Below, in pieces: positions 1 through 64,000 of a stretch of DNA of 64,000 nt. The translations under genes and the position numbers were made by a program. Each line of letters begins with the position of its first letter. The first letter of the stretch is position 1. The DNA comes from Nanobdellota archaeon (GTDB taxonomy: Archaea > Nanobdellota > Nanobdellia > Woesearchaeales > GW2011-AR4). The notes beneath the pieces are model-generated. The model was not told the origin of the DNA, ran no database searches, and worked only from the letters and a program-made list of their open reading frames with translations. The DNA lies in contig JBBSWH010000001.1 of NCBI GenBank assembly GCA_038046385.1, positions 39,382-103,381 on the forward strand. The letters are read 5' to 3'.

Positions 1-967
1 CTGTTACCATCACTTCAATATGCTTCCCTAGTTTTTTGCCTATGACTTCAAACTGTTTTTTTAAGTGGAGTGCTTCTTTTTTTGTTTTTACTTTTGCGCC
101 TTTTCCTGTTGGAATGTCAATCAAAATATGCGTGCTTGAGACAGAATGCTTCTTTGCCATTATTGACGCAAGCAATTGACTCTCTGCATCAATTTCCAAT
201 GGCTTTTCAACGGCTATTATTTTGTCGTCAGCAGGCGCCAAGTTCAAAGAGCCGCCCCAGACAATGCAGCCCTTTACCTTCAGAACTATTTTTTTCATTT
301 TTTCTATCGGGAAAGTTACATTTGCAAGAACTTCCATGGTGTCTGCTGTTCCTGCCGGGCTTGTTATTGAACGGGAGCTTGTTTTTGGTATATAGAAACC
401 CGCCGCTGCAATTATCGGAACAATAACCATTGTCGTTCTGTTGCCAGGAATTCCGCCGATGCAGTGCTTGTCAACTACAGGGTATTTTCCTATTTTCAAA
501 ACCTCTCCGTGCTCCACCATGGATTTTGTAAGAAGTATTGTCTCTTTTGGCGTCATGACATTTGTGTAGCACGCTGCGACAAAATATGTTAGTTCAATGG
601 AGCTTAATTTGTTGTGCACAATATCCCAAACAATCTGGTCTATTTCTTTTTTTGACAGAATTCCTCCGTCTAACTTTTTTCTTATGAACTCTATTGAAAG
701 CGGCTTTTTTGCTATCTTGATTTCAACATGGTCGTTGTTTTTTATCTTTAACGACTTCATAACTTCGTCAAAAAGGCCTACGCAGCCCTGTTTTATCACC
801 TTGCTGTTTTGCGCTATGTCAACAACAACAGTTTCTATTTTATTGCCTTTGATTATTTTTACCCTGTCCATCAAATGCAAATCGAGAAGTTCAGCATCGT
901 GCTTATTGAAGACTGCAACAAGCGTCACTCCGCTTGAAATGTCCATATCTTTTACTTTTAGCTTCAT
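1..967 (-). CDS. AMP phosphorylase (thymidine phosphorylase family), 5' part; 3' end lies beyond the window start
   Basis: Absent from ORF track because it runs off the window. Manual minus-strand translation from ATG at 967 gives MKLKVKDMDISSGVTLVAVFNKHDAELL..., with DKHCIGGIPGNRTT, TSSRSITSPAGTADTME and IDIPTGKGAKV motifs. Confidence 0.8.
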   Translation of the reverse strand, partial: MKLKVKDMDISSGVTLVAVFNKHDAELLDLHLMDRVKIIKGNKIETVVVDIAQNSKVIKQGCVGLFDEVMKSLKIKNNDHVEIKIAKKPLSIEFIRKKLDGGILSKKEIDQIVWDIVHNKLSSIELTYFVAACYTNVMTPKETILLTKSMVEHGEVLKIGKYPVVDKHCIGGIPGNRTTMVIVPIIAAAGFYIPKTSSRSITSPAGTADTMEVLANVTFPIEKMKKIVLKVKGCIVWGGSLNLAPADDKIIAVEKPLEIDAESQLLASIMAKKHSVSSTHILIDIPTGKGAKVKTKKEALHLKKQFEVIGKKLGKHIEVMVT

Positions 968-1007
968 GTTGTAAACTCCCGGATAGGTTATTTATTAATT
1001 CTTTGAT

Positions 1008-1979
1008 TTAGAAATATTCCTTCAATTCTGTTTTTTCATCTTCGTATATCTCGACAAAGGTCATGAGCAGCGAGAGAATCACAGGACCCAACAAAAGACC
1101 GAGGATGCCAAAAAGGTTTAACCCACCAAGCACGCCGATAAGCACGAGGATAGGGTGGACATCTGCTTTTGTGCCTATAATCTTTGGCTTTATTATGTTG
1201 TCAATGCTGCTTATGATTATAATTCCATAAACTAGCAGGAGAACTCCTTTTATTATCGGCGTGTTGTCGTTTTGCAAATATCCAGTAAATATAAGGTTAA
1301 GTGCGGCAGGAAGCCATATAATTGCAGTTCCGAAATAAGGAATCAAGGCAAAGATAATCATGACAAATCCCCACAAGATGGGGGAGTGAACCCCTAGCAA
1401 AAAGAAACCTATTCCGCCAAGAATGCCCTGTATGACTGCAACAAAGATGTTGACGTAAAACACAGCATAGGTTATATTATGAAATCTTTCAAAAACATTC
1501 TGCTTGTGATGGCCTTTTAACGGGAGTATACTCTTTATCCTTTTTGATATTGCTTCCCCGTCCTTGAGAAGATAATAAACAACAAACATCATGACAAAAA
1601 TATTGAGCATTATTGCCGGTATAGACGATATGAACTGCGAGAAGCTGTCAAGTATGAAAACCGTTATTTTTCTTATTGAAGACTGCACGTAATAATCAAG
1701 GTCATTCTGCGGAAGAAAACCTACAACTGTTTTTATGTTTTGGCATGACCATGAATCCTGATCGCTGCACACCACATTGATGAAGTTTGTCCCAAGCTTT
1801 TGCTGGTTTAATGTTTTGTATGTTGCGTAAGCTTCTTTGGATACTAGGCCAAAAACAACTATGAACGGGACGGTAATCAAAAGGACTAACAGGAATGCAA
1901 TAAGACCTGCCGTAATCACTTTATTTTTTATCTGGACCAACATTTTTTGGTATACTGGGTAGGCAAGGTATGCAAGCAT
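1008..1979 (-). CDS. AI-2E family (PerM/UPF0118) transporter
   Basis: 323-aa multi-TM ORF with the C-terminal KPKIIG..HP..VLIGVLGG..LFGILGLLLGP pattern of AI-2E transporters. The frame stays open 44 codons upstream; probable non-ATG start at 2090. Confidence 0.8.
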   Translation of the reverse strand: MLAYLAYPVYQKMLVQIKNKVITAGLIAFLLVLLITVPFIVVFGLVSKEAYATYKTLNQQKLGTNFINVVCSDQDSWSCQNIKTVVGFLPQNDLDYYVQSSIRKITVFILDSFSQFISSIPAIMLNIFVMMFVVYYLLKDGEAISKRIKSILPLKGHHKQNVFERFHNITYAVFYVNIFVAVIQGILGGIGFFLLGVHSPILWGFVMIIFALIPYFGTAIIWLPAALNLIFTGYLQNDNTPIIKGVLLLVYGIIIISSIDNIIKPKIIGTKADVHPILVLIGVLGGLNLFGILGLLLGPVILSLLMTFVEIYEDEKTELKEYF

Positions 1980-2140
1980 TGCCCCGGATGCAAAAGTTGC
2001 AAGGAACGGCTTTGTTATGAAGAATGCAAGCGCAATTATTGCGAGGAATAAAAGCGAGAAAAATATTTTAGGATACAGATTAGACTTGATTGTTTCACCC
2101 TTTTTATTGCTTTAATGGATACAAATTAAGTTTTTAATTC

Positions 2141-2218
2141 TGTTCGCTTCGCTCACAATAGTTAGTGCTCGGGTTTCGCTCGATGCCAGTCGCTCAACCC
2201 TCGCTTATTTATTATAAT
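2141..2218. repeat. GCGAAGC-hairpin intergenic repeat, copy 1
   Basis: gttcgcttcgctcacaata...gggtt-N20-aaccc...ctcgcttatttattataa; alignable by eye to 20464-20540 and 18158-18215. Confidence 0.6.
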
Positions 2219-2239
2219 GCTCAATTAACAAATGATTAA

Positions 2240-2350
2240 TGATAATGAATGGGCCTGACAGATGTGAACCAACCCTTTTGTGAGTTGACGACAAATATCA
2301 TGTGCCATTTTTAATGGCACGACCCGAATATGATAATGAATGGGCCTGAC
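2240..2350. mobile_element. Two-hairpin mini-insertion (71 bp) flanked by a 20-bp direct repeat duplicating the tRNA-Val 3' end
   Basis: tgataatgaatgggcctgac at 2240-2259 and 2331-2350; internal hairpin gtgccat/atggcac; core homologous to 4 other loci. Confidence 0.75.
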
Positions 2351-2454
2351 CAGATTTGAACTGGTGGCCTTCACCGTGTCGAGGTGACGTCATTTGCCGC
2401 CCGCAAACTCAGCAAATGCTTAATTTGCGCGGTACCGGACTAGACCACAGGCCC
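2341..2454 (-). tRNA. tRNA-Val(GAC), tentative, with ~41-nt intron in the D-loop
   Basis: Acceptor GGGCCTG/CAGGCCC+A, T-arm ACCAG-TTCAAAT-CTGGT, anticodon arm TCACC-TCGACAC-GGTGA. D-arm halves GTCTAGTCCGGT and ATGACG are separated by an insert with CCGCGCAAA/TTTGCGGGCGG pairing. Confidence 0.7.
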
Positions 2455-2591
2455 TTAATGAATGAGACCAATGCGGTGTTTTTATACCTTTCTAAGCCCA
2501 GATGAACATTTTTGGGAATATCTGTATAAATAGGTTTCTACATGGAAAGGCTTTTATATTTTGAAATGATTTACTGCAATGGGTGGTTTAA

Positions 2592-3254
2592 ATGAAAACA
2601 AAATTAATTTTTGTTATGATTTTTGTATTAATATTGGCTTCTGCATGCGCAACCCAAGTTCAGGTTACGCAGCCTGCAGAAAAAACTGTTGTAAAGGATC
2701 CTGTTAAGCCTGATGTTTCAGTCCAGCCGGTGTTTCCTGTCCCGAAAAATATACCTTCTGAGATAAGGGAATTGTTTGTCAAGGCTGAGACAAGGGCAGA
2801 AAGCGCCTCTTATCTGTATCAGGGGCCGGAAACAGGAAATGACATTTCCCAGTTTTATGTAAAGGGGGACAAAATAAGGCATATTCCTTCAAGAAATTTA
2901 AAATCGCTGGACAAGCCGGAATCTTTTGACTCAATCTTCATAGACAAGGCTGCAAAAACAGCTAAGTCTTATTGTGTTGATCCTACTTGCAAATACAAGG
3001 GGCTGAAAGCAGAGCTGGATTATGAAGCGTACTATGTTCCAACAATATTTGACTGGGCTGATTTTAATTCTGCAGAGAAGATAACGGAAGAGCAGATTGA
3101 AAGGCGTGCAACGTGGGTTGTAAAGACCGACAAGGGAACTTTGTGGATTGACACTTATTACGGAGTTCCGCTTAAAGTTGACGCTGATGGAGCTATTTAC
3201 AAGTACCAGCAGGTTAATTTCAATGCAGTTAAGGATTCTGACGTGAATCCTTGA
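2592..3254 (+). CDS. Secreted lipoprotein-like protein, unknown function
   Basis: 220-aa ORF; N-terminal signal with lipobox-like LASAC; SD ggtgg upstream. Confidence 0.65.
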   Translation: MKTKLIFVMIFVLILASACATQVQVTQPAEKTVVKDPVKPDVSVQPVFPVPKNIPSEIRELFVKAETRAESASYLYQGPETGNDISQFYVKGDKIRHIPSRNLKSLDKPESFDSIFIDKAAKTAKSYCVDPTCKYKGLKAELDYEAYYVPTIFDWADFNSAEKITEEQIERRATWVVKTDKGTLWIDTYYGVPLKVDADGAIYKYQQVNFNAVKDSDVNP

Positions 3255-3263
3255 TTTTTTTGT

Positions 3264-3671
3264 TTAAATTCGTTTAGTTTTGAAGAGTCTTATGATGTCT
3301 TTCTTAAACGCTAAAATCCAGATAGAAATTGAGTATATGATGAGTTGAGTTATATAAATCAGATAATCCGTGCCATACCCTTTCTGTAAGCCTGACCAGA
3401 GCGTACCACCTATTAAAATGAATAAGCTAAAACTGATATGAAGAATCAAAACACATAGAAGCAAAATAATAGTCAGGCGAGCCCAGTTTTTGAAATGCCA
3501 AAGTCCATAACCGATAATAGCAGGCAAAATCCCCATGAAGAGAGAGATGCTACCTACCGGCGTATCCCCAGAGATAATGATACGTATCCCGTCAAACACA
3601 GCAAGAATTGTTCCGATGAAAGTCAGCACTGATATTATGCGAACGATTTTACGCGCAGTTGATTGTTCCAT
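3264..3671 (-). CDS. Membrane protein, 4 predicted TM
   Basis: 135-aa hydrophobic ORF. Confidence 0.55.
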   Translation of the reverse strand: MEQSTARKIVRIISVLTFIGTILAVFDGIRIIISGDTPVGSISLFMGILPAIIGYGLWHFKNWARLTIILLLCVLILHISFSLFILIGGTLWSGLQKGYGTDYLIYITQLIIYSISIWILAFKKDIIRLFKTKRI

Positions 3672-3752
3672 TGTTTTATAATTAATGCTCTTCTGGCATC
3701 ATGGAATATATAAAGTTTTTGTATTGGCTCAAAAATTTATTTTAAGAAATAA

Positions 3753-4142
3753 TCAAGTAGTAACTTTAGTCTGCTCCACTTTCTTCCACAAAAAGTATGA
3801 TGCAAACATCACTGCAAGGAATATCAGCGGCATAAGTGTTGCAAACATTCCGTCTCCTACAAAGTAGAACGATGCAGATGCTCCGATAATGTCAATGGTG
3901 AATCCTGCATAGGCCCATTCCTTTATTATTTTGAATTTCCACTGAATTATTGCAATTGCTCCTAAGATTTTTGCAACACCTATGATTGTGTTGACATACA
4001 TCGGATAGCCAAGGTGCTTCATTATTTCCACTCCTTGCGGTATCTGCATTATCTCAGATATTCCGGAATAGAGCATGAACAATGCGAACAGTACAGTCAC
4101 AAACCAATAAAGAATTTTGATTATTCTTGGCTTCATTTTCAA
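3753..4142 (-). CDS. DoxX-like membrane protein
   Basis: 129-aa ORF with 4 TM and a DoxX_2-like layout (recognised by eye). Confidence 0.55.
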   Translation of the reverse strand: MKMKPRIIKILYWFVTVLFALFMLYSGISEIMQIPQGVEIMKHLGYPMYVNTIIGVAKILGAIAIIQWKFKIIKEWAYAGFTIDIIGASASFYFVGDGMFATLMPLIFLAVMFASYFLWKKVEQTKVTT

Positions 4143-4195
4143 AAGTTTGATTATGGCGGTATTTATAGATTGCTAAAAAATAAATAGTAGATTCA

Positions 4196-4843
4196 CTATT
4201 TATGCCTTTTTTTCTTAAACTTTATTGTATGTATGTTCCATTGCTTTGAATGACTTTTAATTAATTTGAATTCTTCAAGAAGCGGTCTAATCCTATCCTG
4301 CCTACTTTTTAAAAAAGACTCAATTTTATCGTCGAATTCTTCATCATTATTAGTATTCCATCCAAACTTATATGAAAAATGATGCTTTCTTGCATAATAA
4401 TTTAGCCTATTAAATGTTTCAAATTTAAAATATAACAAAGTTCTACCGTCTTTTAATGTTATCTCTCTAAATTTTTGAGTTGCTAAATCCTTAATTCGTT
4501 TCATCCCAATTTTGTTATTTTCTGGAATATATAAAACTAAAAATGAATTTTCTGGATAATATTTAAAATAGTTAAGCAAAAGCTCTTTGTCTATAATGAA
4601 CTCTCTATCTCTTGAAATTATCAACGATTTTATTTCCACGTAAAAAGTTTGTTCATTAAAGGAATCATACAATTTTAAATCTGGAGAATAAATATCTCTT
4701 GCAGAGATGTTTTCAATAAAGTGTTTCCTATGTTCAACTCCAACAAAATTCACTTCAAAACCCATGTCCTTAAAAAGTTCACAAACTATTTTTTCACCCT
4801 CCTTTCCATATTTATATTCAATTGAATCAGGTATCTCAGTCAT
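4196..4843 (-). CDS. PD-(D/E)xK nuclease-fold protein (restriction endonuclease-like)
   Basis: Start moved to Met41 (MTEIPDSIEYKYG), because the longer ORF overlaps the tRNA. GKEGEKIV..GF.V, SPD and YVEIKS motifs form a D...E-x-K triad. Confidence 0.55.
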   Translation of the reverse strand: MTEIPDSIEYKYGKEGEKIVCELFKDMGFEVNFVGVEHRKHFIENISARDIYSPDLKLYDSFNEQTFYVEIKSLIISRDREFIIDKELLLNYFKYYPENSFLVLYIPENNKIGMKRIKDLATQKFREITLKDGRTLLYFKFETFNRLNYYARKHHFSYKFGWNTNNDEEFDDKIESFLKSRQDRIRPLLEEFKLIKSHSKQWNIHTIKFKKKRHK

Positions 4844-4904
4844 ATTGATAATTAAACTAATTGACTTTTTTAATCTTTTTAATATAGCTAGAAAATAATA
4901 AAAA

Positions 4905-5023
4905 AGCCTCTGATGGGAATTGCACCCACGACCTTTGCCTTTTAGGCTAGCATATGGTACCAAGGCTTCGCGGATTAAAAGAATACTTCCAATCTAACGC
5001 AATGGCTACTATGCTACAGAGGC
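4905..5023 (-). tRNA. Intron-containing tRNA, isotype unresolved
   Basis: Acceptor GCCTCTG/CAGAGGC, T-arm GTGGG-TGCAATT-CCCAT, D-arm GCAT..TTGC. It is 119 nt, so ~45 nt are extra. Candidate anticodon loops read GGA or UGG, but I could not close the anticodon stem by hand. Confidence 0.55.
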
Positions 5024-5087
5024 ATATTAATACAGAAAATTGCCCCATATTTAAATTTAATCAATAAAACAAAAAATAAAAAACCCC

Positions 5088-5405
5088 CTACTTCTTCACA
5101 ACCTTTTCTTCCTTAAGCACTTTCTTTGCTATCCAGAAAACCACAAGCGCGATTATCACAAAATTCAGCAATGCAGCGACAAATGCGCCCCACTTCAGAA
5201 CTACCGGGCCTAAGTTTAGAGTTGCTTCCTGCCATGCTCCTCCGGGTATGAACGGGGTTATCAGCGGCATTATTATATTATCAACAAGCGATTTGACCAA
5301 TGCAGTTATGGCTACGCCCATTATGAATGCGACAGCCAATCCCATCACCTTATACTCTTGCAAAAATTCCTGAAATTCTTTTATCATCTGCATAAAACCA
5401 CCCAT
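5088..5405 (-). CDS. mscL: Large-conductance mechanosensitive channel MscL
   Basis: MIKEFQEFL..GLAVAFIMGVA...IIMPLI..., 2 TM and a basic C-terminus; true start probably Met7. Confidence 0.85.
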   Translation of the reverse strand: MGGFMQMIKEFQEFLQEYKVMGLAVAFIMGVAITALVKSLVDNIIMPLITPFIPGGAWQEATLNLGPVVLKWGAFVAALLNFVIIALVVFWIAKKVLKEEKVVKK

Positions 5406-5483
5406 TTATTAGATTAAATCCAATTAATTTAAATCTTTTTATTGGCAAATATTATATACTTGCATCCCAAATAAAAAAAATAA

Positions 5484-7277
5484 ATGGTATTTTCAGTTCA
5501 GATAGGCTTAATTATATTGTTCTCTTTGGTAGGGAGCCTTCTCGCGTCAAGGTTCAGGCAGCCGACTGTTATAGGGCTGCTTATAGCAGGGGCAATCGTC
5601 GGGCCGCATGCCCTTGGGATTGTGAACGATCCCGAAATTGTCGAAAGCGCAATAGAGCTCGGGGCAATCCTGCTGCTGTTCACCATAGGAATAGAATTCA
5701 GCATAAAAAACATATTGAATCTGGGGGCGAGGGCTGTTTTGATAGGGGCAATAAAAATAAGCATCGTGCTTCTCCTTTCTTATTATGCTGCGCTTTTTAT
5801 GGGAGCGAGCGGCCTAGAGGCGATTTTTTTCGGAATAATCCTTTCAATAACGAGCACAGTCATAGTAATAAAAGTAATGGAGCAGAAAGGGCTTGCAAAA
5901 AAAGAGGAGCTTCCGCTTTTGATAACAATCCTCATCCTCGAGGACATTTTCGGTGTTTTTGCACTTGCATTTATTTCCGGGCTCAATACGCATGCAGACC
6001 TGAATCCGATAGGAATACTTACGAAACTTGCAGTATCCCTTGCCCTGCTGGTATTCACTTATCTTATTTTACAGAGATTAGCGGGGCGCGCTTTCAACTG
6101 GATTGCAAAATACAGCTCCGAAGACACTGCAACATTTACTTCACTGAGCCTTTGCGGAATAATGGCATATGTTGCAACGCTTCTTAGCCTGTCGCCTTCT
6201 GTGGGGGCTTTCCTTGCCGGCAACATAATAGCATCTTTTCCAAATTCAAAATCATTCGAGAAAGCAATACACCCTTTTCTTTTGACATTCACTTCCCTTT
6301 TCTTTTTTTCAGTAGGCACAGCGGTGAACTTTGCTTCAATAATCTTTGAATTTAGGCTCATACTTGTGCTGTTTGCGGTAAGCGTAATTGTGAAATTCAT
6401 CACCATAGGGGCCGGCAGCTACATCTTCACAAATTTCAACGGAAAGCAGGCGGCTTTTAGCGGAATTGCAATGATATCCATCGGGGAATTTTCGCTGCTG
6501 ATAGCAAAAGAGGCTAATGCTGTGGGAAGCAGCATGGATTTTGTCAGCATAACTGCCTCGATAATACTTCTTTCGACAATAACCATGTCTCTGATGATAA
6601 GCAATACCGGCAGCGTATACAGGCTGACAACACGGCTCATTCCAAAAAAGATGAGGGAGAACATGGATATAACTTCAAAATACATAAACAGCATATCTTG
6701 GGCGATGGTAAGGGACAGGGTCAACCTTGGAAAAATAAAATCCGAGTTCTATAAGATACTGAACAACATGACCTTCGTTTTCGTGTTCATAGCCCTGGTG
6801 CTTTTTTTATGGAGATACTTCCATGTTGCAATCAGCAGCCTGCTCAGGAATGACTATGCCACATATTTCACTGTTATTGCCATTGTAGCCATACTCTACA
6901 TACCGGTATCAAGAATAATAAAAAATGCAGCCCATTTAAACAAGGACCTCTTCCGGTTTTTTGTAAAGATATCCCCAAAGGAGCTTCAGTTTGATACAAA
7001 AATTTTCAGGAAGATAAGGATACTCTCCCTTTTGTTCATAGCCATGATAGTGTTTCCCCAGGTATTCCTTTTTTTCAGGATACCTGTCATCTACAATGCG
7101 CTGGTGGTATTAATCTTCTTAATAATAACATTCAATGCCCTGATGGCATCCAATATGATACACGATGTAGTGCACAAGCACGAGAAGGATTTTGGAAAAT
7201 CCGACAAGGGATATGTTGCCATACTGAAGAAAAAGATGAAGAAAGTCGAGAAGGAAAGGATATTCGAAGAGAATTAA
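5484..7277 (+). CDS. Cation:proton antiporter (CPA2/Kef-type Na+/H+ exchanger family) with C-terminal extension
   Basis: 597-aa ORF, about 13 TM, N-terminal ..VIGLLIAGAIVGPHALGIV.. pattern. Confidence 0.8.
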   Translation: MVFSVQIGLIILFSLVGSLLASRFRQPTVIGLLIAGAIVGPHALGIVNDPEIVESAIELGAILLLFTIGIEFSIKNILNLGARAVLIGAIKISIVLLLSYYAALFMGASGLEAIFFGIILSITSTVIVIKVMEQKGLAKKEELPLLITILILEDIFGVFALAFISGLNTHADLNPIGILTKLAVSLALLVFTYLILQRLAGRAFNWIAKYSSEDTATFTSLSLCGIMAYVATLLSLSPSVGAFLAGNIIASFPNSKSFEKAIHPFLLTFTSLFFFSVGTAVNFASIIFEFRLILVLFAVSVIVKFITIGAGSYIFTNFNGKQAAFSGIAMISIGEFSLLIAKEANAVGSSMDFVSITASIILLSTITMSLMISNTGSVYRLTTRLIPKKMRENMDITSKYINSISWAMVRDRVNLGKIKSEFYKILNNMTFVFVFIALVLFLWRYFHVAISSLLRNDYATYFTVIAIVAILYIPVSRIIKNAAHLNKDLFRFFVKISPKELQFDTKIFRKIRILSLLFIAMIVFPQVFLFFRIPVIYNALVVLIFLIITFNALMASNMIHDVVHKHEKDFGKSDKGYVAILKKKMKKVEKERIFEEN

Positions 7278-7292
7278 GGATTTTTCTGGTGG

Positions 7293-7414
7293 AATATAAA
7301 TGCGGGGAACTGATGCGCCCCAACCTTTTCTTATATAAGAAAAGCTTGACCAAAAGAAGTATGCTACGCAGTTGTGAGGTAAACCTCACTAAAGAAAATA
7401 TAATGCGGGGGAAG
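7293..7414. mobile_element. Two-hairpin mini-insertion plus relic 3' end of tRNA-Leu(UAA), the displaced original tRNA flank
   Basis: aatataaatgcgggg (7293-7307) vs aatataatgcgggg (7397-7410). The core 7316-7392 aligns along its length with the reverse complement of 40129-40214. tgcgggggaag (7404-7414) equals the last 11 nt of the tRNA at 16760-16770. Confidence 0.7.
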
Positions 7415-7493
7415 CACATTCCGCCCCTATTAGAATGCGTATCTTAAATTCCCTTTCTTATTTATATATCTTTTCATGTTACGTAGGGTGCTT

Positions 7494-7967
7494 TTAGTAT
7501 TTTTTGAGTATAGAGAGAATTTCTTCAACTTTTCTACTCCTCTCTAAAGAATCATTTTTTTGCTCTGGCAATAGATTTTGAAATATAACAATCATAGAAT
7601 TAGAAAGAATAAGCATATTGGAAAGGATAGTCTCCATTTCTTCAATGGTAGGGATATTTTTACGCATTAAGAAGAACCTCTTTTTATGTAAGTATTTGTA
7701 CTCTATATTCAGATGTGCCCAAATTTTTCTTAAGTTTTTTTGTATATCTATAACTTCTTTAAAAAATTCATTAGATATAACTTCTTTGATAAACATGTTT
7801 GTAAGTATACTTTTCCTAAACATTAGCTCTGTCTGTAACTTATTCAAACTTTCTTTAAATTTATAATATGGCTTAATCATAAACTGGTTAAGAAGCTCTC
7901 CAGTTATGTATACTACCACTCCCCCTATAATTGTTAGTGAAGCCGTTAAAAATTCTGATTCATACAT
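7494..7967 (-). CDS. Hypothetical protein, N-terminal TM plus helical domain
   Basis: 157-aa ORF in the integrated element. Confidence 0.5.
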   Translation of the reverse strand: MYESEFLTASLTIIGGVVVYITGELLNQFMIKPYYKFKESLNKLQTELMFRKSILTNMFIKEVISNEFFKEVIDIQKNLRKIWAHLNIEYKYLHKKRFFLMRKNIPTIEEMETILSNMLILSNSMIVIFQNLLPEQKNDSLERSRKVEEILSILKKY

Positions 7968-8032
7968 ATCTTAAAAAGTTACTAAGATTTATTAATAAGC
8001 TTTCCTCTAATTAGTGTCTTCTTAAGAATTAA

Positions 8033-8941
8033 TTATAGTTTTTTGTGTTCAAGTTGCCTGATACGATTTAAAATTTTTCCAACCTCTCGTGGCCGCATGA
8101 AAGCCATAAACAGTATAAATGGAATTATAATAAAAGTTGCCCACACAACTATGACATAAATCCAAGTATAAATAACTTCGAATATATTGTTAAATTTATC
8201 AACACTCTCAATAGTTACCGACATAACCAACCAGGTCATAATAAAAAATATGTTTGCTATGGTTATTTTATTTAAGAATCTCGAAACTCTTATTTTATGG
8301 TTCAAGTACTTAATATTGTTCCCCATATGCAAGAAGAGGTAAGCTCCCAAATAAAAGATAACTGATAAGCTAAATTTGAAACTAACTTTATCTGCTGAGT
8401 CTGCACCCCCATTTACTCTGAAAAATAGATTAATAACAGTTCCTAAAAATATGGCTAATGTAGTTAGAAATTCTAATTTAGACTTTAAATCCTTGACATC
8501 AACAGAGGCAACAACTCTTAGTACTTGAGTTTGTTGGACAGTGGTTTCTGGTTTTTCTTTTACAAAAAAAGCAACTACACTCAATAATAATCCCATCAAA
8601 ATGAACAAAAGCTCCAATTGTCTGTAGTATTTTACTTTTTCATTCAGATAAATATATTTATTAGTCAAAGGACCCATATTTTCTGCCAGATTTCTCGCTT
8701 TTAGGGCATAATTTGAGCTATTGATTAAGAATTTTGTATCGCTTTTATTCATGTAATAGATTAGAAAATTAAGGTCAGATTCCGAACTCCAAGAATTAAC
8801 AGCATCACGAACGTAATCTCTTGTAGTAACAAATTCTTCTGATGTGCTTTGATAGAAATCTCCAATGAAATGAAAAAATATCGATAAAGTAACAGCTATG
8901 GTAGAAAGTATAATTAAATTATTTTTTGTTAAGCTAACCAT
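8033..8941 (-). CDS. Hypothetical multi-pass membrane protein
   Basis: 302-aa ORF with several TM segments. Confidence 0.55.
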   Translation of the reverse strand: MVSLTKNNLIILSTIAVTLSIFFHFIGDFYQSTSEEFVTTRDYVRDAVNSWSSESDLNFLIYYMNKSDTKFLINSSNYALKARNLAENMGPLTNKYIYLNEKVKYYRQLELLFILMGLLLSVVAFFVKEKPETTVQQTQVLRVVASVDVKDLKSKLEFLTTLAIFLGTVINLFFRVNGGADSADKVSFKFSLSVIFYLGAYLFLHMGNNIKYLNHKIRVSRFLNKITIANIFFIMTWLVMSVTIESVDKFNNIFEVIYTWIYVIVVWATFIIIPFILFMAFMRPREVGKILNRIRQLEHKKL

Positions 8942-9147
8942 GATTTAACCACCTCACCACCCCTTAACTGTAGTAAATAAGGCTTGTTTTATTAATTTAT
9001 CCAAAAAATATATAAGAAAATAAGCACTGGACACCTATACGCAAAGTTTAAATACTTTTAAAATTAGGGTAGTATCAGGGTATTTCGGTATACGAAATAT
9101 CCAATTCAGTCTAAGTGGTGCGGTTTACGTAATCACTTAGACTTTTT

Positions 9148-9945
9148 TTAAAATCTGGGTTCTGGGAAAACTTTTACTTTAACTGATCCATCTATTACTA
9201 CGCTTCCTATTTCTAAAGTGCATATTGGCTTTAATATTTTTAAGTACCCTTCATTATAGCACTGTTTTTTTAAATTTGAACATAGGAAGCAGTAATAGGA
9301 TCTTTGAAAAGCATAGCAAATTAAATCAGCAATTTCATAAAATGATGACTTGGACATCGGTTCAATATTTAAATCTGCTAATATATTTGAAAAATCTTTT
9401 ACATATGTGGTTCCATTCTTCATTACATCTCGATGCACCCTTTTAATATTAGACGCTAATTTAGTTGAGCTATCACATAAATTTACAATCCCTAAAGAGT
9501 TTTTATTATCTCCTCTTCCCTTAATTATTTTTTGAAATTTCTCTAATACGAACTCGTAAGCTAAAAGATAAGGGTTTGCAGGATGTTTGTATTTTTTCCT
9601 TAGGTTATGATTATCAATAACTATAATTATTGGTTCAATAGGCATCTTTGCAATGAACTCATACAGTTTCAACATTATTTCTTTGCCTTGTTGATCGGTT
9701 AGATACCCCTTATACCTATTTCTGTTGTTCCTGGAGATATGATTTAACTCTACAGCATGGGCTGGAGTAGTTTTAAGCTCTTTAGGGAATAGTGACTCTT
9801 TAAATTCTTTGAAAATCCTACTTTGATTAAAATAATCTTCTTCTTTTATAATTAAACCACCTAAAACAAAGAAATCAGATTGCTCTCTTATGTTAGGGTT
9901 ATCAATACGTGAACTTCCCGATTCATCTAAGTATAAGAGATACAT
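9148..9945 (-). CDS. DUF3800-like protein
   Basis: N-terminus MYLLYLDESGS matches the DUF3800 hallmark (hydrophobic-x-DESG); 265 aa. Confidence 0.6.
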   Translation of the reverse strand: MYLLYLDESGSSRIDNPNIREQSDFFVLGGLIIKEEDYFNQSRIFKEFKESLFPKELKTTPAHAVELNHISRNNRNRYKGYLTDQQGKEIMLKLYEFIAKMPIEPIIIVIDNHNLRKKYKHPANPYLLAYEFVLEKFQKIIKGRGDNKNSLGIVNLCDSSTKLASNIKRVHRDVMKNGTTYVKDFSNILADLNIEPMSKSSFYEIADLICYAFQRSYYCFLCSNLKKQCYNEGYLKILKPICTLEIGSVVIDGSVKVKVFPEPRF

Positions 9946-10210
9946 TATATAGGAAATTTTTTTGGTATTTATAAAGAATACTGTGTTACGCCCCTTTAAT
10001 GAAGAGGTATATGCACGCTTATATTTAAAATATTTTATTTTTTAGGTTTAAATATAATAAAAATTAGGAAAAAGTTTTGGTTATAGGATAACGCCTCGGT
10101 TAAATATATTTGAAGGCCAACCATCCTCCGATTGCAAAAGCTATCAGGCCATAAGCAATAAGTCGAAGTATAAACCTTTTATCCATTCTTTTTGGGCTGT
10201 CGAGTTAGTA

Positions 10211-10609
10211 TTATCTATTAATTGAAAAAAAACTCTCACCTTTTTTATAATTTTTTACCCTTGTAAACTTTTTTGAGTTTGGATAAATTTTAGTAAATTG
10301 ACAATCATCTATATTATCTCCCTTAAATGATATAGTTATCTCATCATAACTGCTCGGATATGTCTTAATTGCAAACTTATGAGCTGTTTCAAGATTATCT
10401 AATGCTATATGAAAAAGCCACTCAATAACAGCTTTTCCCCCCCATTTTTCTTTGATATAATCTTCGTAATCTTTAGTATAGGAATGTCGTTCTATTCTAT
10501 GATTGTATTTTAGCCATTTTCGAGGTTCATCTATCCATTGATGAAGTTCTTGAAAAGTCTGTCCAGTTCTACACTCACTTACTTCCATATGAAATTTTAG
10601 AGACGGCAT
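10211..10609 (-). CDS. Hypothetical protein
   Basis: 132-aa ORF, SD ggagg upstream, His-rich N-terminal half (ELHQWIDEP..HRIERH). Confidence 0.5.
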   Translation of the reverse strand: MPSLKFHMEVSECRTGQTFQELHQWIDEPRKWLKYNHRIERHSYTKDYEDYIKEKWGGKAVIEWLFHIALDNLETAHKFAIKTYPSSYDEITISFKGDNIDDCQFTKIYPNSKKFTRVKNYKKGESFFSINR

Positions 10610-10756
10610 CTTTAATCCTCCTAAACATTTAATTTTTTGGGCTGAAAAAGTAAAAATGAAGGGATAGTTTTTCGTTAGAATAACTTACCTTACCTTTTCC
10701 AGCTTTCCAACATAAAACCATTATAAAACATATTATAAAAGCTTTGCGACATAAAA

Positions 10757-11002
10757 TTAAGGATAATCAATACAAGACTCAGTATTTTCATCAGTACATC
10801 TATTAAATCGTCTACATGCTAAAAACCAGCCTTTGAAGAACCCATATTTCTTAAGTGCCAATATTGCATGATTTGAGCATGAAGGATAAAACCTACAAAT
10901 TATGTTTCTTTTTTTATTAAAATTTCTACCAATTTTCCCGTGCCATACTTTCTTTATAAAAAATATTGATATTAAAATCAAGAGATTATTTTTTCTTCTC
11001 AT
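10757..11002 (-). CDS. yidD: YidD-like membrane protein insertion efficiency factor
   Basis: CRFYPSCSNHAILALKKYGFFKGWFLACRRFNRC matches the YidD CRF-P-(T/S)CS...G...R..RC pattern. Confidence 0.65.
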   Translation of the reverse strand: MRRKNNLLILISIFFIKKVWHGKIGRNFNKKRNIICRFYPSCSNHAILALKKYGFFKGWFLACRRFNRCTDENTESCIDYP

Positions 11003-11294
11003 ATATACTCACTTCTTCAGTGTAATTCTGTGAACCACATTCTGGACATCTTCGTAAATTATCAAGTGAATCTTTAGATGCACCTACATTTCTTTGAGCT
11101 TGTAGAGCTGCACCAGAATTACAACAACACGCATTAGACATTTGGTTTAAAGCAGCAACACCTTTAGCACTTTCAATTTCTTTTTCTCTTTCTGATAAAG
11201 AATGCCACACCTTACCACATTCATTACATTTTCGTTTAAACTCTTTTACGTGCTTGTTCTTATCAAAATCCGCTTCCGAAATCTTTTTGCTCAT
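10986..11294 (-). CDS. Zinc-ribbon protein
   Basis: CNECG ... CPECG cysteine pairs; 102 aa. Confidence 0.55.
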   Translation of the reverse strand: MSKKISEADFDKNKHVKEFKRKCNECGKVWHSLSEREKEIESAKGVAALNQMSNACCCNSGAALQAQRNVGASKDSLDNLRRCPECGSQNYTEEVSIYEKKK

Positions 11295-11318
11295 TTTTCT
11301 AAAGATTATTTAAATATT

Positions 11319-11849
11319 TCAACACATACCATTGGTAAAACTTATCAGTTCTTTGGCATCAGCAGTGTATAGATATATATCTTTGCAAGATTTCATTAAT
11401 TCTAACCTGACGACTGGGATACCACCATCACATTCTTTTGTTTTGGATAGGCACTTATAATAGGCTTGATCTTTTGTTAAAACTTTTGGAGCTTTTGAGG
11501 TTTCATTAACCTTTTGCTGTGGCATGAAGTTAGAAATGAGAATCATAGCAGCTATAACTATAATGCCCCACAAAAAGAATTTTTTATAGTTTGGGTTTTT
11601 CTTATCTATTAAATTTGTTTTACTTACGCTAACATTTTTATTAATTTTATGTTCTCTTGACTTAAAATTCAATTTCTCTTTAAAGAACTTTCGTGATGGT
11701 GGAAGTATCACAAGTCCTATTGCGAGTGAGGTAGTTCCAACAATAAAAGATGAATCTGAAAAATTTCCTAAAGAAGCCAAAATAAAGATAATCCCAAAAA
11801 TCCAGCTAAAAACTCCTCCTAAAGTAATTTTTTTAACATCTTCTACCAT
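11319..11849 (-). CDS. Membrane protein
   Basis: 176-aa ORF with 3 TM and a Cys-containing C-terminal domain. Confidence 0.5.
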   Translation of the reverse strand: MVEDVKKITLGGVFSWIFGIIFILASLGNFSDSSFIVGTTSLAIGLVILPPSRKFFKEKLNFKSREHKINKNVSVSKTNLIDKKNPNYKKFFLWGIIVIAAMILISNFMPQQKVNETSKAPKVLTKDQAYYKCLSKTKECDGGIPVVRLELMKSCKDIYLYTADAKELISFTNGMC

Positions 11850-11881
11850 TAACTTACCACCACACTTCTATATCCATTTTT

Positions 11882-12556
11882 CTACGTTGACCTTAAGTTA
11901 ATATTAAATATATCGTTAATCTCACTATTGGAAGCAACAACTATTTTCAAGTCTTCAAGGTTTTCTGGAATATCAAACAAAACAAAACCTCTTTTTTTAA
12001 TGCCTGGGTTTATAGCATCACCAAACCCTGAAAATAAGGTAAAACTCTCTCCATTGTAAGTTCCAGTAGCATCATTATCACTAAGAAACTCCCTTCCTTG
12101 AATATCCTCTAATTTCATTAAAGTATTATCAAACTTAGCTGCCTTTTTAGCTAAATTTTCAACTTCTACTTCTATAATTAAATAAGTGCCGTCGGCTACT
12201 TGCATGCCACTAAACATTCCACCAGAAAAAGATTTTAGTTCTTTATTGCTTAAAAATGTCCACTTAAAATCTCCGGCCACTATTTCATCTTTAAAATTGT
12301 ACGTTACATTTCCAAAGAATTTTTTCTTACAATCTATAATATTGCTTACAATAGTAGATTCATCAGGGCAGACATATTGTATTTTTTCCACAATCTCAGT
12401 TTTAATTTCAACCTTTGGTGGACAAGAATTACAATCAAGCTCTTGGCACTTTGTAGAAGGACAGGCAGTTTCTTTGCATTCTGGACACTGAGGAACTGCT
12501 TGAGTACAAGCAGTAATAAACAACAATCCTATCAACAATAAAGCATAAACTTTCAA
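11882..12556 (-). CDS. Lipoprotein with Cys-rich linker and DUF4352-like beta-sandwich domain
   Basis: Signal plus lipobox FITAC; CPECKETACPSTKCQELDCNSCPP; C-terminal ..GTYLIIEVEVENLAKKA.. pattern. Confidence 0.6.
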   Translation of the reverse strand: MKVYALLLIGLLFITACTQAVPQCPECKETACPSTKCQELDCNSCPPKVEIKTEIVEKIQYVCPDESTIVSNIIDCKKKFFGNVTYNFKDEIVAGDFKWTFLSNKELKSFSGGMFSGMQVADGTYLIIEVEVENLAKKAAKFDNTLMKLEDIQGREFLSDNDATGTYNGESFTLFSGFGDAINPGIKKRGFVLFDIPENLEDLKIVVASNSEINDIFNINLRST

Positions 12557-12618
12557 ATTAAATACCCCCTAATAGATAATTTTTGAAGATGGCTTTAAAT
12601 AATTTTCTATCCTCTTAA

Positions 12619-12663
12619 TATTACGCTGATTATCACGCTTTCTTTTATTCTGATTATTACGCT
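12619..12663. promoter_or_regulatory. Direct-repeat operator candidate upstream of the wHTH gene
   Basis: ctgattatcacgct (12626-12639) and ctgattattacgct (12650-12663), plus attacgct at 12619-12626. Confidence 0.4.
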
Positions 12664-12671
12664 ATAGATAT

Positions 12672-12926
12672 ATGGATGACGAGTTAAAAATATTCTTAGC
12701 AAGAAGCAAGCTTAGAAGTAAGATTTTACAAGAGTTAGAAGAAAAGCCTCAAATAGCTTCTTTTTTGGCAAAAAAGATTAAAAAGCATAGAGAAGTTATA
12801 AGCAGGGTATTTTTGGATTTACAGAGAAAAAAGTTAGCTGTATGCACAAATTCAAAAGATTCAAGCTTTAGGTATTACAAAATAACAGAGCAAGGCAAAA
12901 AGGCACTTAAAGAGTTAAGAGTTTGA
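12672..12926 (+). CDS. Winged-helix transcriptional regulator (ArsR/TrmB-like)
   Basis: 84 aa; ..RSKILQELEEKPQIASFLAKKIKKHREVISRVFLDLQRKKL.. Confidence 0.6.
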   Translation: MDDELKIFLARSKLRSKILQELEEKPQIASFLAKKIKKHREVISRVFLDLQRKKLAVCTNSKDSSFRYYKITEQGKKALKELRV

Positions 12927-13093
12927 ATTTTCAAAATCTGACAAAAATTTCTGACAAGCGGTAGCTTTACCATATAAGAGATAAAAAATTCTACCCCCAC
13001 CCCCTATATGAAGTAATACTACTTCTATATTCTACATCCTATATAAGTCAGCACAGAAGTATTTATATAGTAGGCTTACTTTATTTATGAAAT

Positions 13094-13291
13094 ATGGAAG
13101 AACTAAAAGGAAAGAAAGTTAAGATTGTAACACTCAATTACTTCGAGACTAAGCAGAATGGGTTAATCAAAAGGCAGTACAGGGTTAGTATTGCTCCTAA
13201 GATTATAGAAAGCTTAGAACTGAAGGCTCACGATAAGCTCAAAGTATGGGTTAACAAGGCAAAGAAGCAGATTAGAATGACAAAATTATAA
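13094..13291 (+). CDS. AbrB/SpoVT-like small DNA-binding protein (tentative)
   Basis: 65 aa; RVSIAPKIIESLELKAHDKLKV resembles the AbrB/MazE swapped-hairpin motif. Confidence 0.45.
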   Translation: MEELKGKKVKIVTLNYFETKQNGLIKRQYRVSIAPKIIESLELKAHDKLKVWVNKAKKQIRMTKL

Positions 13292-13334
13292 TCATAAGAC
13301 TGCTGGCATAGACCAGCAGCTTGGAGTAAACAAA

Positions 13335-13496
13335 ATGGCTTGCGACCAATTAGATACTCCACAGGAAGCAGTTCCTGTGGCTATTAAAAACCTTTCTGGA
13401 CAAGAAAAGGTATTCAAAGACCAAAAGGCTCAGGATAGATTTGAGTACCTTGTAAGAACAAGGAATAAGGTTTGGGCAATTGTAAAATTCAAATAG
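13335..13496 (+). CDS. Small hypothetical protein (53 aa)
   Basis: Manual ORF MACDQLDTPQEAVPVAIKNLSGQEK...; below the track cutoff. Confidence 0.3.
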   Translation: MACDQLDTPQEAVPVAIKNLSGQEKVFKDQKAQDRFEYLVRTRNKVWAIVKFK

Positions 13497-13779
13497 AATT
13501 TTTTTTATTTTTCTTTTTATCCGATTCTTTTGTAAAATATGTTAGTAACTGTCCCATCATTGAATTTGGACTTATTCTTAGGGCGAGGCTTTCTAATGGG
13601 TATTTTTGGGCATTTAATGAAGATTTAAACTTTCCAATGTCTGATTTTGGGCCAGAGCTTCTTTCTCTTGAAATTTGAGCAAGCAGTTCTTTCCAATTTG
13701 AAGTTCGTTCTCTCCACTTCCTTCCTTCTGCTGCTATCTCAGGATTACCCTTTGGATTATTCCACCTTTTACCTATCAT
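13489..13779 (-). CDS. Hypothetical protein
   Basis: 96-aa ORF; competes with an antisense 68-aa ORF. Confidence 0.35.
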   Translation of the reverse strand: MIGKRWNNPKGNPEIAAEGRKWRERTSNWKELLAQISRERSSGPKSDIGKFKSSLNAQKYPLESLALRISPNSMMGQLLTYFTKESDKKKNKKNSI

Positions 13780-14057
13780 TTTTTGGTTTTGGAAGATAGT
13801 TCGTTTGGTTATTATCGATAAGTTATGAATATAAGTATTATAATCATTCTTCCTTCTTCAATAGGGCTATTATTTTTCGGTTTAGGGCTTCAAGTTGGTT
13901 AAGTTTATACCTTACCCAATCCTCAAAGTTTAACCCTTCTTCTTTTTCTTCCATTTTATAAATAATATAATTATTATATTATTGAGATGTATACTATGTA
14001 CTACGTACTGAACGTGAGATAGTGTCAAATAACATTGATGTTATGATAATATCCATA

Positions 14058-14462
14058 TTATTGTTCATGTAGTTTTGGTTTAACTTTATTCAATAAATAT
14101 TCAAATTCTTCATCTGAAAGGTCTTTTCCAAAGTTTTCGTAAAACCCTTGTTTTTGACCTTCAAAGAATTTTCTGTCTCTCTCAATAGCCTGTAGAGCGT
14201 TCTTCAAATATGGAATCCAATTTGAGTTAAGTTCTACTTTGATTTCTTCTATGCGACTTCTGCCTTTTAGTTTCTCTAATTCTTCACTCTCTTCTCTCAG
14301 TTCTTGCTGTCTTTTTTCTATTTCCTTATCAGTAAACAAATTGCTATCAATCAGTTTTCTGATATATTGAGATCTGTCCTTGCCAAGAATATTCATTCTG
14401 GCTATCTGCTCTGGTGTTAGCGTTATGCTGACATTAACAAATCTTGAGTGGTATTGTTTCAT
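14058..14462 (-). CDS. Ribbon-helix-helix (CopG-like) protein with coiled-coil tail
   Basis: VSITLTPEQIARMNILGKDRSQYIRKLID RHH pattern. Confidence 0.6.
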   Translation of the reverse strand: MKQYHSRFVNVSITLTPEQIARMNILGKDRSQYIRKLIDSNLFTDKEIEKRQQELREESEELEKLKGRSRIEEIKVELNSNWIPYLKNALQAIERDRKFFEGQKQGFYENFGKDLSDEEFEYLLNKVKPKLHEQ

Positions 14463-14655
14463 TTTTCTCCAGTTTTTTACGAATAAGTGAGCTTAAGTCT
14501 ATGCCGAGTTGTAAAGCCTCATGTTTTAATTGCAGTAACCTATCGGCTTCTAAACGAAAAGCTAAAAATTCTGTCTTCTTTTGGATATGATTGGATTTTT
14601 TCTCAAAGCCAGGGTGATAGTATTGTTTTTGCATAGTTATCACTACGTTATACAT
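14434..14655 (-). CDS. RHH-like small protein
   Basis: LAFRLEADRLLQLKHEALQLGIDLSSLIRKKLE. Confidence 0.5.
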   Translation of the reverse strand: MYNVVITMQKQYYHPGFEKKSNHIQKKTEFLAFRLEADRLLQLKHEALQLGIDLSSLIRKKLEKNETIPLKIC

Positions 14656-14780
14656 ACCTTTTTATTTCAGAATTAGCTACCCTTTATTGCTTAGGTTTGG
14701 AAGCTAATTCCTTACTTAATTCTTGCTCTGCCTCCTCTGTCAAGGAGGCTATTCTTTTAATTATATTATTATAAACTAAG

Positions 14781-14921
14781 TTAGGATTTTTCATTTTCTT
14801 TTACTGCCATTTGAATTAGTTGAAAAACAAGGTTGCTAACTGACCTACCATCTTTTTTTGCTTTATTTTTTATCTTTTCAGCAAGTTCATCTGAAATAAT
14901 AGTTTGGAGTTTTTTACTCAT
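14781..14921 (-). CDS. RHH (CopG-like) small protein, 46 aa
   Basis: Manual ORF MSKKLQTIISDELAEKIKNKAKKDGRSVSNLVFQLIQMAVKENEKS. Confidence 0.45.
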   Translation of the reverse strand: MSKKLQTIISDELAEKIKNKAKKDGRSVSNLVFQLIQMAVKENEKS

Positions 14922-15010
14922 GCTAATCGAAATGAGTATAGTGGATTAATATATAAAGAGTGATTCAATGGCAAGTTATTTGTAACACTTCGCACAAGTG
15001 CTATATTTTT

Positions 15011-15406
15011 CTAACCGGTTAGAAACCGGTTTCCACTTTTTGAAAAGTATGGGAAAGATGGAACGCGAAATCGATTTCGCAAATTGAAGCAATATGGCAA
15101 AAACTCAAATGCCAACCGGTTGGCGAACCTAAAACAATATGGTAGGGTGGGACCTGAGCATTTGACAAACCGGTTTGTCAAATTGCAACCGGTTGCAAAA
15201 TTTGAAGAAATATGGGGATGGGACTGAAAATCGATTTTCAAGATTGAAACAATACGGAATTAGGTTGCTTATAATATCTCTTTTGGTGCCGATTTTCTGG
15301 AAATCGATTTCCACTTCCAAAAATTGTTTTCGCTTTTGTCGAATCGATTCGACAAAACCAAGTAAAAATGTCAAACCGGTTTGCCATTTTGTCAAATCGA
15401 TTTTAC
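15011..15406. repeat. Array of 11 short palindromes (AAAYCGRTTT cores) interleaved with 5 TTGAARNAATATGG motifs
   Basis: Perfect palindromes at 15011-22, 15022-33, 15065-80, 15111-24, 15163-80, 15183-98, 15225-40, 15299-312, 15337-54 and 15372-83; one imperfect at 15391-406. Confidence 0.85.
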
Positions 15407-15428
15407 ATTTACTAAATATCTAAATAAA

Positions 15429-16703
15429 CTAATTCTTTAATTCCTTAATCTCCTTCTGTAGTTCTGAAACTATCTTAAACAACTTTTGTACCTCTGGGAT
15501 CTGCATAAAATTATCATATTTTTGCATTTGATCTTGTATCTTTGTTCTATCTAAGGGCCTCTTGCAGTTGTTGCACGTTTCAGAAGTAAACCCATTTTTT
15601 ACATTACAGAATAAGCAGTCTTTGATTTTTGGCTGCAATTCCTTATATTTTTCATCCTGAACTAATCCTCTTTTTACCAGCTCAATCTTAAAGGATTCAT
15701 CATGCTGGCTTAAATCATAAGTTTTGAGCTGTTTGTTAGACGTCCATCTTGCAGCGTGCTGTATTTCTAAATCACTATCCCCTCTTAATCTCCGGAAAGT
15801 TACTCCATTTCGCTTTAGGGAATAAGCAGTCACGGGCTTTTCTATTCCAAGATATTTACAGGCTGTATGTATCTTGTTGTTGATGTTTTTAGGCTTAAAT
15901 TGTTGCCCAAATTCTCTGTCACTCAAATTGACGAATAGAAAGGCATCTTTATTCTTCTTAAGCGGATGTTGCTCTAACCATTTTATAAGATAAGGATAGC
16001 TATCTATACATTGCAAAAATCCTGTTCCTTCTTTTCCATGCTCAGAAATCCATATCTTAGCATAGTTATCATAAAGCTCGACATCTTTTACTTTTGTGTA
16101 AAGAATTTCTTGTGGTCTTCCTAAACTTTCCAATGACAAAGTTAGATAAAACTGCATCCTTGGATCATTAGAAAAGAAACTAACTACTTTTTCAAACTCT
16201 TCAAACGTAACCTTATCACCCCTCCTTTTTTCTTTGCTTTTGTCAATTTTAGGGCTTAAATGCCTAACGGGATATGGCACAAGTGTATCGTCAATTCTTT
16301 CTCTTTCATCCTTTTCAGGAAAAAGCACCTTCCACATATGCTTTAGGTCTCTTATGAAATCAGATTTGCTCTTTGGAGACTTATAGGAAGTATGCATAAA
16401 AGATACAATGCTGTTGACATCCTCTCTTTCCAAATCCTTTAAGTCCTTGTCAGTTGAATTGCAAATAAGCCTCATACTCATAAGAAGCCGATTTCGCCTA
16501 ACATAGCTAAGATCTTTAGCTTCAAAAACTTTGAATAGCTGCTCGAAATAGACTAAATTATCCTTATTCTTGCAGTAGTACTTACCTCTCTTAGTTACTT
16601 CCTGCCTTTCTTCAGGCTTTACAACAAATTGATCCAGGTTTTTCTTAAATCTCCCGTAAATCCTTTCATTATGGTATATATCGTCTTCTGCCATGGCTAT
16701 CAT
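15429..16703 (-). CDS. Tyrosine recombinase/integrase with C-terminal zinc ribbon
   Basis: 424 aa; HAARWTS...LKTYD (HxxR...Y catalytic box); CLFCN..CNNC; lies directly downstream of the tRNA-Leu 3' end. Confidence 0.8.
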   Translation of the reverse strand: MIAMAEDDIYHNERIYGRFKKNLDQFVVKPEERQEVTKRGKYYCKNKDNLVYFEQLFKVFEAKDLSYVRRNRLLMSMRLICNSTDKDLKDLEREDVNSIVSFMHTSYKSPKSKSDFIRDLKHMWKVLFPEKDERERIDDTLVPYPVRHLSPKIDKSKEKRRGDKVTFEEFEKVVSFFSNDPRMQFYLTLSLESLGRPQEILYTKVKDVELYDNYAKIWISEHGKEGTGFLQCIDSYPYLIKWLEQHPLKKNKDAFLFVNLSDREFGQQFKPKNINNKIHTACKYLGIEKPVTAYSLKRNGVTFRRLRGDSDLEIQHAARWTSNKQLKTYDLSQHDESFKIELVKRGLVQDEKYKELQPKIKDCLFCNVKNGFTSETCNNCKRPLDRTKIQDQMQKYDNFMQIPEVQKLFKIVSELQKEIKELKN

Positions 16704-16759
16704 TCTCCTGCTTCCGACTTATATACTCTTGTTAAACAACGCATTCATTTAGAAAATAG

Positions 16760-16878
16760 GTGCGGGGGAAGGGATTCGAACCCCCGAATCCACTAAGGAA
16801 CAGGATAGCTTATCTCGCTTACAGCGCGAGTGTTCCATCTTAAGTCCTGCGCGTTTGGCCAGGCTTCGCTACCCCCGC
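16760..16878 (-). tRNA. tRNA-Leu(UAA), class II, ~32-nt intron in the anticodon loop
   Basis: GCGGGGG/CCCCCGC+A acceptor, CAGGA-CTTAAGA..[intron]..TCCTG, long variable arm, GGGGG-TTCGAAT-CCCTT. Confidence 0.8.
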
Positions 16879-16976
16879 ATAAAACCAATGATTCAAAGAC
16901 CTTATTTAAATGTTTTCAGAATTATTGAAAATTTTGTGAGTTAATACCTCCTATCTTAGTACGAAATTTTCAATCT

Positions 16977-17030
16977 CGCAGACTTGCCTATTAATTACGA
17001 GGCGCAATTGCTCCGAGTGGCAAGTCTGCG
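16977..17030. terminator. 12-bp perfect inverted repeat abutting a stop codon
   Basis: cgcagacttgcc (16977-16988) / ggcaagtctgcg (17019-17030), 30-nt loop containing gcaattgc; starts 0 nt after the stop of the 17031 gene. Confidence 0.5.
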
Positions 17031-17552
17031 TTACCCGTACTTAAACTTCTGCAGCTTGAAGAATGACTGTATCCTCTTGAACAGCTCGCGCCCCTGCATG
17101 TTAACTACGCCGTCGTACCTGTCAGACCAATAACTGTAGATGAACCTGTCAATCAGCGTCCTAAAGAACCTGAGAACCGGCCTCGATTGCCAGTATGTTC
17201 CGTGCAGATGCGCTGATATGAAGCATTCAACAAGAATGTGAACATCTCCATTATTGATTTTGTACTTTTTTCCGTCTTTTTTGATAATAATCTCTTTAAC
17301 ATTGTCCATCTGCGCCCTTAAAACAACGTCTCCGTGATGATAATCATCAAGATGCGAATGGATTTCTGTAAGCCATTCAATTTTTTTGCCGTCTTTTGTG
17401 ACGTGCTCCATCTTTCTCTTATGCTCTTTCTCAAATCCGTTTTCCTTTGCCCAGTCATCAACTTCCTTGTAGAAATCCTCGGCCGAAAAAGGGCCGTTGT
17501 ACGCCATCCTTAAGTCATAAAGCACTTGTTTTTTTTCTGAGATTAAAATCAC
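17031..17552 (-). CDS. Uncharacterised paralog family protein (member 3 of 3)
   Basis: 173 aa. Shares Y.GP...DF(Y/F)..(V/I)D.W..E.GF.K...GK.IEW...DGKK.K...G.V.I...YW...P.L.F.R.L.D with 17549-18076. Confidence 0.7.
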   Translation of the reverse strand: MILISEKKQVLYDLRMAYNGPFSAEDFYKEVDDWAKENGFEKEHKRKMEHVTKDGKKIEWLTEIHSHLDDYHHGDVVLRAQMDNVKEIIIKKDGKKYKINNGDVHILVECFISAHLHGTYWQSRPVLRFFRTLIDRFIYSYWSDRYDGVVNMQGRELFKRIQSFFKLQKFKYG

Positions 17553-18076
17553 CCTGATGGTTTCGATATTACAGAATAATGCCTGTACATGTTAAGGAAT
17601 TTTTCTATGCTGTCATGAAGATGGTTTATATCGTGCGTCAGTCTCTGCTCAAACCTTTCTGTGTAAGTCTTGAAGAAAACATAGTCAAAAAGTGTCCTTA
17701 TGAAGTGCAAAAACGGTTTTTCATCCCAATAGCTTTCATAGTCAAACTCCATGAAGCCGTCTATCACTATTACTAATCTCCCGTTGTCAACCTTTTTTTT
17801 CTTTCCATTAACCATAGCATCGCTTCTTACAAAATCATATCCAATAACGCGTATCTTGACAATATACCTTATGTAATCTGTTATTTTTTTCCAGGGGGAA
17901 ATCTGCCATTCTATGAACTTGCCGTTTGCAGTGTTCTGCTCAAAATCCTTATCCTGCTTTTTGTCAAACCCACGCTCCCAGAGGAAATGGTCTATTACGC
18001 TGAAGAAATCATTCAGGTCAACTGGCCCGCTGTAATCCAGCTTCTGGTGGTCGACTACTAGCTTTAAGTGTCCCAT
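17549..18076 (-). CDS. Uncharacterised paralog family protein (member 2 of 3)
   Basis: 175 aa; 4-nt overlap with the downstream paralog. Confidence 0.7.
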   Translation of the reverse strand: MGHLKLVVDHQKLDYSGPVDLNDFFSVIDHFLWERGFDKKQDKDFEQNTANGKFIEWQISPWKKITDYIRYIVKIRVIGYDFVRSDAMVNGKKKKVDNGRLVIVIDGFMEFDYESYWDEKPFLHFIRTLFDYVFFKTYTERFEQRLTHDINHLHDSIEKFLNMYRHYSVISKPSG

Positions 18077-18157
18077 TTTTAGTAATTATTTTTTTAAATT
18101 ATCTTTGCTGTTTATTATTATTCAGTGTTTTTTCATTGTTGTTATTTTGATATTTTT

Positions 18158-18215
18158 CCGTTGCTTCGCAACAAACTCTTGGCTCGCCGCATTGCTCGCC
18201 TATTTATTATAATTT
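18158..18215. repeat. GCGAAGC-hairpin intergenic repeat, short copy
   Basis: gttgcttcgcaac (18160-18172) ... ggctcgccgcattgctcgcctatttattataa. Confidence 0.5.
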
Positions 18216-18219
18216 TTTC

Positions 18220-18783
18220 CTAATGCGTTCTTGAAAAGTTTCTGTGCTGGTTGCCTTCTGAAGTCATCTTCAGCCTTTCTTTTATCAAAGCATGCAATTT
18301 TAACACAATGTTATAGTAAAGTTCATCCCACCAGACGCCTTCAAGTTTTTTTCTGATAACATACTTGTTGTAGAAGCTTTTCAGATGGGCAACGAAAGCG
18401 CTTCTTTCCCATACTTTTTCATGATCAGTTGTTATTTTTCCGTGCAGCTGAATCCAAACTCTTCCTTTTGTCATTTTTTTCTTTTTTCCGTTTTTTGTTA
18501 CAATCTCTACATCATGCATATCGAAAGTCTCTATTGTGATATTAACAGACCATTCATAATAATCTTCAACAGCTCTTGTTGCTTCAAACATGTACAAAAT
18601 TTCTGATCCAAAAGGGCCGGGCCTCCTTAATCTTTGCTGCGTCTCGCGAAGCTTGAACTTCTTTTCCCTGAAAAAGTTTGCAATAGACTCATACAGATCC
18701 TGCATATCAAGAATTCCTTTGTATTGGACATAAACAGTAGGCGTTCCGGCTTCTGCATTGTGCACAAAATCCTCTGGCTTCAT
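18220..18783 (-). CDS. Uncharacterised paralog family protein (member 1 of 3, divergent)
   Basis: 187 aa; same central NGKKKKM.KG.V.I and C-terminal helical pattern. Confidence 0.65.
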   Translation of the reverse strand: MKPEDFVHNAEAGTPTVYVQYKGILDMQDLYESIANFFREKKFKLRETQQRLRRPGPFGSEILYMFEATRAVEDYYEWSVNITIETFDMHDVEIVTKNGKKKKMTKGRVWIQLHGKITTDHEKVWERSAFVAHLKSFYNKYVIRKKLEGVWWDELYYNIVLKLHALIKERLKMTSEGNQHRNFSRTH

Positions 18784-18972
18784 GGCAATACCCTGCTGAT
18801 AAAGGTATATAAATATATCGAAATGTACGCATTTCGAAGATTTATATTAGAAAATTTTAATGAATAGCGTACAAAAATTTTCTAAATATAAAGGTTGCGG
18901 AAATCGACTCATATAGAAAAGATTTATATATAAGTAACTGCCTTATAAAAATAAAAATAAGGTGGAAAATTA

Positions 18973-20403
18973 ATGAAAAAACTACTCAAATTCTCGGTTT
19001 TCGCTGCAGTCATGGCAATAATGTCCTGCTTTGTGTTTGCAGCACCATTTGATGCGACAGTAACTCCAATAAAAGACAAGATTGTTGTTGATGAGGTTGC
19101 AGAATTTAACATAACGATAGAGAATAATCTCGACAGGGCGCAGGAATTCACAATAAAAAAAGCCGGATATCCTTTCTGGGACATGTACACGCAGCCGCTT
19201 CAGAACCCAATCACGCTTAAAGTTGCTGCAAACAGCGCAGCGTCAATAAGTGTTTTCGTTGACCCGCTGTACATCACTTCAGTTGATACTTACACTCTTG
19301 ATCCGTCAATAGTCATGGAAAGCACAGGCGAGGAGCAAAAAGTAGCAATCACAGTCGGAATAAAATCCACAGACCCTTTGATAGGTGGGTACATCCCGAC
19401 AGTCTTGGCAAATATAGATATCCCGGAGAAGATAGACCCGAGAGACGAGTTTACAATCAAAGTTCTTCTAAACAACCAAAATTCCTTAGATTATCCTAAT
19501 CTGACCATAAAGGCAGAAAGCAAACTTTTCAAAGATGAGCTTAATTATCTGTTGGGCCCTAAAGAAGACAGAGTGGTTGAGATAAAGAAGAAGCTTGATG
19601 CAATGACTGCCCCTCAGAAAGATGACCTTGTTGTTGCTGTTTTCAGGGGCGACAGGATGATAGTCAGCCCAATTGTGAAAGAATTCGAAATAACGGAGTA
19701 TGTTGTTACAGAGCCGATGACAACGGAAACATCTTTCATGAAAACAAGAAAAGGGATAAGCCTTTACTCAAACAGCCCTGATTATTCCGGAGATGTTAAA
19801 ATAGAAACAACATCTCTGAAGAATTTGTTTACTTCAACAAATCCGAGAGCAAAGTTTGTGAAAGAAAACGGGAAAGAATATCTTGTTTGGAATGTGCATG
19901 TTGATTCGGACAGGAAAGCCTCAGTTTACATGACAGAGAATTACAGGCCGATACCAGTCATAGCAATTGCGGCAATAATTGCAATTGTTCTTTATTTCCT
20001 TTTCAGAAGCCCGATAGTTGTAAGGAAAAGCATAGCCAATGTCGGAATGAGCGAAGGCGGAATTTCTGAAGCAAAGGTTGTTGTAAGGGTGAAGAACAGA
20101 AGCAGCCACCAGATAACTGCAATAGAAGTGATGGACAACGCGCCTCATATAGCGCACGTTGAAAAAGAGCTTTCAATAGGCTCAATGCAGCCTAATGCAA
20201 TTCTTAAGCACCCGAAAGGGGGCATCGTGATAAAATGGAATGTCGAATCTCTTGACACAGGAGAAGAAAGGGTATTGTCTTATAAAATGAAGTCCAGGCT
20301 TGCGATACTCGGAGAATTAAGCCTTCCTGCAGCATCTGCAAGGTGCAAGGTCGGCAATAGGGTAATTATCACGCAGTCCAACAGGGCAAGCACGGGAAAT
20401 TAA
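18973..20403 (+). CDS. Single-pass surface protein with beta-sandwich (CARDB/COG1470-like) domains on both sides of the TM
   Basis: 476 aa; signal peptide; TM PIPVIAIAAIIAIVLYFLF near residue 330; ~120-aa C-terminal domain. Confidence 0.65.
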   Translation: MKKLLKFSVFAAVMAIMSCFVFAAPFDATVTPIKDKIVVDEVAEFNITIENNLDRAQEFTIKKAGYPFWDMYTQPLQNPITLKVAANSAASISVFVDPLYITSVDTYTLDPSIVMESTGEEQKVAITVGIKSTDPLIGGYIPTVLANIDIPEKIDPRDEFTIKVLLNNQNSLDYPNLTIKAESKLFKDELNYLLGPKEDRVVEIKKKLDAMTAPQKDDLVVAVFRGDRMIVSPIVKEFEITEYVVTEPMTTETSFMKTRKGISLYSNSPDYSGDVKIETTSLKNLFTSTNPRAKFVKENGKEYLVWNVHVDSDRKASVYMTENYRPIPVIAIAAIIAIVLYFLFRSPIVVRKSIANVGMSEGGISEAKVVVRVKNRSSHQITAIEVMDNAPHIAHVEKELSIGSMQPNAILKHPKGGIVIKWNVESLDTGEERVLSYKMKSRLAILGELSLPAASARCKVGNRVIITQSNRASTGN

Positions 20404-20463
20404 TTGTTTTATTGATTTAAATTCTTGTTATTCATTGTTTTTAGTTATTGAGTTTTTTACTTT

Positions 20464-20540
20464 TGTTCGGCTTCGCCTCACAATAATTACAGCTCGTTGT
20501 CGCTCCGATTGCCACATCGCGACAACTCGCCTATATATTT
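20464..20540. repeat. GCGAAGC-hairpin intergenic repeat, copy 2
   Basis: gttcggcttcgcctcacaataatta...gttgtcgc (20496-20503)/gcgacaac (20519-20526)...ctcgcctatatattt. Confidence 0.6.
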
Positions 20541-20687
20541 AACAGTACAACAAAAACCTGCATGTCAGAAATCATAAAGTCCATAATAATAGTTTTGATT
20601 TCTGAGCATGATCAAAAACACTTTTAGCACTTATTAGGGTGTTTTTGACATAATCTTTATAAAGCGAATAAAATACTTTTATTTCAT

Positions 20688-20835
20688 CCCCGCGTAGCTT
20701 AACGGCGGAGCGCTCGGCTGTGAGACTTTAAAGTCTGGCTAGAGATGCGCTCTAAGACCTTACGCTATTCTAGCGAGGAATGATAGAGAGCCAGTCGTGC
20801 CCGGGAGGTTGCTGGTTCAACTCCGGCCGCGGGGA
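20688..20835 (+). tRNA. tRNA-His(GUG), tentative, with ~75-nt intron at the canonical 37/38 position
   Basis: CCCCGCG/CGCGGGG+A acceptor, D-arm GCTT..GAGC, CTCGG-CTGTGA[intron]C-CCGGG, GCTGG-TTCAACT-CCGGC; no encoded G-1. Confidence 0.7.
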
Positions 20836-20933
20836 TTTTGGGTTAGCGTCATTGCTAACCCTATATTTTTCTATTAAATACCACTGGACATCTCCGCCTA
20901 AGATATTTAAAGCAAAACATCTTAATTCTCATT

Positions 20934-21557
20934 ATGAAAACAAAAATATTGAAATATGGTTTTAAGAAACTAACAAAAGCTAAATCCAGAATCATTGCAC
21001 ATTTGATAGGAGACGGCTGTGTTTACAAAAGCAATCATGATTATAACATTAAATATGAAGTAAAAGATCAAGAATCTTTAGATTCTTTTGAAGAAGATTT
21101 GATTTCCGTTTATGGCTTAAAATTAACTAAAGGATTTAAAAATTCCGGATTTACTGGCAAGCCCATCCCTTTTATAAGATTAAGATCAAAACTGGCTTAT
21201 GAGGACTTATTGCGCTACGCAACCTATAATTCAAGAGATTGGAAAATTAATTCAATAATTCCCCCTTCATCTAAAACAATAAAAAAAGAATTTCTCAAGG
21301 CATTGTTTGATGACGAAGGAAGTGTAATAATAAAAAGCAAAAATAGCGAAGTCAGGCTCTATTCAATAAATTTGGACGGCTTAACACAAATACAAAAAAT
21401 ACTGCTGGATTTTGGTATTAACACAAAGATAACTCCAGGATACGGCTTGAAAAGGAATGTGTATGCCGTAATAATTAAGGATTTAATGGCATTTAGGAAA
21501 AAGATAGGATTCAATTTAAGGAGAAAACAAGACAAACTTGATACCTTAAAATTCTAA
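20934..21557 (+). CDS. LAGLIDADG homing endonuclease, free-standing
   Basis: IAHLIGDGCV and LKALFDDEGSV double LAGLIDADG motifs; 207 aa. Confidence 0.8.
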   Translation: MKTKILKYGFKKLTKAKSRIIAHLIGDGCVYKSNHDYNIKYEVKDQESLDSFEEDLISVYGLKLTKGFKNSGFTGKPIPFIRLRSKLAYEDLLRYATYNSRDWKINSIIPPSSKTIKKEFLKALFDDEGSVIIKSKNSEVRLYSINLDGLTQIQKILLDFGINTKITPGYGLKRNVYAVIIKDLMAFRKKIGFNLRRKQDKLDTLKF

Positions 21558-21567
21558 AAAACCAAAC

Positions 21568-21575
21568 TTTATATA
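21568..21575 (+). promoter_or_regulatory. Archaeal TATA-box candidate for ppa
   Basis: aaactttatata; the same aaCTTTATATA-type motif recurs upstream of lysK, ftsZ and pop5. Confidence 0.4.
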
Positions 21576-21629
21576 CTAGCTTTCAAAGAAATTCATAATA
21601 AAATTTATTTTTAACAAGAGGTGAATTAA

Positions 21630-22175
21630 ATGGTTAAGCAATGGCACGATATACAGCTGGGAAAAGACATACCGAAAGAAGTAAATGTCCTGATAGAGAT
21701 TCCAAGAGGGTCAAGCACGAAGTATGAAGTTGACCACGAGCATGGGCTTTTGATGCTTGACAGGTTTGTTTATTCTTCAGTCCATTATCCTGGTGATTAC
21801 GGCTTTGTGCCGCAGACGATAAGCGGAGACGGAGATCCTTTGGATATACTGGTTTATTCAGAAGGCATTGTAATCCCGCAGACAATTGCCGCTTTCAGGC
21901 CGATTGGAGTCATGAAGATGATAGACAACGGTGAGAAAGACGATAAAATCATCGGCGTTTATGTAAAGGACCCTATGACGATGCATATCAAAGACCTGAA
22001 AGACCTGCCGGAGCATGCTTTGAAGGAATACAAGGAATTCTTCCAGACTTACAAGGATTTGGAGAACAAGAAAGTGACTGTGACAGGATTCCACGGCAAA
22101 ACCGTTGCTTATGGGCTTATCATGGACAGCATCAAAACTTACGAGAAGAAGTTCAAGAGAAAGCACAGGAAATAA
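21630..22175 (+). CDS. ppa: Inorganic pyrophosphatase (family I)
   Basis: KYEVD..G...DR......YP..YGF.P.T...DGDPLDILV pattern; SD agaggtga. Confidence 0.9.
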   Translation: MVKQWHDIQLGKDIPKEVNVLIEIPRGSSTKYEVDHEHGLLMLDRFVYSSVHYPGDYGFVPQTISGDGDPLDILVYSEGIVIPQTIAAFRPIGVMKMIDNGEKDDKIIGVYVKDPMTMHIKDLKDLPEHALKEYKEFFQTYKDLENKKVTVTGFHGKTVAYGLIMDSIKTYEKKFKRKHRK

Positions 22176-22176
22176 A

Positions 22177-23400
22177 CTATTTTATTTTTTTCTTTTTTGT
22201 TTCTTTTTCATCAAACACCGGAATTCCGTATTCGCCGTCATAGCCCGGCAAAAATGGAATCTTCATGCTTCTGTTGCGCATTATGCTGCCTGCAATCTTT
22301 TCAGTTGTTATCTTATTTATCTCTTTTTCATCAGCATCAAGCAGAATATTAAATTCATTTCCAAAAGCGTTTGTCAGTTTGTAATACTCTTCCCAGACTT
22401 TCTTGGAAGCAACAGGCGCTTTTATTGTGCCTGCTATGACTTCTGACAATGAGATTATATTTCTGAAAGGAACAGCGTTCTTTGGAACGAATCCTTCTTT
22501 TCTATCGGCTAAACTTTCTATTCTTTGCGCTACTCCAACAGTAAGCTTTTTTTTGCAAACTGGGCAGATGTCTTTGAGTTTTATTGATTCTTTTGGGGAC
22601 AGGCAGACTTTGCATGCGCGATGTCCGGTATAGTGGTATTTGCCTTCATGAGGCCACATTTCTATTGTTTCTGTAAATCCCTTTTTCTTTCTAATTGCGC
22701 CAAGCAGTTCATCATATTTCCATTTGATGTTGAATACGTTGCATTCTCTTCCAAGACGCCATGGCCAGAATGAATGAGCATCAGAGCTGCTTACCAAATT
22801 GTATTTATCTAATTTAGAAATGCGCCAGTTCATTGCCGGGTCGCTTGATAAGCCGGTTTCAATTGCATGTATGTGCTTTGCCTGGTCTTTGAAGCAGTCT
22901 TCAACAGAATCAAAGCCGGTTGCTGATCCAAACAAGCCAAACCATGGAGTCCAAACGTGCGCTGGAATTATTTCAATATCTTTGTCAATACTTTTCATCA
23001 TCTCGACAAGCTCAATGCACGAGAATCCGAAAATTGGGCGCCCGTCATAATCTAATCTTCCCTTCTTCAGCAATGCTTTGTTTATCTGCTCAACAACTTC
23101 AAAATTTCTTGCCAGCAAAAGTGAGTGAATACGGCGTCCTTTTCCATCCTGCGTGTACATATTAGAAATTTCGCCTTGCAGAACAAACTTGAAGCCGGAT
23201 TTTGACGTTAAGATTCCGGAACCGTCTTCCTTTAATTCATCTTTCAGCTCAGCAAGCCATTTTGGATGCGTAAAGTCGCCTGTGCCCAAAAGGTTCAGCC
23301 CTTTTAATCGCGCATATTTTTCTAAGTTTGTTAGATTTAAGTGCTTGCTTGTTGCCCTTGAAAATCTCGAATGAATCTGCAGGTCTGCGAATACTTTCAT
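22177..23400 (-). CDS. endoQ: Endonuclease Q (PHP-domain, zinc-finger)
   Basis: ADLQIHSRFSRATS, GTGDFTHP, PAHVWTPW, SSDAHS, LGRE, GKYHYTGHRAC..C...CPVC, GYDGEYG match the EndoQ layout. Confidence 0.8.
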   Translation of the reverse strand: MKVFADLQIHSRFSRATSKHLNLTNLEKYARLKGLNLLGTGDFTHPKWLAELKDELKEDGSGILTSKSGFKFVLQGEISNMYTQDGKGRRIHSLLLARNFEVVEQINKALLKKGRLDYDGRPIFGFSCIELVEMMKSIDKDIEIIPAHVWTPWFGLFGSATGFDSVEDCFKDQAKHIHAIETGLSSDPAMNWRISKLDKYNLVSSSDAHSFWPWRLGRECNVFNIKWKYDELLGAIRKKKGFTETIEMWPHEGKYHYTGHRACKVCLSPKESIKLKDICPVCKKKLTVGVAQRIESLADRKEGFVPKNAVPFRNIISLSEVIAGTIKAPVASKKVWEEYYKLTNAFGNEFNILLDADEKEINKITTEKIAGSIMRNRSMKIPFLPGYDGEYGIPVFDEKETKKKKIK

Positions 23401-23480
23401 ATAAATTGGAACTGAATAACTTTATTTAAAGGTTTCATAGAAGACAAAAGATTTTTATACTACTCAAAAATACTAACAAC

Positions 23481-23957
23481 ATGACAAAACAAGTCGCAAT
23501 TGTTGATGCTGATATAGGTTATGGGGTAATTGACGCAGTTTTGGACTCCACTAATCCCGTTACAACAAGATTTAGACAGGCCGACCAAGCTTTGTCACAA
23601 CTAAGAACGACAAAATATGATCTGATTTTAGCACGTTTAAGAATGGCACCGGGATTGAGTCCAGAACCAGCACTTAATGACCTATGGCGAGGTTCCCAGG
23701 GAGATTATGCCGTAGTATGCGAATATTTTCTAAGCCAGATAAGGGATGAAACATCTGCTAATAAAGAGACACCTATAATTGTAATGGATGTTGTTGCTGC
23801 AGAAGGAGACAGACTATTTCCAAATGCTGCAAGAAGAGTGATTCAAGCAGGCGCAAATGATTATGTTGAAACTAGGAATTTCCCTGAATTAGAAAGATTA
23901 ATAATCAAATATATTGGTGAGGGGCAGAAACCCGAGCTTAGTGATGAGCAATCTTAA
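23481..23957 (+). CDS. Receiver-like (CheY-fold) protein lacking the canonical phospho-acceptor context
   Basis: VAIVDAD..., YDLILARLRM (Ala-Arg where the acceptor Asp is expected), PIIVMD, GANDYV. Confidence 0.45.
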   Translation: MTKQVAIVDADIGYGVIDAVLDSTNPVTTRFRQADQALSQLRTTKYDLILARLRMAPGLSPEPALNDLWRGSQGDYAVVCEYFLSQIRDETSANKETPIIVMDVVAAEGDRLFPNAARRVIQAGANDYVETRNFPELERLIIKYIGEGQKPELSDEQS

Positions 23958-24029
23958 TCAGAGTCTTACTTCCAGTTGCAGTTTCATCTTCCCGCAACTT
24001 TTAAATAGTCCATTCTAAAATAAATATCC

Positions 24030-24620
24030 ATGGCATCAGACATTCTTTCAGAGTTCAATTCTAATGATGTTTCTCACTTTAAGAAAGATGCAATGCAGAT
24101 GGTGAAAGTCGGCATAGAAATTGACAGGTACTACGGGGAAGGCCATCACGACCTTGACGCTTTCATTCCAAAATATGAAAAACTGATACAATTATTTAAC
24201 AAAAAGTACAAAGGCATTGCAATCAAGACAAAAAAGACATCTGACTCTTTCAGGACAAGGCTTTTCGCAAAATCCAAGGACATAAAGGAATTCTTTGCAG
24301 AATCTGCGTCAAAAATACAGGGACTAAGGGCGATAGGAAAAACCGGATTCAATCAGGCAGATTCTTCCAATACAGAAGCGTTTGTTGCTTTGATAGAATC
24401 ATTGGCAGATTTTTTGTTTGTTTCATATGCCGACCCTGACAGGGGCACAAGCACGCTTGCGGTTTTTTACGACAAGAAAGAAAAAATGGCTGAAATCAAT
24501 TATAATCCTGAAGACATGATGAACGAAAACTCTGCATCGTTCAAGGTTTTTGCTTACTATGCACTAAAATCAGGAATTGACAGGAAAATAGATATTCTTG
24601 CAGAAGCATCAACATTTTGA
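24030..24620 (+). CDS. Hypothetical protein
   Basis: 196-aa ORF. Confidence 0.5.
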   Translation: MASDILSEFNSNDVSHFKKDAMQMVKVGIEIDRYYGEGHHDLDAFIPKYEKLIQLFNKKYKGIAIKTKKTSDSFRTRLFAKSKDIKEFFAESASKIQGLRAIGKTGFNQADSSNTEAFVALIESLADFLFVSYADPDRGTSTLAVFYDKKEKMAEINYNPEDMMNENSASFKVFAYYALKSGIDRKIDILAEASTF

Positions 24621-24750
24621 TTTACAAACTTGCTGAAAGAAAAAGAAAGGTCTGAATTCTCAAGAGAGTTTAAGTCTGAGTTTTTGGAATAATCCCTTAT
24701 AAAATGTTGTCCTGCTAATCTGATTCATCCTCTTTGGCGCATTCAAAGCA

Positions 24751-25719
24751 TTACACATCTGAAGAGAAAGGGCTCCAAACCATTACATACTCTTTTGTGA
24801 TTGTTGAGACATCATAATCATTGTACTGGTTTATAAACCTTATTCTGAACTCGTCTGTAATTTTCTTAAGCTCTTCTGACCCACTTACATGGATTTCAGC
24901 CAATACATCGTATTTTCCTAAAAGCTCTATCGCAAAAAGGCATTTATTTGTTGAATTGAAAAACCGGATAATCTCTTTTTTTGCAGAGGAATCTTTTAAT
25001 GAAATGTTTATCTGAAAAAACGTCAAGCCCAATTTATCGAAATTAGGGGAGGTTACATAAGCCAGAATAATATTATCCTTCTCAAGTTTTTTGAGCCTGT
25101 ACTTGACAACTTTATGGTCTATTTTAAGCTTATCTGCAATCTCAATCAGCGGCATTCTGGAATTTTTAGATAATGCCGCAAGTATCTGCTTTTCAATTCC
25201 GTCTAATTCATAATTACCCAGCTTTATAGGGTATACCCAGTCTTTATTTTCTTTGCCTTCATAGAGAAACCTTTGGTTAATCCTGTGGGTTGTCAAAAAT
25301 GTCACTAAATCTTTCTCTTGGATGTACTCCCCATACAATTCCATGAAATTATCCTGAAAATTGATTATATCAACAGAACTTTTTCCCATAACCAAAATGA
25401 AACAATCATAATTCCCTTCAATGCTTGCAAGATAAGCGATATGCTCCTGCCTGCTGACATATTCAAATAATTCCTGCTCTTTTTGCGGCGTTATATTCTT
25501 GAATTTTATGTAGAACTTAACATAGTACCAGCCCAGCTTGGAGGTGTTAAAAACAGTGTAAAAATCCTTGATTACCTTATTTTTAATCAGCCTGTTAATC
25601 CTAAAGTTAACGGTTTCCTTGCTTTTGTTCAGCTTTTTGGCCAGCTGGGATGCAGAGATTCTGGCGTTTAAATCAAGGCTGCACATAATTTTTTTGTCCA
25701 ATAAGTCTAAATTTTCCAT
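24751..25719 (-). CDS. Tandem Lrp/AsnC-family transcriptional regulator (two HTH plus ligand-domain units)
   Basis: LDKKIMCSLDLNARISASQLAKKLNKSKETVNFRINRLIKNKVIK and LDGIEKQILAALSKNSRMPLIEIADKLKIDHKVVKYRLKKLEKDNII. Confidence 0.8.
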   Translation of the reverse strand: MENLDLLDKKIMCSLDLNARISASQLAKKLNKSKETVNFRINRLIKNKVIKDFYTVFNTSKLGWYYVKFYIKFKNITPQKEQELFEYVSRQEHIAYLASIEGNYDCFILVMGKSSVDIINFQDNFMELYGEYIQEKDLVTFLTTHRINQRFLYEGKENKDWVYPIKLGNYELDGIEKQILAALSKNSRMPLIEIADKLKIDHKVVKYRLKKLEKDNIILAYVTSPNFDKLGLTFFQINISLKDSSAKKEIIRFFNSTNKCLFAIELLGKYDVLAEIHVSGSEELKKITDEFRIRFINQYNDYDVSTITKEYVMVWSPFSSDV

Positions 25720-25829
25720 ATTATTACTACTTTTATGATTAATATATAAATATTTCGTATTTTGAGTAAAATTAACATAAAAACTTTAATATATCTAATA
25801 TATGACGATTATTACTACTAAGTGATTAA
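25720..25829. promoter_or_regulatory. Divergent control region bounded by a 22-23 nt direct repeat
   Basis: attattactacttttatgattaa (25720-25742) and attattactactaagtgattaa (25808-25829); each abuts one of the divergent start codons. Confidence 0.45.
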
Positions 25830-26748
25830 CATGCAAAGATACAATTTTGTTTCGGGAATTGAAAGGATAACTCAAGAAGAACTAGCTAGGCTTAGGACTA
25901 GCCCTAAAGGCAGCCATATTGATTTAATCTTGAAAGAATGCCTCTTAGATGCGGAGTATGACCAAGGTAAACTAGATCTGGTGTTATCTTCACAAAATAA
26001 CTTATGGATGATAAATTCTTTCCCAGATATCCATCCTTTCTTTAAAGATTCATGTGAAGGAGATTTGCTAAGAAGTGAATTTTTATTCCTAAGATATTTA
26101 GGAGATGGAGTTTTTGACCAGTCTAAAAGGGCGCAGTATGTTAAGTATCTGGAAGAAAAAGTATTGGGCTCGCTTCCGCAAAAAGTTATTTTTAGATTAT
26201 GCGATTATAACAACCAGGATTTTAATTTTTTAAGAAGTGATTACAGCAGCAGAGGGGCAGCCCGGCTGCTGGAGCAGGGTGAATTATTGGAAACTGATTT
26301 GGAAGTAATTAAATTATTACAAAGAAGCGGCAGAGATGTTAAAGTTTTAGTGCCTTATGTTCTTTTTCCAGAAGAATTTGCCGATGTCAAAAAAAGAGTC
26401 AAGGAAAGTGTTGGAAATGTTAATGTAGGAACAATGCTTGAAGTTCCTGCAAACCTGCTTGAAATTGATAAGTATTCTGAAGCTGATTTTTATGTATTTG
26501 GCCCGGGAGATTTAACAAAAAGCCTATACGGCGGAATCGACAGAAATTCTCCGAACTTCAGCCTAGTCAACAATGGATTAGCAGTGCCCATGGTTAAAGA
26601 TTGTTTGGACACTCTTGAAAGATTGGGACAGCGAAAAACAGTCTACTTAGTTAAAAACCTGATTGGCCGGGATTTTGGAGAGCATAAGAATTTGTGTTTA
26701 GTAAACATGTATTCTCCATCGCAATTAGCAGCGGGTGCAAGAAAATGA
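25822..26748 (+). CDS. Stand-alone PEP-utilising-enzyme-type TIM-barrel domain protein
   Basis: VGTMLEVPANLLEIDKYSEADFYVFGPGDLTKSLYGGIDR resembles the PEP-utilizers_C G.MIE.P......DF.SIGTNDLTQ...DR motif. No phosphohistidine or ATP-grasp domain. Start may be ATG 25831. Confidence 0.5.
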   Translation: MINMQRYNFVSGIERITQEELARLRTSPKGSHIDLILKECLLDAEYDQGKLDLVLSSQNNLWMINSFPDIHPFFKDSCEGDLLRSEFLFLRYLGDGVFDQSKRAQYVKYLEEKVLGSLPQKVIFRLCDYNNQDFNFLRSDYSSRGAARLLEQGELLETDLEVIKLLQRSGRDVKVLVPYVLFPEEFADVKKRVKESVGNVNVGTMLEVPANLLEIDKYSEADFYVFGPGDLTKSLYGGIDRNSPNFSLVNNGLAVPMVKDCLDTLERLGQRKTVYLVKNLIGRDFGEHKNLCLVNMYSPSQLAAGARK

Positions 26749-28049
26749 GCGATACACTTAATCATCATGAATCAATAGAAGAAAGCACATTATCCGATAT
26801 TGCCGCAAATCTTGCCGGAAAAAAACCCATGAAGGAAACAGAAACAAAGTACGGCAATTCGTATTATTATGGGGCTTCTGATGATAAACCGGTTTCATTG
26901 GAGGCAATGCTTCAAACTGTTAAGGGCGCTGAAATTGATGATTTGTATGTCCACATTCCTTTTTGCATAGCTGCATGCAGCTACTGCACCTATCCAAAGA
27001 TGATAGGGCCAAGTGAAGGGCAAGTAGCCAGTTACATCAGAGAATTAAGAAAAGAAATTTCAAAATACAAACAATTATTTGGGTTCTCCGGCTTAAAAAC
27101 AATCCATGTAGGGGGAGGCACTCCTAATTTTCTTAATCTTGAACAGTTAAGCGAAGTTCTGGGAATGATTACTTCTGAGTTTCCAACACGCAATCTAAAG
27201 GAGTTAGCCATTGAGGTTTCACCAGTCGGATTGAATGAAGACAAACTAAGATTAATTTTGAGTTATGGGTTTAACAGGATTAGTATTGGGATACAGACAT
27301 TTGATGACGGAATTAATGAACAAAACGGAAGGAAAGGCCAAAGAGTAGAAGAAGCAATCAGGCTCGTTGGAGTTGCAAAAAAATACTTCCCGAATGTGTC
27401 CATTGATTTGTTGGCAGGGCAGCAAGGCCAGACTGCAGAATCTTCCCATAAAGATGCTGAAAAGGCCCTTAAATTAGGCGTTAATTCGGTTTATCTTTAT
27501 CAGGTAAGGCAGTCTTTTAAGGATGGAGGAATGGAAGAGATTCTGGCGTTAAACGATTTTCTCAATTATTTCAGCTCAAATGGATATGAAATCTTGTCAC
27601 ATAATCATATAATAAAAAAAAGAAATTCAGACGGCTATTGCGAGCAAAGAGGGGGGAGAGCCAGAATGGAGAATTTGCTGGGGATTGGCCCTGGCGCTGT
27701 TTCTGAAATAGAAGGGCATATTTTTAAGAACATTCGCCCTGCTAATTACCTAGCTGAAGGTGCCCAGATAGATGAAGGAAGCATAAAACTTAGAGCAGAT
27801 AGAAACATTAAAGCCATGTTACTGGTAAGATCATTAAGATATTTTACCAAACCGGATGTCAATGGTATGCTGGTTGAAGATTATGTGGCTAAATTCGGAA
27901 GCAGCCCTTATGACGACTTTAAATCAGAGATTGATTTTATGAAAGGGGAAGATCTGATTAAAACAACACCGAAGAAAATAGAGGTTACTTCAAAAGGAAT
28001 CCTGTTTACTCAATGGGTGGATAACTTTTTGACTAAGCACTATAAATAA
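26745..28049 (+). CDS. HemN/HemW-like radical SAM protein
   Basis: YVHIPFCIAACSYCTY (CxxxCxxC), GGGTPNFL; start set at MSDTLNHH (ATGA overlap with the upstream stop). Confidence 0.75.
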   Translation: MSDTLNHHESIEESTLSDIAANLAGKKPMKETETKYGNSYYYGASDDKPVSLEAMLQTVKGAEIDDLYVHIPFCIAACSYCTYPKMIGPSEGQVASYIRELRKEISKYKQLFGFSGLKTIHVGGGTPNFLNLEQLSEVLGMITSEFPTRNLKELAIEVSPVGLNEDKLRLILSYGFNRISIGIQTFDDGINEQNGRKGQRVEEAIRLVGVAKKYFPNVSIDLLAGQQGQTAESSHKDAEKALKLGVNSVYLYQVRQSFKDGGMEEILALNDFLNYFSSNGYEILSHNHIIKKRNSDGYCEQRGGRARMENLLGIGPGAVSEIEGHIFKNIRPANYLAEGAQIDEGSIKLRADRNIKAMLLVRSLRYFTKPDVNGMLVEDYVAKFGSSPYDDFKSEIDFMKGEDLIKTTPKKIEVTSKGILFTQWVDNFLTKHYK

Positions 28050-28071
28050 AATTATTTTTTTAGCTTATTGT

Positions 28072-29418
28072 TTACATCCCTGGAAACTTTCCGCCGAACT
28101 TCTTCATCATCTTACCCATATCGCCTTTATTTCCTTTAAACATCTTAACCATTTTCTTGGATTGGCGGTGCTGTTTTATCAACTCCCTTATTTCTGATGC
28201 CGGCACTGCAGAGCCTTTTGAAATCCTGTCTAATCTTGATGAGTCGATTAAATCAGGCTCTTCCAATTCTTCTTTTGTCATGGAACTCATTGCTATTTTC
28301 CATTTTTTTAATTTGCCTTCCTGCACCTGAAGCATTTCCTTTGGCATCTTTAACTGCGAAAATCCTGGAATCATTTCGACAATCGAGCTTAACGGGCCCA
28401 TCTTGGACATTGCTTCCATCTGCTCGTACATATCAATGAGGTTGAATTCTCCTTTCAGGAATTTCTTTCCGAGGTCTTCTGCGTCCTCTACTTTGATAAC
28501 CTCTTTTGCTTTTTCAAGAAGCGCTTCAAGGTCGCCCATTCCCAGCATTCTTCCGACAAACCCTTCAGGGTTAAACTGCTCAAGGTCTTCTGTTTTTTCA
28601 CCGACTCCGATGAATTTTATTGGAGCGCCTGAAACTGAACATGCTGTAAGAGCTCCGCCGCCTTTTGCAGTGCCGTCCATTTTTGAAACAATAACACCTG
28701 TGATATTGCAGCTTTTGTGGAACTGCTCGGCCTGCTTTTGAGCAGCCTGGCCGATATCAGCAGAAATAACCAACAGCCTTTCATTCGGCTTAATTTCTTT
28801 GTTGACATCTTCTATCTCTTCTATCAAATCTTCTGACAACGCATCACGGCCTGCAGTGTCAATTATCAGAACGTCAAATTCTTTGTATTCTTCTTTGTGC
28901 TTTTTCCAGATTGCTATCGGGTCTTTTGAGCTTTTGTCGTAGAATACCGGAACGCTTGCAGTCTTTCCGACTTGGGCAATCTGTTCCATTGCAGCAGGCC
29001 TGTGGACGTCTAATCCTACAAGAGCGACCTTGTGGCCTCTCTTTGTGTAAAACCTTGCCAGTTTTCCTGCTGTTGTCGTCTTTCCGGAACCGAACAAGCC
29101 TACCAGCATAATCTTGAACGGCTTTTCTGTCAATTCTATCTTATGCTGCTCTTTTCCGAGAAAATTAACCAATTCTCCATAGACAATGTTGACAATATGC
29201 TCTCTTTTTGTCAGGCCTGCAGGAGCTTCTTCTTCCAATGCCTTTTTCTTTATCTTTTCTGTTAAATCAAAGACTAGTTTTACGTTAACATCGGACTGCA
29301 ATAATGCCCTTTGGATGTCTTTTATCAGCTCGTTGATTAATTTTTCATCAACAAAAAGGGATTTTGCTATCTTCTGCAAAGTGTTCTTTAATGAATCGCT
29401 TAATTTATCCAGTACCAT
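28072..29418 (-). CDS. srp54: Signal recognition particle protein SRP54
   Basis: GLFGSGKTTTAGKLA, DTAGR, Met-rich C-terminal M domain. Confidence 0.9.
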   Translation of the reverse strand: MVLDKLSDSLKNTLQKIAKSLFVDEKLINELIKDIQRALLQSDVNVKLVFDLTEKIKKKALEEEAPAGLTKREHIVNIVYGELVNFLGKEQHKIELTEKPFKIMLVGLFGSGKTTTAGKLARFYTKRGHKVALVGLDVHRPAAMEQIAQVGKTASVPVFYDKSSKDPIAIWKKHKEEYKEFDVLIIDTAGRDALSEDLIEEIEDVNKEIKPNERLLVISADIGQAAQKQAEQFHKSCNITGVIVSKMDGTAKGGGALTACSVSGAPIKFIGVGEKTEDLEQFNPEGFVGRMLGMGDLEALLEKAKEVIKVEDAEDLGKKFLKGEFNLIDMYEQMEAMSKMGPLSSIVEMIPGFSQLKMPKEMLQVQEGKLKKWKIAMSSMTKEELEEPDLIDSSRLDRISKGSAVPASEIRELIKQHRQSKKMVKMFKGNKGDMGKMMKKFGGKFPGM

Positions 29419-29470
29419 TACTTCATGAGATAGAATTATTGTATAAAAAGGTTTGGTAAACCTTTATCAG

Positions 29471-29800
29471 TTATTTTCTTTTCATTGCTTTTCTTCTTTT
29501 CAGGAGTTTTTTCTGTTTTGCATTCATTTTGGCTCTTTTTTCATAAAGACGCTCATTAAATTCCTTATAACTAGGATCAATACTTTTTATTTTCTTAAAG
29601 TCCCTAAACCAATCTCTAAATCCGTCCCTATAATCAACCCAATCATCATAAAAATCATTGATGAAGAAATCATATTTTATTATACCTTTTCTCGGTATTG
29701 TGGAATCTGGCGTGACATATCCACTTTTTCTTCTATCTTTTCTGCTTACCATCGGACTGCCTCCGAACACCTTGGCTTTGATTACTTGATTGGCAAACAA
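29471..29800 (-). CDS. Hypothetical basic protein
   Basis: 109-aa ORF with a Lys/Arg-rich tail. Confidence 0.45.
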   Translation of the reverse strand: MFANQVIKAKVFGGSPMVSRKDRRKSGYVTPDSTIPRKGIIKYDFFINDFYDDWVDYRDGFRDWFRDFKKIKSIDPSYKEFNERLYEKRAKMNAKQKKLLKRRKAMKRK

Positions 29801-29898
29801 AGCCTATGCCATTTTATGGCATTTGTGTTCCTATGGCATTCCGATATTCATAACCGACTGAGTCATTTTTTTAACCTTAAACCAATAATTCTCATTTT

Positions 29899-30264
29899 TT
29901 ACATTGGAATTATTTTTATTCCTTCTTTATCCTTGGTTAACGTTCCATGCTTTCCGGCAGAAATGTTGTACTCGTTTGCAATATCGCTTGGGATTCTAAC
30001 TGCAATGCTGTTTCCCCATTTTGAGAAAGTTATATCTTTTGCATGCCTTAATTTTCTGTATTTTCCCGCTAAAACTTTCAGCTGCTTCATATCCATCAGT
30101 TCTTCTCCGCATTCTAAGCACCTATAGGCCTCAAAATCCAATCCATCCTGTTCCATAACATCTTTTTTCTTTTCCATTTTTCCTTTCTGGCATACCGGAC
30201 ACACTAAAAAATCACCTTGTGATTTTTTGTGCATTAAAAATCTTTTAGATTTTTCCTGTTTCAT
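29899..30264 (-). CDS. Antitoxin-like protein: zinc ribbon plus AbrB/MazE domain
   Basis: CPVCQKG...CLECGEE, then WGNSIAVRIPSDIANEYNISAGK. Confidence 0.6.
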   Translation of the reverse strand: MKQEKSKRFLMHKKSQGDFLVCPVCQKGKMEKKKDVMEQDGLDFEAYRCLECGEELMDMKQLKVLAGKYRKLRHAKDITFSKWGNSIAVRIPSDIANEYNISAGKHGTLTKDKEGIKIIPM

Positions 30265-30265
30265 T

Positions 30266-30508
30266 TCAGTTACCTCGTTCTATTGTTTTAATAATAATAC
30301 AATGGCCCAAATCCTCTCCAACACATATTATTGAGCCTTCTCTGCCTCTTTTGATGAATTTTATTCCGTGCTTTCCAAATCTTTTTGATTTGCCTGTCTG
30401 CAATGCATCATAAACTTGGTCTGGAAAAGCAATCTCTCTTTCTCTTGCCCTTTTAACTGCATGGACTTTGATGACAATCAGCTTGCCTTGAAAGTAAATG
30501 CTTTCCAT
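30266..30508 (-). CDS. DUF4258-like toxin candidate
   Basis: 80 aa; HAVKRAREREI pattern; 1-nt gap to the downstream antitoxin-like gene. Confidence 0.45.
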   Translation of the reverse strand: MESIYFQGKLIVIKVHAVKRAREREIAFPDQVYDALQTGKSKRFGKHGIKFIKRGREGSIICVGEDLGHCIIIKTIERGN

Positions 30509-30677
30509 TATGTAGATACTTAGATATACATGTATATAAAGATTGCGGTTTTTATTATGGTTAATTGGTATTGATAGTTTACCCTATCACCACCCTCTAA
30601 CAACAACAAAACCTTATATATGGACATCTATAGTAATGTCAATATTATAGAAATAATACTATACAAGGGGTTAATTA

Positions 30678-31484
30678 ATGAAGGTTGATATTCCTAAGAA
30701 ACAGCATCCAAACCTGGAGCGCTATTACAAGGAAGACTTGGACATTGCGTACAGGTTCGCAAATGAAATCTACATGGAGTTAGGGGCTTTCATAAGGGCT
30801 GTTGTAATTTTCGGCTCAACTGCGAGAAGAACCAAAGGGCCTTCTGGCGATATTGACATTCTGGTTGTTATTGACGATTTAATGATGAGCATGACGCCTG
30901 ACGTTGTCGAGGCATACAGGCTGATTGTGCAAAGATCTATTGTAAAGACATCAACAAAGCTGCACATAACAACAATGCGCTTTACAGCTTTCTGGGAATA
31001 CATGAGAAATGGCGATCCAGTTGCAATCAACCTTTTGAGAGACGGAGTTGCCTTGATTGATTCAGGCTTTTTTGACCCGATGCAGGTTCTTCTGAAAAGA
31101 GGCAAGATTAGGCCTACGCAGGAAAGCATCTGGACATACTATTCAAGAGCGCCAAATACACTTTACAATTCAAGATGGCATGTATCACAGGCTGTTCTGG
31201 ATTTGTATTGGGCTGTTATTGATTCAGCGCATGCTGCATTGATGAAAGTTGGAGAGATACCTCCGACGCCGGAGCACGTTGCGGATTTACTGGACCAGAA
31301 GCTTGTAAAGAGAAAAATGCTTGAGCACAAATATGTAATAATAATGAAGAATTTCTACAGATTAATGAAGATGATAACCCACAGGGAAATAACCGAAGTC
31401 AAGGGAGAAGAGTATGACCGGTATTTTAAAATTGCAGAGGATTTTGTCAAAAGAATGAGAAAGATTATCGAGCACGGGAAATAA
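30678..31484 (+). CDS. Nucleotidyltransferase (pol-beta superfamily) with helical HEPN-like C-terminal half
   Basis: VVIFGSTARRT...SGDIDILVVID. Confidence 0.65.
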   Translation: MKVDIPKKQHPNLERYYKEDLDIAYRFANEIYMELGAFIRAVVIFGSTARRTKGPSGDIDILVVIDDLMMSMTPDVVEAYRLIVQRSIVKTSTKLHITTMRFTAFWEYMRNGDPVAINLLRDGVALIDSGFFDPMQVLLKRGKIRPTQESIWTYYSRAPNTLYNSRWHVSQAVLDLYWAVIDSAHAALMKVGEIPPTPEHVADLLDQKLVKRKMLEHKYVIIMKNFYRLMKMITHREITEVKGEEYDRYFKIAEDFVKRMRKIIEHGK

Positions 31485-31498
31485 GCATTTTTTGATGA

Positions 31499-31687
31499 TT
31501 ATCTCCAAAATTTTATTTTTTTCTTTGCCTTCTTAAACTGTTTTACCATTTTCTTTTTCTCAAATCCAAGAAGCAAAAGCCCTGCAAAAATCAAAAGAAC
31601 TCCTTGGAGTATCGGAAGGAAAAGCCCTACTACTCCCAATATTATAAGGCACACTCCAAGTATTTTTTTTAAAGTTTTAAGCCACAT
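31499..31687 (-). CDS. Small 2-TM membrane protein
   Basis: 62-aa ORF adjoining the sppA stop. Confidence 0.45.
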   Translation of the reverse strand: MWLKTLKKILGVCLIILGVVGLFLPILQGVLLIFAGLLLLGFEKKKMVKQFKKAKKKIKFWR

Positions 31688-32622
31688 TATGTGTTCACTC
31701 TTATTGAAGAAACTGTTTTTCTGTCAAGAACAGCGCTTCCGATTCCTTTGCCGACAAAAAAAGACTGCTTGCTCATTGCGCTGCTGATTAAATCAAAGAA
31801 TCCCTTTTCATTTTCATACTCAACAAGCTCTGCAGTTATTCCTTCTTTATTTTCTATGTATGCAATAACTTCATCTTTTCCGCCAAGCTCGTCAACCAAG
31901 CCAAGCGTTTTTGCCTGCGCGCCTGTGAAAAACAACCCGTTTGCTATTTTGTCAACATCTTTTTTGCTCATGTGCCTGTTCTTTGCGACTTCAGATGCAA
32001 AATAATCCTTCATTTCGTCAAGGCTCTGCTGGAATAGCACTCTTTCTTCAGGAGTCATTTCCTTGAATGGGCTTCCCATATCTTTGTATTTTCCTGCAAT
32101 CAGCCTTTCGTATGTTATATTATACCTATCCAAAAATCCTGAAAATTCAAGATATGACGCAATCACTCCAATCGAACCGGTTATTGAAACCCTGTTGGCA
32201 ACAACATAATCAGATGACGATGCAATCCAGTATCCTCCAGATGCGCCCACTTCCCTTATCCATGCAACTGTTGTCTTGTTTGTCTTCTTTACAGCGTTAG
32301 CAATTTCTTCAGATGCAACTGCTGATCCGCCCGGGCTATTTATTTCCAATATTATCGCTTTTATGTTGTTGTTTTTTGCAGCTTTTTCAATCAGCTCAAC
32401 AGTGTCTGTTGATGAAACAACGTCTTCAAAGAAAATACTGTCAGAGTCAGCCATTATAACCCCTTTGATTGGGATGACTGCTACATTTCCTTCAAGAGAT
32501 TCAAAATCAGAATTTGAGAAAACAGATGCAAAAATTACAATGAAAAATCCAAGTATTGTAAGCCCGATAAGAATAAATATCGAGTATGCCCAGCTGAAAT
32601 TTTCTGTTGGCTTGTTCATCAT
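31687..32622 (-). CDS. sppA: Signal peptide peptidase SppA (36K type)
   Basis: INSPGGSAVASEEI, ASGGYWIASSSD, ITGSIGV, GKYKD. Confidence 0.85.
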   Translation of the reverse strand: MMNKPTENFSWAYSIFILIGLTILGFFIVIFASVFSNSDFESLEGNVAVIPIKGVIMADSDSIFFEDVVSSTDTVELIEKAAKNNNIKAIILEINSPGGSAVASEEIANAVKKTNKTTVAWIREVGASGGYWIASSSDYVVANRVSITGSIGVIASYLEFSGFLDRYNITYERLIAGKYKDMGSPFKEMTPEERVLFQQSLDEMKDYFASEVAKNRHMSKKDVDKIANGLFFTGAQAKTLGLVDELGGKDEVIAYIENKEGITAELVEYENEKGFFDLISSAMSKQSFFVGKGIGSAVLDRKTVSSIRVNT

Positions 32623-32813
32623 TCATCCCCCTTCTTAAAAGCCTGGAATATATCTTTGCGCCCCTGCTTTAGATTGTCAAGTATCTGGTCTTTTGCCATT
32701 TCCAAAAACCCAATGACTTCCTGCGGGCTAACATTCTGTGTTTTCATGGAAGTCTGTATGTTATTCCCGGCTATTTCTACTTTTAATAAAAAGTTTTTTT
32801 CAGGTTCTGCCAT
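32619..32813 (-). CDS. Hypothetical small protein
   Basis: 64-aa ORF overlapping the sppA start by 4 nt. Confidence 0.45.
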   Translation of the reverse strand: MAEPEKNFLLKVEIAGNNIQTSMKTQNVSPQEVIGFLEMAKDQILDNLKQGRKDIFQAFKKGDE

Positions 32814-33317
32814 TTATATCACCGTATAAGACTGTTTTTCCACAACCCTTGTCTTGCCAATAATTTCAGTAAGGCGCTGGTTTGATTTTGTAAAAAGCAT
32901 AACCAAAGGATCGGCTATGACCAACACATCAAAAGGAAAAATTGGAATAAACGCTGCGTTTCTTAAAGCCATCTGCCATCTCTTTTGAGGATTTAAATCG
33001 CTTACAACATACAGGTTCATTATTTTTTTCCCAATTGTCTGGCCCATCCTGTTTTCCAGCTTGTAGAAATAAAGGAAAGTAAGAAGCGACATTCCGAAAT
33101 AAATTGCTGCAATCTGGCCAGTTTGCTCTGTGCCGGCAAGCAATTTGTATGTATCAATAAAAGAGCCGTTTTGCGGAATCATTCCTCCTATGAATTTTCG
33201 GAATGGGATAAAAACAACAAGCACGATGATCAGCATGTCAATAAGGAATGCTACAATCCTTTTCCATATCAAGGCAGGGCTTATGAACTCGTCCTTTGGA
33301 AGGTTAATCTTCTTCAT
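32814..33317 (-). CDS. RDD-family membrane protein
   Basis: 167 aa; W.R..A.LID... N-terminus, 3 TM. Confidence 0.6.
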   Translation of the reverse strand: MKKINLPKDEFISPALIWKRIVAFLIDMLIIVLVVFIPFRKFIGGMIPQNGSFIDTYKLLAGTEQTGQIAAIYFGMSLLTFLYFYKLENRMGQTIGKKIMNLYVVSDLNPQKRWQMALRNAAFIPIFPFDVLVIADPLVMLFTKSNQRLTEIIGKTRVVEKQSYTVI

Positions 33318-33421
33318 ACTTATGGGTAATATTGGCTCTTTTTAAATGTATTTTTATCCATTAAACAAACAAAATCCCCTCATAGAAAGGTATATAAAGC
33401 AACCTCGGTTCAAAAGGTTAA

Positions 33422-33766
33422 ATGAGCAAGAAGAAAGAAGAGCAGGAAAAGCAGGAACATCTTCAGCATGAAATTTCTAGAATAATGACTCCAAGAGGCA
33501 ACCAGACTTATGCGGTTGTTGAGCAAAGGCTTGGCGGATCAAGAATGAGGGCAAGATGCCTTGACGGAAAAACAAGAATCTGCAGGATTCCCGGAAGGCT
33601 GACCAGAAAATTGTGGGTAAGGGAAAGGGACATTGTCATTATCGAGCCATGGGAATATTCAGGGGACGCGAAAGGAGACGTAATCTACAAGTACACTCCG
33701 ACGCAGCTTTCATTCATGAAGAAGAAAGGGTATCTGAAGCAGCTTGATGATTTTGAAGAATTCTGA
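33422..33766 (+). CDS. eif1a: Translation initiation factor aIF-1A
   Basis: RLGGSRMRARCLDGKTRICRIPGRLTRKLWVRERDIVIIEPW. Confidence 0.9.
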   Translation: MSKKKEEQEKQEHLQHEISRIMTPRGNQTYAVVEQRLGGSRMRARCLDGKTRICRIPGRLTRKLWVRERDIVIIEPWEYSGDAKGDVIYKYTPTQLSFMKKKGYLKQLDDFEEF

Positions 33767-33815
33767 TTGTTATTACTTTATCATAGAAATATTTATATAG
33801 CGACGTGCAAATTCT

Positions 33816-34409
33816 TTGAATATGGAAAAGCGCATTGAGAGTTTACTTCTGATGAATGTTCTTCTGACTTTTTCTATGATTGGGTTTATTTTTGTTGTTT
33901 TTGGCCTTACGCAGTTTGCATTTGCTTTTGAGCTTCTGGTACTGCTCGTTTTCATTTCATTATTTTCATTTGGAATGTACAATGCATACCATGGAAGAAG
34001 GGCAGGGTGGGTTCTGATTGCTGCAATGCTGCTTACAGTGATAGCGGACGTTATTTTCATTGCAGGAGCGTCTTCAACTCTTAGAATCAGCCATGTATCT
34101 ACTTTGTTTTTTTCAGTGCTTGCATTGGCTATTGCGCTGATTAATCTGAATGGGAACCATGTTAAAGAAGAAAAAATAGAGCATGTTTCTGGCCCGTACT
34201 ACAGCAAGTCAAGCGCTAAAGCAGAGAAAACAGAGCATGCAAAGAAAACATTCGAACCGGGAAAATACGTTGCTTCGAAGAAAGCGAACAAGTACCACAC
34301 AGCAAAATGCGACTGGGCTCTTCGAATAAGCAAAGAAAACAGAATATGGTTCGACACCAAAGAAGACGCTGAACTGAAAGGATATGTTAGAGATAAGTGC
34401 GTTGAGTAA
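33816..34409 (+). CDS. Membrane protein with C-terminal Ada-like Cys/His metal-binding motif
   Basis: 4 TM, then KYHTAKCDWALRISKENRIWFDTKEDAELKGYVRDKC. Confidence 0.55.
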   Translation: MNMEKRIESLLLMNVLLTFSMIGFIFVVFGLTQFAFAFELLVLLVFISLFSFGMYNAYHGRRAGWVLIAAMLLTVIADVIFIAGASSTLRISHVSTLFFSVLALAIALINLNGNHVKEEKIEHVSGPYYSKSSAKAEKTEHAKKTFEPGKYVASKKANKYHTAKCDWALRISKENRIWFDTKEDAELKGYVRDKCVE

Positions 34410-34447
34410 GAATTCTAAATTAAAATATTAAGAGAAAATTAAAAAAT

Positions 34448-34837
34448 TTATCCTGTAAATAGCCTTAAAACAGAAGCATATTTGCCCATTGTTGCTTCAA
34501 TTATCTCTTTTAATTGTTTTTTTGCTGCTTCGTCTTTTGGATCAGCGTGGATTGCTAATGTTGCTTTGCTGAATACACTCCCGGGTGGCGTATACCTTGC
34601 GCTGCCACTAACCTCACTATGTACATAACCCATTGAAAGTATGTTCCCTTTAGTTTTTGCAGGTATTCCCTTTCCAATAAGTGCCGATTCCAAATCCCCT
34701 AAAACCTTATGACCATCAAAATCTCTGCTAAGAAAACTTTTTGGCTGATATACCATACTTATTTCATATTGGTTAGGTACTCTTTCTTTAGATGATTTTT
34801 TTCCAAATGACATAGCTTTTTGGAAACTTTTCCTCAT
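34448..34837 (-). CDS. Hypothetical protein
   Basis: 129-aa ORF. Confidence 0.5.
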   Translation of the reverse strand: MRKSFQKAMSFGKKSSKERVPNQYEISMVYQPKSFLSRDFDGHKVLGDLESALIGKGIPAKTKGNILSMGYVHSEVSGSARYTPPGSVFSKATLAIHADPKDEAAKKQLKEIIEATMGKYASVLRLFTG

Positions 34838-34898
34838 ATTTAAACCTTTCGTTTAGTCACTACTTTAGAATAAGAAAACTATTTCTTCCAGAGCAGGA

Positions 34899-35120
34899 TT
34901 ACTTTAATTTGCGATAAATCCAAATTACCGATTCAGATAAAAAAATAGCAACAAATCCGCCCAATGCGCCTATTGCCAGTGAAAACAGCACTAGAGACAA
35001 AAAAGGAGGAGGCGGATCTACAATGGAGGAATATGACTGACCAATAGCCAATGAAATCAGAAACATTATGCCGCCGCTCCAAAAGAAAATTTTTTTTATA
35101 TAATTAGGATTTTTGTCCAT
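34899..35120 (-). CDS. Small 2-TM membrane protein
   Basis: 73-aa ORF. Confidence 0.45.
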   Translation of the reverse strand: MDKNPNYIKKIFFWSGGIMFLISLAIGQSYSSIVDPPPPFLSLVLFSLAIGALGGFVAIFLSESVIWIYRKLK

Positions 35121-35211
35121 AACTATACCCTGCTTTTTTAGATATATAAATCTTTGTGAGGAAACGTAATAAAAACTATAGCTTTTAGCTTGTGTTGATT
35201 AACCTACTGCA

Positions 35212-35655
35212 TTACTTTTTCCAGAGCAGAATAACAAGAAGCACAACACTTACGCTTATAGCGCTGTCTGCAACATTGAATACCGGCCAGATTCTGAAAT
35301 CAAGAAAATCCGTAACGTGCCCCAAAAACAGCCGGTCAATCAAGTTTCCAACTGCGCCGCCAAGAAGAAGGCCGACTGCAAACTGCATTGGCTTTTCATC
35401 GTTTTTTATCTTTTTGACGGAATAGACAATGCCGAAAATCACTGCAAAAAAGATTATTATGAAAACAGCGTTCATTCCCTGAAACAAGCTGAACGCAGAG
35501 CCGGTGTTTGTTACATAAGTTATGTGGAAAATGTTTTTTATGACTGGAAGCGATTCATTAAGGCTGAAGTTTTTTCTTATAATCCATTTGGTTAACTGAT
35601 CAAGAAACACAACAATAGCTGCAACAGAAAAAACAAATATATTTTTTTTATTCAT
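35212..35655 (-). CDS. lspA: Lipoprotein signal peptidase (signal peptidase II)
   Basis: DQLTKW, NTGSAFS, GGAVGNLIDRLFLGHVTDFLDF..WPVFNVADS. Confidence 0.85.
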   Translation of the reverse strand: MNKKNIFVFSVAAIVVFLDQLTKWIIRKNFSLNESLPVIKNIFHITYVTNTGSAFSLFQGMNAVFIIIFFAVIFGIVYSVKKIKNDEKPMQFAVGLLLGGAVGNLIDRLFLGHVTDFLDFRIWPVFNVADSAISVSVVLLVILLWKK

Positions 35656-35708
35656 TAAACCAAAATTAAGAACTTATGTATAAAAATGTTTTTAATCAAA
35701 AGAACTCG

Positions 35709-35816
35709 TTTTGCCATCGTTCGCATGTAATGTTTTAGATTATTACAAAAATTCCTCATGGAACCTCCTTTTTGTTAAAATATTTTATAGAAAATGCTCA
35801 CAATTTGATGGCAAAA
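35709..35816. repeat. Clamped intergenic element, copy A (10-bp terminal inverted repeat)
   Basis: ttttgccatc...gatggcaaaa; subterminal gttcgcatgtaatg and aaaatgctcacaatt; right end abuts the stop codon of the 35817 gene. Confidence 0.75.
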
Positions 35817-36212
35817 TCAATAATACCTTCTTCTTCTGCCGGAGTCTTCCTGTTCTCCCCTTGCAATTCCTTCAAGGTTCACAAGCCTTTGGTTGATTGC
35901 ATCAAGGGAAGCCTTGACAGCGTCAAGCTTGCTTGATATCACTTCAAGATTTTTTGAGTTTATGTAATTGTCATTGCTTGGCATTGAAGGCTGGAAAGAC
36001 GGCTGCGATGGGAAATTCTGCGAAGGCTGGAATGAAGGATACTTCTGAAAAGGCTGCTGTGTCTGCGGCATTTCAAGCCCCATTCCCAGGTCAGGAGAAG
36101 GCCCTTGGCTGTTCATGTCCAATCCCAAATCCTTGTCAAGCCCGAGGTCTTTGCCTATGTCAGAGAAATCATCTTTTTTCTTCCAAAATGCAAGCTTGCT
36201 GAAAACGCCCAT
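35817..36212 (-). CDS. Hypothetical protein: amphipathic N-terminus, P/Q/S-rich linker, C-terminal coiled coil
   Basis: MGVFSKLAFWKKK...; QPSFQPS repeats; ..LDAVKASLDAINQRLVNLE.. Confidence 0.55.
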   Translation of the reverse strand: MGVFSKLAFWKKKDDFSDIGKDLGLDKDLGLDMNSQGPSPDLGMGLEMPQTQQPFQKYPSFQPSQNFPSQPSFQPSMPSNDNYINSKNLEVISSKLDAVKASLDAINQRLVNLEGIARGEQEDSGRRRRYY

Positions 36213-36267
36213 CTATACACCTCTTTTTTAAACTTTATTGACTGAAGCAATATATAAACATTGTGGA

Positions 36268-36426
36268 TTATATTCCTCTAATGAACAGGTAAAGCAGCGC
36301 AAGCGCCAAGGCGACGAAGCTGACAAAAAGTATTGTGTGGAAGAATTTCTTGAACATTTCGTGCAGTATAAACATAAGGACAAGGTACCCGAGCACAACT
36401 CCAACAACAATTGAGATTATATCCAT
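36268..36426 (-). CDS. Small 2-TM membrane protein (52 aa)
   Basis: Manual ORF MDIISIVVGVVLGYLVLMFILHEMFKKFFHTILFVSFVALALALLYLFIRGI. Confidence 0.4.
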   Translation of the reverse strand: MDIISIVVGVVLGYLVLMFILHEMFKKFFHTILFVSFVALALALLYLFIRGI

Positions 36427-36526
36427 TTTGCCTCTGAGTATTCGAAGAGGTTTGTTGGACTATGTCCAATTTTAACTCTTTTTTAATTAATTAAGGTACA
36501 CTTGAAGAACTGATTAAATAACTTTT

Positions 36527-37558
36527 CTATTCTTTCTTATCATTTGCAGGTTTTGATACTGCCCAGTCTATGCTCTCAAGCGGCGTTTCATATCTTTCTC
36601 TTTCAAGAGCAAGCTTATGCCCGACTTCCTGCACAAGCGACCAAAGCATTATCTCCTGCTCTGCCTTGTTTAACTTTCTTAATTTGTGCTTTGCATCTAC
36701 GCTCTCATCGCGCACAGCCACATTTGACAGCATAGACCTGTAAAATTCAATCATTAAATCTGTAGGCATGGCAAAAGGAGACATAATCCTTGAAGTTTCG
36801 TTTCCTGGCTGAATCATAAATTTGAAGTATGCGGCTATTTCCGGTGCAAATAAATAAATTGCTTTTGCTCCCCCCATCTGCCTTTCTCCAAACCCAAATG
36901 CCCAGTCACTTGCAGGGATGCTTATTGTCGTGTTAAATCCGTTGGCTATTGCGTAATTGTTCACGCTGTCTGGGTTTGTGGCAACAGATCGCATCTGGAA
37001 TCTGTAATCTTTGACCTTTTTTGTTCTGGAAGGGACACTGACAGAAACTATCGAGCCGGATTCAGAAGCAGCATTACCGCTGTAAATTTTCCCTATCTTT
37101 ATATCCTCTCCTGTTTGCATTCCATAAGACACTAGCCTCATCGCTTCGCACAGCTCAACAAGCCTTACGACTCTTTGCCTTCTATCCTCATTTCCAGCAA
37201 ATGGCGCAAAAGCGTAGCCTGAATTGTACGGGTGATACACTTCTGAAAAAGCAGCTTCTCTTGCAAGAGCAGGAGTCATTGCGTTCTCAACAGCGTCTTC
37301 AAGAGAATCAGGAGATTTTACTTCTATTGGCTGGGCGTTCATAAGGAACCTTTTAGAGTCCCTAAAAGAATCAGGAAGAATTTTGCTGTTAAGCACAATG
37401 CATTCTCCTTCGTCAAGGCTTAATACTCTTCCAGCAACCCCCCTGTTTGTTTCAACATAAACAGGAGCGCTTCCTTTTAAAATTCCTGCAACACTCGGAT
37501 CCTTAAAATAATTTTTTTTAGCGCTGCCCATTTTTAGAAGTCTTTGCCCCGTACACAT
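36527..37558 (-). CDS. Hypothetical protein (343 aa; start possibly Met10 at 37531)
   Basis: Long ORF with no recognisable motif; overlaps the upstream gene end. Confidence 0.6.
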   Translation of the reverse strand: MCTGQRLLKMGSAKKNYFKDPSVAGILKGSAPVYVETNRGVAGRVLSLDEGECIVLNSKILPDSFRDSKRFLMNAQPIEVKSPDSLEDAVENAMTPALAREAAFSEVYHPYNSGYAFAPFAGNEDRRQRVVRLVELCEAMRLVSYGMQTGEDIKIGKIYSGNAASESGSIVSVSVPSRTKKVKDYRFQMRSVATNPDSVNNYAIANGFNTTISIPASDWAFGFGERQMGGAKAIYLFAPEIAAYFKFMIQPGNETSRIMSPFAMPTDLMIEFYRSMLSNVAVRDESVDAKHKLRKLNKAEQEIMLWSLVQEVGHKLALERERYETPLESIDWAVSKPANDKKE

Positions 37559-38297
37559 TTAAAAATATAGTCCTTATCCTTCCGATATAATTATTTACTG
37601 CCCTAAGATACCTTAATTCAATGTTTTCGCCTATTCCCACCTTCACATTGTCTTTTATCCTGCTGGAATTAAGTGAAATTGCCCATAATAGATCGTATAT
37701 TTCTCTTGGCTCCACTTTTGAAAGCCTTTCCCTTAAAGGCACTATTGGGTTGTCTTTTCTTCTCACAAGCCCAAGGTAATAACTTTTGGAAGTTGTTTCT
37801 TCAATCATATTTGCAACAACTTCCACAGGTCGGCCCTCTGAAAGCTTTGCATAGCGCTCTGTTTCTTTTTTTCTGTGAGTTGATTTGTAGTTATGGCTTG
37901 CTATGTAAAGCGCAAGAATCTCTGATGGCTTAAGCGCAAGAAGAACACTGTGCGGAATGCCTCCTATGTTTTTTGGATGACCCGTCATGTCCACTTCCAT
38001 TTCAGTAACTCCTGCATAGAGCCTTTTAAGGTTCCCATAGCCGCCGTAATGAGATTCAAAACTGGAGCCATCTTCCCTAAAACTGACTTTTGCGCGGAAA
38101 GATTTCAATATCTCCCCGTCTATTCCGTAGCTTCCAAATTTTGAAACAGCAGGAACAACACCAGCAACTTTTTTTTCAAGAGAATCACTTGTTGGTTTCG
38201 CATCTGCATCTTCTGCCAATAAACTCAATTGAGCCTTGCTGTTGAGAGTTCTAACTCCTTTATGTCCTGCTAATCTTCTATGAATTACCCTTGCCAC
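37518..38297 (-). CDS. Hypothetical protein (259 aa)
   Basis: Long ORF with no recognisable motif. Confidence 0.6.
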   Translation of the reverse strand: MARVIHRRLAGHKGVRTLNSKAQLSLLAEDADAKPTSDSLEKKVAGVVPAVSKFGSYGIDGEILKSFRAKVSFREDGSSFESHYGGYGNLKRLYAGVTEMEVDMTGHPKNIGGIPHSVLLALKPSEILALYIASHNYKSTHRKKETERYAKLSEGRPVEVVANMIEETTSKSYYLGLVRRKDNPIVPLRERLSKVEPREIYDLLWAISLNSSRIKDNVKVGIGENIELRYLRAVNNYIGRIRTIFLNVYGAKTSKNGQR

Positions 38298-38429
38298 AAC
38301 GCTTTATTTACAGAATCTCTTTATAAACTTTTCTCATTTTACAACTAAGAAGTAACAAAATTATAATTCCTAATAAATTTTATAGATTGATAGGTTCAAT
38401 CATCTACCTAAATAAAAAAACCGAAGAAC

Positions 38430-38810
38430 TTAAGCAATCAAAACAGCGTTAACAATTCCATCCTGGCCCGGCCTTGATGTGATCTTTGCCTTTCCAAGCT
38501 CTGTGTCAATAACAGATCCCTTTGTCATTATATTCCTTCTTATGAAGTGCCTGTTAGCCGGATTGTCGGTGATTGTCTTTATTTTAACTTGTTTGTATGA
38601 TTTTGTCTTTGGATTGTAAAGGTTTGCAGTGTCTGTGCTAAGCAATCTTAATTTTCTGTTGTCGCCCATTACTCTGATAGTCTGGACTCTTGCCTTGCCA
38701 AGCTTTGTGAACGACGGCTCACGCCCAAGCTCATATTGTTTTTTCTTCCTAAAATCCTTATACCTTGCGCCTGTCTGTTTTCTCTTCGGTCTTGCTTGTG
38801 ATAATGCCAT
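38430..38810 (-). CDS. rps8e: 30S ribosomal protein S8e
   Basis: MALSQARPKRKQTGARYK...; start moved to Met20 of the track ORF. Confidence 0.85.
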   Translation of the reverse strand: MALSQARPKRKQTGARYKDFRKKKQYELGREPSFTKLGKARVQTIRVMGDNRKLRLLSTDTANLYNPKTKSYKQVKIKTITDNPANRHFIRRNIMTKGSVIDTELGKAKITSRPGQDGIVNAVLIA

Positions 38811-38905
38811 AACTTTTGGAAATTTTCTTGATTTATAAGGGTTTCTGTTTAAATACTGATTAGACAACAGATAATCTTTTATTCAAGGAAAGGTATGCTA
38901 ATTGG

Positions 38906-39325
38906 ATGCAGCCGTTTGAAATAATAATTTTTGGAATGCTTTTGTTGGTGGTTTTGTATATTGGATATTTAATCGGAAAATTTGTTGCAAAAAGCAAAAT
39001 ACCGGAGATCAGAGAAACTGCGATAAAGCATTCGAGAGCAGTTCTTGCAGGCCAGTTCAGCGAGCAGATGTCGCCTTACCTTCCCGGATTCGGGCACAAG
39101 CCGACAGAGGCAAGATTCATCGGCAAGCCGATTGATTTCATAGTCTTCAAGGGGATGGACGAGAAGAAAATTGAAGACGTAATCTTTGTTGAAGTCAAGA
39201 GCGGACAAAACAAACTTTCAGAAGTGCAGAAAAGCCTGAAATCAGCAATTGAACAGAAAAAAGTCTCGTGGCACGAATATAAAGTGCCGGAAAATGTTAC
39301 GAACAGCGATGGGAAACATTTATAA
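38906..39325 (+). CDS. Holliday-junction-resolvase-related endonuclease-like protein with N-terminal TM
   Basis: ..ARFIGKPIDFIVFKG....IFVEVKSG...LSEVQKSL.. (D...E-V-K). Confidence 0.55.
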   Translation: MQPFEIIIFGMLLLVVLYIGYLIGKFVAKSKIPEIRETAIKHSRAVLAGQFSEQMSPYLPGFGHKPTEARFIGKPIDFIVFKGMDEKKIEDVIFVEVKSGQNKLSEVQKSLKSAIEQKKVSWHEYKVPENVTNSDGKHL

Positions 39326-39352
39326 ACAATACCAGTTTTCATTTTCAATAAA

Positions 39353-39643
39353 ATGATGGAACAAGCAAGACCGTTGGACGCATTGAACAAGGCAAGGGAC
39401 AAGAGAGTAATCCTTGAGCTGAAGAACAACAAGCAGTACATCGGGAAATTAAAGTCATTTGACATTCACGTTAACGTTGTGATTGAAGATGTTGAAGAGT
39501 ACGAAATAAAATTCAAAAAAATATCTAAAAAAATCGATGAAAACACAACTGAAGAGTTTACAACAACAGAAACATTGCTAAGGAGAAAGCTTGGCTCAGT
39601 TTTTATAAGGGGAGACACAATAACAGTTATTTCAACAGAATAA
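39353..39643 (+). CDS. Sm-like archaeal protein (SmAP) with internal insertion
   Basis: PLDALNKARDKRVILELKNNKQYIGKLKSFDIHVNVVIEDVEE ... LGSVFIRGDTITVIS. Confidence 0.8.
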   Translation: MMEQARPLDALNKARDKRVILELKNNKQYIGKLKSFDIHVNVVIEDVEEYEIKFKKISKKIDENTTEEFTTTETLLRRKLGSVFIRGDTITVISTE

Positions 39644-39659
39644 AATTTCTAGGTGCTTA

Positions 39660-39771
39660 AATGAAAGGAACGCATTCAACTTTTTGCAAAAAACTTGACC
39701 AAAAGCATGAAAGTGCTATATTTGCTTCGCAAAATAGCACGAGAGGGCTACAATGAAAGGAACGCATTCAA
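39660..39771. mobile_element. Two-hairpin mini-insertion flanked by a 20-bp direct repeat duplicating the rpl37e start
   Basis: aatgaaaggaacgcattcaa at 39660-39679 and 39752-39771; the 72-bp insert has hairpins ctttttgcaaaaag and gtgctat..tttgcttcgcaaa..atagcac. Confidence 0.8.
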
Positions 39772-39932
39772 TGGGGAAGAAGTCCGGCAGCAAGAACATG
39801 ATATACTGCAGGCGCTGCGGGAAAAGAACTTTCAACCTTGGGGCAAAATGGAGATGCGCTTCATGCGGATTCGGCATGAGCAAGAAGCTTCGCGGTTACA
39901 AATGGCAGAAGAAGCCAAAGAAGATTTCTTAG
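39753..39932 (+). CDS. rpl37e: 50S ribosomal protein L37e
   Basis: Manual frame MKGTHSMGKKSGSKNMIYCRRCGKRTFNLGAKWRCASCGFGMSKKLRGYKWQKKPKKIS (C4 zinc ribbon); the track ORF 39695-39955 is out of frame. Confidence 0.85.
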   Translation: MKGTHSMGKKSGSKNMIYCRRCGKRTFNLGAKWRCASCGFGMSKKLRGYKWQKKPKKIS

Positions 39933-39986
39933 AAAGTTTTCAGCAACCTTTTTAAAGCAAGTTTATATCTTATTTTTTACATTCAT

Positions 39987-40118
39987 GCGGAGGTGCCGGA
40001 GTGGCCAAACGGGATAGGCTTAGGCGAGGCATCTTTTTGGTGTAAAGAGCCGAAAGGCAATGACTTTGAGACACCTATTAGCTTAGTGCTTACGCAGGTT
40101 CGAATCCTGTCCTCCGCA
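39987..40118 (+). tRNA. tRNA-Leu(UAG), class II, ~45-nt anticodon-loop intron
   Basis: GCGGAGG/CCTCCGC+A, ATAGG-CTTAGG[intron]A-CCTAT, long variable arm, GCAGG-TTCGAAT-CCTGT. Confidence 0.75.
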
Positions 40119-40231
40119 TTCATTTTCATTAGTGGATTCACAATCCACGACTGCGTAGCATGGTTTCTTTGGTCAAGCTTTCTTTTTATAAAGAAAGGTT
40201 GGTGGGAACCCTTACTCCGCATTCATTTTCA
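40112..40231. mobile_element. Two-hairpin mini-insertion flanked by a 17-bp direct repeat duplicating the tRNA-Leu(UAG) 3' end
   Basis: ctccgcattcattttca at 40112-40128 and 40215-40231; hairpins gtggatt/aatccac and ctttctttttataaagaaag. Confidence 0.75.
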
Positions 40232-40294
40232 AATGCATAAATTTTATAAATAACCATATTTTCACAAACAAAATATGGAGAAGGGTGCAACAAA

Positions 40295-40513
40295 ATGGCA
40301 AGAGAAAAAGTAAAAAAACTAAGCGTAAAGAAAGAGAGATATCTTAAATTCAGGAAGGAAAAGCCTCCGATGACCTTCACAGTGCCTGATCTTACAGAAC
40401 AGCAGGTTGCAGAAAGAAGGGTAGATGAGCAGCACATCGGACAGTTTTGGAAAGGCTACAGAAGGCCGCCTGAAAGGTTCGTAAGCGAAAGAAAAGCAAA
40501 AAGCAAGCGATAA
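40295..40513 (+). CDS. Hypothetical basic protein
   Basis: 72-aa ORF. Confidence 0.45.
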   Translation: MAREKVKKLSVKKERYLKFRKEKPPMTFTVPDLTEQQVAERRVDEQHIGQFWKGYRRPPERFVSERKAKSKR

Positions 40514-40750
40514 ACCTCATTTTTCTGTTATTTTTTTCTATTCCAGTATACTGATAACTATACCAATAATACAAAACTTTTTAAATCATTTTTGATTTTA
40601 AAATCATACGTGGGGGTGTTTATACTTGCAGTTCTCTAACAGTGAGAAGGAAGACTTCATAACTTTAGAGAACGGAATATTCACCCATAAGCAGATAGAA
40701 AGAAAGGGAAACATAGTTTATATGCGAATGAAGAAGAGGGTGCTTAAAAA

Positions 40751-40918
40751 ATGAGCGAGAAAAACAAAAAAATTCTGCTGTTTATTGCCGTCGTTATAAT
40801 TGTTGCAGTTCTGATTAATTTTGTTTTTAGGGTTTTGAGCAGCCTTTCATGGATTGTGATAATAATTGCAGCAGCCATAGTATATATGAACTGGTCCAAA
40901 ATAAAGAAAATGTTTTAG
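40751..40918 (+). CDS. Small 2-TM membrane protein (55 aa), paralog 1
   Basis: Manual ORF MSEKNKKILLFIAVVIIVAVLINF...WIVIIIAAAIVYMNWSKIKKMF. Confidence 0.45.
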   Translation: MSEKNKKILLFIAVVIIVAVLINFVFRVLSSLSWIVIIIAAAIVYMNWSKIKKMF

Positions 40919-40920
40919 AT

Positions 40921-41088
40921 ATGGGCAACAAAAATTTCCTCAAATTCTTTGTTTTTTTTATTATTGCAGTTTTGATTTTAAATCTTATTTTATTTGCTAT
41001 GAAAAAAGTCAATGAGCTTTTGTTCTGGGTGATTATTATAATTGCAGCAGTGTTTGCATATAAGATACTGCCTAAGATGAGAAATTAA
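40921..41088 (+). CDS. Small 2-TM membrane protein (55 aa), paralog 2
   Basis: MGNKNFLKFFVFFIIAVLILNL...WVIIIIAAVFAYKILPKMRN; same architecture as the 40751 gene. Confidence 0.45.
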   Translation: MGNKNFLKFFVFFIIAVLILNLILFAMKKVNELLFWVIIIIAAVFAYKILPKMRN

Positions 41089-41163
41089 TACTTAAATAAA
41101 AAAATGTCAGAAATCAAAAGATTTCTGAGCATGCTCGTAAATCTTTTGATTTACGACAGGCAA

Positions 41164-41310
41164 TTAAGCCTTTCCAAGAATCCTGAAAACCTTTGTGCTG
41201 CATACACCGCATGTGCCTTTCATTGCCTTCATGCCGTTCTTCATTATGACTTCTTTTCCTTCTTTGATTTCGACTTCTTTCCTGCACTTCATGCATCTTC
41301 CTCTTGCCAT
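41164..41310 (-). CDS. Small zinc-ribbon protein (DUF5679-like), 48 aa
   Basis: Manual ORF MARGRCMKCRKEVEIKEGKEVIMKNGMKAMKGTCGVCSTKVFRILGKA; SD gaggtga. Confidence 0.55.
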   Translation of the reverse strand: MARGRCMKCRKEVEIKEGKEVIMKNGMKAMKGTCGVCSTKVFRILGKA

Positions 41311-41435
41311 TTGATTCACCTCGAGTTCTAATATAATATAGGATTTTAAGCCTATGAGTAAATCATATAAGATGTTATATATAAAGATTTGGGTTTTTTA
41401 CTCATAAACTGCCCTAGTTTGCTACTATTAAGAAA

Positions 41436-41649
41436 TTATTCTACAATCTCAAGAGTGGGGGTTGCCATCGGTTCGCATGTAATGCTTAGGCGATAAAGCG
41501 TCCGTTCCCCGTAAGGGACTCAACTTGAGCATAGCTCAAGTGAGCAATTGAAGCTTTGCTTCAATTCGCTTCCCCCTTGTCCGCTAGCTGTAGATTTAAA
41601 AAAAGCTCACAAATTGATGGCAACCACAAATCACTCTACAATCTCAAGA
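41436..41649. mobile_element. Clamped intergenic element, copy B (166 bp), with duplication of the HAD gene 3' end
   Basis: TIR ggttgccatc (41460-69)/gatggcaacc (41616-25). Perfect 15-bp repeat tctacaatctcaaga at 41440-54 and 41635-49. Confidence 0.75.
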
Positions 41650-42302
41650 AGCTCTTTGATGTCATTTATCTCATAGTCTGCGCTTGAGCCGGATGCAGAA
41701 GGATTTCCGTATTTTGCGAAGCAAGTTGACATTCCCAATGACTTTGCGCCTTTTATATCCCGCTCTGGCCTGTCTCCAACCATTAAGCACTCGTGCGGCT
41801 TTACATTCAGCTTTTTGAAGGCGACCTTAAACGGCTTTGTGCTTGGCTTGAACTCTTTCGTATCATCAAACGTAACAACGACATCAAATATATGGTTTAT
41901 TTTCATGGCAACAAGTCTTATCCATGCCTTTAATCGCGGAGCGTCAGATACAATAGCCAGTTTTATGCCTTTTCTTTTCATTTCAAAAAGGACCTTGCTT
42001 ACATTCGGATACGGCTCAAGGAATCCACTTCTTACTCTCCTGTAGGCCACGATGCCGCTTGCAAGTATTTCATAGTTTATTTCCTTTGTAACCTTCTTCA
42101 GAAACTTCTGGAATATGGTTTTTTCTTCCATTCCGTATTCATTATACAAGTCGAAAAGAATCTTCATGCCTTTTTCCTTGTCCATATCCAATCCTGCGCC
42201 TATCATCGCAGTCATTGCCGCATCGCAGCTCATTTTCTTCATTGTCATGAAGTCTATCAAGGTGTTGTCAAGATCGAAGATAATTGCTTTTATCATAATC
42301 AA
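41631..42302 (-). CDS. HAD-superfamily hydrolase
   Basis: IIFDLDNTL motif I, SDAP.., VGDRPERDI. Confidence 0.8.
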   Translation of the reverse strand: MIMIKAIIFDLDNTLIDFMTMKKMSCDAAMTAMIGAGLDMDKEKGMKILFDLYNEYGMEEKTIFQKFLKKVTKEINYEILASGIVAYRRVRSGFLEPYPNVSKVLFEMKRKGIKLAIVSDAPRLKAWIRLVAMKINHIFDVVVTFDDTKEFKPSTKPFKVAFKKLNVKPHECLMVGDRPERDIKGAKSLGMSTCFAKYGNPSASGSSADYEINDIKELLEIVE

Positions 42303-42350
42303 AAGAAAAACAGAATAAGTTTAAAATTGTTTTGATGAAAAAAGAAAAAA

Positions 42351-42785
42351 TTAGCTAAGGTTACCTTTCCCTTTCTTTGGCTTAACTCTCGGGTTTACTC
42401 CCACTGCCATTTCGGTTAGCCATTCCACTATTCTTCTTAGCTGCTTGCTATGCGGATGAATACCATCATTGCTTAATTTTGCGCTTACATATCCGGTTAC
42501 ATCCCCGTTTATATGTGCTGGACCCAAATAAGTATGTCTTCCGTCTGCTCGTGTAACAACAACCCTATCTTTTTCTCTTTGAATATTGGATATATTTTGA
42601 TTATAGCTAACTATAGAAGATGCAGCGTCGCTTATTTCATGATTCCTTGCTTGAGGAATATCTCTTGGCGCACCAGCAACTGCAAATTCAAGTCCATGAG
42701 TAGGGTTGAACATAATCTGCGCCCCTGCTTTAGTCTCTCTGTATAACTTACTAACATAGTCTATAACCTGATTTGCATAACTCAT
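42351..42785 (-). CDS. Hypothetical protein
   Basis: 144-aa ORF; Lys/Ile-poor composition compared with its neighbours. Confidence 0.5.
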   Translation of the reverse strand: MSYANQVIDYVSKLYRETKAGAQIMFNPTHGLEFAVAGAPRDIPQARNHEISDAASSIVSYNQNISNIQREKDRVVVTRADGRHTYLGPAHINGDVTGYVSAKLSNDGIHPHSKQLRRIVEWLTEMAVGVNPRVKPKKGKGNLS

Positions 42786-42911
42786 ATTAAAATACCCTCC
42801 AAATTTTTATAAACGGAATAAACCTTTATTTATAAACTTTGTTTTTATCATTACATAATAGATAAACCAATATCAGCAAACTTTAAAAACAAACTATTCT
42901 TTTGAAACGCT

Positions 42912-43982
42912 ATGGAAACGCTTGAATCACTGAAATGGCTCAAGGACAGAAATCTGTATGACCTTTCTTACAGTGTATCTACATCCCTGAAAAAAGTCTT
43001 TACGCCGTGTTTAGGGGTAAAGGACGAAAAAATGCTGATAGTCGGAGACATAGGCTATGAAAACAGAAACGTTGCGGCTGTGATGTCCGGAGCTTATTAC
43101 CTTGCGGCGCAGCAGATGAAGCTAGATGCCAAATTAATATTCCAAAGCGTAAAATCGAGGGGAGATGTTTCTGACGATGATGTTGTGCAGGGACTTTCAG
43201 AATTAAAAGCAGGCAATATCGTTATCCTTAACATGTCAGACAAGCTTGGAAACATTCAGGAGCTTGGAAAAAGTTTCAGGAGATGGATTGCAAAAAAGAA
43301 CCATCGCTTCATATCGGCAATGAGCCTTGGAGATTTGGCAACAAGCAACATTGAACTGATAACAAAAGCGATTGATGTTAATTACAGGCCGCTGCAGGTT
43401 CAGCATGAGGAAATAAGGAAAAAGATGGATGCTGCAAAAGAGATTCATATAACAACACCTGCAGGAACGGATTTGCATTACAACAAAGAGGGAATAAAAG
43501 CACTAAAAGCAGACGGGAATTACACAATGCCCGGCACCGGAGGAAACCTGCCGGCAGGAGAGGTATACTCGCCGCCAAACGGCAAGAAGATTGAAGGCAA
43601 GGTTGTAATTGACGGAAGCTCAAGAACGCATGAGCACACGCTATTGATAAGAAAGCCGATTGAGCTTACAATCAAAGAGGGAAATATTGTTGACATCAAG
43701 GGCGGGGAAGAGGCAAAACAGCTTGAGAATACGCTGAAGTGGGCTGCATCAGTTGCAAAAAACCCCGGCAATGTAAGAAGAGTATGCGAGCTCGGAATCG
43801 GATTAAACCCAAATGCGTCAATCATAGGCGCGATGATAATTGATGACAAGACGCTCGGAACAGCACATATAGGAATCGGCTCAAATTACTGGTTTGGCGG
43901 AAATATATATGCAATAATCCACCTAGACCAGGTTTTTAAGAATCCCACTATTTATTTAGACGGAGCAAAGCTAAAAATCTGA
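42912..43982 (+). CDS. Aminopeptidase, M29 (AmpS/PepS-like) family
   Basis: GTDL......GNLPAGEVY..P......G.VVIDGS, LGTAHIGIGSNY. Confidence 0.75.
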   Translation: METLESLKWLKDRNLYDLSYSVSTSLKKVFTPCLGVKDEKMLIVGDIGYENRNVAAVMSGAYYLAAQQMKLDAKLIFQSVKSRGDVSDDDVVQGLSELKAGNIVILNMSDKLGNIQELGKSFRRWIAKKNHRFISAMSLGDLATSNIELITKAIDVNYRPLQVQHEEIRKKMDAAKEIHITTPAGTDLHYNKEGIKALKADGNYTMPGTGGNLPAGEVYSPPNGKKIEGKVVIDGSSRTHEHTLLIRKPIELTIKEGNIVDIKGGEEAKQLENTLKWAASVAKNPGNVRRVCELGIGLNPNASIIGAMIIDDKTLGTAHIGIGSNYWFGGNIYAIIHLDQVFKNPTIYLDGAKLKI

Positions 43983-43989
43983 TAGTATG

Positions 43990-44110
43990 GCATAGCATCC
44001 TAAGGTCAAAATTCAATTCAGAACATAATCAACTGCGTTCAGGGGGACGCCCCCTACGGGGCATGAACGATACTTAAAGTAACACATTAAGAATTTTGAA
44101 GATGCTATGC
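43990..44110. repeat. Clamped intergenic element, copy E
   Basis: gcatagcatc/gatgctatgc termini; inner stem cgttca (44036-41)/tgaacg (44064-69) around a C/G-run core. Confidence 0.65.
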
Positions 44111-44315
44111 ATTGTTTTCTTCCTTAACTATCATCCATTTTGGCAGGTCAACATTCGGATATTTCTTGTCAGAGCCTTCAAAATACGTTCCTTTTTCTTT
44201 TTCCATGCAATTCATTGAGCATAGTAAATATATAAAGATTGTTTAGTAAGATAGAGTGACTACACACGGCAGAATCAGGAAAGTATTAAAAGAGGATACT
44301 TAATGTTATACTGAA

Positions 44316-44660
44316 ATGGGATACAAACAAGCTATACTCGTAAGAGACGATTTGAAGCTTCCAAAAGGAAAGATGGCTGCACAAGTGTCACATGCTTCTG
44401 TAGATGCTACTTTGAAATCTGACAAAAAGATGGTTGATTTGTGGAAAAAAGAAGGCATGAAGAAAGTTATCCTTAAAGTGAATGAAGAAAAAGAGCTTTT
44501 CAAATATAAACAGATTGCAGAAGATGCAGGAATAAAAACAGCTCTGATAACGGATGCAGGACATACTGTTGTTGAGCCTGGAACAATTACTTGCCTTGCA
44601 ATAGGCCCTGATGAAGAAAAAAAAATAAATGAAATCAGCGGAAAATTAAAGCTGATGTGA
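44316..44660 (+). CDS. pth2: Peptidyl-tRNA hydrolase, archaeal type (Pth2)
   Basis: KQAILVRDDLKLPKGKMAAQVSHAS... Confidence 0.85.
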   Translation: MGYKQAILVRDDLKLPKGKMAAQVSHASVDATLKSDKKMVDLWKKEGMKKVILKVNEEKELFKYKQIAEDAGIKTALITDAGHTVVEPGTITCLAIGPDEEKKINEISGKLKLM

Positions 44661-44717
44661 AAATATCAATTCTAAGAGACAATTTCTTGCTTTGTTGACA
44701 TATCCGGTATTGATTAG

Positions 44718-45068
44718 CTACTGTTGTCTTTTTAGGTAGCGTATCACTTCATCATCACTCAATTGGCTGCCGGAACTTCTTCCTCTTGTAAAATGCCCTG
44801 AAGCATATTCCTGGCCAAGACTATAAAATAGTCCAGCCTTTCTGTCAATTTCATGTGCAGAATCTAATGCTCCCAATACAAACTCCCAATACCCTTTAGA
44901 ACTTACAATGTGAGGCTCAAGCTGATCCCTTATACCCCTAACCAAATCAGCAACAACCTTTGCCTTATGAGCTGTTTGGGGTGTGTGCACTAATTCACTA
45001 ATGAATGTTGTTCCATCCATTATAAGATAATCTTTTGATACTTTTGTGTCTATTGTTGGATTTGTCAT
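44718..45068 (-). CDS. Hypothetical protein (MTNPT N-terminus)
   Basis: 116-aa ORF; SD aaaggtga. Confidence 0.55.
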   Translation of the reverse strand: MTNPTIDTKVSKDYLIMDGTTFISELVHTPQTAHKAKVVADLVRGIRDQLEPHIVSSKGYWEFVLGALDSAHEIDRKAGLFYSLGQEYASGHFTRGRSSGSQLSDDEVIRYLKRQQ

Positions 45069-45086
45069 TTTTTCACCTTTGAATAT

Positions 45087-45389
45087 TTAAGATACTAATG
45101 TTGGCTGTTTGTCATACCTTATGCTTATGCAGGCTGCCCCACCTTGTTCAAGCAATTCTACTAAGGCAAGGTGGTGGTCTAACACGCTTTTAGGATCTTG
45201 TGGGTTTAAACCCTCAAACAAATGAGCATGTTGTGGGGAAATTGAGTAAGAACGAACCAAATATTTGCTGCCTACAGGAACTGTAAGCTCAACTACTTTT
45301 GAATGATTTCCCTGCGGCAATTTGGATGTTAAACCTACTGTGCTTCCGCTATTCATTGCTGCTTGATCGATGCTTGTTGGGTTTGTCAT
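45087..45389 (-). CDS. Hypothetical protein (MTNPT N-terminus)
   Basis: 100-aa ORF; SD gaggtga; the first 17 nt nearly match the 45068 gene start. Confidence 0.55.
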   Translation of the reverse strand: MTNPTSIDQAAMNSGSTVGLTSKLPQGNHSKVVELTVPVGSKYLVRSYSISPQHAHLFEGLNPQDPKSVLDHHLALVELLEQGGAACISIRYDKQPTLVS

Positions 45390-45434
45390 ATTAAATCACC
45401 TCTTCTGGTTTGTGTAATTTTTAACCTTTTTAAA

Positions 45435-45746
45435 TCAAGATATGTGGACATTTTTGTTCGTTTCAAGATAATTTATTGCGAATACCGATCCGTCTACAAT
45501 TCCGTTTAAAAAATCAGGGCTTTGATTCTGAAGTAGTACTCTTGGACGAGTTCTTCTGGATAAAATCACTGCGTAAACTCCTTCCATAACTCCTGCTTGG
45601 TAATCTTCAGATATCTCTTGATTTTGACCCCTAATATTTGCCAGTGCCTGAAGTGATATTTCCTTAGCAATGTCTTCGCTGTCTAACCTTCCTTCCAAAG
45701 GTATTCTTGCTGTTAGCTGAGTCGTTAGTTGAGTCGTTGGTTGCAC
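45435..45746 (-). CDS. Hypothetical protein (GTG start)
   Basis: 103-aa ORF; SD gaggtgg. Confidence 0.5.
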   Translation of the reverse strand: MQPTTQLTTQLTARIPLEGRLDSEDIAKEISLQALANIRGQNQEISEDYQAGVMEGVYAVILSRRTRPRVLLQNQSPDFLNGIVDGSVFAINYLETNKNVHIS

Positions 45747-45865
45747 GCTACCACCTCGTTTTCCTGTAAACTATAGTTATGTTTATTATAATTTATATAA
45801 TTTATATATAAAATACGCGACAAAATTGGTAAGATTTATAAGAATCTGGCAAATCCTATGATAAA

Positions 45866-46513
45866 ATGACAAATTTAACCCATGAAGTGTGGAATTATCT
45901 GGATTCTGAGCCAAGCATAAAGAAAGAGCTGAGCAGAGGCATAGTCAACATTATGGCGTTGGCGAAGTATATTATAGACACAAAGAATTTGGAAAAATCG
46001 CCTGATGCAGTTATAAGCGCAATAAGGAGATATGTTCTTGAAGAAAGGCATGCGCCGAAATTCCACAATGTTGAGGATATAATAAAAAATTCAAGAATTT
46101 CAACAAAAAATAAAATTGCCCTGATTGCAATAAAGCGCGATTCAACAGTTCTTGATGTCCTTCCAAATGTTTTTCCCCTGATAGAACTTTCGAGAGGAGA
46201 GGTCATGAGGTTATCGGAAGGAAAAGAATCATTAAAACTTCTTGTTGATGAAAAAAATCTGCAGAAAATTGCTGATGTTTTTCCAAAGAATAAAATAATA
46301 GGGATTACAAGAAACTTAAGCGAGTTAAGCATAAATCTTGGACCAGGCTCGATAGAGGCAGTTGGAGTTCTTGCAACAATAATGAATGAGCTTGCTGTTA
46401 ATAATATCAGCATTGTTGAAGTGATTGGATGCCTGCCGGAGTTCATGCTTTTCTTCGATTCAAAAGACATTCTGAAGGCGCATGAAATTCTGATGAAGTT
46501 ATCTGGAATCTGA
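45866..46513 (+). CDS. ACT-domain-containing protein (COG2150-like regulator of amino-acid metabolism), paralog 1
   Basis: 215 aa; C-terminal ..GVLATIMNELAVNNISIVEVIGC.PEFMLFFDSKD..KAHEILMKL. Confidence 0.55.
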   Translation: MTNLTHEVWNYLDSEPSIKKELSRGIVNIMALAKYIIDTKNLEKSPDAVISAIRRYVLEERHAPKFHNVEDIIKNSRISTKNKIALIAIKRDSTVLDVLPNVFPLIELSRGEVMRLSEGKESLKLLVDEKNLQKIADVFPKNKIIGITRNLSELSINLGPGSIEAVGVLATIMNELAVNNISIVEVIGCLPEFMLFFDSKDILKAHEILMKLSGI

Positions 46514-46514
46514 T

Positions 46515-46769
46515 TTAACCGTACCTTAATTTCAGAATTAATACTGAAACAACCATTGCAAACGTTATAGAACTCATAACCACTAAAGATAAGCTTTCTT
46601 TAAGAAAACCGTAACCGATCCAGAGCACTTGGCCAAAAATATTAATCAGCAGCCACGACAATGAAATATCTTGCGTTGATTTTGTTCTCCATGATTTTAT
46701 CAGCTGCGGCAAAGAAGAAATGGCAACCAATATACCGGCACAAAATCCCAGTAACTCTATTGACAACAT
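46515..46769 (-). CDS. PQ-loop/SemiSWEET-like small transporter
   Basis: SSLPQLIKSWRTKSTQDISL; 3 TM; start moved to Met22. Confidence 0.6.
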   Translation of the reverse strand: MLSIELLGFCAGILVAISSLPQLIKSWRTKSTQDISLSWLLINIFGQVLWIGYGFLKESLSLVVMSSITFAMVVSVLILKLRYG

Positions 46770-46850
46770 AGATTTTATAAAATTTGATAATTTAAATAAT
46801 TTACCATTAGCAGTTACCTTTTTAAATAACACTTTTTACCTAGACACTAT

Positions 46851-46938
46851 GGGCCCATAGCTCAGCCTGCTTAGAGCACAAGACTCTTAAGAATTTGGAG
46901 TTATCTTGGGGTCAGGGGTTGAAATCCCCTTGGGCCCA
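46851..46938 (+). tRNA. tRNA-Lys(CUU) with ~13-nt anticodon-loop intron
   Basis: GGGCCCA/TGGGCCC+A, GCTC..GAGC, CAAGA-CTCTTAA[intron]-TCTTG, AGGGG-TTGAAAT-CCCCT. Confidence 0.75.
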
Positions 46939-47035
46939 CTTATTTTTCTATCCGTGCAATAAAATTGCACTTGATTCCGCACTCAACTGACGGAACAGTT
47001 GGTTCGACATCCCCTTGGGCCCACTTTATTTTTCT
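46924..47035. mobile_element. Two-hairpin mini-insertion flanked by a ~26-bp direct repeat duplicating the tRNA-Lys 3' end
   Basis: atccccttgggcccactt(t)atttttct at 46924-46949 and 47009-47035; hairpins gtgcaat/attgcac and caactg/cagttg. Confidence 0.8.
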
Positions 47036-47472
47036 GAACTTCGATTTTTGTTCATTCTAAATAAGAATACTCCAGCAACAATAGTAGCAAATATTGAAGT
47101 AATCATAGTAGATAGATTGCTACCAATCCCATTAGTTGGTAGCCAAGCTGGTAAATAAAATACTAATAATCCGGCAAGAACAACTAACAAAATTATTCCG
47201 ACTACCTTCATACCTTTTTTAATCTTATTTTGATGTTCTTGATACCATGATGATAGTCTTAATGCAACATCATTTCCCACATAACCACTTAATCTTATAA
47301 AATAGAATCCAGATATAAAATAAGAAAGCACAAACATAAACAACAAAATTACAACAGAGATTGCACCAAAATTTTTATTGGTTAAAAGAAAATAAAGAGT
47401 AATCCACATAAGCAACCAGAAAGTACAATTTTGAATTGTTTTTACTCTTTTTATCAGTTCTGATTGTTCCAT
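47026..47472 (-). CDS. Membrane protein (4 TM)
   Basis: 148-aa ORF; its stop codon lies inside the distal direct repeat. Confidence 0.55.
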   Translation of the reverse strand: MEQSELIKRVKTIQNCTFWLLMWITLYFLLTNKNFGAISVVILLFMFVLSYFISGFYFIRLSGYVGNDVALRLSSWYQEHQNKIKKGMKVVGIILLVVLAGLLVFYLPAWLPTNGIGSNLSTMITSIFATIVAGVFLFRMNKNRSSEK

Positions 47473-47506
47473 TCTTCTTAATAATTTGATAATGGATATT
47501 TAAACT

Positions 47507-48160
47507 TTACTCCCCAACCATTTCCTGCAGCACTTCATAAGCCTTCATCGAATCCTTCTTGCTCAGGATGAAAGTCAGTTCTGTCATTGTTGAAACAATC
47601 TCGTAAATGTTTATGTTGTCCCATGCTAATTTTCGTACAGCATTAAAGATTACGCCAGGAGTATGCGTGAAATCGTCTGCAGTGAACACTATAGACAACG
47701 AAACCAAATCGTTTTCCTTGTTGATTATTTTTCCTGAAAGAAACTTGGCAAGCTTATCCATATATTTTTGATTGATAATAATGCTGACTTCGTTGTTTCC
47801 CAGTATAATATTCAGCGTATCCCCCCTTTCAAAATTTACAAGAGTATGGACCGTTCTCAGCTTTGCAAGCAGATTCGGAGTTTTTACAAAAGTCAAATCG
47901 CACAAATTTGTTTTTAACAGCAATTCGCCGGTGTAGTCAAACTTCTTTGAATGCTTTCTTTGCTCAGATATTTCTTCAGAATGCCTTCTCAATGCCATCA
48001 CTATGGCTGCATGGTTGATTTTTTTTCCAAGCTCTTTTTCTATCTTCGGGCTTATCTCTTCTGCAAAATTACCGATGCTTATAAGATTCCTTCCAAGCGC
48101 TTCCTCAACAAAAGGCTGATCCGATACAATTTTCTTTACTATGTGGCTTACTGTTACCAT
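47507..48160 (-). CDS. ACT-domain-containing protein, paralog 2
   Basis: 217 aa; co-linear with the 45866 protein (..GVIFNAVRKLAWDNINIYEIVSTMTELTFILSKKD..KAYEVLQEM). Confidence 0.55.
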   Translation of the reverse strand: MVTVSHIVKKIVSDQPFVEEALGRNLISIGNFAEEISPKIEKELGKKINHAAIVMALRRHSEEISEQRKHSKKFDYTGELLLKTNLCDLTFVKTPNLLAKLRTVHTLVNFERGDTLNIILGNNEVSIIINQKYMDKLAKFLSGKIINKENDLVSLSIVFTADDFTHTPGVIFNAVRKLAWDNINIYEIVSTMTELTFILSKKDSMKAYEVLQEMVGE

Positions 48161-48353
48161 TTTTACCCCCTTAGATTGTTATTATAATAACATTAAGTTA
48201 ATATAATAAATATATATACTTTTCGGTTATGGAATCAATCAACAGCCAACAGCATAGAAATCACAATTGCATAGAACTATTTACGTGGGAATTAAACAAC
48301 GATTCTGACTTAATGTCGGACTTTCAGGATAAATAATTTTGGTGGTTTATAAA

Positions 48354-48719
48354 ATGACAGGCACAACATCACAAACACTGGCAGATCCAGCATCAGATTT
48401 TTCGAGCTTGGATGCGCAAGTCGAAACTATTGTGCACTCGCAAAGAAGGAAACCGAACGGGCAACTTGCAGCTGAGTTAAATGCTGCTTTTATTGAACAT
48501 GGGTTTTTGACCGCGACACATCAAAACGGACAAAGAACTGCTTTGATAGGGGTCAACTCATTCAGACATGCGAAAGTTCAGGCTGTCCTGGATCCGGCAA
48601 GCACAATTTATGCAAGATATAACGGAAAACCATACGGGCTAGATGAGCCGATTCTTTGGGAAACGCCCACTGAGGGGACCGTGGCATGGAAAGCATACAA
48701 CATGAAAATGGTATTTTAG
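48354..48719 (+). CDS. Hypothetical protein
   Basis: Start set at ATG 48354, 8 nt after SD ggtgg; 121 aa; Lys-poor composition. Confidence 0.5.
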   Translation: MTGTTSQTLADPASDFSSLDAQVETIVHSQRRKPNGQLAAELNAAFIEHGFLTATHQNGQRTALIGVNSFRHAKVQAVLDPASTIYARYNGKPYGLDEPILWETPTEGTVAWKAYNMKMVF

Positions 48720-48821
48720 GCTGCCAATAAAACTTTTAACATTTTATTTTTTAAACATATTTTACCAAAAAATTATTTTTCTCCTAAAAATCAAAAACAT
48801 TTTTTTATTTTTTCCGTAATC

Positions 48822-48829
48822 TTTATATA
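48822..48829 (+). promoter_or_regulatory. TATA-box candidate for lysK (near-leaderless spacing)
   Basis: ctttatata ends 22 nt before ATG 48852. Confidence 0.4.
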
Positions 48830-48851
48830 GCATTAAAAGTTATTATTCTTA

Positions 48852-50486
48852 ATGCATAATCACAATAATAACGACAAGAACTTTGATGAGCTGTTTTGGG
48901 CAGACCAAATTGCAAAACAGATAACATCAAGGGAAAAATTTCATTACACCGACGATAAAGTCCCTAAATTTGACACTTACACAGTAAAAACTTCTGCATC
49001 ATTGTCTGGCGTTTTGCACATCGGAAGATTAAGCGATACAATAAGAAGCGAATCGGTTGTGATTGCGCTGAAAGATGCTGGCATAAAAACAAAATTTATT
49101 TGGGTTGCAGAAAACATGGACCCTCTGAGAAAAATTCCGAAGGGTGTTCCTGCAAATTTTGAAAAATACCTCGGAATGCCGGTAACAGACATTCCTGACC
49201 CTGATGGATGCCACGCATCTTATGCTGATCATCACATGGAAGAATATTTCAAGGTTGTAGATGAATTTGTTTTAACTGACATGGAAAAATTTTCCATGAG
49301 AGAAGAATACAAAAAAGGGAATTTTACTTCTTACATCAAAAAAATAATGGAAAAAATAGAGGATGTGCGCGAAATACAGAACAGGTACCGGACAAATCCG
49401 CTTAAAACAAACTGGAGCCCGTGGACGCCAATCTGCGACAACTGCGGAAAGATTGTAACGACGCACGTTACCGGAATCGAAAGCGGAATTGTAAAATATG
49501 AATGCACAGATTATGAATTTGAGACGACAACTGCAAAGGGATGCGGCCACAAGGGAGAAAATGACCCATTAAAAGGAAACGGAAAATTATTGTGGAAATC
49601 TGAGTGGGCTGCGCAGTGGGCGAGATGGAAAGTTGTTTCTGAAGGCGCAGGGAAGGAGTACCAGGTGCCAAACAGCGCATGGTGGATTAACGGAGAGATT
49701 ACAGAAAAAGTTTTGAACTACCCTATGCCTGAGCCGATATTTTACGAGCACATCACAATCGACAACCAGAAAATGTCTGCTTCTGTCGGAAATGTAGTCT
49801 ATCCAAAAGACTGGCTCGAAGTTGCATCTCCTGAACTATTAAGATTGTTTTACAATAAAAGATTAATGACGACAAGAAGCTTTTCATGGAAAGATTTGCC
49901 TAATCTTTATGATGAGTACGACAAAATAGCGGAAATCTGCCTTGGAAAAAATATTCTCGAGAACAAGAAAGAAGAAGCACATTACAAAAGGCTTTTTGAA
50001 GTAAGCTGCGGAAAAGATGCAAAGAAATCGATCGACATGAGCTTCTCGCATGCTGCAGTTATTGCGCAGACATTCCCTGACGAGGAAGACATGATTAAGG
50101 GCCTTGAAAAAACAGGCCATTACAATAAGGATGACCATGACAGGATTTTTGAAAGGTTCCACAAAGTGAAAATATGGCTTAAAAAGCACGCTCCTGAAGA
50201 TGTCAAGTTTGAGGTGCAGAAGCACGTTTCAAAAGACATAATAATTACGGAAAGCGAAAAAAAATTACTGCATGAGATATCCGCGCTGCTCAAGGAAAAT
50301 GACTACAATGAACAGACTCTTTTTGAGGAGTTTTATACTGTCTCTACCAGGCACAAAATAAAACCTCAGGATTTTTTCAAGTCGGCTTACAAGGTTTTGC
50401 TTAACAAGGAACGAGGCCCAAAACTTGCGCCTTTCGTTCTTGCGCTTGGAAAAGAAAAAGTTGCTAAACTGTTTGAAAGCGCTTAA
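48852..50486 (+). CDS. lysK: Lysyl-tRNA synthetase, class I
   Basis: SGVLHIGRL (HIGH-like), QKMSASVGN (KMSKS-like); 544 aa. Confidence 0.85.
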   Translation: MHNHNNNDKNFDELFWADQIAKQITSREKFHYTDDKVPKFDTYTVKTSASLSGVLHIGRLSDTIRSESVVIALKDAGIKTKFIWVAENMDPLRKIPKGVPANFEKYLGMPVTDIPDPDGCHASYADHHMEEYFKVVDEFVLTDMEKFSMREEYKKGNFTSYIKKIMEKIEDVREIQNRYRTNPLKTNWSPWTPICDNCGKIVTTHVTGIESGIVKYECTDYEFETTTAKGCGHKGENDPLKGNGKLLWKSEWAAQWARWKVVSEGAGKEYQVPNSAWWINGEITEKVLNYPMPEPIFYEHITIDNQKMSASVGNVVYPKDWLEVASPELLRLFYNKRLMTTRSFSWKDLPNLYDEYDKIAEICLGKNILENKKEEAHYKRLFEVSCGKDAKKSIDMSFSHAAVIAQTFPDEEDMIKGLEKTGHYNKDDHDRIFERFHKVKIWLKKHAPEDVKFEVQKHVSKDIIITESEKKLLHEISALLKENDYNEQTLFEEFYTVSTRHKIKPQDFFKSAYKVLLNKERGPKLAPFVLALGKEKVAKLFESA

Positions 50487-50524
50487 GGGAAAAGTTTTTT
50501 AAACAAAGGAAACTAACTCATTCT

Positions 50525-51622
50525 ATGGAAAAAAAAGTATTAGACAAGCTTTCTCCAGAACTCAGGAAACTTATCATTCTTAGTAATGATAAATCTACCG
50601 GAACTTTGAGCGACAACATAAAAAAAGCAAGCTTCCCAGTTTCTGCATTTGCGCAAAGAACTTTGAATCACACTAACGGAGGTTCAACTTTGCAGGCAGC
50701 TTTGTGGCTGAAAAATCATTTGAAAAACGGGGGCAAAATAGTAGTCACTTTAGCCGGTGCTTTAAGCTCATTTCAAATCGGCGTTATGCTTGCAGAACTT
50801 ATTAGGCAAGACAAGGTTCATCTGGTTTCGGCAACAGGAGCAAACCACGAAGAATCATACTACAGATATGTTGCCCATTCACATTATGCAAACATTCCAA
50901 ATTACACTGAACTAACGCCAAATCAGGAAGCAGAATTAAGAGACGCTGGTTTAAGAAGAATCACAGACACATTTTTGCCAGAAGACGAAAGTGTAAGGAT
51001 AATGGAGCCGCATTTGCTGAAGATGTGGAAAGATGCATCTAAAAAAGGAGAAAGGTACTTTCCGCATGAATATTTCAGAAGGCTGTTCAAGGAAAAACTG
51101 ATAAAGCCGGATAAGCTGGCAAACCCAAATGACTGCTGGGCATACGCAGCGTTTGAAAAAAACATCCCGATCATTGTGCCTGGATTTGAAGATTCCACAA
51201 TGGGCAATATTTTTTCAAGTTACACTTACAGCGGCAAAAACAAAAAGAAAGGGGATACTGTTGTAGACCAAAATGTCATGAAATCAGGATTGGAATATTT
51301 TCATTTGATGTATGACTGGTATATGCAGGAAAGCAAAAACTCCCCGATTGCATTTTTGCAGCTTGGCGGGGGAATTGCAGCAGATTTCCCGATATGTGTT
51401 GTTCCGTCATTAAAACATGATTTAAGGCTTCCAAAAGTGCGTGACTGGGCTGGATTTATTGAAATTGGATCGTCTCCAATGTCATACGGCTCATATTCCG
51501 GAGCAGGCGGAAAAGAGAAGATTACCTGGGACAAATTGTCCACACAGAGCTATTATAACATAATCCAGAGCGATGTGACTGTCGCTTTTCCGTGGATAGC
51601 TGCAATACTTCTTGATTTGTAG
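50525..51622 (+). CDS. dys: Deoxyhypusine synthase family protein
   Basis: VTLAGALSS......L.....V..LVSTGANHEE, LQLGGGIAADF. Confidence 0.65.
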   Translation: MEKKVLDKLSPELRKLIILSNDKSTGTLSDNIKKASFPVSAFAQRTLNHTNGGSTLQAALWLKNHLKNGGKIVVTLAGALSSFQIGVMLAELIRQDKVHLVSATGANHEESYYRYVAHSHYANIPNYTELTPNQEAELRDAGLRRITDTFLPEDESVRIMEPHLLKMWKDASKKGERYFPHEYFRRLFKEKLIKPDKLANPNDCWAYAAFEKNIPIIVPGFEDSTMGNIFSSYTYSGKNKKKGDTVVDQNVMKSGLEYFHLMYDWYMQESKNSPIAFLQLGGGIAADFPICVVPSLKHDLRLPKVRDWAGFIEIGSSPMSYGSYSGAGGKEKITWDKLSTQSYYNIIQSDVTVAFPWIAAILLDL

Positions 51623-51649
51623 AATTCTAATATTATTTTGAAAAAACGA

Positions 51650-51812
51650 GTTTTGCCGTCAATACGTGAGCATTTTCTATTAAAACATTCAACAAAAAGG
51701 AAATTGTCCTAAAAATCTGTGGATTTTTGGGAACCTAAAAATGCCTAGCATTTTTTTGTCAATGGGAATTTTTGTAATATACTAGAACATTTAATGCGAA
51801 CGACGGCAAAAC
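51650..51812. repeat. Clamped intergenic element, copy C (inverted relative to copy A)
   Basis: gttttgccgtc/gacggcaaaac termini; the reverse complement aligns with copy A (ttttgccgtcgttcgcattaaatg..., ...aaaatgctcacgtattgacggcaaaa). Confidence 0.75.
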
Positions 51813-51865
51813 TAACCACTTATTAAATCAATAAATTAATAAACCATTTTTGTTTCTGCACAGGT

Positions 51866-52222
51866 ATGCGCGGGTACAAGGTTCTAAACGGCAAGATAGT
51901 CATAGGATTAGAGGAAAAAGTCAGAGTACACCATTCTTTAGGAAACAAGACTGTGACTGCAAAGATAGACACGGGCGCTACAAAAAGCTCTATTGATACA
52001 AACCTTGCAGCTGAACTCAAGTTAGGCCCAGTTATAAAATCAAAACTCATTAAATCAGCGCACGGCTCAAAATTAAGGCCGATAATTGAAGCTACAATCG
52101 AGATGGCCGGCCAAAAGATAAAGTCAGAGTTTACTTTAGCTGATCGTGCGCATATGAAATATCGCATTCTTATCGGACAGAATATCCTAAAGGAAGGATT
52201 TTTGATTGACCCCTCACAATGA
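51866..52222 (+). CDS. RimK-associated retropepsin-like protease (DUF785/Zn_protease family)
   Basis: AKIDTGATKSSID...LADRAHMKYRILIGQNIL...FLIDP. Confidence 0.7.
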   Translation: MRGYKVLNGKIVIGLEEKVRVHHSLGNKTVTAKIDTGATKSSIDTNLAAELKLGPVIKSKLIKSAHGSKLRPIIEATIEMAGQKIKSEFTLADRAHMKYRILIGQNILKEGFLIDPSQ

Positions 52223-52325
52223 AAGCAATAATAAAAGTTGACATGATTTGTGCTCTCGAAGAGAGTACATTTTTGATGAAACTTTTTCGTAAAAAGTTTC
52301 CCGGTGTCAACGGACGGAACCGCTG

Positions 52326-53399
52326 ATGAAAGCAGCAGTAATGTCCTTGGGAAGCAAAAGCTCGATGTGGATAATCGAGGCAATGAAAAAATATTTTGAT
52401 TCTGTTGCGAACATTGATTTAAGGGATGTTGAAGTCAATCTTGGCTCAGGAAAGTTAAAGGCGCTTTATGAAGGCAAGGAAATTCCGCAGTACAGCTGCA
52501 TTTATGCAAGAGGCTCCTTTAGATATGCTCCGCTTTTAAGAGCCGTGACTAGAACGCTTTACAGAAATTCTTATATGCCGATAATGCCGGAAACATTCAC
52601 AATAGGCCATGACAAAATGCTTACTCATCTTGCGCTGCAGCATTTTAACATTCCGATGCCTGCTACGTATCTTGCATCCTCGACTAGAGCTGCGAAAAAA
52701 ATACTCAATGAGATGAATTATCCTGTTGTTTTGAAATTCCCTCATGGAACTCAGGGAAAGGGAGTAATGTTTGCAGAGAGCTATGCTGCAGCATCATCAA
52801 TGCTTGACGCTTTGTTTGTGCTAAAACAGCCCTTCTTGATACAGGAATATATTGAAACCGGCGGAGTTGATGTAAGAGCTCTTGTTGTGGGCAATGAAGT
52901 TGTTGCTTCCATGAAAAGAAAAGCAATAAGGGGGGAAATGAGGGCAAATATTCATGCAGGCGGAACCGGAGAATCTGTCAATCTTGACCAAAGAACAAAA
53001 AGAATTGCAATTGACACAGCAGCATCAATCGGAGCAGATATCTGCGCTGTGGATATCCTTGAAAGCGCTAAAGGGCCTTTGGTAATTGAAGCAAACCTAT
53101 CACCCGGACTGCAGGGCGTGACGAAAGCAACAGGGATAGATGTTGCCGACAAAATCGCAAAGTTTTTGTTTGAGAAATCCGAGATATTCTCTGCGCGCGA
53201 CAGGGATGAAGCCACAACTAAAATATTTGAAGACCTTGGGTTAAGCAACGAAATGGCGCAGCAGATAATTACCAACATGGATTTTAGGGGGAACAGAATT
53301 CTTTTGCCAAAGATTGTGACTGACATTTCCAAATTCACAGAAAGCGATGAAGTTGTCTTGAAAGTCGAGAAAGGGAAGTTTGTAGTTGAGAAGATTTGA
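52326..53399 (+). CDS. rimK: RimK-family ATP-grasp alpha-L-glutamate ligase with C-terminal extension
   Basis: VVLKFPHGTQGKGV, IQEYIE, DVRALVVG, ANIHAGG, CAVDILES..GPLVIEANLSPGLQG. Confidence 0.8.
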   Translation: MKAAVMSLGSKSSMWIIEAMKKYFDSVANIDLRDVEVNLGSGKLKALYEGKEIPQYSCIYARGSFRYAPLLRAVTRTLYRNSYMPIMPETFTIGHDKMLTHLALQHFNIPMPATYLASSTRAAKKILNEMNYPVVLKFPHGTQGKGVMFAESYAAASSMLDALFVLKQPFLIQEYIETGGVDVRALVVGNEVVASMKRKAIRGEMRANIHAGGTGESVNLDQRTKRIAIDTAASIGADICAVDILESAKGPLVIEANLSPGLQGVTKATGIDVADKIAKFLFEKSEIFSARDRDEATTKIFEDLGLSNEMAQQIITNMDFRGNRILLPKIVTDISKFTESDEVVLKVEKGKFVVEKI

Positions 53400-53403
53400 G
53401 AAA

Positions 53404-53739
53404 TCACTTGCTAATTTTTAGATTATTTCTATATTCTACAACTTGAGTATATATCTGTGAGTAAACTAATGTCATTAAAACTACCATTCCAATAAAACAA
53501 ACAAGTCCCCAATAAATTAAGTTTATACTATTATTTTTAATACCAAAAAATGAGAATAACATTGCAGATATACCTAATACTATTATAGCAAAAATAAAAA
53601 AAGCGAACTTATAGGATTGAGATGGAGAAACATCTCCACTTTCTATAGAGAATGGAAATAATGTAAATGATATACTAATAAATAATATTGTACCATTAAA
53701 AACAATCTCCCCTAGAGTTGCGTTTTTATTATCTACCAT
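53404..53739 (-). CDS. Membrane protein (3-4 TM)
   Basis: 111-aa ORF. Confidence 0.5.
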   Translation of the reverse strand: MVDNKNATLGEIVFNGTILFISISFTLFPFSIESGDVSPSQSYKFAFFIFAIIVLGISAMLFSFFGIKNNSINLIYWGLVCFIGMVVLMTLVYSQIYTQVVEYRNNLKISK

Positions 53740-54154
53740 CGAATCTCACATACTTTATTAGTTTAGTCTCTTTTGTAGGTTCTACAAGTTTACCATTATG
53801 GTACAATATAGTTTGAGCAATGTATCTTCCTTCTAAATCAGACCCGGAAACAAAATCCGATTGTCCAGAATCTAAATTAAACAAATAACCGTATAGGACA
53901 ACCTGCCTATTCTCATCTAAAATTGTGATATTAAGATTATAATCCCCTATATCATTTCTTTTTGAAAATAACTCTACATATGGTTTTTTGTCAGTTATAG
54001 TAAAAACGCTAGCAACTTTTGCTGAATCCCCTTCTCCAGATATCACTAAAGATAAAGTAGTACTATTTTTTACTGGAATGACTAACAGGGATGTTACAAC
54101 TAACAAGAATATAGCTAAAAAAATAAATTGTGATTGACCTTTTTTATTTAGCAT
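53729..54154 (-). CDS. Secreted or membrane-anchored hypothetical protein
   Basis: 141-aa ORF with N-terminal TM/signal. Confidence 0.5.
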   Translation of the reverse strand: MLNKKGQSQFIFLAIFLLVVTSLLVIPVKNSTTLSLVISGEGDSAKVASVFTITDKKPYVELFSKRNDIGDYNLNITILDENRQVVLYGYLFNLDSGQSDFVSGSDLEGRYIAQTILYHNGKLVEPTKETKLIKYVRFDGR

Positions 54155-54241
54155 CTCCGTCTCATAATCAAGATTATATTTAAACTTTCCTCTTCTTTTC
54201 AGTTACCTTTATAAATAAATTCTTAGTTAATTTCTTCTGAA

Positions 54242-55762
54242 ATGGACGAAAAGACAACAAGGAAGAGCATGAAGTATTCTGTCTATGACGGAGCTTCGTT
54301 TGCGGTGATGGAAGGCGCGACTTCTTCATTCATGACACCGTTTGCAGTTGCGTTGAACGCTTCTTTGAATTTAATAGCTGCAATGTCGTACATTCCGCAG
54401 CTGGCGGGCGCTTTTATGCAGCTGTTTGCTGCCAGAATAGTTGAAATTGTAAGAGACAGAAAGAAAATACTAGTTTACAGTTCTTTCATCCATGCATTAT
54501 TGTGGATTCCAATGCTTCTGATACCATATGCAACTCCTAATCAGAAATATTTGATTATAGTTTACATGGCTTTGCAGACAGTTGTTTCCAATTTAATGAA
54601 TCCTGTTGGAAACTCTTTCCTCGGAGATATTGTGCCAGTAAATGAACGGGGAAGATTTTTTGGGTTAAGGAACAAAGTAGTTGGATTGAGCACTTTCATT
54701 TCAGCAATAATTGCAGGATTAATCCTGAATCATTTTTCCCCTAAAAACCCAATAATTGGATTTACAATATTGTTTTCAGTTGCATTTGTTGCAAGAGCAT
54801 TATCAGGAGTTTTTAAGTTTGGAATGACAAGCCCAGAAACACAGTTTGCACATGAAGACAAATTTTCTCTTAAAGATTTTGTAAAAAGAATGAACAAGAC
54901 CAATTACGGGCATTTTGTAATCTATATGATGTTTTTCAAGTTTGCTGTAAACATAGCGTCTCCTTTTTTTGCAGTCTACATGCTGAAAGACCTTGGATTT
55001 ACTTATATCCAATTTACAATAGTCACTGCTGTTGAACTTATGGCCAGCTTTCTCACAATGGGAATGTGGGGAAAGATGATAGATGAAAAGGGAACAAAAT
55101 CTGTGTTGTATATCACTGGAATTTTAACTCCAATAGTTCCTTTTTTTTGGCTGTTTTCTGGTAACTTCTATTATATCATATTGATAGAGCTGTTTTCTGG
55201 AGTTGCATGGGCTGGCTTTAATTTAAGCACGTCAAATTTTATATTTGATGCAGTAAGGCCGGAAAACAGGGTGCGATGCATTACATATTTCAAGTTCTTT
55301 GAAGGCATTGCCTTATTCGCCGGAGCTGCTTTAGGCGGATTTCTAATAAGCCACATCCCGCATTGGATATTTTTGTCAAGCATACCTTTTGTTTTCCTCA
55401 TATCAGGAATTTTAAGGATAATCCCTGCAGTTACCATGATGCCGACACTGCACGAAGCACGCCTGATTGAACTGGACATCGGAGATTCTTTTTTCAAAAG
55501 ATTCGTCAGGGTAAAGCCAAGCGAAGGAATTGTGTTTGAGGTCATTGGAAGGTACAACAAGAATTATGTTCCTGAAAAGAAAAAAATGCAAACAAAACCT
55601 GTTGAAAAGAAACCGGAGAAAAAACCGGTTGATTACAATAAGAAACTTTTGAAGTTCATAGACAAGAGTATAACACCCAAAAGAGAAAAGCACGACCTTA
55701 CAAATGTACATGACATAGAACAGATTACAGAAGATATTGAGAAAGGGAAGCTGAAGAAATAA
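54242..55762 (+). CDS. MFS transporter with Lys/Glu-rich C-terminal tail
   Basis: 506 aa, about 12 TM, GRFFGLRN loop motif. Confidence 0.75.
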   Translation: MDEKTTRKSMKYSVYDGASFAVMEGATSSFMTPFAVALNASLNLIAAMSYIPQLAGAFMQLFAARIVEIVRDRKKILVYSSFIHALLWIPMLLIPYATPNQKYLIIVYMALQTVVSNLMNPVGNSFLGDIVPVNERGRFFGLRNKVVGLSTFISAIIAGLILNHFSPKNPIIGFTILFSVAFVARALSGVFKFGMTSPETQFAHEDKFSLKDFVKRMNKTNYGHFVIYMMFFKFAVNIASPFFAVYMLKDLGFTYIQFTIVTAVELMASFLTMGMWGKMIDEKGTKSVLYITGILTPIVPFFWLFSGNFYYIILIELFSGVAWAGFNLSTSNFIFDAVRPENRVRCITYFKFFEGIALFAGAALGGFLISHIPHWIFLSSIPFVFLISGILRIIPAVTMMPTLHEARLIELDIGDSFFKRFVRVKPSEGIVFEVIGRYNKNYVPEKKKMQTKPVEKKPEKKPVDYNKKLLKFIDKSITPKREKHDLTNVHDIEQITEDIEKGKLKK

Positions 55763-55773
55763 CTTCTTCGCTT

Positions 55774-55892
55774 AAGGTTAGCATCGGCTCAGGTTATCTG
55801 TTTTCTTATAATAGTTGACATCCCCGTAAGGGACTTCCCCCTGTCAACTTATCTGAGTTAATGAAATACCTTCGCAAATTGATGCTAACCTT
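55774..55892. repeat. Clamped intergenic element, copy D (12-bp terminal inverted repeat)
   Basis: aaggttagcatc/gatgctaacctt; inner stem gttgaca (55814-20)/tgtcaac (55842-48) around tccccgtaagggacttccccc. Confidence 0.75.
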
Positions 55893-55936
55893 CATAAAAT
55901 CTTTTCAGACCAAAAAGTATTTATTGTCCCTTTCAA

Positions 55937-56284
55937 ATGGATACTGTTATGGGAGTATCACCATTATACACATGCACACGCTGCAAACGTGAATTTAATT
56001 TTGACCATATCAAGTACGATGAAGAAAAGAAGCTGATATGCGTTGAGTGCCTTGAGAAGCAGCAGAAGATAATGAAGAAGAAAATTGCTTCTGAAAGGCC
56101 TGATGATAATGCGCCGGTCAATTATATATGTATGACATGTAGGTTTAAGTTCGTTGTTAAGAAAGGCTCTCCAAAAGCGCTGAAGTGCCCGTACTGCAGC
56201 AAGACAAAGCTGATGATTGTAAAGAAATACAAGGACGAGAACGATTTAATCAATGATGCGATGAACCCAAGGTTTGATTATTGA
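55937..56284 (+). CDS. Double zinc-ribbon protein
   Basis: CTRC...CVEC and CMTC...CPYC. Confidence 0.55.
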   Translation: MDTVMGVSPLYTCTRCKREFNFDHIKYDEEKKLICVECLEKQQKIMKKKIASERPDDNAPVNYICMTCRFKFVVKKGSPKALKCPYCSKTKLMIVKKYKDENDLINDAMNPRFDY

Positions 56285-56292
56285 AAGATTAA

Positions 56293-56736
56293 TCACTTCC
56301 AAGTTCCTTTTCCGTCTTCATTAATAACTTTCTTAAGTCTGCTAAACCCACGATGTATCATATCCACAAGGGTTTCTGAAGAGGCACCAATCGGCTTTGT
56401 CTTAATTGAAGCGAAGAAATTACCAGTTGCTTTTGGGTCAATTGGAATTCCTGAATCAGCTCTTACTATTGTTCCGTTGACAGTTATCCCTTCACCTGGT
56501 TGTACTCTGGCAAGTCCTCCTTGAGGGTATATGTTATAGCGATGTACTAAAACCCCTTCCTCTTTAATTGTGTCTATATATTGCGGGCAGTCTGGATAAT
56601 TTTCCATTATTACATCTAAAACCCTTTTGCCGGAACCAGAATATCTTCTAACCAGAGTCAACTGCGCATCATCGAGCCATAATCCTGGCGGAAGTGTTAC
56701 ATCTCCTATTTGAGTTGGATATCCTGGCGGACTCAT
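56293..56736 (-). CDS. Hypothetical protein
   Basis: 147-aa ORF; Pro/Gly-rich, Lys-poor N-terminal half. Confidence 0.5.
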   Translation of the reverse strand: MSPPGYPTQIGDVTLPPGLWLDDAQLTLVRRYSGSGKRVLDVIMENYPDCPQYIDTIKEEGVLVHRYNIYPQGGLARVQPGEGITVNGTIVRADSGIPIDPKATGNFFASIKTKPIGASSETLVDMIHRGFSRLKKVINEDGKGTWK

Positions 56737-56960
56737 AGTGGCTAGTATACTTAGGCTTTATTTAAATCTTTCTATTTTTTATCACTCTCTAATGGTACTA
56801 AATAGATTACTGATAAACAACTTTGCCCCATTTTAATTTTTCTATATTAAAAATTGAAAAATTTTTAATCCCGAAAATTTAGAAATTAAATTTTCGATAT
56901 GGAAAATAATTAACTTTTTACTTATATGTGCTTCCTATACCAGTATACAAATTAGTAACA

Positions 56961-56968
56961 TTTATATA
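56961..56968 (+). promoter_or_regulatory. TATA-box candidate for ftsZ
   Basis: aacatttatatac; SD tgaggtga at 57036-57043. Confidence 0.35.
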
Positions 56969-57051
56969 CTAGTTACTATAAAGCATTAGTTGGTTTTTGA
57001 TATTTTGAATATAAAAATAGCTAAAAAAATCTAAGTTTGAGGTGAATTAGA

Positions 57052-58131
57052 ATGGGAATGGATTTTGTAATCGAGAGCGCACTTAAGCAGGGAGTGCAAC
57101 AGCATGAGGACTTGCAGATAGGTCATGCTAACATCAAAGTTATTGGCTGCGGTGGCGGCGGAAGCAACATGGTCAGCTGGCTTTATAAAAAAGGAGTCAG
57201 AGGAGCAGAAATTATTGCTTGCAACACAGACAAGCAGCACCTCGAAATCACAGAAGCTGACAAAAGATTCCTAATCGGAAGAGAGCTTACAAGAGGGCTT
57301 GGATGCGGCGGATTCCCAGACAAGGGAGCCAAGGCAGCACAGGAGACAATCTCAGAGATTAAAGAAGTTTTAAAAGGATCTGATATGGTTTTCGTATGTG
57401 CAGGAATGGGCGGAGGAACAGGAACAGGATCAGCTCCAGTTGTTGCGCAGGTTGCAAAGGATGCAGGAGCAATTGTAATCGGAACAGTCACAATGCCATT
57501 CAAGATTGAAAGGGCAAGAATCGACAAAGCCGAATTCGGACTTCAGCAGCTAAGGCAGAACAGCGACACTGTTATCGTAATTGATAACAACAGGCTGGTA
57601 AACATTGCTGGAAACTTGCCAGTTCAACAGGCATTTGCTGTAGCAAACGAGTTAATCTCAACAATGATCAGGGGAATTGTAGAAACAATCGCAGTCCCAT
57701 CACTGGTTAACTTGGATTATGCTGACGTTAAAGCAATAATGCAGGACGGCGGAGTCGCAGCAATCGGTGTTGGTGTCTCAGACACAACAAACAGAGTAGA
57801 GGAAGCTGTCAAAGGAGCTTTATCAAACCCACTATTGGAGATAAGCTACAAGGGAGCAACCGGTGCTTTGATTCACATCGAAGGCGGACCAGACATGACA
57901 CTTGATGAAGTCAACAGAGTTGGAGAGCTTGTAACAGAATCGCTTGACACAGATGCAAACGTTATCTGGGGAGCAAGGGTTTCGGAAGCAATGAAAGGCA
58001 AGGTGGCTGTCATGACAATTATCACCGGCGTTAACTCACCGTGGATACTTGGAAAGTCAGACAAGAAAACAAGAAACGTTGAAGCCAGAAAGATTTCAGA
58101 CGAGCTTGGAATTGACTACTTCACAGATTAA
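57052..58131 (+). CDS. ftsZ: Cell division protein FtsZ
   Basis: [27 protein letters not shown] tubulin signature. Confidence 0.9.
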
Positions 58132-58191
58132 ATCTGTGAATTTTTATTTTATTTTTTAATTTTAATTATTATTTAATGGAAGGTGATAACT

Positions 58192-58944
58192 ATGTCAGTA
58201 GATGAAAATCAGATTGTAAAGAAAATGGTTGCAGATATTGCGGACAAGAACGAAAAGTTCATGTCAAAATCAAATGATCTTGAAAATTTTAAAAGAATCG
58301 TGCCGGTTCTTCTTGAGAAGGGAATAGACAATGTTAACCTTTCAATGTTTGATGATGTTACACGCTCAAAACTATTAAATGCGCTTGGAGAAGAGTACAT
58401 CAGAAGAGGAAACATGAATGACTCTGTCAAGGCTTTTATTCTTGCAGGAAATCGTGCAAGGCTTGTTGAAGTTGGAGAGCATTATGAAGAAGTTGGTTTG
58501 TTCGGGAATGCAATCGACACATACAGGCTTGCTGATGACATCGGAAAACTGCTTATAATCGGAAAGAAATGCCTTGAAAACGGCCACTTTGCAGATGCAA
58601 TCAAAGCATTCAGGCTTTGCAACGATGTTGAAAACCTGACGAAGGTTGGCGACGAGTGCTTCCAGAAGGGAAAATGGGATTATGCAATTGAAATATTCAA
58701 CGCAATCAACAGCACCGCTAAATTAATCGATATAGGGGACAAATGCCTAAAAGAAAGGCAGATTGGATATGCTTCAAAGGCATACGAGCTTTCGCACGAC
58801 AAGGACAAATTGAGTGCGCTTGGAGATGTCTGCCTAAGGGAAGGGCTATTGGCAACTGCGCTGAAATCATATCAGATTGCAGGCAATGAGATGATGGTCA
58901 CCTTCATAAGGGAGAACTTCGGCAACAAGCTGTCGAATTTTTAA
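58192..58944 (+). CDS. Helical-repeat protein (six ~29-residue repeats) downstream of ftsZ
   Basis: Repeat L..(V/I)G(D/E).C(L/F)..G....A(I/L).(A/S)(F/Y)........; start set at ATG 58192 after SD aaggtga. Confidence 0.6.
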   Translation: MSVDENQIVKKMVADIADKNEKFMSKSNDLENFKRIVPVLLEKGIDNVNLSMFDDVTRSKLLNALGEEYIRRGNMNDSVKAFILAGNRARLVEVGEHYEEVGLFGNAIDTYRLADDIGKLLIIGKKCLENGHFADAIKAFRLCNDVENLTKVGDECFQKGKWDYAIEIFNAINSTAKLIDIGDKCLKERQIGYASKAYELSHDKDKLSALGDVCLREGLLATALKSYQIAGNEMMVTFIRENFGNKLSNF

Positions 58945-59005
58945 TATTTTTTTAAATTTTATTCATTCAACGATAGAGTAAGGAATATACGAAGAGGTCA
59001 TAAAC

Positions 59006-59419
59006 ATGGAAACCGATGCATTCAGCCAGAAAAGAATGGAATTAATGATTGACATGGCTACCAAGAAGCTCCAGCAGGAGATTAATTCTTTGAAAGAGCA
59101 CATTGGGTCGTTGAACAGCGAAATGGGCTCATTGAAAAGTCAGGTTTCAAGAATTCAGTTCCAGCCTCAAAAAGCACAAGTTCAAAGGCAGGAAGTTTCA
59201 CAGGAAGCGCCATCACAGGAAGATTATGAACAGCAACAGCCAAGCCAGGAAAAAAGAGAAACAAAAATTGTAGACTGCAGGCCCCATGGTGAAAGAACAG
59301 AATCTTTCCAGGGCGGATCTGCAAAAAATTCAGCAGAGCCGATAAGGCCGAGGTTCGGAGACTATCAATCCAAGGATGTCAGCATAGAGAAATTCTTTTA
59401 CTTTGGGAATAAGAGATAA
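59006..59419 (+). CDS. Coiled-coil plus Gln-rich hypothetical protein
   Basis: 137-aa ORF; LQQEINSLKEHIGSLNSEMGSLKSQV. Confidence 0.5.
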   Translation: METDAFSQKRMELMIDMATKKLQQEINSLKEHIGSLNSEMGSLKSQVSRIQFQPQKAQVQRQEVSQEAPSQEDYEQQQPSQEKRETKIVDCRPHGERTESFQGGSAKNSAEPIRPRFGDYQSKDVSIEKFFYFGNKR

Positions 59420-59476
59420 AATTTTTATTTTTTAGTGTTTTTATTTAGATTAAATCTCTATTTACTATTCTCATTT

Positions 59477-59758
59477 TTAATCCACCATAAACAATTTATT
59501 GTCAGTCACGTCAAAATAGCCCAGTCTTGCGCCTGCATCGAGAAAAGCATGAGCGTAGCATACTGCTCCGTAAGCATTCACAATGTCACCTTTCTTCTCA
59601 AAATGCTTCGCATCATCATAATAGCATTTAGATAAATTAAGAAGGTCTTCTGCAGCTTTCTTTTCTGCTGCGTTTAATGTGCCTTTTATCTTGGCTTTTT
59701 CCATTGCCTCTGCTGTCAGCTTAAAGTACTTTGAAAGCTTAGATTTCAATTCTTCCAT
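59477..59758 (-). CDS. DUF357-family protein
   Basis: ..CYYDDAKHFEKKGDIVNAYGAVCYAHAFLDAGARLG.. Confidence 0.65.
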   Translation of the reverse strand: MEELKSKLSKYFKLTAEAMEKAKIKGTLNAAEKKAAEDLLNLSKCYYDDAKHFEKKGDIVNAYGAVCYAHAFLDAGARLGYFDVTDNKLFMVD

Positions 59759-59836
59759 AGCCTATGGGTAAGCCTATCTCATTTAAAAAGATAATGAAAA
59801 AAAAGAATAATAAATTAAAAAAATAAAAGAAAAAGC

Positions 59837-60613
59837 TTACTTTAGATAAGCCCTTAATTCCTTTGCCTTCTCAATTCCAATGTCAAGCATCTTGCTGATT
59901 TCATCCTGTGTAAGAGGCTGATCTCCGCCTTTCTGCAGTGCGCAAAGCGTTCCGTCTTCCATGGAAGAAACAGTCAGTCTTGCGTCAATGACCTTCTCTT
60001 CTTCAGTGTCTGGATCAACAATGAAATTGTTGCCTATCTTGATAACGGTTACTGCAATCGGTACCTTTTCAAGCTGCATCTGCTTGTCGGTCTTTTTCTT
60101 GTAATCTACCTTTTCCCCATTGTAAGCAGGGAACTTTGTATTTTTCAAGGCCGCAATTGCTCCTAAGGACGCAGCATCAAATAAATTACCTGCATCGTTT
60201 ATTGGGCAGATATCTATAATGACCATCCATATACTTTTGCCTTTTTCTATGCACAGCTTCTTGAAATCAAGGGCTTTACTCTCTCTGATTCCACGGTCAA
60301 CAACTCTTGCGAGTTCTATTGCTTTTATTCCAGGGGGACCAAGCTCATAGTCTGGGCTCGACATAGGCAGCAATTCTGCTCCTACTATAATAGTGCCTTC
60401 ATCTGGCGAGTCAGGGTATGGCTCTCCAATCTCTAATTTGACACCGACCATAATCTCTGTTTCTCCAATTTTGACTCTTGCAGAGCCTTCGGCTGTCTTT
60501 ATGACTCCGTACTCTACTGAAATAGGGCCTCTGTATTCTGTTGGCTTTCTTCCGTCAAGCCTTGTCTGATTATTCAGCAAGGTTACAATGTGGGTTCTTA
60601 ATTCTTTGAACAT
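59837..60613 (-). CDS. rrp42: Exosome complex component Rrp42
   Basis: RLDGRKPTEYR..., RNase PH fold; position in the superoperon. Confidence 0.85.
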   Translation of the reverse strand: MFKELRTHIVTLLNNQTRLDGRKPTEYRGPISVEYGVIKTAEGSARVKIGETEIMVGVKLEIGEPYPDSPDEGTIIVGAELLPMSSPDYELGPPGIKAIELARVVDRGIRESKALDFKKLCIEKGKSIWMVIIDICPINDAGNLFDAASLGAIAALKNTKFPAYNGEKVDYKKKTDKQMQLEKVPIAVTVIKIGNNFIVDPDTEEEKVIDARLTVSSMEDGTLCALQKGGDQPLTQDEISKMLDIGIEKAKELRAYLK

Positions 60614-60615
60614 TT

Positions 60616-61323
60616 TTACTCAACCTCGTGATATTTTTCCTTAAGCGCCTTTTTTTGCACTTCATAAATTTCCATGCAGGCCTTCTTTGCCATCTCAAGC
60701 GCTTCTGTCAATTGTTCTTTGCTTACTTCTCCGTCCATCTGCAGCAAGGTTATCTTGCCAGAGCCGGTCATCATTGCAACTGGTATGTCAGCCACTGGGC
60801 CATCTGGATAGCTTTCTTCAGAGTAATCAAGGTCAACAACCATTTTGTCATCGACTCTTCCTACAGATACTGCTGAAACAAGGTCTCTCATATCGAGGCC
60901 TGCATCGGCTAATGCCATTGATGCTGCGCAAATTCCTGCGCATCTTGAGCCTGCTTCTGTTTCCGGCAGTTCAATAAAAACATCAACCACGGAGTTTGGA
61001 TAATCTTCTAAGTTAAGAACCGGCAATAGTGCTTTTTCTGTAACTAATGAGATTTCTTTTGACCTTCTTGATCCTCCTGGCCTTACTCTCTCGCCTGAGC
61101 TTGAGAATGGCATCATGTTGTAATTGCATCTTAAGATTCCAGTCTGCGGATCCTGCATGAATTTTGGGTGCAGATTTCTTGGACCGTACACTGCTGCGTA
61201 AGCCATTGTGTTCCCTATCCTGAACATTGCAGAGCCGTCTGCTCTTTTGATGACTCCTACTTTTGCTTCAATAGGCCTTGTTTCGTCAAAGCCCCTGTTG
61301 TCTATTCTTTGTTTGTAACTCAT
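60616..61323 (-). CDS. rrp41: Exosome complex exonuclease Rrp41
   Basis: R.DNRGFDETRPI...DGSA.F..GNT. Confidence 0.85.
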   Translation of the reverse strand: MSYKQRIDNRGFDETRPIEAKVGVIKRADGSAMFRIGNTMAYAAVYGPRNLHPKFMQDPQTGILRCNYNMMPFSSSGERVRPGGSRRSKEISLVTEKALLPVLNLEDYPNSVVDVFIELPETEAGSRCAGICAASMALADAGLDMRDLVSAVSVGRVDDKMVVDLDYSEESYPDGPVADIPVAMMTGSGKITLLQMDGEVSKEQLTEALEMAKKACMEIYEVQKKALKEKYHEVE

Positions 61324-61324
61324 T

Positions 61325-62017
61325 TTAATTCACCTGTTGACTAGTCTCAAGGAAAGCCTTTATTTTTTCAGTTAATCCACTGAGATGGCTTTCTTTCTCT
61401 ATCTTTCTTATTGCGTTGATTGCCCTCATCTCATTGACAGGGGATCCTTCAATCCACACAAGACCGTTCTGGCCGACTGTGATGTTGCACTGTGTTGCTT
61501 CTTTTATCATCATGACCATTGAGCCCTGCTTGCCGATTATTCTCGGAACCTTGTGCGTGCTGACTTCAATTATCCTTCCGCCCTTCAATTTTCTCAATCC
61601 GGGGCCTTTCATTGTAACGTCTATAAGCTTCTGGCTTGTGACATTTGCAATCTTGCAGACAATATGCTCCCCAAGGTCGTAATACTGCGTAAGGTTTGCG
61701 CCTCTTGCAATAAAATCTGAAGTTGCGTCCTTCATTGACAGCATTGCAGAGTATGCGGAGTTTGTGTCTATTCTCCATCCATTGAATCCAACGTCAATCA
61801 CTTTGCATATAATGGTGTCTCCTATCTTTGGCATGTACCTTCCTGACATCGGGATCAATTTTATTGTCCTTCCATCCAGCATAACAAGGCCTAACCTGCC
61901 TGCCATTATGCTATCTCCTTCCCTGTATGTTCCCATACCTGGGAGTATATCCATTCCTGTTCCAAGAATTTCTCCCGGAACTGCTATATCTTTTTCATTA
62001 ACTGTTATTCCTGACAT
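61325..62017 (-). CDS. rrp4: Exosome complex RNA-binding protein Rrp4 (S1 plus KH)
   Basis: PGE.LG..., S1-like GDTIICKVIDV, KH GKQGSMVMMIKE. Confidence 0.85.
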   Translation of the reverse strand: MSGITVNEKDIAVPGEILGTGMDILPGMGTYREGDSIMAGRLGLVMLDGRTIKLIPMSGRYMPKIGDTIICKVIDVGFNGWRIDTNSAYSAMLSMKDATSDFIARGANLTQYYDLGEHIVCKIANVTSQKLIDVTMKGPGLRKLKGGRIIEVSTHKVPRIIGKQGSMVMMIKEATQCNITVGQNGLVWIEGSPVNEMRAINAIRKIEKESHLSGLTEKIKAFLETSQQVN

Positions 62018-62050
62018 TTTTTGTCCTCCTATTTTATTTTTTAATTTTAT

Positions 62051-62752
62051 TTATTTCGTCTTCAAAACTTTGCTTTCAAGATTGCCGTGGCATATCTTGT
62101 TTAATTTGTCGTAAAAGTCATTTTCAAGTCCGCCAGGGATTTCGACAACTGCAGTCCAGTTTCCGTTATCCTGCCACGCTTCCCTTAAGATTGTGGCAAA
62201 CTGCTTTATTGTGGCATAGCATTTTGGCGCGTATTCCGGCGTTATTTTGATTGCAATCTCTTTTATTTCAAACTTTATCGGAAGAACAACTCTTAATTTC
62301 TTCAAAGCTTCCTGCACTTGCTCCTGAACTGGCTTGAATTCATCAACATGTATCTTTGCTTCTTCAAAAGCGTTTTCTATTCTTTGCGCAGGATGCGGCA
62401 AATGGGTTTTTGGATCAACACCGTTTGTGTGGATTATGGTTATCATCTGCTTTCTTTTTTCTTTTCTTAATCCATCACGATATTCTTGCGTTAACTGTAT
62501 TTCTCCGTTTTGTATGATGATCTTTGCAACTTCCTCTGCGTCGCTTGTACCAAAAAGCTGCTTCATAGCAGTCTCAGAAGCTTCCAACCCTTTTCTTGCG
62601 TCAGAAAATATCCTTGAGGCAGCAAGCACATCGTGAACACTGATGCTTTTGCCTTCCCTTAATGCAAGAGCGCCCTGGCAGTCTACAAGTATTTCAAACT
62701 CGTGCCCATCTTTCTTTAATTTTGCTATGACTGCATGATCAACTGAAACCAT
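62051..62752 (-). CDS. SBDS-family ribosome maturation protein (Sdo1)
   Basis: 233 aa; conserved position between rrp4 and psmA. Confidence 0.8.
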   Translation of the reverse strand: MVSVDHAVIAKLKKDGHEFEILVDCQGALALREGKSISVHDVLAASRIFSDARKGLEASETAMKQLFGTSDAEEVAKIIIQNGEIQLTQEYRDGLRKEKRKQMITIIHTNGVDPKTHLPHPAQRIENAFEEAKIHVDEFKPVQEQVQEALKKLRVVLPIKFEIKEIAIKITPEYAPKCYATIKQFATILREAWQDNGNWTAVVEIPGGLENDFYDKLNKICHGNLESKVLKTK

Positions 62753-62756
62753 AAAC

Positions 62757-63509
62757 TCACTTCTTCACCAATTTTTTATCATCTTTCAATTCAGATGAAA
62801 TCTTTTCAAGCTTCTGTTTTGGAACTCTTTTGAATTTCTTTTCTGCTATTGTAATATAGGCTGCATCAACCCTTTCAACATTGTAGTTTTCACCCAAAAC
62901 CCTTTTCAGGGCTTTTAAGCAAAGCTTCAATCCGTTTTCAATTGTGATGTCTTGCTTGTATTCGCTGTGTAAAATTTCCTCAACTTCAATCTCCCCTTCT
63001 CCGATTGCAGTTGCCCTGTACTGGAAATAAATTCCGATAGGGTCTGTCTCGAACAATTTTGGAGTGTTGTCGTCAATCCCAGCTATCAACACAGAAACTC
63101 CGAATGGCCTTAACCCGCCGCTTTGTGTGCATACCTGCTTTAAATCGCAAATATCCTTTACAATTGACGATGTGTCAATTTCTGAATCATAAGTTACCCT
63201 GTTCTGTTGTGCTTTTAACTGGGCTCTGTCAATAAGGACGCGTGCATCGCTTAAAATACCTGATGCTGAAGCTCCAATATGATCGTCAATTTGCCATATC
63301 TTTTCTACGCTTTCAGGAACAACTAGGGTGTCAACTACTCTTTTGTCTGCAACCAGCAAGACTCCATCAGAGCATACAACTCCTATTGCAGTTGATCCCT
63401 GTCTCACTGTTTTTTTAGCGTATTCTACCTGTAGTAATCTTCCGTCTGGGCTGAACATGGTTATTGCCCTGTCATATCCCATCAACTGGTGTGGCATTGG
63501 TTGCTGCAT
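62757..63509 (-). CDS. psmA: Proteasome subunit alpha
   Basis: GYDRAITMFSPDGRLLQVEYA. Confidence 0.9.
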   Translation of the reverse strand: MQQPMPHQLMGYDRAITMFSPDGRLLQVEYAKKTVRQGSTAIGVVCSDGVLLVADKRVVDTLVVPESVEKIWQIDDHIGASASGILSDARVLIDRAQLKAQQNRVTYDSEIDTSSIVKDICDLKQVCTQSGGLRPFGVSVLIAGIDDNTPKLFETDPIGIYFQYRATAIGEGEIEVEEILHSEYKQDITIENGLKLCLKALKRVLGENYNVERVDAAYITIAEKKFKRVPKQKLEKISSELKDDKKLVKK

Positions 63510-63512
63510 TTT

Positions 63513-63887
63513 TTATTCATCCTCCGATTTTTTTAGATAGTTATTTTCTGCTTTTCTTAATATTCCTGAAACGCCAAGGCTTCTTATTATTACTTCCTTG
63601 TCGCCTATTCTGTCTGCAAACACGAATGATGCCTTGACAGCATCAACTTGTTTGTGATTGACTTTTAAGATGCCTCTTTGTTTTTCAGCATCCCACTTAT
63701 TTGCCAATGGCATTATGCCGGCGTCTGCCATGCTGAACATGCCGAGGCAATTGTGCGCTGCCCTCATTATTTCTTTTGAGACAGGCTCAAAGTCTGCTAT
63801 TTTGCCTTTTGAGATGACTTCGAAAGCGATGTAACGCTTCTTTTTCCTTAAACTTGGCAAAATAGGCTTTATCTTCGTTTTTACCAT
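63513..63887 (-). CDS. RNase P protein component Pop5 (Rpp14)
   Basis: LRKKKRYIAFEV...; first gene of the superoperon. Confidence 0.75.
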   Translation of the reverse strand: MVKTKIKPILPSLRKKKRYIAFEVISKGKIADFEPVSKEIMRAAHNCLGMFSMADAGIMPLANKWDAEKQRGILKVNHKQVDAVKASFVFADRIGDKEVIIRSLGVSGILRKAENNYLKKSEDE

Positions 63888-64000
63888 CCCAAATACGAGA
63901 AGAAATCATTATTGATTAACTCCGTTCTCTTCTCCCTGTTAATGTTAGAAATAGGCTAATACTATATAAAGTTTTGCTAAATTAAATTGATATTACTAAC

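Follow-up and report, generated by a model that had tools for sequence, protein, structure and literature searches.

The 3' end of an intron-containing tRNA-Val gene on the minus strand of a groundwater DPANN archaeon poses a question: what is the gene-less DNA that adjoins it, and how did it come to lie between two copies of that gene's own end? The locus was studied as part of a 64-kb stretch of one contig, which we call the window. Here a 70-nt core, devoid of open reading frames and containing two hairpins, is flanked by an exact 21-nt repeat (2239-2259 and 2330-2350); we refer to this arrangement as E1. An earlier note on this DNA had reported a 20-mer at 2240-2259 and 2331-2350. Indeed, that sequence, TGATAATGAATGGGCCTGAC, is present in exactly two copies (shuffles: 0/100), and the exact repeat extends to 21 nt. 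The proximal repeat (2330-2350, minus strand) reads, in the sense direction, GTCAGGCCCA followed by TTCATTATCAT. The former is the final 10 nt of tRNA-Val(GAC) (2341-2350; tRNA positions 64-73), as the note had maintained, and the latter is trailer, which amounts to 11 nt in the 21-nt repeat. The distal repeat (2239-2259, minus strand) duplicates both the tRNA end and the trailer.

The tRNA-Val(GAC) gene itself (2341-2454, minus strand) carries a D-loop intron. It was assigned by reading of the sequence; its Rfam tRNA match is weak (25.9 bits), and the ortholog at locus L243 aligns with it. ARAGORN returned zero tRNAs across the window because of their non-canonical introns, and the tRNAs were instead placed with Rfam and by eye. 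Both hairpins of the E1 core that had been noted earlier are present on the minus strand: hairpin 1, GTGCCAT-taaaa-ATGGCAC, at 2302-2320, and hairpin 2, CAACTC-acaaaa-GGGTTG, at 2270-2287. The latter, which we assign to a subfamily B, is homologous to a copy at L244 (14060-14165, z = 10.2), and the L244 copy also bears the A-type hairpin described below. A tail, GTTCACATCT (2260-2269, minus strand), joins hairpin 2 to the distal repeat.

The window holds four further inserts, each with a repeat of its own: about 17 nt with two indels in E2, 20 nt in E3, 17 nt in E4 and 26/27 nt in E5. E2 (7293-7427, minus strand; covariance model R1, 55.2 bits, E = 1e-11) has as its target a displaced 3' fragment of tRNA-Leu(UAA), and comprises a proximal copy (b, 7397-7427), hairpin 1 (7374-7389), hairpin 2 (7321-7348) and a distal copy (c, 7293-7321). 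E3 (39660-39771, minus strand; R1, 42.8 bits) has repeats at 39660-39679 and 39752-39771, with hairpin 1 at 39713-39740 and hairpin 2 at 39677-39697; its right repeat holds the start codon of the L37e gene (ATG at 39753), such that the duplication comprises the start codon and six codons. E4 (40112-40231, plus strand; R1, 55.5 bits, E = 9e-12) follows tRNA-Leu(UAG) (39987-40118) and consists of repeats at 40112-40128 and 40215-40231, hairpin 1 (40132-40148), hairpin 2 (40174-40201) and the tail GTGGGAACCCTTA (40202-40214). E5 (46924-47035, plus strand) follows tRNA-Lys(CUU) (46851-46938), with repeats at 46924-46949 and 47009-47035, hairpin 1 at 46954-46970, hairpin 2 at 46984-47001 and the tail GTTCGAC at 47002-47008. 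The earlier count of four out of six tRNA genes with a copy must therefore be revised: E1, E4 and E5 lie behind intact tRNAs (Val, Leu(UAG) and Lys(CUU)), E2 lies behind a tRNA fragment, and E3 sits in the first codons of L37e. Each tRNA-associated element in the window has a complete, contiguous tRNA upstream of it, and the mature RNA is not interrupted there. A search of all five elements with the covariance models of Rfam 15 gave zero matches, even at E <= 5, and a search by eye for features of C/D-box or H/ACA RNAs and for a core folded like a tRNA found none.

Are these five inserts related? The earlier note had grouped them into one family. The four other loci, each with its own repeat, bear this out in part, but the sequences fall into two groups, E2/E3/E4 (z = 19.6, 5.4 and 3.3) and E1/E5 (z = 6.8), and the similarity between the groups is no higher than that of shuffles; the architecture alone is common to both. 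Hairpin 1 and hairpin 2 are mutually unrelated. A descriptor of one hairpin followed by another found five instances in comparison with a shuffle mean of 1.1 and a maximum of 4, which is weak evidence on its own; the significance is thus carried by the exact flanking repeats. E1 and E5 were missed by a covariance model of the more widespread hairpin found in E2-E4.

We then consider whether the inserts arrived at their present sites. The closest relatives (L146, L147 and L150) have empty sites in place of E3 and E4, and relatives with empty sites also exist for E5 (L010) and E1 (the syntenic locus L243). In the former three, tRNA-Leu(UAG) has neither an intron nor an element; E4 is therefore a gain. 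The distribution is patchy across close relatives: about 300 kb from related Woesearchaeota contained zero copies by BLAST and the hairpin descriptor, as did 20 kb more of the same contig, and a scan of viral contigs gave chance matches only. The inserts are real insertions with long, variable target duplications. That the start codon of L37e lies inside the E3 repeat means that the repeats are target duplications made at insertion, not att sites. The counterpart of E3 at L180 occupies the same target; the repeats are identical within each genome and have three differences between the genomes, a pattern that implies independent insertion, or else gene conversion.

The 3' hairpin of E2-E4 (TTTGGTCAAGC-stem-GGTTG), which defines subfamily A, is abundant in public metagenomes, where a scan for this subfamily, using a pattern that held part of the hairpin fixed, located it at 120 loci or more (at least 120). 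Thus, both the empty sites and the further copies that the earlier note had proposed to look for were found. The hairpin copies are 97% paired, with 80 double-change cells vs. 22 in shuffles (0/500), and a covariance model built from the metagenome copies alone recovers E4, E2 and E3 at E = 1e-8 to 1e-11. The family appears to occur in DPANN (Woesearchaeota-like) archaea. Three forms were encountered: repeat-flanked inserts, 5'-truncated copies and the inner helix of true BHB tRNA introns. In general, an element is made up of a 5' hairpin that varies, a 3' hairpin that is conserved and closed by CAA.../...TTG, and a short tail, all between target copies of 15-61 nt. Short copies have the 3' hairpin alone (41 nt at L199, 62 nt at L196), and tandem arrays occur at L187, L203 and L215. 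The 3' junctions are precise and conserved; the 5' junctions are ragged, with 0-16 nt of filler. The GTG...CAC pattern of hairpin 1, which had been thought invariant, is not kept by all relatives. A repeat end at a transcript terminator (a T run), considered as a rule, fails in the metagenome copies.

Targets are diverse, and the T loop is favoured. Copies of a single subfamily lie in such unrelated places as tRNA-Arg, a second tRNA and a protein-gene 3' end, and duplications of 16-61 nt are found at protein-gene ends at E3, L180, L203, L196, L199 and L217; certain copies lie immediately 5' of start codons. Open reading frames within 4 kb of 120 copies were of a housekeeping nature, with no recurring family, no mobile-element protein and no integrase among them. 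When repeats were sought up to 8 kb apart, one complex locus emerged (L220), an internal duplication around a 1.5-kb segment with toxin-antitoxin-like open reading frames.

These observations bear on the notion that the inserts are immobile, functional modules of tRNA transcription units, with a role as alternative 3' exon, as signal for processing or termination, or as promoter-like palindrome. Such a role would suit hairpins that are conserved and covarying, the 95% identity of E5 between two genomes, the BHB predicted in E5 and the copies just upstream of start codons; furthermore, in E2 and E4, hairpin 2 read on its antisense strand looks like the local promoter box AACCTTTTTAAA. However, that promoter-like match is absent from E1, E3 and E5, and the window shows no enrichment of the motif. 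The patchy distribution, the empty sites in close relatives, the decayed spare exons of E1 and E4 and the occurrence of copies in tandem and at unrelated targets also argue against a fixed module, which we regard as very unlikely.

An ordinary integrated element in the same window affords a contrast case. This island of about 9.3 kb and low GC (7415-16760, minus strand) encodes a tyrosine integrase (15429-16703) and adjoins tRNA-Leu(UAA) (16761-16878); its att sites are the exact sequence CTTCCCCCGCA at 16761-16771 and 7404-7414. Unlike the repeats of the mini elements, the island's exact 11-nt repeat stops at the discriminator base, and the trailers differ. Neither mini-element hairpin is present at the island's ends. 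The earlier note had raised the prospect of att-type mini integrative elements, in which a tyrosine integrase like this one would move the inserts in trans. It is true that E2 sits behind the island's distal att, i.e., the displaced 3' fragment of tRNA-Leu(UAA), and that, as in the integrative elements of tRNA genes (SSV/pNOB8-type and bacterial islands), the 3' part of a tRNA is duplicated from about the T loop and tandem accretion occurs. But the mini elements lack both an integrase and a conserved att core, they use many targets, unrelated even within one subfamily, and their repeats hold host-specific trailer or coding sequence, in E3 the 5' end of the L37e gene. Circles of 40-110 bp, moreover, would be poor substrates for a tyrosine integrase, and the island's arms have nothing in common with the hairpins. 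We consider this origin very unlikely.

Several other classes of mobile DNA were compared with the inserts. The assertion that they are unlike ordinary IS elements or MITEs was upheld: they are ORF-less, the five copies have no terminal inverted repeats, the window has no transposase, and the duplications are 17-27 nt (window) or 15-61 nt (metagenomes) long, as opposed to a fixed 2-10 bp. PATEs of the IS200/IS605 type and REP/REPIN sequences are likewise small, ORF-less hairpin elements, but they make no target duplication and their end hairpins are alike, whereas here long duplications surround two unrelated hairpins; a PATE was therefore rejected. The casposase-like integration suggested earlier does not fit either: casposons have terminal inverted repeats, genes for Cas1 and polymerase B, and a target duplication of about 14-15 bp, whereas here there are no terminal inverted repeats, the window has no Cas1 gene and the duplication length is 15-61 nt. 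More broadly, a DNA transposon-like enzyme with widely staggered cuts, one of them falling within an exposed hairpin loop, for example the T loop, could be envisaged (a casposase/Cas1, or one of the IS1630/IS1634 or bacterial "insertion with long target duplication" kind). It would account for the preference for the T loop and for long, variable duplications, which are on record for IS1630 (19-26 bp) and for bacterial gene insertions, often over gene 3' ends (PMC2853133). Those bacterial cases differ in being kilobase IS elements with a transposase or restriction-modification cassettes, none of them found in archaea, as opposed to a hairpin element of 40-110 nt. Reading of the sequence revealed no terminal inverted repeats, no transposase or Cas1 lies nearby, the 5' junctions are ragged whereas the 3' ends are conserved, and the range of 15-61 nt exceeds that of any single known enzyme. 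We deem such an enzyme distinctly improbable.

A different connection, unforeseen in the earlier note, emerged from the tRNA introns of relatives. That note's description of ORF-less insertions with real duplications stands; its att, casposase and T-arm interpretations are not supported. In relatives, the same hairpin forms the inner helix of true introns, and homologous modules interrupt the mature tRNA at L211, L166, L218, L243 and L260. At L211 there is a D-loop intron that the ortholog in this window lacks; both of its boundaries come after the second base of the respective predicted bulge. The intron in L243 is a true T-loop intron. With a BHB defined by a 4-bp central helix, two 3-nt bulges at the boundaries and an exon-exon outer helix, the T arm is predicted to form one with the tail plus distal copy in E5, where it is complete, and in L211, L185, L168, L190, L216, L174 and L187. 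The pairing is compensatory (TTGA/TCGA vs. TTCG/TGGG vs. TTCA/TGAG). The true intron in L243 is likewise predicted to form a BHB. A strict BHB scan recovered the canonical anticodon-loop intron of tRNA-Leu and few element copies. In a relaxed test of all copies for a BHB half directly after the hairpin, 42 were found vs. 26-44 in controls; there was no enrichment, and the T-loop copies alone show this feature.

What had been termed a decayed T-arm is better described as the 3' half of a BHB motif in E5 and E4, and as a T-loop-like tail in E1. In E4, both the spare exon and the BHB have decayed. The E1 tail is T-loop-like, but has C in place of A58 and a T stem one G short; it is not complementary to the T loop of tRNA-Val, a BHB is not formable by E1, and the spare exon has lost one base. 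From the unmatched tail and the shortened exon, we infer that E1 is an older or transposed copy. Its tie to the intron family comes from the common architecture, the composite relative at L244 and a 13-nt match to the end of the L243 intron (z = 2.7).

The likeness to archaeal BHB introns thus lies in the common hairpin as inner helix, in related sequences at different tRNAs and in the BHB that E5 and others can form. The differences are that here the unit stands outside the mature tRNA, is accompanied by a long gene-end duplication and also occurs in protein-gene ends. To our knowledge, such introns have not been reported to come with long gene-end duplications. For those that occupy non-canonical tRNA positions, "intron transposition" was proposed by Fujishima et al. 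in 2010 (reviewed in PMC4090602).

Could the core of E1 simply be a former intron? In that case it would once have been a functional T-loop BHB intron of tRNA-Val; the novelty would be the upstream copy of the 3' exon and trailer, set down at the 5' splice site. It could have been gained, for instance, if cDNA made from the spliced precursor took part in a partial conversion, or if a tandem duplication preceded the loss of one intron copy; the distal copy would be the old exon, now decaying. True T-loop introns do lie exactly at the repeat boundary in orthologs of tRNA-Val (L243) and tRNA-Lys (L010), and MAFFT pairs the L243 intron 3' end, 3' exon and trailer with the E1 3' end and distal copy. 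The tRNA of E5, moreover, has an unusual T loop, TTGA, to which the E5 tail is complementary, as co-evolution in a working intron predicts. Against this, no such complementarity exists for E1, E4 is a gain, the targets within one subfamily are unrelated, and the family also resides at protein-gene ends, with duplications of 16-61 nt, where an intron is implausible. We consider a bypassed intron an unlikely candidate.

The reading that we prefer, and to which we give roughly even credence, is that E1 belongs to a family of mobile elements that are small, gene-less and non-autonomous, a family related to, and probably derived from, the BHB tRNA introns of DPANN archaea, with copying probably mediated by RNA. 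An RNA intermediate is suggested by inserts whose ends are those of excised introns, by precise 3' junctions and by 0-16 nt of filler at the 5' junctions. It is also suggested by differences between the repeat copies of E1, E5, L244 and L221, which cluster at tRNA positions 56-58, an observation made post hoc and close to the junction; archaeal tRNAs carry Cm56, m1I57 and m1A58, and these modifications disturb reverse transcriptases. In this scheme, the template would be an excised RNA of the intron type whose 3' end is defined, and either target-primed synthesis or template switching would copy it into DNA where there is a nick. The expected outcome is a 3' junction that is precise and shows microhomology, a 5' junction that is ragged or truncated, and a duplication that is long and of variable length. 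Landing a few bases behind a tRNA gene would make the duplication reach back to the T loop. The upstream copy would leave the tRNA intact; the downstream copy, with its trailer, would constitute a spare 3' exon. Where a copy is well preserved, as in E5, the tail and the spare exon would pair with the T arm into a complete predicted BHB splice site, and the whole insert could then also act as a T-loop intron. The machinery would presumably act in trans and be encoded elsewhere: neither the 64-kb window nor the sequence adjoining any copy holds a reverse transcriptase, transposase or Cas1.

Among the nearest known systems, the target-primed reverse transcription of SINEs and LINEs (eukaryotic non-LTR retroelements) offers parallels: ORF-less units, a conserved 3' stem-loop, variable duplications, machinery in trans, no terminal inverted repeats, and precise 3' with ragged or truncated 5' junctions. 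The copies indeed combine the variable target duplications, conserved 3' end and 5' truncation or filler of non-LTR/SINE-like elements. In contrast to SINEs and LINEs, there is no poly(A) tail, and no reverse transcriptase partner was found near 120 copies; the likeness is drawn from junction anatomy. We know of no SINE/LINE-type system in Archaea. The mobile insertion at tRNA-Thr in Caldiarchaeum (PMC3293823) also resembles the present cases in its duplicated tRNA fragments and intron gain, but that element is 1.8 kb long and encodes a recombinase, and it is the 5' tRNA fragment that is duplicated there.

A bolder proposal, which we advance tentatively and think unlikely as it stands, is that BHB introns spread as retro-elements, their excised RNAs, which bear a defined 3' hairpin and tail, being copied at nicks (again by target-primed synthesis or template switching) with duplication of 15-61 nt of target. 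If the duplication were partly copied from the modified transcript of the target gene, the errors at tRNA positions 56-58 would be accounted for. A complete tRNA followed by an element and a spare 3' exon would then be a neutral intermediate in which the gene still works; the spare exon would already be within reach of BHB splicing, and loss of the upstream copy would yield a bona fide T-loop intron.

Our literature searches turned up no description of such elements. The family accounts for stray duplicated tRNA 3' ends in compact DPANN genomes, which confuse the annotation of tRNAs and att sites. Its junction anatomy, duplication length, errors at modified tRNA positions and filled vs. empty alleles are testable signatures. 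The finding also bears on how archaeal BHB introns move between genes. The same module exists in three states: as a working tRNA intron, as a repeat-flanked insert behind a tRNA with a BHB still formable, and as a plain insertion at a protein-gene end. These states look like intermediates of intron gain or loss. If the retro-element proposal is true, it would mean SINE-like retrotransposition in Archaea, together with a worked-out route of intron gain.

The insert behind tRNA-Val(GAC), which we call E1, is bounded by a long direct repeat. The 20-mer claimed in an earlier note occurs exactly twice in the window and in 0 of 100 shuffles; the exact repeat is in fact 21 nt long (2239–2259 and 2330–2350), and its right copy comprises the final 10 nt of the tRNA (2341–2454, minus strand) plus 11 nt of trailer. 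In the tRNA sense, the 70-nt core between the copies consists of 10 nt of filler, a first hairpin read from the sequence as GTGCCAT-taaaa-ATGGCAC, a spacer, a second hairpin (CAACTC-acaaaa-GGGTTG), and the tail GTTCACATCT. Four other inserts have an E1-like plan: E2 (7293–7427, minus), E3 (39660–39771, minus), E4 (40112–40231, plus), and E5 (46924–47035, plus). E1, E4, and E5 lie behind intact genes, the latter two behind tRNA-Leu(UAG) and tRNA-Lys(CUU), respectively. The target of E2 is a fragment ending in CTTCCCCCGCA (7404–7414), identical to the 3′ end of tRNA-Leu(UAA) (16761–16771). E3 is located between the LSM and L37e genes, and its right repeat includes the L37e start codon (ATG 39753, MKGTHSMGKK...) and the following six codons. 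The left repeat of E3 opens a 31-codon ORF (39660–39752; MKGTHSTFCKKLDQKHESAIFASQNSTRGLQ, then the stop), the stop of which overlaps the true L37e start codon (cAATGA). Near position 2196, two Logan assemblies of the same samples (L021 and L022) both end 44 nt short of the E1 repeat; these breaks may reflect population variation.

The earlier note had proposed a comparison of empty and filled sites, and relatives indeed supplied empty ones. The closest relative found, L146 (GCA_016187465.1; LSM protein 80–81% identical), has the gene order of the window (Holliday-junction endonuclease/LSM/L37e/tRNA-Leu/DUF5679/HAD/M29/PTH2). It harbors only one copy of ...TTAAATGAAAGGAACACCATCAATGGG at the E3 site, and at the E4 site its tRNA-Leu passes directly into the trailer. 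Both sites are also empty in the relatives L147 and L150, and a tRNA-Lys ortholog in L010 lacks E5. The E1 locus is syntenic with L243 (AI-2E transporter 64% identical, ORF220 48%), in which tRNA-Val is followed by a 145-nt gap containing no element and then by the transporter gene. Because an element could not have brought 20 nt of L37e coding sequence with it, the repeats were made at insertion. These data show that E1–E5-type elements are insertions with long, variable target duplications.

An att-type integrative origin, which the earlier note had raised, fits neither the E3 repeat, being L37e coding sequence, nor the unrelated targets of one metagenomic subfamily. Copies of the latter (ATCGTTCC, hairpin, ATTGCATAST, 3′ hairpin) sit in tRNA-Arg, a second tRNA, and the 3′ end of a protein gene; its presence in three kinds of target argues against target-dedicated att sites. 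An internal control for the look of att-type repeats is provided by an island of ~9.3 kb (7415–16760; GC 0.30–0.33) at tRNA-Leu(UAA), which is flanked by exact copies of CTTCCCCCGCA at 16761–16771 and 7404–7414. Its tyrosine integrase (15429–16703; Pfam PF00589; PHROG integrase) directly adjoins the tRNA gene, and it also encodes DUF3800 and DUF4352 proteins. The island repeat stops at the discriminator base, and the trailers of the two copies differ; the island is an integrated element of the ordinary kind. Positions 15000–15400, which lie in the island immediately past the integrase stop codon (15429, minus), are densely packed with short palindromes (AAACCGGTTT, AAATCGATTT, CCAACCGGTTGG) whose units repeat every ~73 nt (also 160 nt). 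This array could serve as a set of binding sites or as an origin.

Kinship among the inserts was assessed with pairwise Smith-Waterman scores against dinucleotide shuffles. E2, E3, and E4 form one group (E2–E4, z = 19.6; E2–E3, z = 5.4; E3–E4, z = 3.3), and E1 and E5 another (z = 6.8); no score between the groups rose above the shuffles. The five-copy family of the earlier note thus stands as a common plan, not as one sequence family. The two-hairpin descriptor (5 observed vs. a shuffle mean of 1.1) is only modestly unusual alone; the feature beyond chance is the exact 17–21-nt repeats ~100 nt apart. An element in L244 resembles E1 (z = 10.2) and contains, in order, an E1-type hairpin (GTGCCAT...ATGGTAC), a variant of the widespread hairpin of the E2–E4 group (GATCAAAC...GTTTG), and an E1-type second hairpin. 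This composite copy appears to be the sole sequence bridge joining the two subfamilies. The E1 3′ end also resembles that of a true T-loop intron in L243 tRNA-Val (CAAAAGG(G)TTGGT, z = 2.7), which the E4 3′ end fits better (z = 5.0). In a MAFFT alignment, the L243 intron end, 3′ exon, and trailer align with the E1 end and its distal copy, the trailers being alike (TTAATTATAA vs. TTCATTATCA).

The earlier note had suggested a search for further copies; here the 3′ hairpin of E2–E4 served as the query. The pattern TTTGGTCAAGYTTT-N4-16-AARGTTG, which fixes part of the helix, was found at no fewer than 120 loci in public metagenomes, including other Hainich wells and many JGI samples. About 115 of the 127 matches listed fold into the hairpin, which contains a single conserved G-G mismatch. 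Pairing of the helix reaches 97% over 68 distinct copies, and pairs outside the pattern-fixed part show 14–21 double changes each, values reached by 0 of 500 shuffles. A covariance model trained solely on the metagenome copies, when run on the window, recovered E4 (55.5 bits, E = 9e-12), E2 (55.2 bits), and E3 (42.8 bits), and did not find E1 or E5. Among the copies listed, sequences flanking the hairpin are otherwise not conserved and no recurrent ORF family was found nearby, the neighbors being housekeeping genes. The motif was not found in ~300 kb from the nearest relatives; its distribution is therefore patchy.

The window-like architecture recurs behind tRNA 3′ ends in L216, L174, L185, L168, L190, L244, L221, L263, and L187, the last with three units in tandem. 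At protein-gene ends, exact repeats measure 61 nt (L203), 32 nt (L196), 20 nt (L217), and 16 nt (L199); two successive elements in L203 leave the target segment present three times. L180 lies at the L37e start, as E3 does; its repeat has a sequence of its own, and its hairpin 1 shows a compensatory change. Short copies contain the 3′ hairpin only (L199, 41 nt; L196, 62 nt), and repeat-less copies reside as introns within tRNA genes (L211, L166, L218, L243, L260). The 3′ junctions of the copies are tight (hairpin, 0–9-nt tail, repeat, often with a few bases shared), and the 5′ junctions have 0–16 nt of unrelated filler. One hairpin-element subfamily (L173, L231, L252, L256, L232) has CAAGCTTGACGAGTTCTT complementary to the hairpin 5′ strand and ends ...GGTTGTATG right at the start codons of different genes, where it may supply a promoter or leaderless start. 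In L220 (1–1760; also L197 and L219), a ~100-nt segment, suspected to be part of a structured RNA, is duplicated around a 1.5-kb insert with ORFs that by eye resemble a HicA/HicB toxin-antitoxin pair; the second copy has a unit with the conserved hairpin in place of 52 nt.

The nearest lysyl-tRNA synthetases (74–79% amino-acid identity) come from Candidatus Woesearchaeota MAGs (DPANN archaea), and window GC is 30–41%. ARAGORN reported zero tRNAs in the window because the genes have non-canonical introns, and it missed nearly all tRNAs of the clade. Rfam gave four tRNAs and one weak match; a sixth, tRNA-Leu(UAG) (39987–40118), was read by eye. Three introns each (D loop, anticodon region, T loop) interrupt tRNA-Lys of L010 (1345–1496) and tRNA-Val of L243 (3217–3415). 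The window tRNA-Lys(CUU) (46851–46938) has the T loop TTGAAAT, with G56 in place of the nearly universal C56; its D loop, AGCCTGCTTA, has C where G19 usually stands. This looks like a swapped 19–56 tertiary pair, and it is kept in L211. At 20688–21557, very long introns (148 nt) interrupt a tRNA gene, behind which lie a perfect hairpin (GGGTTAGC-gtcat-TGCTAACCC) and an ORF for a free-standing endonuclease of LAGLIDADG type (20934–21557); no tRNA-end duplicate was found there. A distinct small insertion at the 5′ end of the L146 tRNA-Leu noted above (10555–10600, upstream of the gene) consists of a duplicated 5′ acceptor strand and a hairpin (GCGGAGG-caatc-TCACG-ttgtt-CGTGA-CCTCCGC-tcacaaagttt, then the tRNA).

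A link to bulge-helix-bulge (BHB) introns emerged from L211, which has an ortholog of the window tRNA-Lys and an E5 copy 95% identical. An insert of 46 nt, with the conserved hairpin as its framework, lies in the D loop of that ortholog and is absent from the window gene. The boundaries from the alignment (AGCCTGC | ... | TTAGAGC) fall after base 2 of each 3-nt bulge of a BHB with the central helix GCCU/GGGC (bulges parsed by eye). In other D-loop introns, again read by eye, the 4 nt right behind GGTTG can pair with the exon (GAGC/GCUU, GGCU/GGCC, CUGC/GCGG, CCGC/GCGG). The true T-loop intron of L243 tRNA-Val reads ACCAG-TTCA-[AAT]...GGTTGG-TGGA-[AGT]-CTGGT. A script screened T arms for a BHB with the element tail and distal repeat, demanding 3-nt bulges, a central helix of 4 bp, and an outer helix in the T stem of 4 bp or longer; it found one in E5 (AGGGG-TTGA-[AAT] / TCGA-[CAT]-CCCCT) and likewise in L211, L185, L168, L190, L216, L174, and L187. 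T loop and central pair covary (TTGA-TCGA; TTCG-TGGG; TTCA-TGGG/TGAG/TGGA), and predicted splicing of each positive copy would yield the usual T loop, T stem, and acceptor end. In these copies, therefore, what the earlier note called a stranded duplicate is a spare 3′ exon reachable by predicted splicing. The outer helix of E4 has decayed. As the E1 tail does not match the T loop of tRNA-Val by complementarity, and as its spare exon has lost one G, E1 is by prediction no longer spliceable, or never was. At the level of predicted structure, these comparisons show one family common to inserts and real introns, with E5-type copies able to form a BHB.

We would accordingly class the elements, by their sequence features, with mobile BHB-intron-like elements. 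MITEs, integrative elements, casposons, and PATEs were each rejected on a tested defining feature that E1–E5-type elements do not show. BHB intron "transposition" in Thermoproteales has been proposed from sequence similarity, without a mechanism (PMC4090602), and intron gain in Caldiarchaeum has been linked to mobile-element insertion with duplicated tRNA fragments (PMC3293823). Target duplications that are long and variable accompany IS1630 and gene insertions in bacteria; none was found in archaea (PMC2853133). Literature searches turned up no account of small hairpin elements that combine these traits, and no Rfam family matches them.

The mobile form is inferred to be an RNA of intron type that is copied into DNA starting at its 3′ end. 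Several features argue for such copying: the inserted units end like excised introns (7–9 nt, hairpin, ~7-nt tail), 3′ junctions are precise and 5′ junctions ragged or truncated, arrays are tandem, and there are neither inverted ends nor an enzyme nearby. The elements encode no protein and conserve their 3′ module; the 64-kb window encodes no reverse transcriptase, transposase, or Cas1. Differences between gene and copy also cluster at T-loop positions 56–58 (E1, E5, L244, L221): A58 is C in both E1 and E5, and L244 and L221 have 1–2 additional bases between positions 56 and 57. Archaeal tRNAs contain Cm56, m1I57, and m1A58, modifications that disturb reverse transcriptases. This signal is post hoc and close to the junction, and our statements on splicing and mechanism rest on computation.

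The cores could instead be former T-loop introns, bypassed once a duplicate of the 3′ exon came to lie upstream of them. True T-loop introns at the matching position in the L243 and L010 orthologs speak for this, as does the matched tail of E5; the intron-less relatives of E4, the copies in protein-gene ends, and the unmatched tail of E1 speak against it. Insertion and bypass could each have operated. In either direction, the repeat-flanked state of a gene looks like a stage midway between lacking an intron and having one.

Follow-up and report, generated by a model that had tools for sequence, protein, structure and literature searches.

An array of eleven symmetric but mutually different palindromes in an integrated element of a DPANN archaeon

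Introduction

The repeats of the F-plasmid centromere sopC (type Ia partition), and the binding motif that they carry, are essentially identical to one another and adjoin sopA/sopB. Origins are typically laid out as opposed blocks of sites that flank an AT-rich centre. Dyad-symmetric initiator origins include the iterons of the phage lambda ori, the FR and DS elements of EBV oriP, and archaeal oriC with its opposed ORB elements around an unwinding element; in such origins the sites are near-identical and lie beside or inside the initiator gene. RHH proteins are known both from operator arrays (F55 of SSV1, AvtR of AFV6) and from centromeres (ParR/parC, ParG/parH, omega), and the sites known for them repeat a single short sequence, either directly or inverted. 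The attC sites of integrons, the substrates of IntI-type integrases, are imperfect palindromes of 55-140 bp; they have R and L boxes as well as extrahelical bases, and gene cassettes lie between them. The F sopC locus is a series of 12 units of 43 bp; SopB, a dimeric protein, binds the 16-bp inverted repeat inside each of them (PMC3177203). The LacI-family protein PtxS has the site TGAAACCGGTTTCA (PMC11678583).

Replication, segregation and regulation are almost entirely uncharacterised in the mobile elements of DPANN archaea. Here we describe a repeat-built, putatively cis-acting site of such an element, the odd trait of which is that each of its sites is different yet perfectly symmetric. 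Eleven distinct symmetric sites provide an unusually clean experimental handle on a compact cis-element. Their symmetric, unconserved arms pose the question of whether the symmetry is read as structure or is maintained by a mutational process.

Like F sopC, the array is made of non-coding tandem units (42-54 bp, some of them about 43-45 bp), each with a 16-bp dyad. Unlike sopC, its arms differ at 11 of 11 sites, it has two cores, part of it is inverted, and it is not accompanied by ParA/ParB-type genes. It resembles the dyad-symmetric origins in its several inverted-repeat sites, the phasing of which is suggestive, in its opposed blocks around a short, moderately AT-rich centre and in its residence in a mobile or episomal element, but no initiator gene is present in the element, and neither an Orc1/Cdc6 gene nor a host origin in the 64-kb window (the whole stretch of DNA that was analysed). 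As in the RHH systems, which bind multi-site and cooperatively, small RHH genes adjoin a repeat-rich non-coding region of an integrative element; unlike in those systems, the RHH genes of relatives come with a single element-specific palindrome and no array. With regard to an RHH-type partition site (type Ib/II), RHH genes are present and a partner NTPase was not found in the element. The likeness to attC is that of a series of sites beside a tyrosine recombinase gene, with symmetry kept while sequence varies. The sites of the array are, in contrast, perfect palindromes of 10-24 bp at intervals of 11-73 bp, and the integrase is from a family that targets tRNA genes. The palindromes also recall LacI-family operators in their central CG and their AANCGNTT core, and the PtxS 14-mer is nearly contained in sites 2 and 8. 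However, the half-site of the array is one base longer (TGRAAAYC/G versus TGAAACC/G) and the element has no LacI-type gene; the apparent resemblance is one of motif only. The array fails membership of every family tested, as identical sites, a partner NTPase, an initiator, the attC architecture, dispersion and a toxin gene are all lacking. In its working, its closest likeness would be to arrays of dyad sites of the sopC or origin type.

Results

The host element and its genes

The DNA of the window is chromosomal and comes from a DPANN archaeon; housekeeping genes (SRP54, class I LysRS, deoxyhypusine synthase and FtsZ) are found farther along. The array is located between the 3' end of a tyrosine integrase gene (15429) and the first RHH gene (14921), the position assigned to it by an earlier sequence-only reading of this DNA (Table 1). 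The integrase is 100% identical to a 'Nanoarchaeota archaeon' protein on CAYHVO010000003.1 and belongs to a large family, with 606 matches at E <= 1e-10. Its start lies about 60 bp from the 3' end of an intron-containing tRNA, and the tRNA-integrase order is common to many of 62 related loci. All tRNAs of the window (4/4) bear introns; they were detected by Rfam and missed by ARAGORN. The last 11 bases of the target tRNA, TGCGGGGGAAG (16761-16771), are repeated at 7404-7414, exactly at a drop in G+C, and the direct repeat therefore delimits an element of about 9.4 kb (7404-16771). Integrase, intron-bearing tRNA and direct repeat together bear out the proposal that the array is inside an integrated element. 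The array itself was considered as an att site. The integrase family integrates at the tRNA on the 5' side of the integrase, and this role was rejected because some 1.35 kb separate the array from the junction and it lies on the side of the integrase that faces away from it.

In addition to the integrase, the element encodes three RHH-type proteins, a wHTH protein (12672), an AbrB-like protein (13094), DUF3800, DUF4352 and YidD-like proteins, and membrane proteins. Genes for replication, partition (ParA/ParB, P-loop ATPase) or capsid were not recognisable among its ORFs, and it does not encode an HUH nuclease, a Y1 transposase or an integron-type integrase. In a PDB sequence search, the 46-aa RHH protein gave weak matches to Arc, Mnt and AvtR, and the wHTH protein gave weak matches to ArsR and PadR only. 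The 134-aa RHH protein has only 6 homologues that we could find, and its AF2 model (pLDDT 68.5) returned no Foldseek match in the PDB below E = 3.5. The inverted repeat CACTT-N5-AAGTG, which lies outside the array on the side of the RHH promoter, is, from the analogy with related elements, likely an autoregulatory operator.

Eleven perfect palindromes in 400 bp

A palindrome scan identified 11 perfect palindromes of 10-24 bp within 15008-15403. The whole 64-kb window contains 99 perfect palindromes of at least 10 bp; the two 400-bp bins spanning the array hold 6 and 5 of them, and the maximum elsewhere in the window is 3. Of the copies of AATCGATT in the 64 kb, 5/5 are inside the array, as are 6/9 of those of AACCGGTT. 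The motif AAYCGRTT was counted 15 times versus 4.7 expected, and a count of 15 was reached in 0/100 shuffles. The palindrome array is thereby confirmed as real, far above chance and unusual. It is not an assembly artefact, because the sequence is 100% identical in contigs of two further sequencing runs (ERR3858129 and SRR32696696); the three assemblies, being 100% identical at the array, therefore hold no information on population variation. The scan agrees with the sequence-only reading on the reality of the array and on the split of the centres into six ACCGGT and five ATCGAT. It departs from that reading on two counts: ten perfect palindromes and one imperfect one had been reported where 11/11 are perfect, and sizes of 12-18 bp where the range is 10-24 bp, with two palindromes of 24 bp.

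Table 1. Features of the array and of its surroundings (positions in the window)
Feature	Coordinates	Strand	Description or basis
134-aa protein	14058..14462	-	RHH-like N-terminus and helical C-terminal domain
Second RHH-like gene	14434..14655	-	weak CopG_antitoxin match; kept in relatives L002 and L003
RHH_5 (CopG/Arc-like) gene	14781..14921	-	first in RHH cluster; 46-aa protein
Inverted repeat CACTT-N5-AAGTG	14986..15000		between array and RHH promoter, outside array
Whole array	15008..15407	no strand	11 dyad-symmetric sites on degenerate repeat scaffold
Palindrome 1	15008..15025		TTTCTAACCGGTTAGAAA, 18 bp, CCGG core; palindrome scan
Palindrome 2	15020..15035		perfect over GAAACCGGTTTC (15022-15033, 12 bp); 16-bp frame with one mismatch at -7
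Left block	15024..15260	+	5-6 direct units, period 42-54 bp; repeat families D1, D3, D5
Palindrome 3	15065..15080		GCGAAATCGATTTCGC, 16 bp, TCGA core; palindrome scan
Palindrome 4	15111..15124		GCCAACCGGTTGGC, 14 bp, CCGG core; palindrome scan
Palindrome 5	15160..15183		ATTTGACAAACCGGTTTGTCAAAT, 24 bp perfect; palindrome scan
Palindrome 6	15183..15198		TTGCAACCGGTTGCAA, 16 bp; palindrome scan
Palindrome 7	15225..15240		TGAAAATCGATTTTCA, 16 bp; palindrome scan
Centre	15262..15296	no strand	repeat-free, 35 bp, between opposed blocks; read from sequence
Right block	15298..15407	-	about 4 shorter, more degenerate like units, inverted; inverted pairs I1-I3
Palindrome 8	15298..15313		TGGAAATCGATTTCCA, 16 bp; palindrome scan
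Palindrome 9	15334..15357		TTTTGTCGAATCGATTCGACAAAA, 24 bp perfect; palindrome scan
Palindrome 10	15365..15390		perfect over CAAACCGGTTTG (15372-15383, 12 bp); 26 bp with one mismatch
Palindrome 11	15390..15407		perfect over AAATCGATTT (15394-15403, 10 bp); 18 bp with one mismatch
Tyrosine integrase	15429..16703	-	3' end abuts array
Intron-containing tRNA	16761..16878	-	integration target

The symmetric unit

The 22 half-sites were aligned on the central CG and their symmetry was counted. Positions -1, -3 and -4 are invariant (C, A and A). Six sites have C and five have T at position -2, and +2 is complementary to it in 11/11 (p = 0.002). The cores are of two discrete kinds, and hybrid ACCGAT cores are absent from the 11 sites. 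Positions -5 to -8 vary, with four, three, four and two different bases, respectively. The cells at positions -8 to -5 are nonetheless symmetric in 40 cases of 44, compared to about 41% expected, and over positions -9 to -5 the count is 45/55, where permutations average 22.7 (p <= 1e-5). Position -9 taken alone is symmetric at the chance level (5/11), as are the positions farther out. Beyond +/-8 bp, up to which it is near-perfect, the symmetry does not exceed chance, and this defines the unit as a 16-bp dyad, NNNN-AAYCGRTT-NNNN. No two of the eleven outer 4-mers are the same, in keeping with the earlier statement that the arms differ between sites, yet they group into three loose sub-families (TGWCRAAYCG, TGRAAAYCG and the rest). 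Within these sub-families, three double changes are compensated and three changes are uncompensated. The arm mismatches (n = 4) exhibit no consistent G-T/G-U pattern on either strand. When folded as single-stranded DNA, the 16-mers have energies of -0.7 to -4.3 kcal/mol, and one does not fold. The dyad centres show helical phasing at 10.3 bp per turn (R = 0.70), with 9/11 within about 1 bp of one phase. The p value is about 0.02 after a scan of the helical repeat, and this phasing, which is marginal and sensitive to the helical repeat that is assumed, is suggestive, not strong.

The repeat scaffold

The dyads are embedded in a scaffold of two opposed blocks around a short centre. The order within a unit of the left block is the AAYCGRTT core, a gap of exactly 16 nt, TATGG, the G-rich GRTGGRAC box, and then the next dyad. 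The TATGG motifs are found at 15084-15097, 15129-15142, 15202-15215 and 15244-15257, with a degenerate one near 15041, and the GRTGGRAC boxes at 15057-15064, 15146-15153 and 15217-15224. The units are only 60-76% identical to one another, and the TRF output over the array is just a 2-copy 21-bp repeat. The sequence-only reading had described five copies of TTGAARNAATATGG interleaved with the palindromes at irregular spacing. Two copies are indeed exact (15084 and 15202), whereas the rest deviate by one mismatch (15244), two mismatches (15129) or an indel (near 15041). The coordinates given for them were one base off, the true starts lying one base rightward. Nor is the spacing simply irregular: the left half repeats in tandem, if degenerately, and core and TATGG are always 16 nt apart in it. 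The centre, which is short and moderately AT-rich, has a TATA-like TATAATAT at 15270-15277 and might function as a promoter or in unwinding.

Relatives of the element and searches for a second array

Flanking DNA was available for the six closest integrase relatives (L001-L003 and L209-L211). Their gene order is integrase, a reverse-strand ORF of 190-298 aa, RHH_5 and a second small RHH gene, and the array occupies the slot in which all six have the reverse-strand ORF. This is a variable cargo slot. The ORFs of L002 and L003, the only two compared, have no mutual similarity, and in tblastn their products have none to the array. One relative, L003, has a 585-aa P-loop protein that the element of the window lacks. 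The six relatives keep the integrase and the RHH module, with no array in any. The RHH promoter of each relative carries one element-specific palindrome or repeat, such as TGTAACAAGTTTGTTACA in L002 or GTAGTGTATAATATACACTAC in L211. Given these promoter palindromes and the position of CACTT-N5-AAGTG outside the array in the window, the array is therefore not the usual RHH operator of the family. Loci with homologues of the 134-aa RHH protein are without the array as well. All of these observations weaken the specific connection that had been proposed between the array and the RHH cluster.

A search for the array in related elements and plasmids, which the sequence-only reading had put forward, recovered the RHH module without the array and no second array. 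The 62 related-integrase loci, scanned for clusters of perfect and one-mismatch palindromes, had none, and no second copy of the array is present in about 215 fetched loci. BLAST of the array against all fetched loci gave chance matches, the best of which (L037, E = 0.002) is inside an ATPase gene. Pattern scans of IMG/VR returned chance matches or simple arrays of identical repeats and no similar array, and blastn in distant mode found no match to the array in phage and plasmid collections. In a pattern scan of metagenomes, an unrelated repeated element of gutless-worm metagenomes predominates among the matches listed. As no second array was found in the fetched loci, IMG/VR or the phage and plasmid collections, any function is therefore without comparative support. 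Within the element, further AAAYCGRTTT sites (<=1 mismatch) do not occur in any promoter. The motif is confined to the array, which is therefore one local cis site and not a dispersed regulon.

Exclusion of known classes

Several classes of repeat could be set aside. The sequence-only reading was right that the array is not CRISPR-like, since a constant repeat is absent: the identity among units and the TRF output given above do not describe one. A known RNA family is rejected as well, as Rfam 15, in both gathering and E <= 1 modes, returned two noise matches only (20 and 13 bits, compared to thresholds of 45 and 50). A MITE or transposon remnant was rejected because the ends of the array do not align as inverted repeats, there is no target duplication, and the window holds no other copy. 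For dispersed palindromes of the REP/BIME kind, no further copy exists in the other 63.6 kb of the window. RNA repeats of type III toxin-antitoxin systems (ToxI-like) do not fit units of such low identity, and the genes downstream encode RHH proteins. A protein-coding gene was rejected for want of a start codon, an intact frame, and a homologue or family match. Long ORFs do run over the array on both strands. Pfam and PHROG gave no match for them, and phmmer against 1.84 billion representative proteins gave no credible match (one at E = 3.6e-4, with a BLASTP E = 1.4). A word-index search found no homologue of the 88-aa ORF, and public assemblies have no gene called over the array. The earlier description of the array as non-coding, with ORFs that mirror the DNA repeats, thus stands.

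Discussion

A proposed platform of duplex DNA

Our leading reading, which we hold tentatively and at somewhat short of an even chance, is that the array is a cis-acting platform of duplex DNA for a two-fold-symmetric (dimeric) DNA-binding protein, in an origin-like or centromere-like layout. Each of the eleven 16-bp dyads (NNNN-AAYCGRTT-NNNN) would be fitted to a dimer or to a dimer of dimers. The sites would present themselves mostly on one face of the helix, in two opposed blocks that flank the 35-bp TATA-like centre, and binding at many phased sites would give rise to a higher-order nucleoprotein complex. The two discrete cores without hybrids would most simply correspond to two classes of site, which would serve two related specificities or differ in strength for a single protein. 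We infer both the binding of a protein to the array and what the complex does. The three RHH proteins, the wHTH protein and the AbrB-like protein of the element are candidate binders.

Several observations favor such a platform. The symmetry is limited to a fixed 16-bp footprint. The -2/+2 pair would be in the 4-nt loop of a hairpin, and base pairing therefore cannot explain its covariation; two-fold recognition of the duplex can account for the complementarity. The hairpins are weak, the mismatches have no G-T bias, the centres are phased, the motif is restricted to the array, and the scaffold is laid out much like maintenance sites such as sopC and like origins. Among other explanations, coding, known RNA families, CRISPR, an att site and a MITE have each been excluded. 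Against the platform, the outer four positions differ at the 11 sites yet are symmetric, and a dimer that reads sequence needs no such thing. The element has no initiator or partition ATPase, the array is missing from relatives that have the RHH module, and the RHH promoter has an operator-like repeat of its own. The lack of a second array among the loci and collections searched and the marginal phasing statistic also count against it.

As for what the platform might do, an origin-like start or maintenance site for an excised circle, dependent on host or helper factors, is possible though unlikely. A region for the regulation or silencing of the flanking integrase and RHH transcription units is slightly less plausible, and a centromere-like site is distinctly doubtful. 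Each of these uses takes only a part of the confidence placed in the platform, the rest of which goes to other uses. The cis-acting role suggested by the sequence-only reading survives in that protein binding of the origin, centromere or operator type stays the best class; the lack of replication and partition genes in the element tells against it. If the site were a host- or helper-dependent origin or centromere, the element would be a satellite-like replicon and could seed vectors for DPANN hosts.

Possible stem-loops read by shape

A serious but unlikely alternative is that the palindromes are stem-loops read by shape, either as folded single-stranded DNA or cruciforms (in priming, nicking or recombination) or as RNA. 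The RNA versions are a multi-hairpin transcript (the 3' UTR of the integrase or a leader of the RHH genes) and a protein-sponge RNA. A conserved AA/YCGR/UU tip would be recognised, and the variable stems would need only to pair. The strongest ground for this reading is the behaviour of the arms: they covary without sequence conservation (11 distinct outer 4-mers, 40/44 cells symmetric), and symmetric, unlike arms are the classical signature of base pairing, not predicted by sequence-specific binding. The 3 compensated versus 3 uncompensated changes are far above the compensation of neutral drift. On either strand, the region folds more stably than its shuffled versions (z = -3.5 and -4.0), terminator-like matches number 4 versus 0.6 expected, and on the minus strand the integrase stop codon is followed by a hairpin and then a T-run (15383-15362).

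The covariation of -2/+2, however, falls inside the would-be tetraloop, and most of the hairpins are marginal at the energies given above, with one unfolded. There is no tolerance of G-U and no strand bias, and perfect palindromes, equally good on either strand, are unusual among RNA elements. Nor does the array match an Rfam family at E <= 1, save for the two noise matches, and the element is without an HUH nuclease, a Y1 transposase or an integron-type integrase. It is rather improbable, on this analysis, that the eleven hairpins are an archaeal counterpart of attC sites or of CsrB-type sponge RNAs, housed in a DPANN cargo slot, or, in a variant of this idea, a library of operators that titrates several dimeric regulators. 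Interest in the locus would rise sharply if the sites were read by shape.

A possible repeat without present function

The array may also have no present function, being either an old tandem duplication of a unit with a short palindrome in it, kept symmetric by quasipalindrome template-switch mutation or the remnant of an inserted repeat; we find this doubtful. Template switching is documented to perfect imperfect inverted repeats without selection (PMC7202029). By copying one arm onto the other, it could keep the sites of a duplex platform symmetric, or it could act functionlessly. The array is an orphan, absent from about 215 loci that include the 62 related-integrase loci and the six close relatives, it lies in a variable cargo slot, and the lengths of its perfect palindromes spread from 10 to 24 bp, all of which would fit a neutral repeat. 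Yet, in units that are down to 60-76% identity, the core, a symmetry of at least 14-16 bp and the 16-nt gap to TATGG are kept throughout. Decay should have broken some of the cores, the symmetry or the gaps, and hybrid cores are not seen. A terminal inverted repeat, a target duplication and another copy in the window are likewise wanting. Were the array neutral, it would be a striking natural case of palindromes kept perfect by mutation.

Two improbable readings: a coding relic and a restriction decoy

A decayed gene, or one that needs a frameshift, for a repeat protein with the motif NR[FL]xxLKxYG on the + strand is very improbable. The frame at 15015-15221 (+) is open and reads NRFPLFEKYG, NRFRKLKQYG and NRLANLKQYG, the motif recurs four times, and 3/4 of the unit spacings are divisible by 3. 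Both cores read as Asn-Arg-Phe in this frame (AAC-CGG-TTT and AAT-CGA-TTT, synonymous codons), and the slot gene of the relatives is on that strand too. However, after the 15012 stop the frame has no start, and it is interrupted at 15187. The ORFs of the opposite strand are as long or longer (76 and 88 aa), as expected because the repeats are stop-poor. The Pfam, PHROG, phmmer, 88-aa ORF, slot-protein and public gene-call searches were all negative, and eleven perfect palindromes are inexplicable by coding.

Least probable of all is a role as decoy or methylation sink, with ACCGGT and ATCGAT as the targets of a restriction-modification system, an idea of the sequence-only reading that no result here supports and that starts from the 6-bp, type-II-like palindromes of both cores: the hexamer alone would suffice for it, leaving the 16-bp symmetry, the fixed gap to TATGG and the phasing superfluous, and in the rest of the window ACCGGT (6 vs 6.3) and ATCGAT (6 vs 6.2) occur at the Markov expectation, and therefore without avoidance by the host.

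Probable element ends, putative cargo slot and integrase family

The 11-bp sequence TGCGGGGGAAG, identical to the 3' end of the tRNA, recurs in the window as a direct repeat, and its two copies are the probable attL and attR of the 9.4-kb element. The repeat is short (BLAST E = 0.6), yet it coincides exactly with the G+C transition. Immediately downstream of the integrase, all six of its close relatives fetched with flanking DNA (L001-L003, L209-L211) carry a reverse-strand ORF of 190-298 aa. None of these ORFs has a Pfam family on record, and those of L002 and L003 share no similarity with each other. The position 3' of the integrase looks like a hypervariable cargo slot, occupied in the window by the array. 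L003 additionally encodes, directly after its RHH pair, a 585-aa protein with the Walker-A-like motif SESGKSK, which may be a replication protein; the window's element has no counterpart of it.

Full-length members of the integrase family, at 40-58% identity, were found in both DPANN archaeal MAGs and bacterial genomes. The bacterial carriers include a 6.48-Mb Desulfatiglandales contig, a 5.66-Mb Latescibacterota chromosome and a multi-megabase Omnitrophota contig; because the contigs are of this size, contamination is an unlikely source of the bacterial members. This distribution points to tRNA-targeting integrative elements that form one family across the two domains.

Coordinates of features in the window and in fetched loci (L-numbers)
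Feature	Locus	Coordinates	Remark
Direct repeat TGCGGGGGAAG	window	7404-7414; 16761-16771	
Slot ORF	L001	1588-2322	reverse strand
Slot ORF	L002	5190-5924	reverse strand
Slot ORF	L003	7346-8242	reverse strand
Slot ORF	L209	2747-3319	reverse strand
Slot ORF	L210	1443-2057	reverse strand
Slot ORF	L211	1335-2003	reverse strand
585-aa protein	L003	8772-10529	
Integrase family	L021, L048, L036, L028, L059, others		DPANN archaeal MAGs, bacterial genomes
Worm repeated element	e.g. L142	848-1275	metagenomes Ga0056108, Ga0056133-35, Ga0209783, others
GAAAYCGRTTTC repeats	L128	2920-3180	
Viral short arrays	L066	12617-12678	non-coding
Viral short arrays	L202	2950-3370	non-coding
Viral short arrays	L206	6685-6780	non-coding
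tRNA genes	window	4905-5023; 16761-16878; 20688-20835 (148 nt); 46851-46938	Rfam
ORF after 148-nt tRNA	window	20934-21557	+
Three successive ORFs	window	17031-18783	-

Similar cores in other DNA

Among the metagenome-scan matches listed (L071-L190), a repeated element of ~430 bp from gutless-worm metagenomes predominates. Its terminal inverted repeats consist of alternating AAACCGGTTT and AATCGATT motifs. The element resembles a eukaryotic MITE in which the two cores of the array recur in the subterminal repeats. On the G+C-rich bacterial contig L128, ~12 copies of GAAAYCGRTTTC, spaced by ~23 bp, lie beside a gene for a SecF-like membrane protein; this stretch also contains hybrid cores (AACCGATT), which the window array lacks. 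In three viral contigs one motif is repeated unchanged in a short array, either CAAACCGGTTTG (4 copies) or AAAATCGATTTT (at least 6 copies). These arrays lack variable arms and are simple operator-like or iteron-like repeats.

tRNA genes and ORFs outside the element

All four tRNA genes assigned by Rfam in the window are 88-148 nt long and, given this length, contain introns (4/4); ARAGORN, run on the window, detected none of the four. Immediately downstream of the longest lies an ORF in which LAGLIDADG-like motifs (LIGDGCVY and LFDDEGSV) were recognized by eye, and which may encode a homing endonuclease. Three successive ORFs (173, 175 and 187 aa) are located just outside the element, on the far side of the tRNA at 16761-16878. 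None of them has a Pfam family, and by eye they look like mutual paralogues.

Follow-up and report, generated by a model that had tools for sequence, protein, structure and literature searches.

Clamped intergenic elements in a woesearchaeal genome are probably the inner cores of foldback, MITE-like transposons that insert close to TATA boxes

Foldback MITEs are known from several groups of bacteria, as the Correia/NEMIS elements of Neisseria, the ERIC/IRU elements of enterobacteria and the RUP/BOX elements of pneumococci, and these are co-transcribed with genes. In archaea, IS-derived MITEs such as SM1-SM4 of Sulfolobus are internal-deletion derivatives, with ends in common with an identified IS and with unconstrained interiors. 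A different class of extragenic palindromes, the REPs, is 20-40 nt long, carries a GTAG head, lacks a target-site duplication (TSD) and depends on a Y1 transposase. Integration guided by a promoter or a transcription factor is known for Ty3, upstream of Pol III genes, and for the P elements, at promoters.

The elements described here share with the bacterial foldback MITEs a structure of short, non-coding, imperfect palindromes located in intergenic regions beside gene ends, the presence of TSDs, the occurrence of long and short size variants derived from internal insertions at fixed places and, presumably, a number of tens of copies per small genome and hairpins that can act on flanking transcripts. 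Unlike them, they belong to an archaeal host, generate a 9-bp TSD, keep a fixed distance to the TATA box, and have interior motifs that remain conserved in many environments, with variable terminal repeats. With the archaeal IS-derived MITEs they have in common the non-autonomous condition, the combination of terminal inverted repeats (TIRs) and TSD, and the location in archaeal chromosomes; they differ from these in their interior, which is the conserved and covarying part, and from both groups in that no partner IS was found. A census of prokaryotic MITEs includes a Woesearchaea genome with about 105 MITEs per Mb and does not describe the present family (PMC11602168). The family was also not found described in a literature search, and it is previously undescribed.

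The window, that is, the whole stretch of DNA that was analysed, comprises 64,000 nucleotides. The five clamped intergenic elements (A to E) proposed in an earlier note on this DNA are real, and the sequences quoted there were found at the positions that it gave (Table 1). All clamps are perfect inverted repeats of 10-12 bp ending in ...C(A/G)TC / GA(T/C)G..., and the clamp 10-mers of copies B, D and E each have exactly two occurrences in the window, one on each strand (expected 0.08-0.15). Three further observations of the same note were reproduced: copy A and the reverse complement of copy C align end to end as inverted copies (88% and 82%), their clamps differ in a single compensated pair (A-T to G-C), and the elements lie at 0-27 nt from a stop codon (A 0, B 5, C 27, D 11 and E 7 nt).

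Table 1. Coordinates of the elements and related features, in window positions except where a contig is named.
Feature	Position	Strand	Details
Copy A, core (helices P1-P4)	35709..35816	+	P1 TTTTGCCATC/GATGGCAAAA; R1 114 bits
Copy A, clamp	35709-35718/35807-35816		TTTTGCCATC/GATGGCAAAA
Copy A, full inserted unit	35697..35818	+	CAAAAGAACTCG + core + TC; filled-versus-empty comparison
15-bp direct repeat TCTACAATCTCAAGA flanking B, left copy	41440..41454	.	Repeats the final codons of the HAD gene
Copy B, core	41460..41625	+	P1 GGTTGCCATC/GATGGCAACC; inverted in place versus sister ortholog
Copy B, clamp	41460-41469/41616-41625		GGTTGCCATC
Copy B, two-hairpin insertion, 50 nt	41519..41568	+	Directly 3' of the P4 hairpin
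15-bp direct repeat flanking B, right copy	41635..41649	.	Within the 3' end of the HAD gene
Copy E, core	43990..44110	-	Divergent subtype; P2 is a continuous 9-bp helix
Copy E, clamp	43990-43999/44101-44110		GCATAGCATC
Copy E, orthologs	L135:332-448 and L140:2461-2577		Sister species
Copy C, core	51650..51812	-	P1 (AG)TTTTGCCGTC/GACGGCAAAA(CT)
Copy C, clamp	51649-51660/51802-51813		AGTTTTGCCGTC/GACGGCAAAACT
Copy C, two-hairpin insertion, 53 nt	51707..51759	-	Missing from sister ortholog
Copy C, ortholog	L135:8743-8848		Sister species; P1 and P2 identical
Copy D	55749..55910	+	Core 55774-55892; R2 105 bits, model positions 1-162
Copy D, clamp	55774-55785/55881-55892		AAGGTTAGCATC
Empty site in the window	59800..59802	.	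Filled in sister species, L136:10955-11108

A covariance model trained on copies A, B, C and D and one outside copy (R1) recovered E with an E-value of 0.033, which is rough, like all E-values from models R1 and R2, and no further copies beyond A-E were detected in a scan of the whole window. Copy E was recovered on the minus strand only and is thus opposite to the orientation that had been implied for it; the sense orientations are plus for A, B and D and minus for C and E. A sixth copy, G, of 218 nt, is located on the same contig just outside the window (L011:18803-19020), for a density of six copies per about 100 kb. Taxonomic names of hosts and relatives are those given by the sequence sources, the relatives being named 'Candidatus Woesearchaeota'.

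Copies B and E are placed between convergent genes, and copies A, C and D between tandem genes. Genes flanking the copies are ordinary archaeal housekeeping genes. The host tRNA genes have long introns. Copies A, D and E supply stop codons or C-terminal codons of the neighbouring genes: the left arm of D overlaps the last codons and the stop of an MFS gene (54242-55762), and E, situated between a peptidase gene (+) and a convergent 33-aa ORF (-), contains in its 5' clamp arm the TAG stop of this ORF, which was mapped by hand (L001 2007-2108).

In the earlier note the clamp was taken as the terminal inverted repeat of the element. The relatives retrieved from metagenomes contradict this assignment. 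They were searched with a pattern of two motifs common to subtypes D and F, which yielded at least 120 loci, and model R1 identified at least 110 copies of about 115-128 nt in the listed metagenome loci. In the canonical relatives the core is nested in a foldback element of ~163 bp with outer inverted repeats GGC...GCC; the true ends are ~25 nt further out than the clamp, and the 9-bp TSDs lie outside them. The clamp is helix P1 of a core of ~120 nt, internal to the mobile unit and not its end. Cores range from 108 to 166 nt and full elements from 155 to 167 bp. Among the matches listed, outer inverted repeats of 13-16 bp were present in about 80 of 90 copies (e.g., GGCTCTGTAGAAAG...CTTTCTACAGAGCC, GGCTGCGTTGAAAA..., GGCTTCATCCAAAAAA... 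and GGTTGGTGCGAAAT...), and 25 of the 35 well-bounded copies had GGC..GCC termini. The duplication was assessed on the 90 listed copies whose flanks were long enough: immediately beyond the outer repeats, 25 of these listed matches showed a 9-bp TSD with 9/9 identical positions and 13 one with 8/9, versus only 3 of 1974 mismatched partners with an identity of 8/9 or higher.

The canonical copy is one long imperfect hairpin. Layers, from the outside inwards, are P0, 5' bulge, P1, junction, P2, loops, P3, and apex. P0 corresponds to the outer arms, 13-16 bp (GGC...AAAA / TTTT...GCC). A conserved bulge, (A)TCTCGCnnnCG, is present on the 5' side only, between the outer repeat and P1. The junction inside P1, which includes a UC/UC internal loop, reads CATCGG-YTC on the 5' strand and TCRC-AAATT-GATG on the 3' strand. 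Two variable loops are found between P2 and P3, and the apex, CCCCGTAAGGGACnTCCCCC, is conserved. The elements do not contain a conserved ORF, because indels shift the frame between copies and break in some of them the ATG...TAA frames of others. Outer repeats of the same types were also found around unrelated short cargos, and shell and core are therefore modular. Conservation among canonical copies peaks in the interior motifs and not at the termini; this is atypical for transposase-recognised MITEs and is partly an effect of ascertainment, since the search pattern fixed two interior motifs. The family is widespread, with copies in groundwater, lake, marine, and sediment metagenomes. A subtype-specific pattern gave a single match (L007) in the public genome collection, which did not include the window's own species, and viral contigs gave no match to the element.

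Of the window copies, D alone aligned to R2, a model of the full-length element; four non-standard pairs are marked in its outer arms, which are degenerate, and none in its inner helices. Copies A, B, C, E and G align to R2 from P1 to P1' only (A at model positions 31-142, hence without outer arms), and neither a TIR nor a 9-bp TSD was found at any of these five (of six local copies, G included). The copies of the window are old, and all but D are without recognisable outer arms.

The family as a whole is short, non-coding and multi-copy, has TIRs and insertion polymorphism, and shows a TSD of fixed length, the latter absent at window copies A, C and E and replaced at B by a 15-bp repeat. Polymorphism was observed in both directions: the site of A is empty in contigs L140 and L142, and the window is empty where L136 is filled. 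The clamped units are probably the inner core of ~160-bp foldback, MITE-like, non-autonomous transposons of DPANN archaea of the Nanoarchaeota/Woesearchaeota type.

The copies had previously been interpreted as REP/BIME-like, a reading under which palindromes are mobilised by a RAYT (IS200-like Y1) transposase. The elements are indeed extragenic, palindromic and multi-copy, lie near gene 3' ends, and vary in sequence while their structure is preserved. The size, the head and the lack of a TSD that define REPs do not hold here, however: the unit of 108-166 nt does not have the size of 20-40 nt, the conserved 5' GTAG head is missing, and the canonical copies carry terminal inverted repeats and 9-bp TSDs. 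The search suggested earlier for a RAYT/IS200-like or other transposase gave no matching gene, Y1 genes included, among the Pfam annotations of about 104 kb of the contig. With its 9-bp TSDs the family thus behaves as a TSD-generating MITE and not as REP/BIME, and mobilisation by a RAYT transposase is scarcely credible. Integron attC sites are also imperfect palindromes of variable sequence and conserved structure, with extra-helical bases and a position directly after stop codons. In contrast to them, the present elements do not have RYYYAAC/GTTRRRY core sites, an integron integrase or a cassette array; housekeeping genes lie between the copies, and the canonical copies have TSDs. An attC identity was rejected by inspection, as the clamps TTTTGCC, GGTTGCC, GGTTAGC and GCATAGC do not fit RYYYAAC ... 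GTTRRRY.

A transposase or autonomous partner with the same ends was not found either, on the basis of TIR pairs and solo TIRs in about 0.8 Mb of loci. Solo outer repeats, considered as candidates for such a partner, corresponded to other MITEs, to chance matches within genes or to elements read from the other end.

The position of the insertions was compared with that of the TATA boxes, using the motif TTTAWATA with no more than one mismatch. A TATA box started 13-18 nt from the element end in 17 of 35 unique insertions among the matches listed, 15 nt being the commonest distance; this start is ~6 nt beyond the duplicated 9 bp. Motif matches within the 6-nt window were 19 of 42, versus 4 expected, again among the matches listed. 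The TATA box was found on either side of the element equally (8 and 9 insertions), and many of the other insertions have a looser TATA variant at this distance. The insertion point, in either orientation, precedes the TATA box by ~6 bp and is immediately upstream of the BRE/TATA region. The location of the elements after stop codons is therefore largely a consequence of insertion upstream of the TATA box of the next gene in a compact genome. By analogy with Ty3 and the P elements, insertion is set by the distance to the core promoter and not by the target sequence, although Ty3 and the P elements are autonomous (retro- or DNA) elements whose tethering factors are known. Target choice would read the promoter DNA, or TBP/TFB bound to the promoter, and a trans-acting DDE-type transposase would make the 9-bp staggered cut. 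Duplications of 8-10 bp are produced by the IS4, IS1, IS256 and ISAs1 families.

The proposal that selection acts on the stem was upheld and extended, as covariation beyond chance was detected in five helices and not in the clamp alone. Alignment A5, of 39 full-length copies with pairwise identity below 88%, was analysed with RNAalifold and an explicit pair count, and contained the outer arms (P0), the clamp (P1), P2, P3, and P4. Over 35 pairs, 92.1% of cells were paired versus 70.3% in shuffled alignments (0 of 500 shuffles matched this value), the covariation score was 0.581 versus 0.184 in the shuffles, and double-sided changes were found in 32 of the 35 pairs. When the partner was slid by 1-3 columns, pairing fell to 33-42%. 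Helix P1 was the cleanest (98.4% paired), with 307 Watson-Crick pairs in 312 cells and no G:T in any of them. Mismatches across the 39 copies were equally rare for G:T (29) and A:C (36). Ascertainment bias from the search pattern is confined to the apex and the 3' junction, each of which it prescribed in part; all stems, the bulge, the 5' junction and, within the 3' junction, the AAA are unaffected.

When selection acts on a helix in a single RNA strand, G:U is normally tolerated and A:C is not. The strict Watson-Crick pairing observed implies that both strands are able to fold equally well, and it favours a constraint at DNA level, or on folding in both directions, over a helix in one RNA strand. 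The arms would be kept complementary by this strict pairing, through a DNA-level requirement or folding in both orientations. It had been argued that TIRs recognised by a transposase are normally conserved and that the covarying arms pointed to a selected stem, an RNA helix or a DNA cruciform; the selection stands, but an argument from TIR conservation and covariation to RNA does not apply here. In a young subfamily of 16 copies with a GTGGCC clamp at different loci, changes affected 1.7% of stem sites and 1.5% of loop sites, and 18 of 31 stem changes break a pair. Recently amplified copies decay neutrally, as expected of transposon copies.

Rfam 15, searched with the window and six short loci, had no family matching the elements, whether at gathering thresholds or at E <= 10, and ARAGORN gave no tRNA-like match at them. 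K-turn, C/D-box, H/ACA, hammerhead, twister, 5S rRNA, SRP RNA and retron msr/msd were discarded by inspection, as their defining motifs are missing. Nevertheless, the cores could be structured ncRNA genes read from one strand, some copies of which were captured and spread by MITE shells. The five covarying helices, the conserved loops with a GNRA-like GUAA apex, the modular shell with the same outer repeats on unrelated short cargos, and the strong stem constraint in orthologs (see below) agree with such genes, as does the orientation, which is kept at C and E and in the sister copy of D, though this is of a different subtype. The rarity of G:U, no commoner than A:C and null in P1, together with the lack of a stem-versus-loop difference in young copies, argues against a single-strand RNA gene. 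In addition, no conserved promoter or terminator was identified, the cores match no Rfam family, and the core of B is inverted with respect to its neighbours with the stems unchanged. One-strand ncRNA genes are accordingly an unlikely origin of the cores, and that of a transposon core is retained in what follows.

To assess the constraint on the old copies, the syntenic contigs of a sister species (L135-L137, L140 and L141) were compared with the window. Divergence between both species is 35% at fourfold sites (288 of 823). Copies at the orthologous loci were present for B, C, D and E, with the same orientation at C, D and E. In the orthologs of B, C and E, segmented by structure, and thus for three loci in one sister species, 4 of 145 stem positions (2.8%) and 45 of 194 unpaired positions (23%) had changed, P3 of C being excluded (Fisher p = 1.6e-8; stems versus fourfold sites, p = 3e-19). 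The old retained cores are under structural constraint, their paired positions being about ten-fold more conserved than the loops (B, C and E). In P3 at the C locus, 4 of 7 pairs differ and all of them are compensated (ACAAAAA/TTTTTGT versus ATCGCAA/TTGCGAT). The G-C pair that separates the clamp of C from that of A is present in both species and is therefore older than the species split. At the D locus, the sister copy is of a different subtype with five compensated clamp differences, which points to replacement or recombination between copies.

Complementarity could also arise from a mutational mechanism alone, such as hairpin-templated quasi-palindrome correction in replication, without selection on the inserted copies. 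The strict Watson-Crick symmetry fits this mechanism, and the four adjacent compensated P3 pairs of the C orthologs resemble one templated event rather than eight point mutations. Under it, however, compensated pair changes are predicted at the neutral rate of ~35%, and none of the 4 changes seen at the 145 stem positions is compensated (P3 of C excluded); young copies, moreover, keep uncorrected mismatches. A purely mutational origin of the complementarity is very unlikely, and structural constraint on retained cores is the preferred reading.

Not all events followed the canonical pattern. Copy A is a lineage-specific insertion of 122 bp, formed by a 5' linker of 12 nt, the core and 'TC', and its site is empty in the sister species (L140) and in the more distant L142, both with a 36-nt gap and a TAA stop. 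The element entered the TAA stop of gene 35817-36212(-), its last two bases giving the 'GA' of TGA. It abuts the stop exactly, as reported earlier, because it was inserted inside TAA and the stop was rebuilt as TGA. The copy is flanked by AAT/AAT only, without outer arms, TIR or 9-bp duplication, and the lspA TATA box is no more than about 10 nt from its insertion point.

The core of copy B, excluding the 50-nt insert that is missing from the sister-species ortholog, is ~93% identical to L140:4381-4541 sense to sense. The flanks are identical and align only in the orientation opposite to that of the core. The long linker has changed sides, from 5' to 3', which means that the core was flipped between the P1 arms. 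The 15-bp repeat of B, the right copy of which is within the HAD gene (41631-42302(-), ending in ...LEIVE*), was discarded as a plain TSD: the duplication is also present in the sister species, and its halves carry swapped TAA/TGA variants.

The P1 arms might be the recombination sites of an inverton, with a core that flips to regulate its neighbours. The B core has opposite orientations in the two sister species, its flanks are identical and the breakpoints fall in the P1 arms, all as an inverton would give; exchange between arms would also keep them perfectly complementary. Nonetheless, a core flipped with respect to the asymmetric outer linkers was found in 0 of about 105 metagenomic copies among the matches listed, a single flip was seen over 35% synonymous divergence, and no promoter was identified inside the core. 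There is also no recombinase beside any copy, as the sole PF00589 gene of the window (15429-16703) belongs to a separate integrated island about 25 kb away. A regulatory inverton is highly improbable. The core-only insertion of A and the flip of B indicate that the core bounded by P1 is also able to behave as a unit. Given that five of the six local copies do not have TIR or TSD, and A has a 3-bp repeat only, some of the spread was not by classical transposition.

The sister species has an extra copy at the site that is empty in the window (about 59801). Nested two-hairpin inserts of 50-93 nt were found in B, C, G and several metagenomic copies, and the insert of G is homologous to that of the extra copy of the sister species, at a different position in the element.

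The retained cores may have been co-opted by the host. Their most likely role would be that of a strand-symmetric hairpin at gene 3' ends, protecting transcript 3' ends or insulating or terminating transcription in both directions. The window copies do not regularly have a T-run downstream of the hairpin. A host function of the retained cores as orientation-independent 3'-end hairpins, suggested by their position and constraint, is put forward tentatively. Also tentative is the complete scheme, in which the core would be a host-domesticated strand-symmetric element (bidirectional 3'-end hairpin or cruciform DNA site), delivered by a transposon that reads TBP/TFB-bound BRE/TATA and cuts at a fixed distance of about 6 bp upstream, and would also spread or flip without the transposon ends. 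If true, this would make it the first example of archaeal integration guided by a promoter.

DPANN genomes are about 1 Mb in size and have little spare DNA, yet the family is abundant in them. Model R2 can be used to annotate these elements, which are currently unannotated and overlap called gene ends. The family is more than another MITE, as what is conserved and covaries is its interior and not its ends, and its targeting by distance to the TATA box offers a way to study how the architecture of archaeal promoters might be read by a transposase. The conservation of stems over loops at orthologous sites is direct evidence of a selfish hairpin gaining a constrained role.

Outer inverted repeats (GGCTTCATCCAAAA..., GGTTGGTGCGAAA...) bound the hairpin, MITE-like family to which copies A-E of the window belong, and are common to other short elements whose interiors are unrelated (see the table). 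The same outer repeats around unrelated interiors argue that these repeats mark a wider group of MITEs with one mobilisation system in common.

Features of the window and of related loci (L numbers, fetched loci; other coordinates, window)
Feature	Position	Strand	Source or remark
Nested two-hairpin inserts	41519-41568 (copy B); 51707-51759 (copy C); inside L011:18803-19020 (copy G); inside L136:10955-11108 (sister species, extra copy); L052; L023; L067
Short elements with the outer inverted repeats of the family	L104/L107 about 5170-5270; L033:1981-2160; L021:6700-6873; L063:244-420
33-aa ORF, MEKEKGTYFEGSDKKYPNVDLPKWMIVKEENNA and stop	about 44105-44206	-	Flanked by copy E and the Pth2 gene
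Gene with weak Phage_integrase (PF00589) match	15429-16703	-	Pfam
Intron-containing tRNA gene adjoining the PF00589 gene	16761-16878	-	Rfam
Other tRNA genes	4905-5023; 20688-20835; 39985-40119; 46851-46938		Rfam
LAGLIDADG_3 gene	20934-21557		Just 3' of the 148-nt tRNA gene (20688-20835)

Several copies were compared with those of the syntenic sister species. The short ORF near copy E, the TAG stop of which falls within a clamp arm of that copy (the clamp being the perfect inverted repeat that bounds the element core), is almost 100% identical in nucleotide sequence between the two species, against a fourfold-site divergence of 35%. The direct repeats flanking copy B (41440-41454 and 41635-41649) are the duplicated last codons of the HAD gene, as are those of the sister species (L140, about 4385-4405 and 4522-4545), and the left and right placement of the TAA- and TGA-containing variants is swapped between the window and the sister species; a simple inversion does not readily account for this swap. 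Downstream of the D-locus element in the sister species, a segment of about 38 nt is repeated in tandem (AACCAAAAAGTATACTCACTGGCGTTCGTGACTTTTTG twice; L135, about 12800-12900); the window lacks this duplication.

The tRNA genes of the window are 88-148 nt long and therefore carry long introns; in contrast to the Rfam matches, ARAGORN reported no tRNA genes in the window. Immediately after the 148-nt gene, the hairpin GGTTAGCgtcattGCTAACC (20841-20860) shares its clamp sequence with copy D and lacks an interior; it could be a remnant, a footprint or a coincidence. The PF00589 gene adjoins its tRNA gene and, at 15020-15410, a segment densely packed with short perfect palindromes (AAATCGATTT, CAAACCGGTTTG, CAACCGGTTG). 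The region around them, a low-GC stretch from about 8000 to 16800, has a GC content of 30%, and resembles a separate integrated element.

Repeated segments resembling tRNA 3' ends were observed at 40082-40230, 7292-7376, 16752-16797 and 46916-47032. CTCCGCATTCATTTTC occurs twice, 100 nt apart, 3' of the probable tRNA at 39985-40119; 7292-7376 and 40146-40230 form an inverted match of 85 nt, and the GGGCCCACTT segment is duplicated (46916/47001). These segments may be what is left of att sites after integration events.

The elements themselves contain two-hairpin inserts of 50-93 nt, at differing positions. Those of copy G, a sixth copy on the same contig just outside the window, and of the extra copy of the sister species are homologous to each other (TGTCGTAAATC...GAAATTTTTGACA). 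Variable position, together with this homology, suggests that the nested inserts represent a second, still smaller mobile hairpin preying on the first hairpin element.
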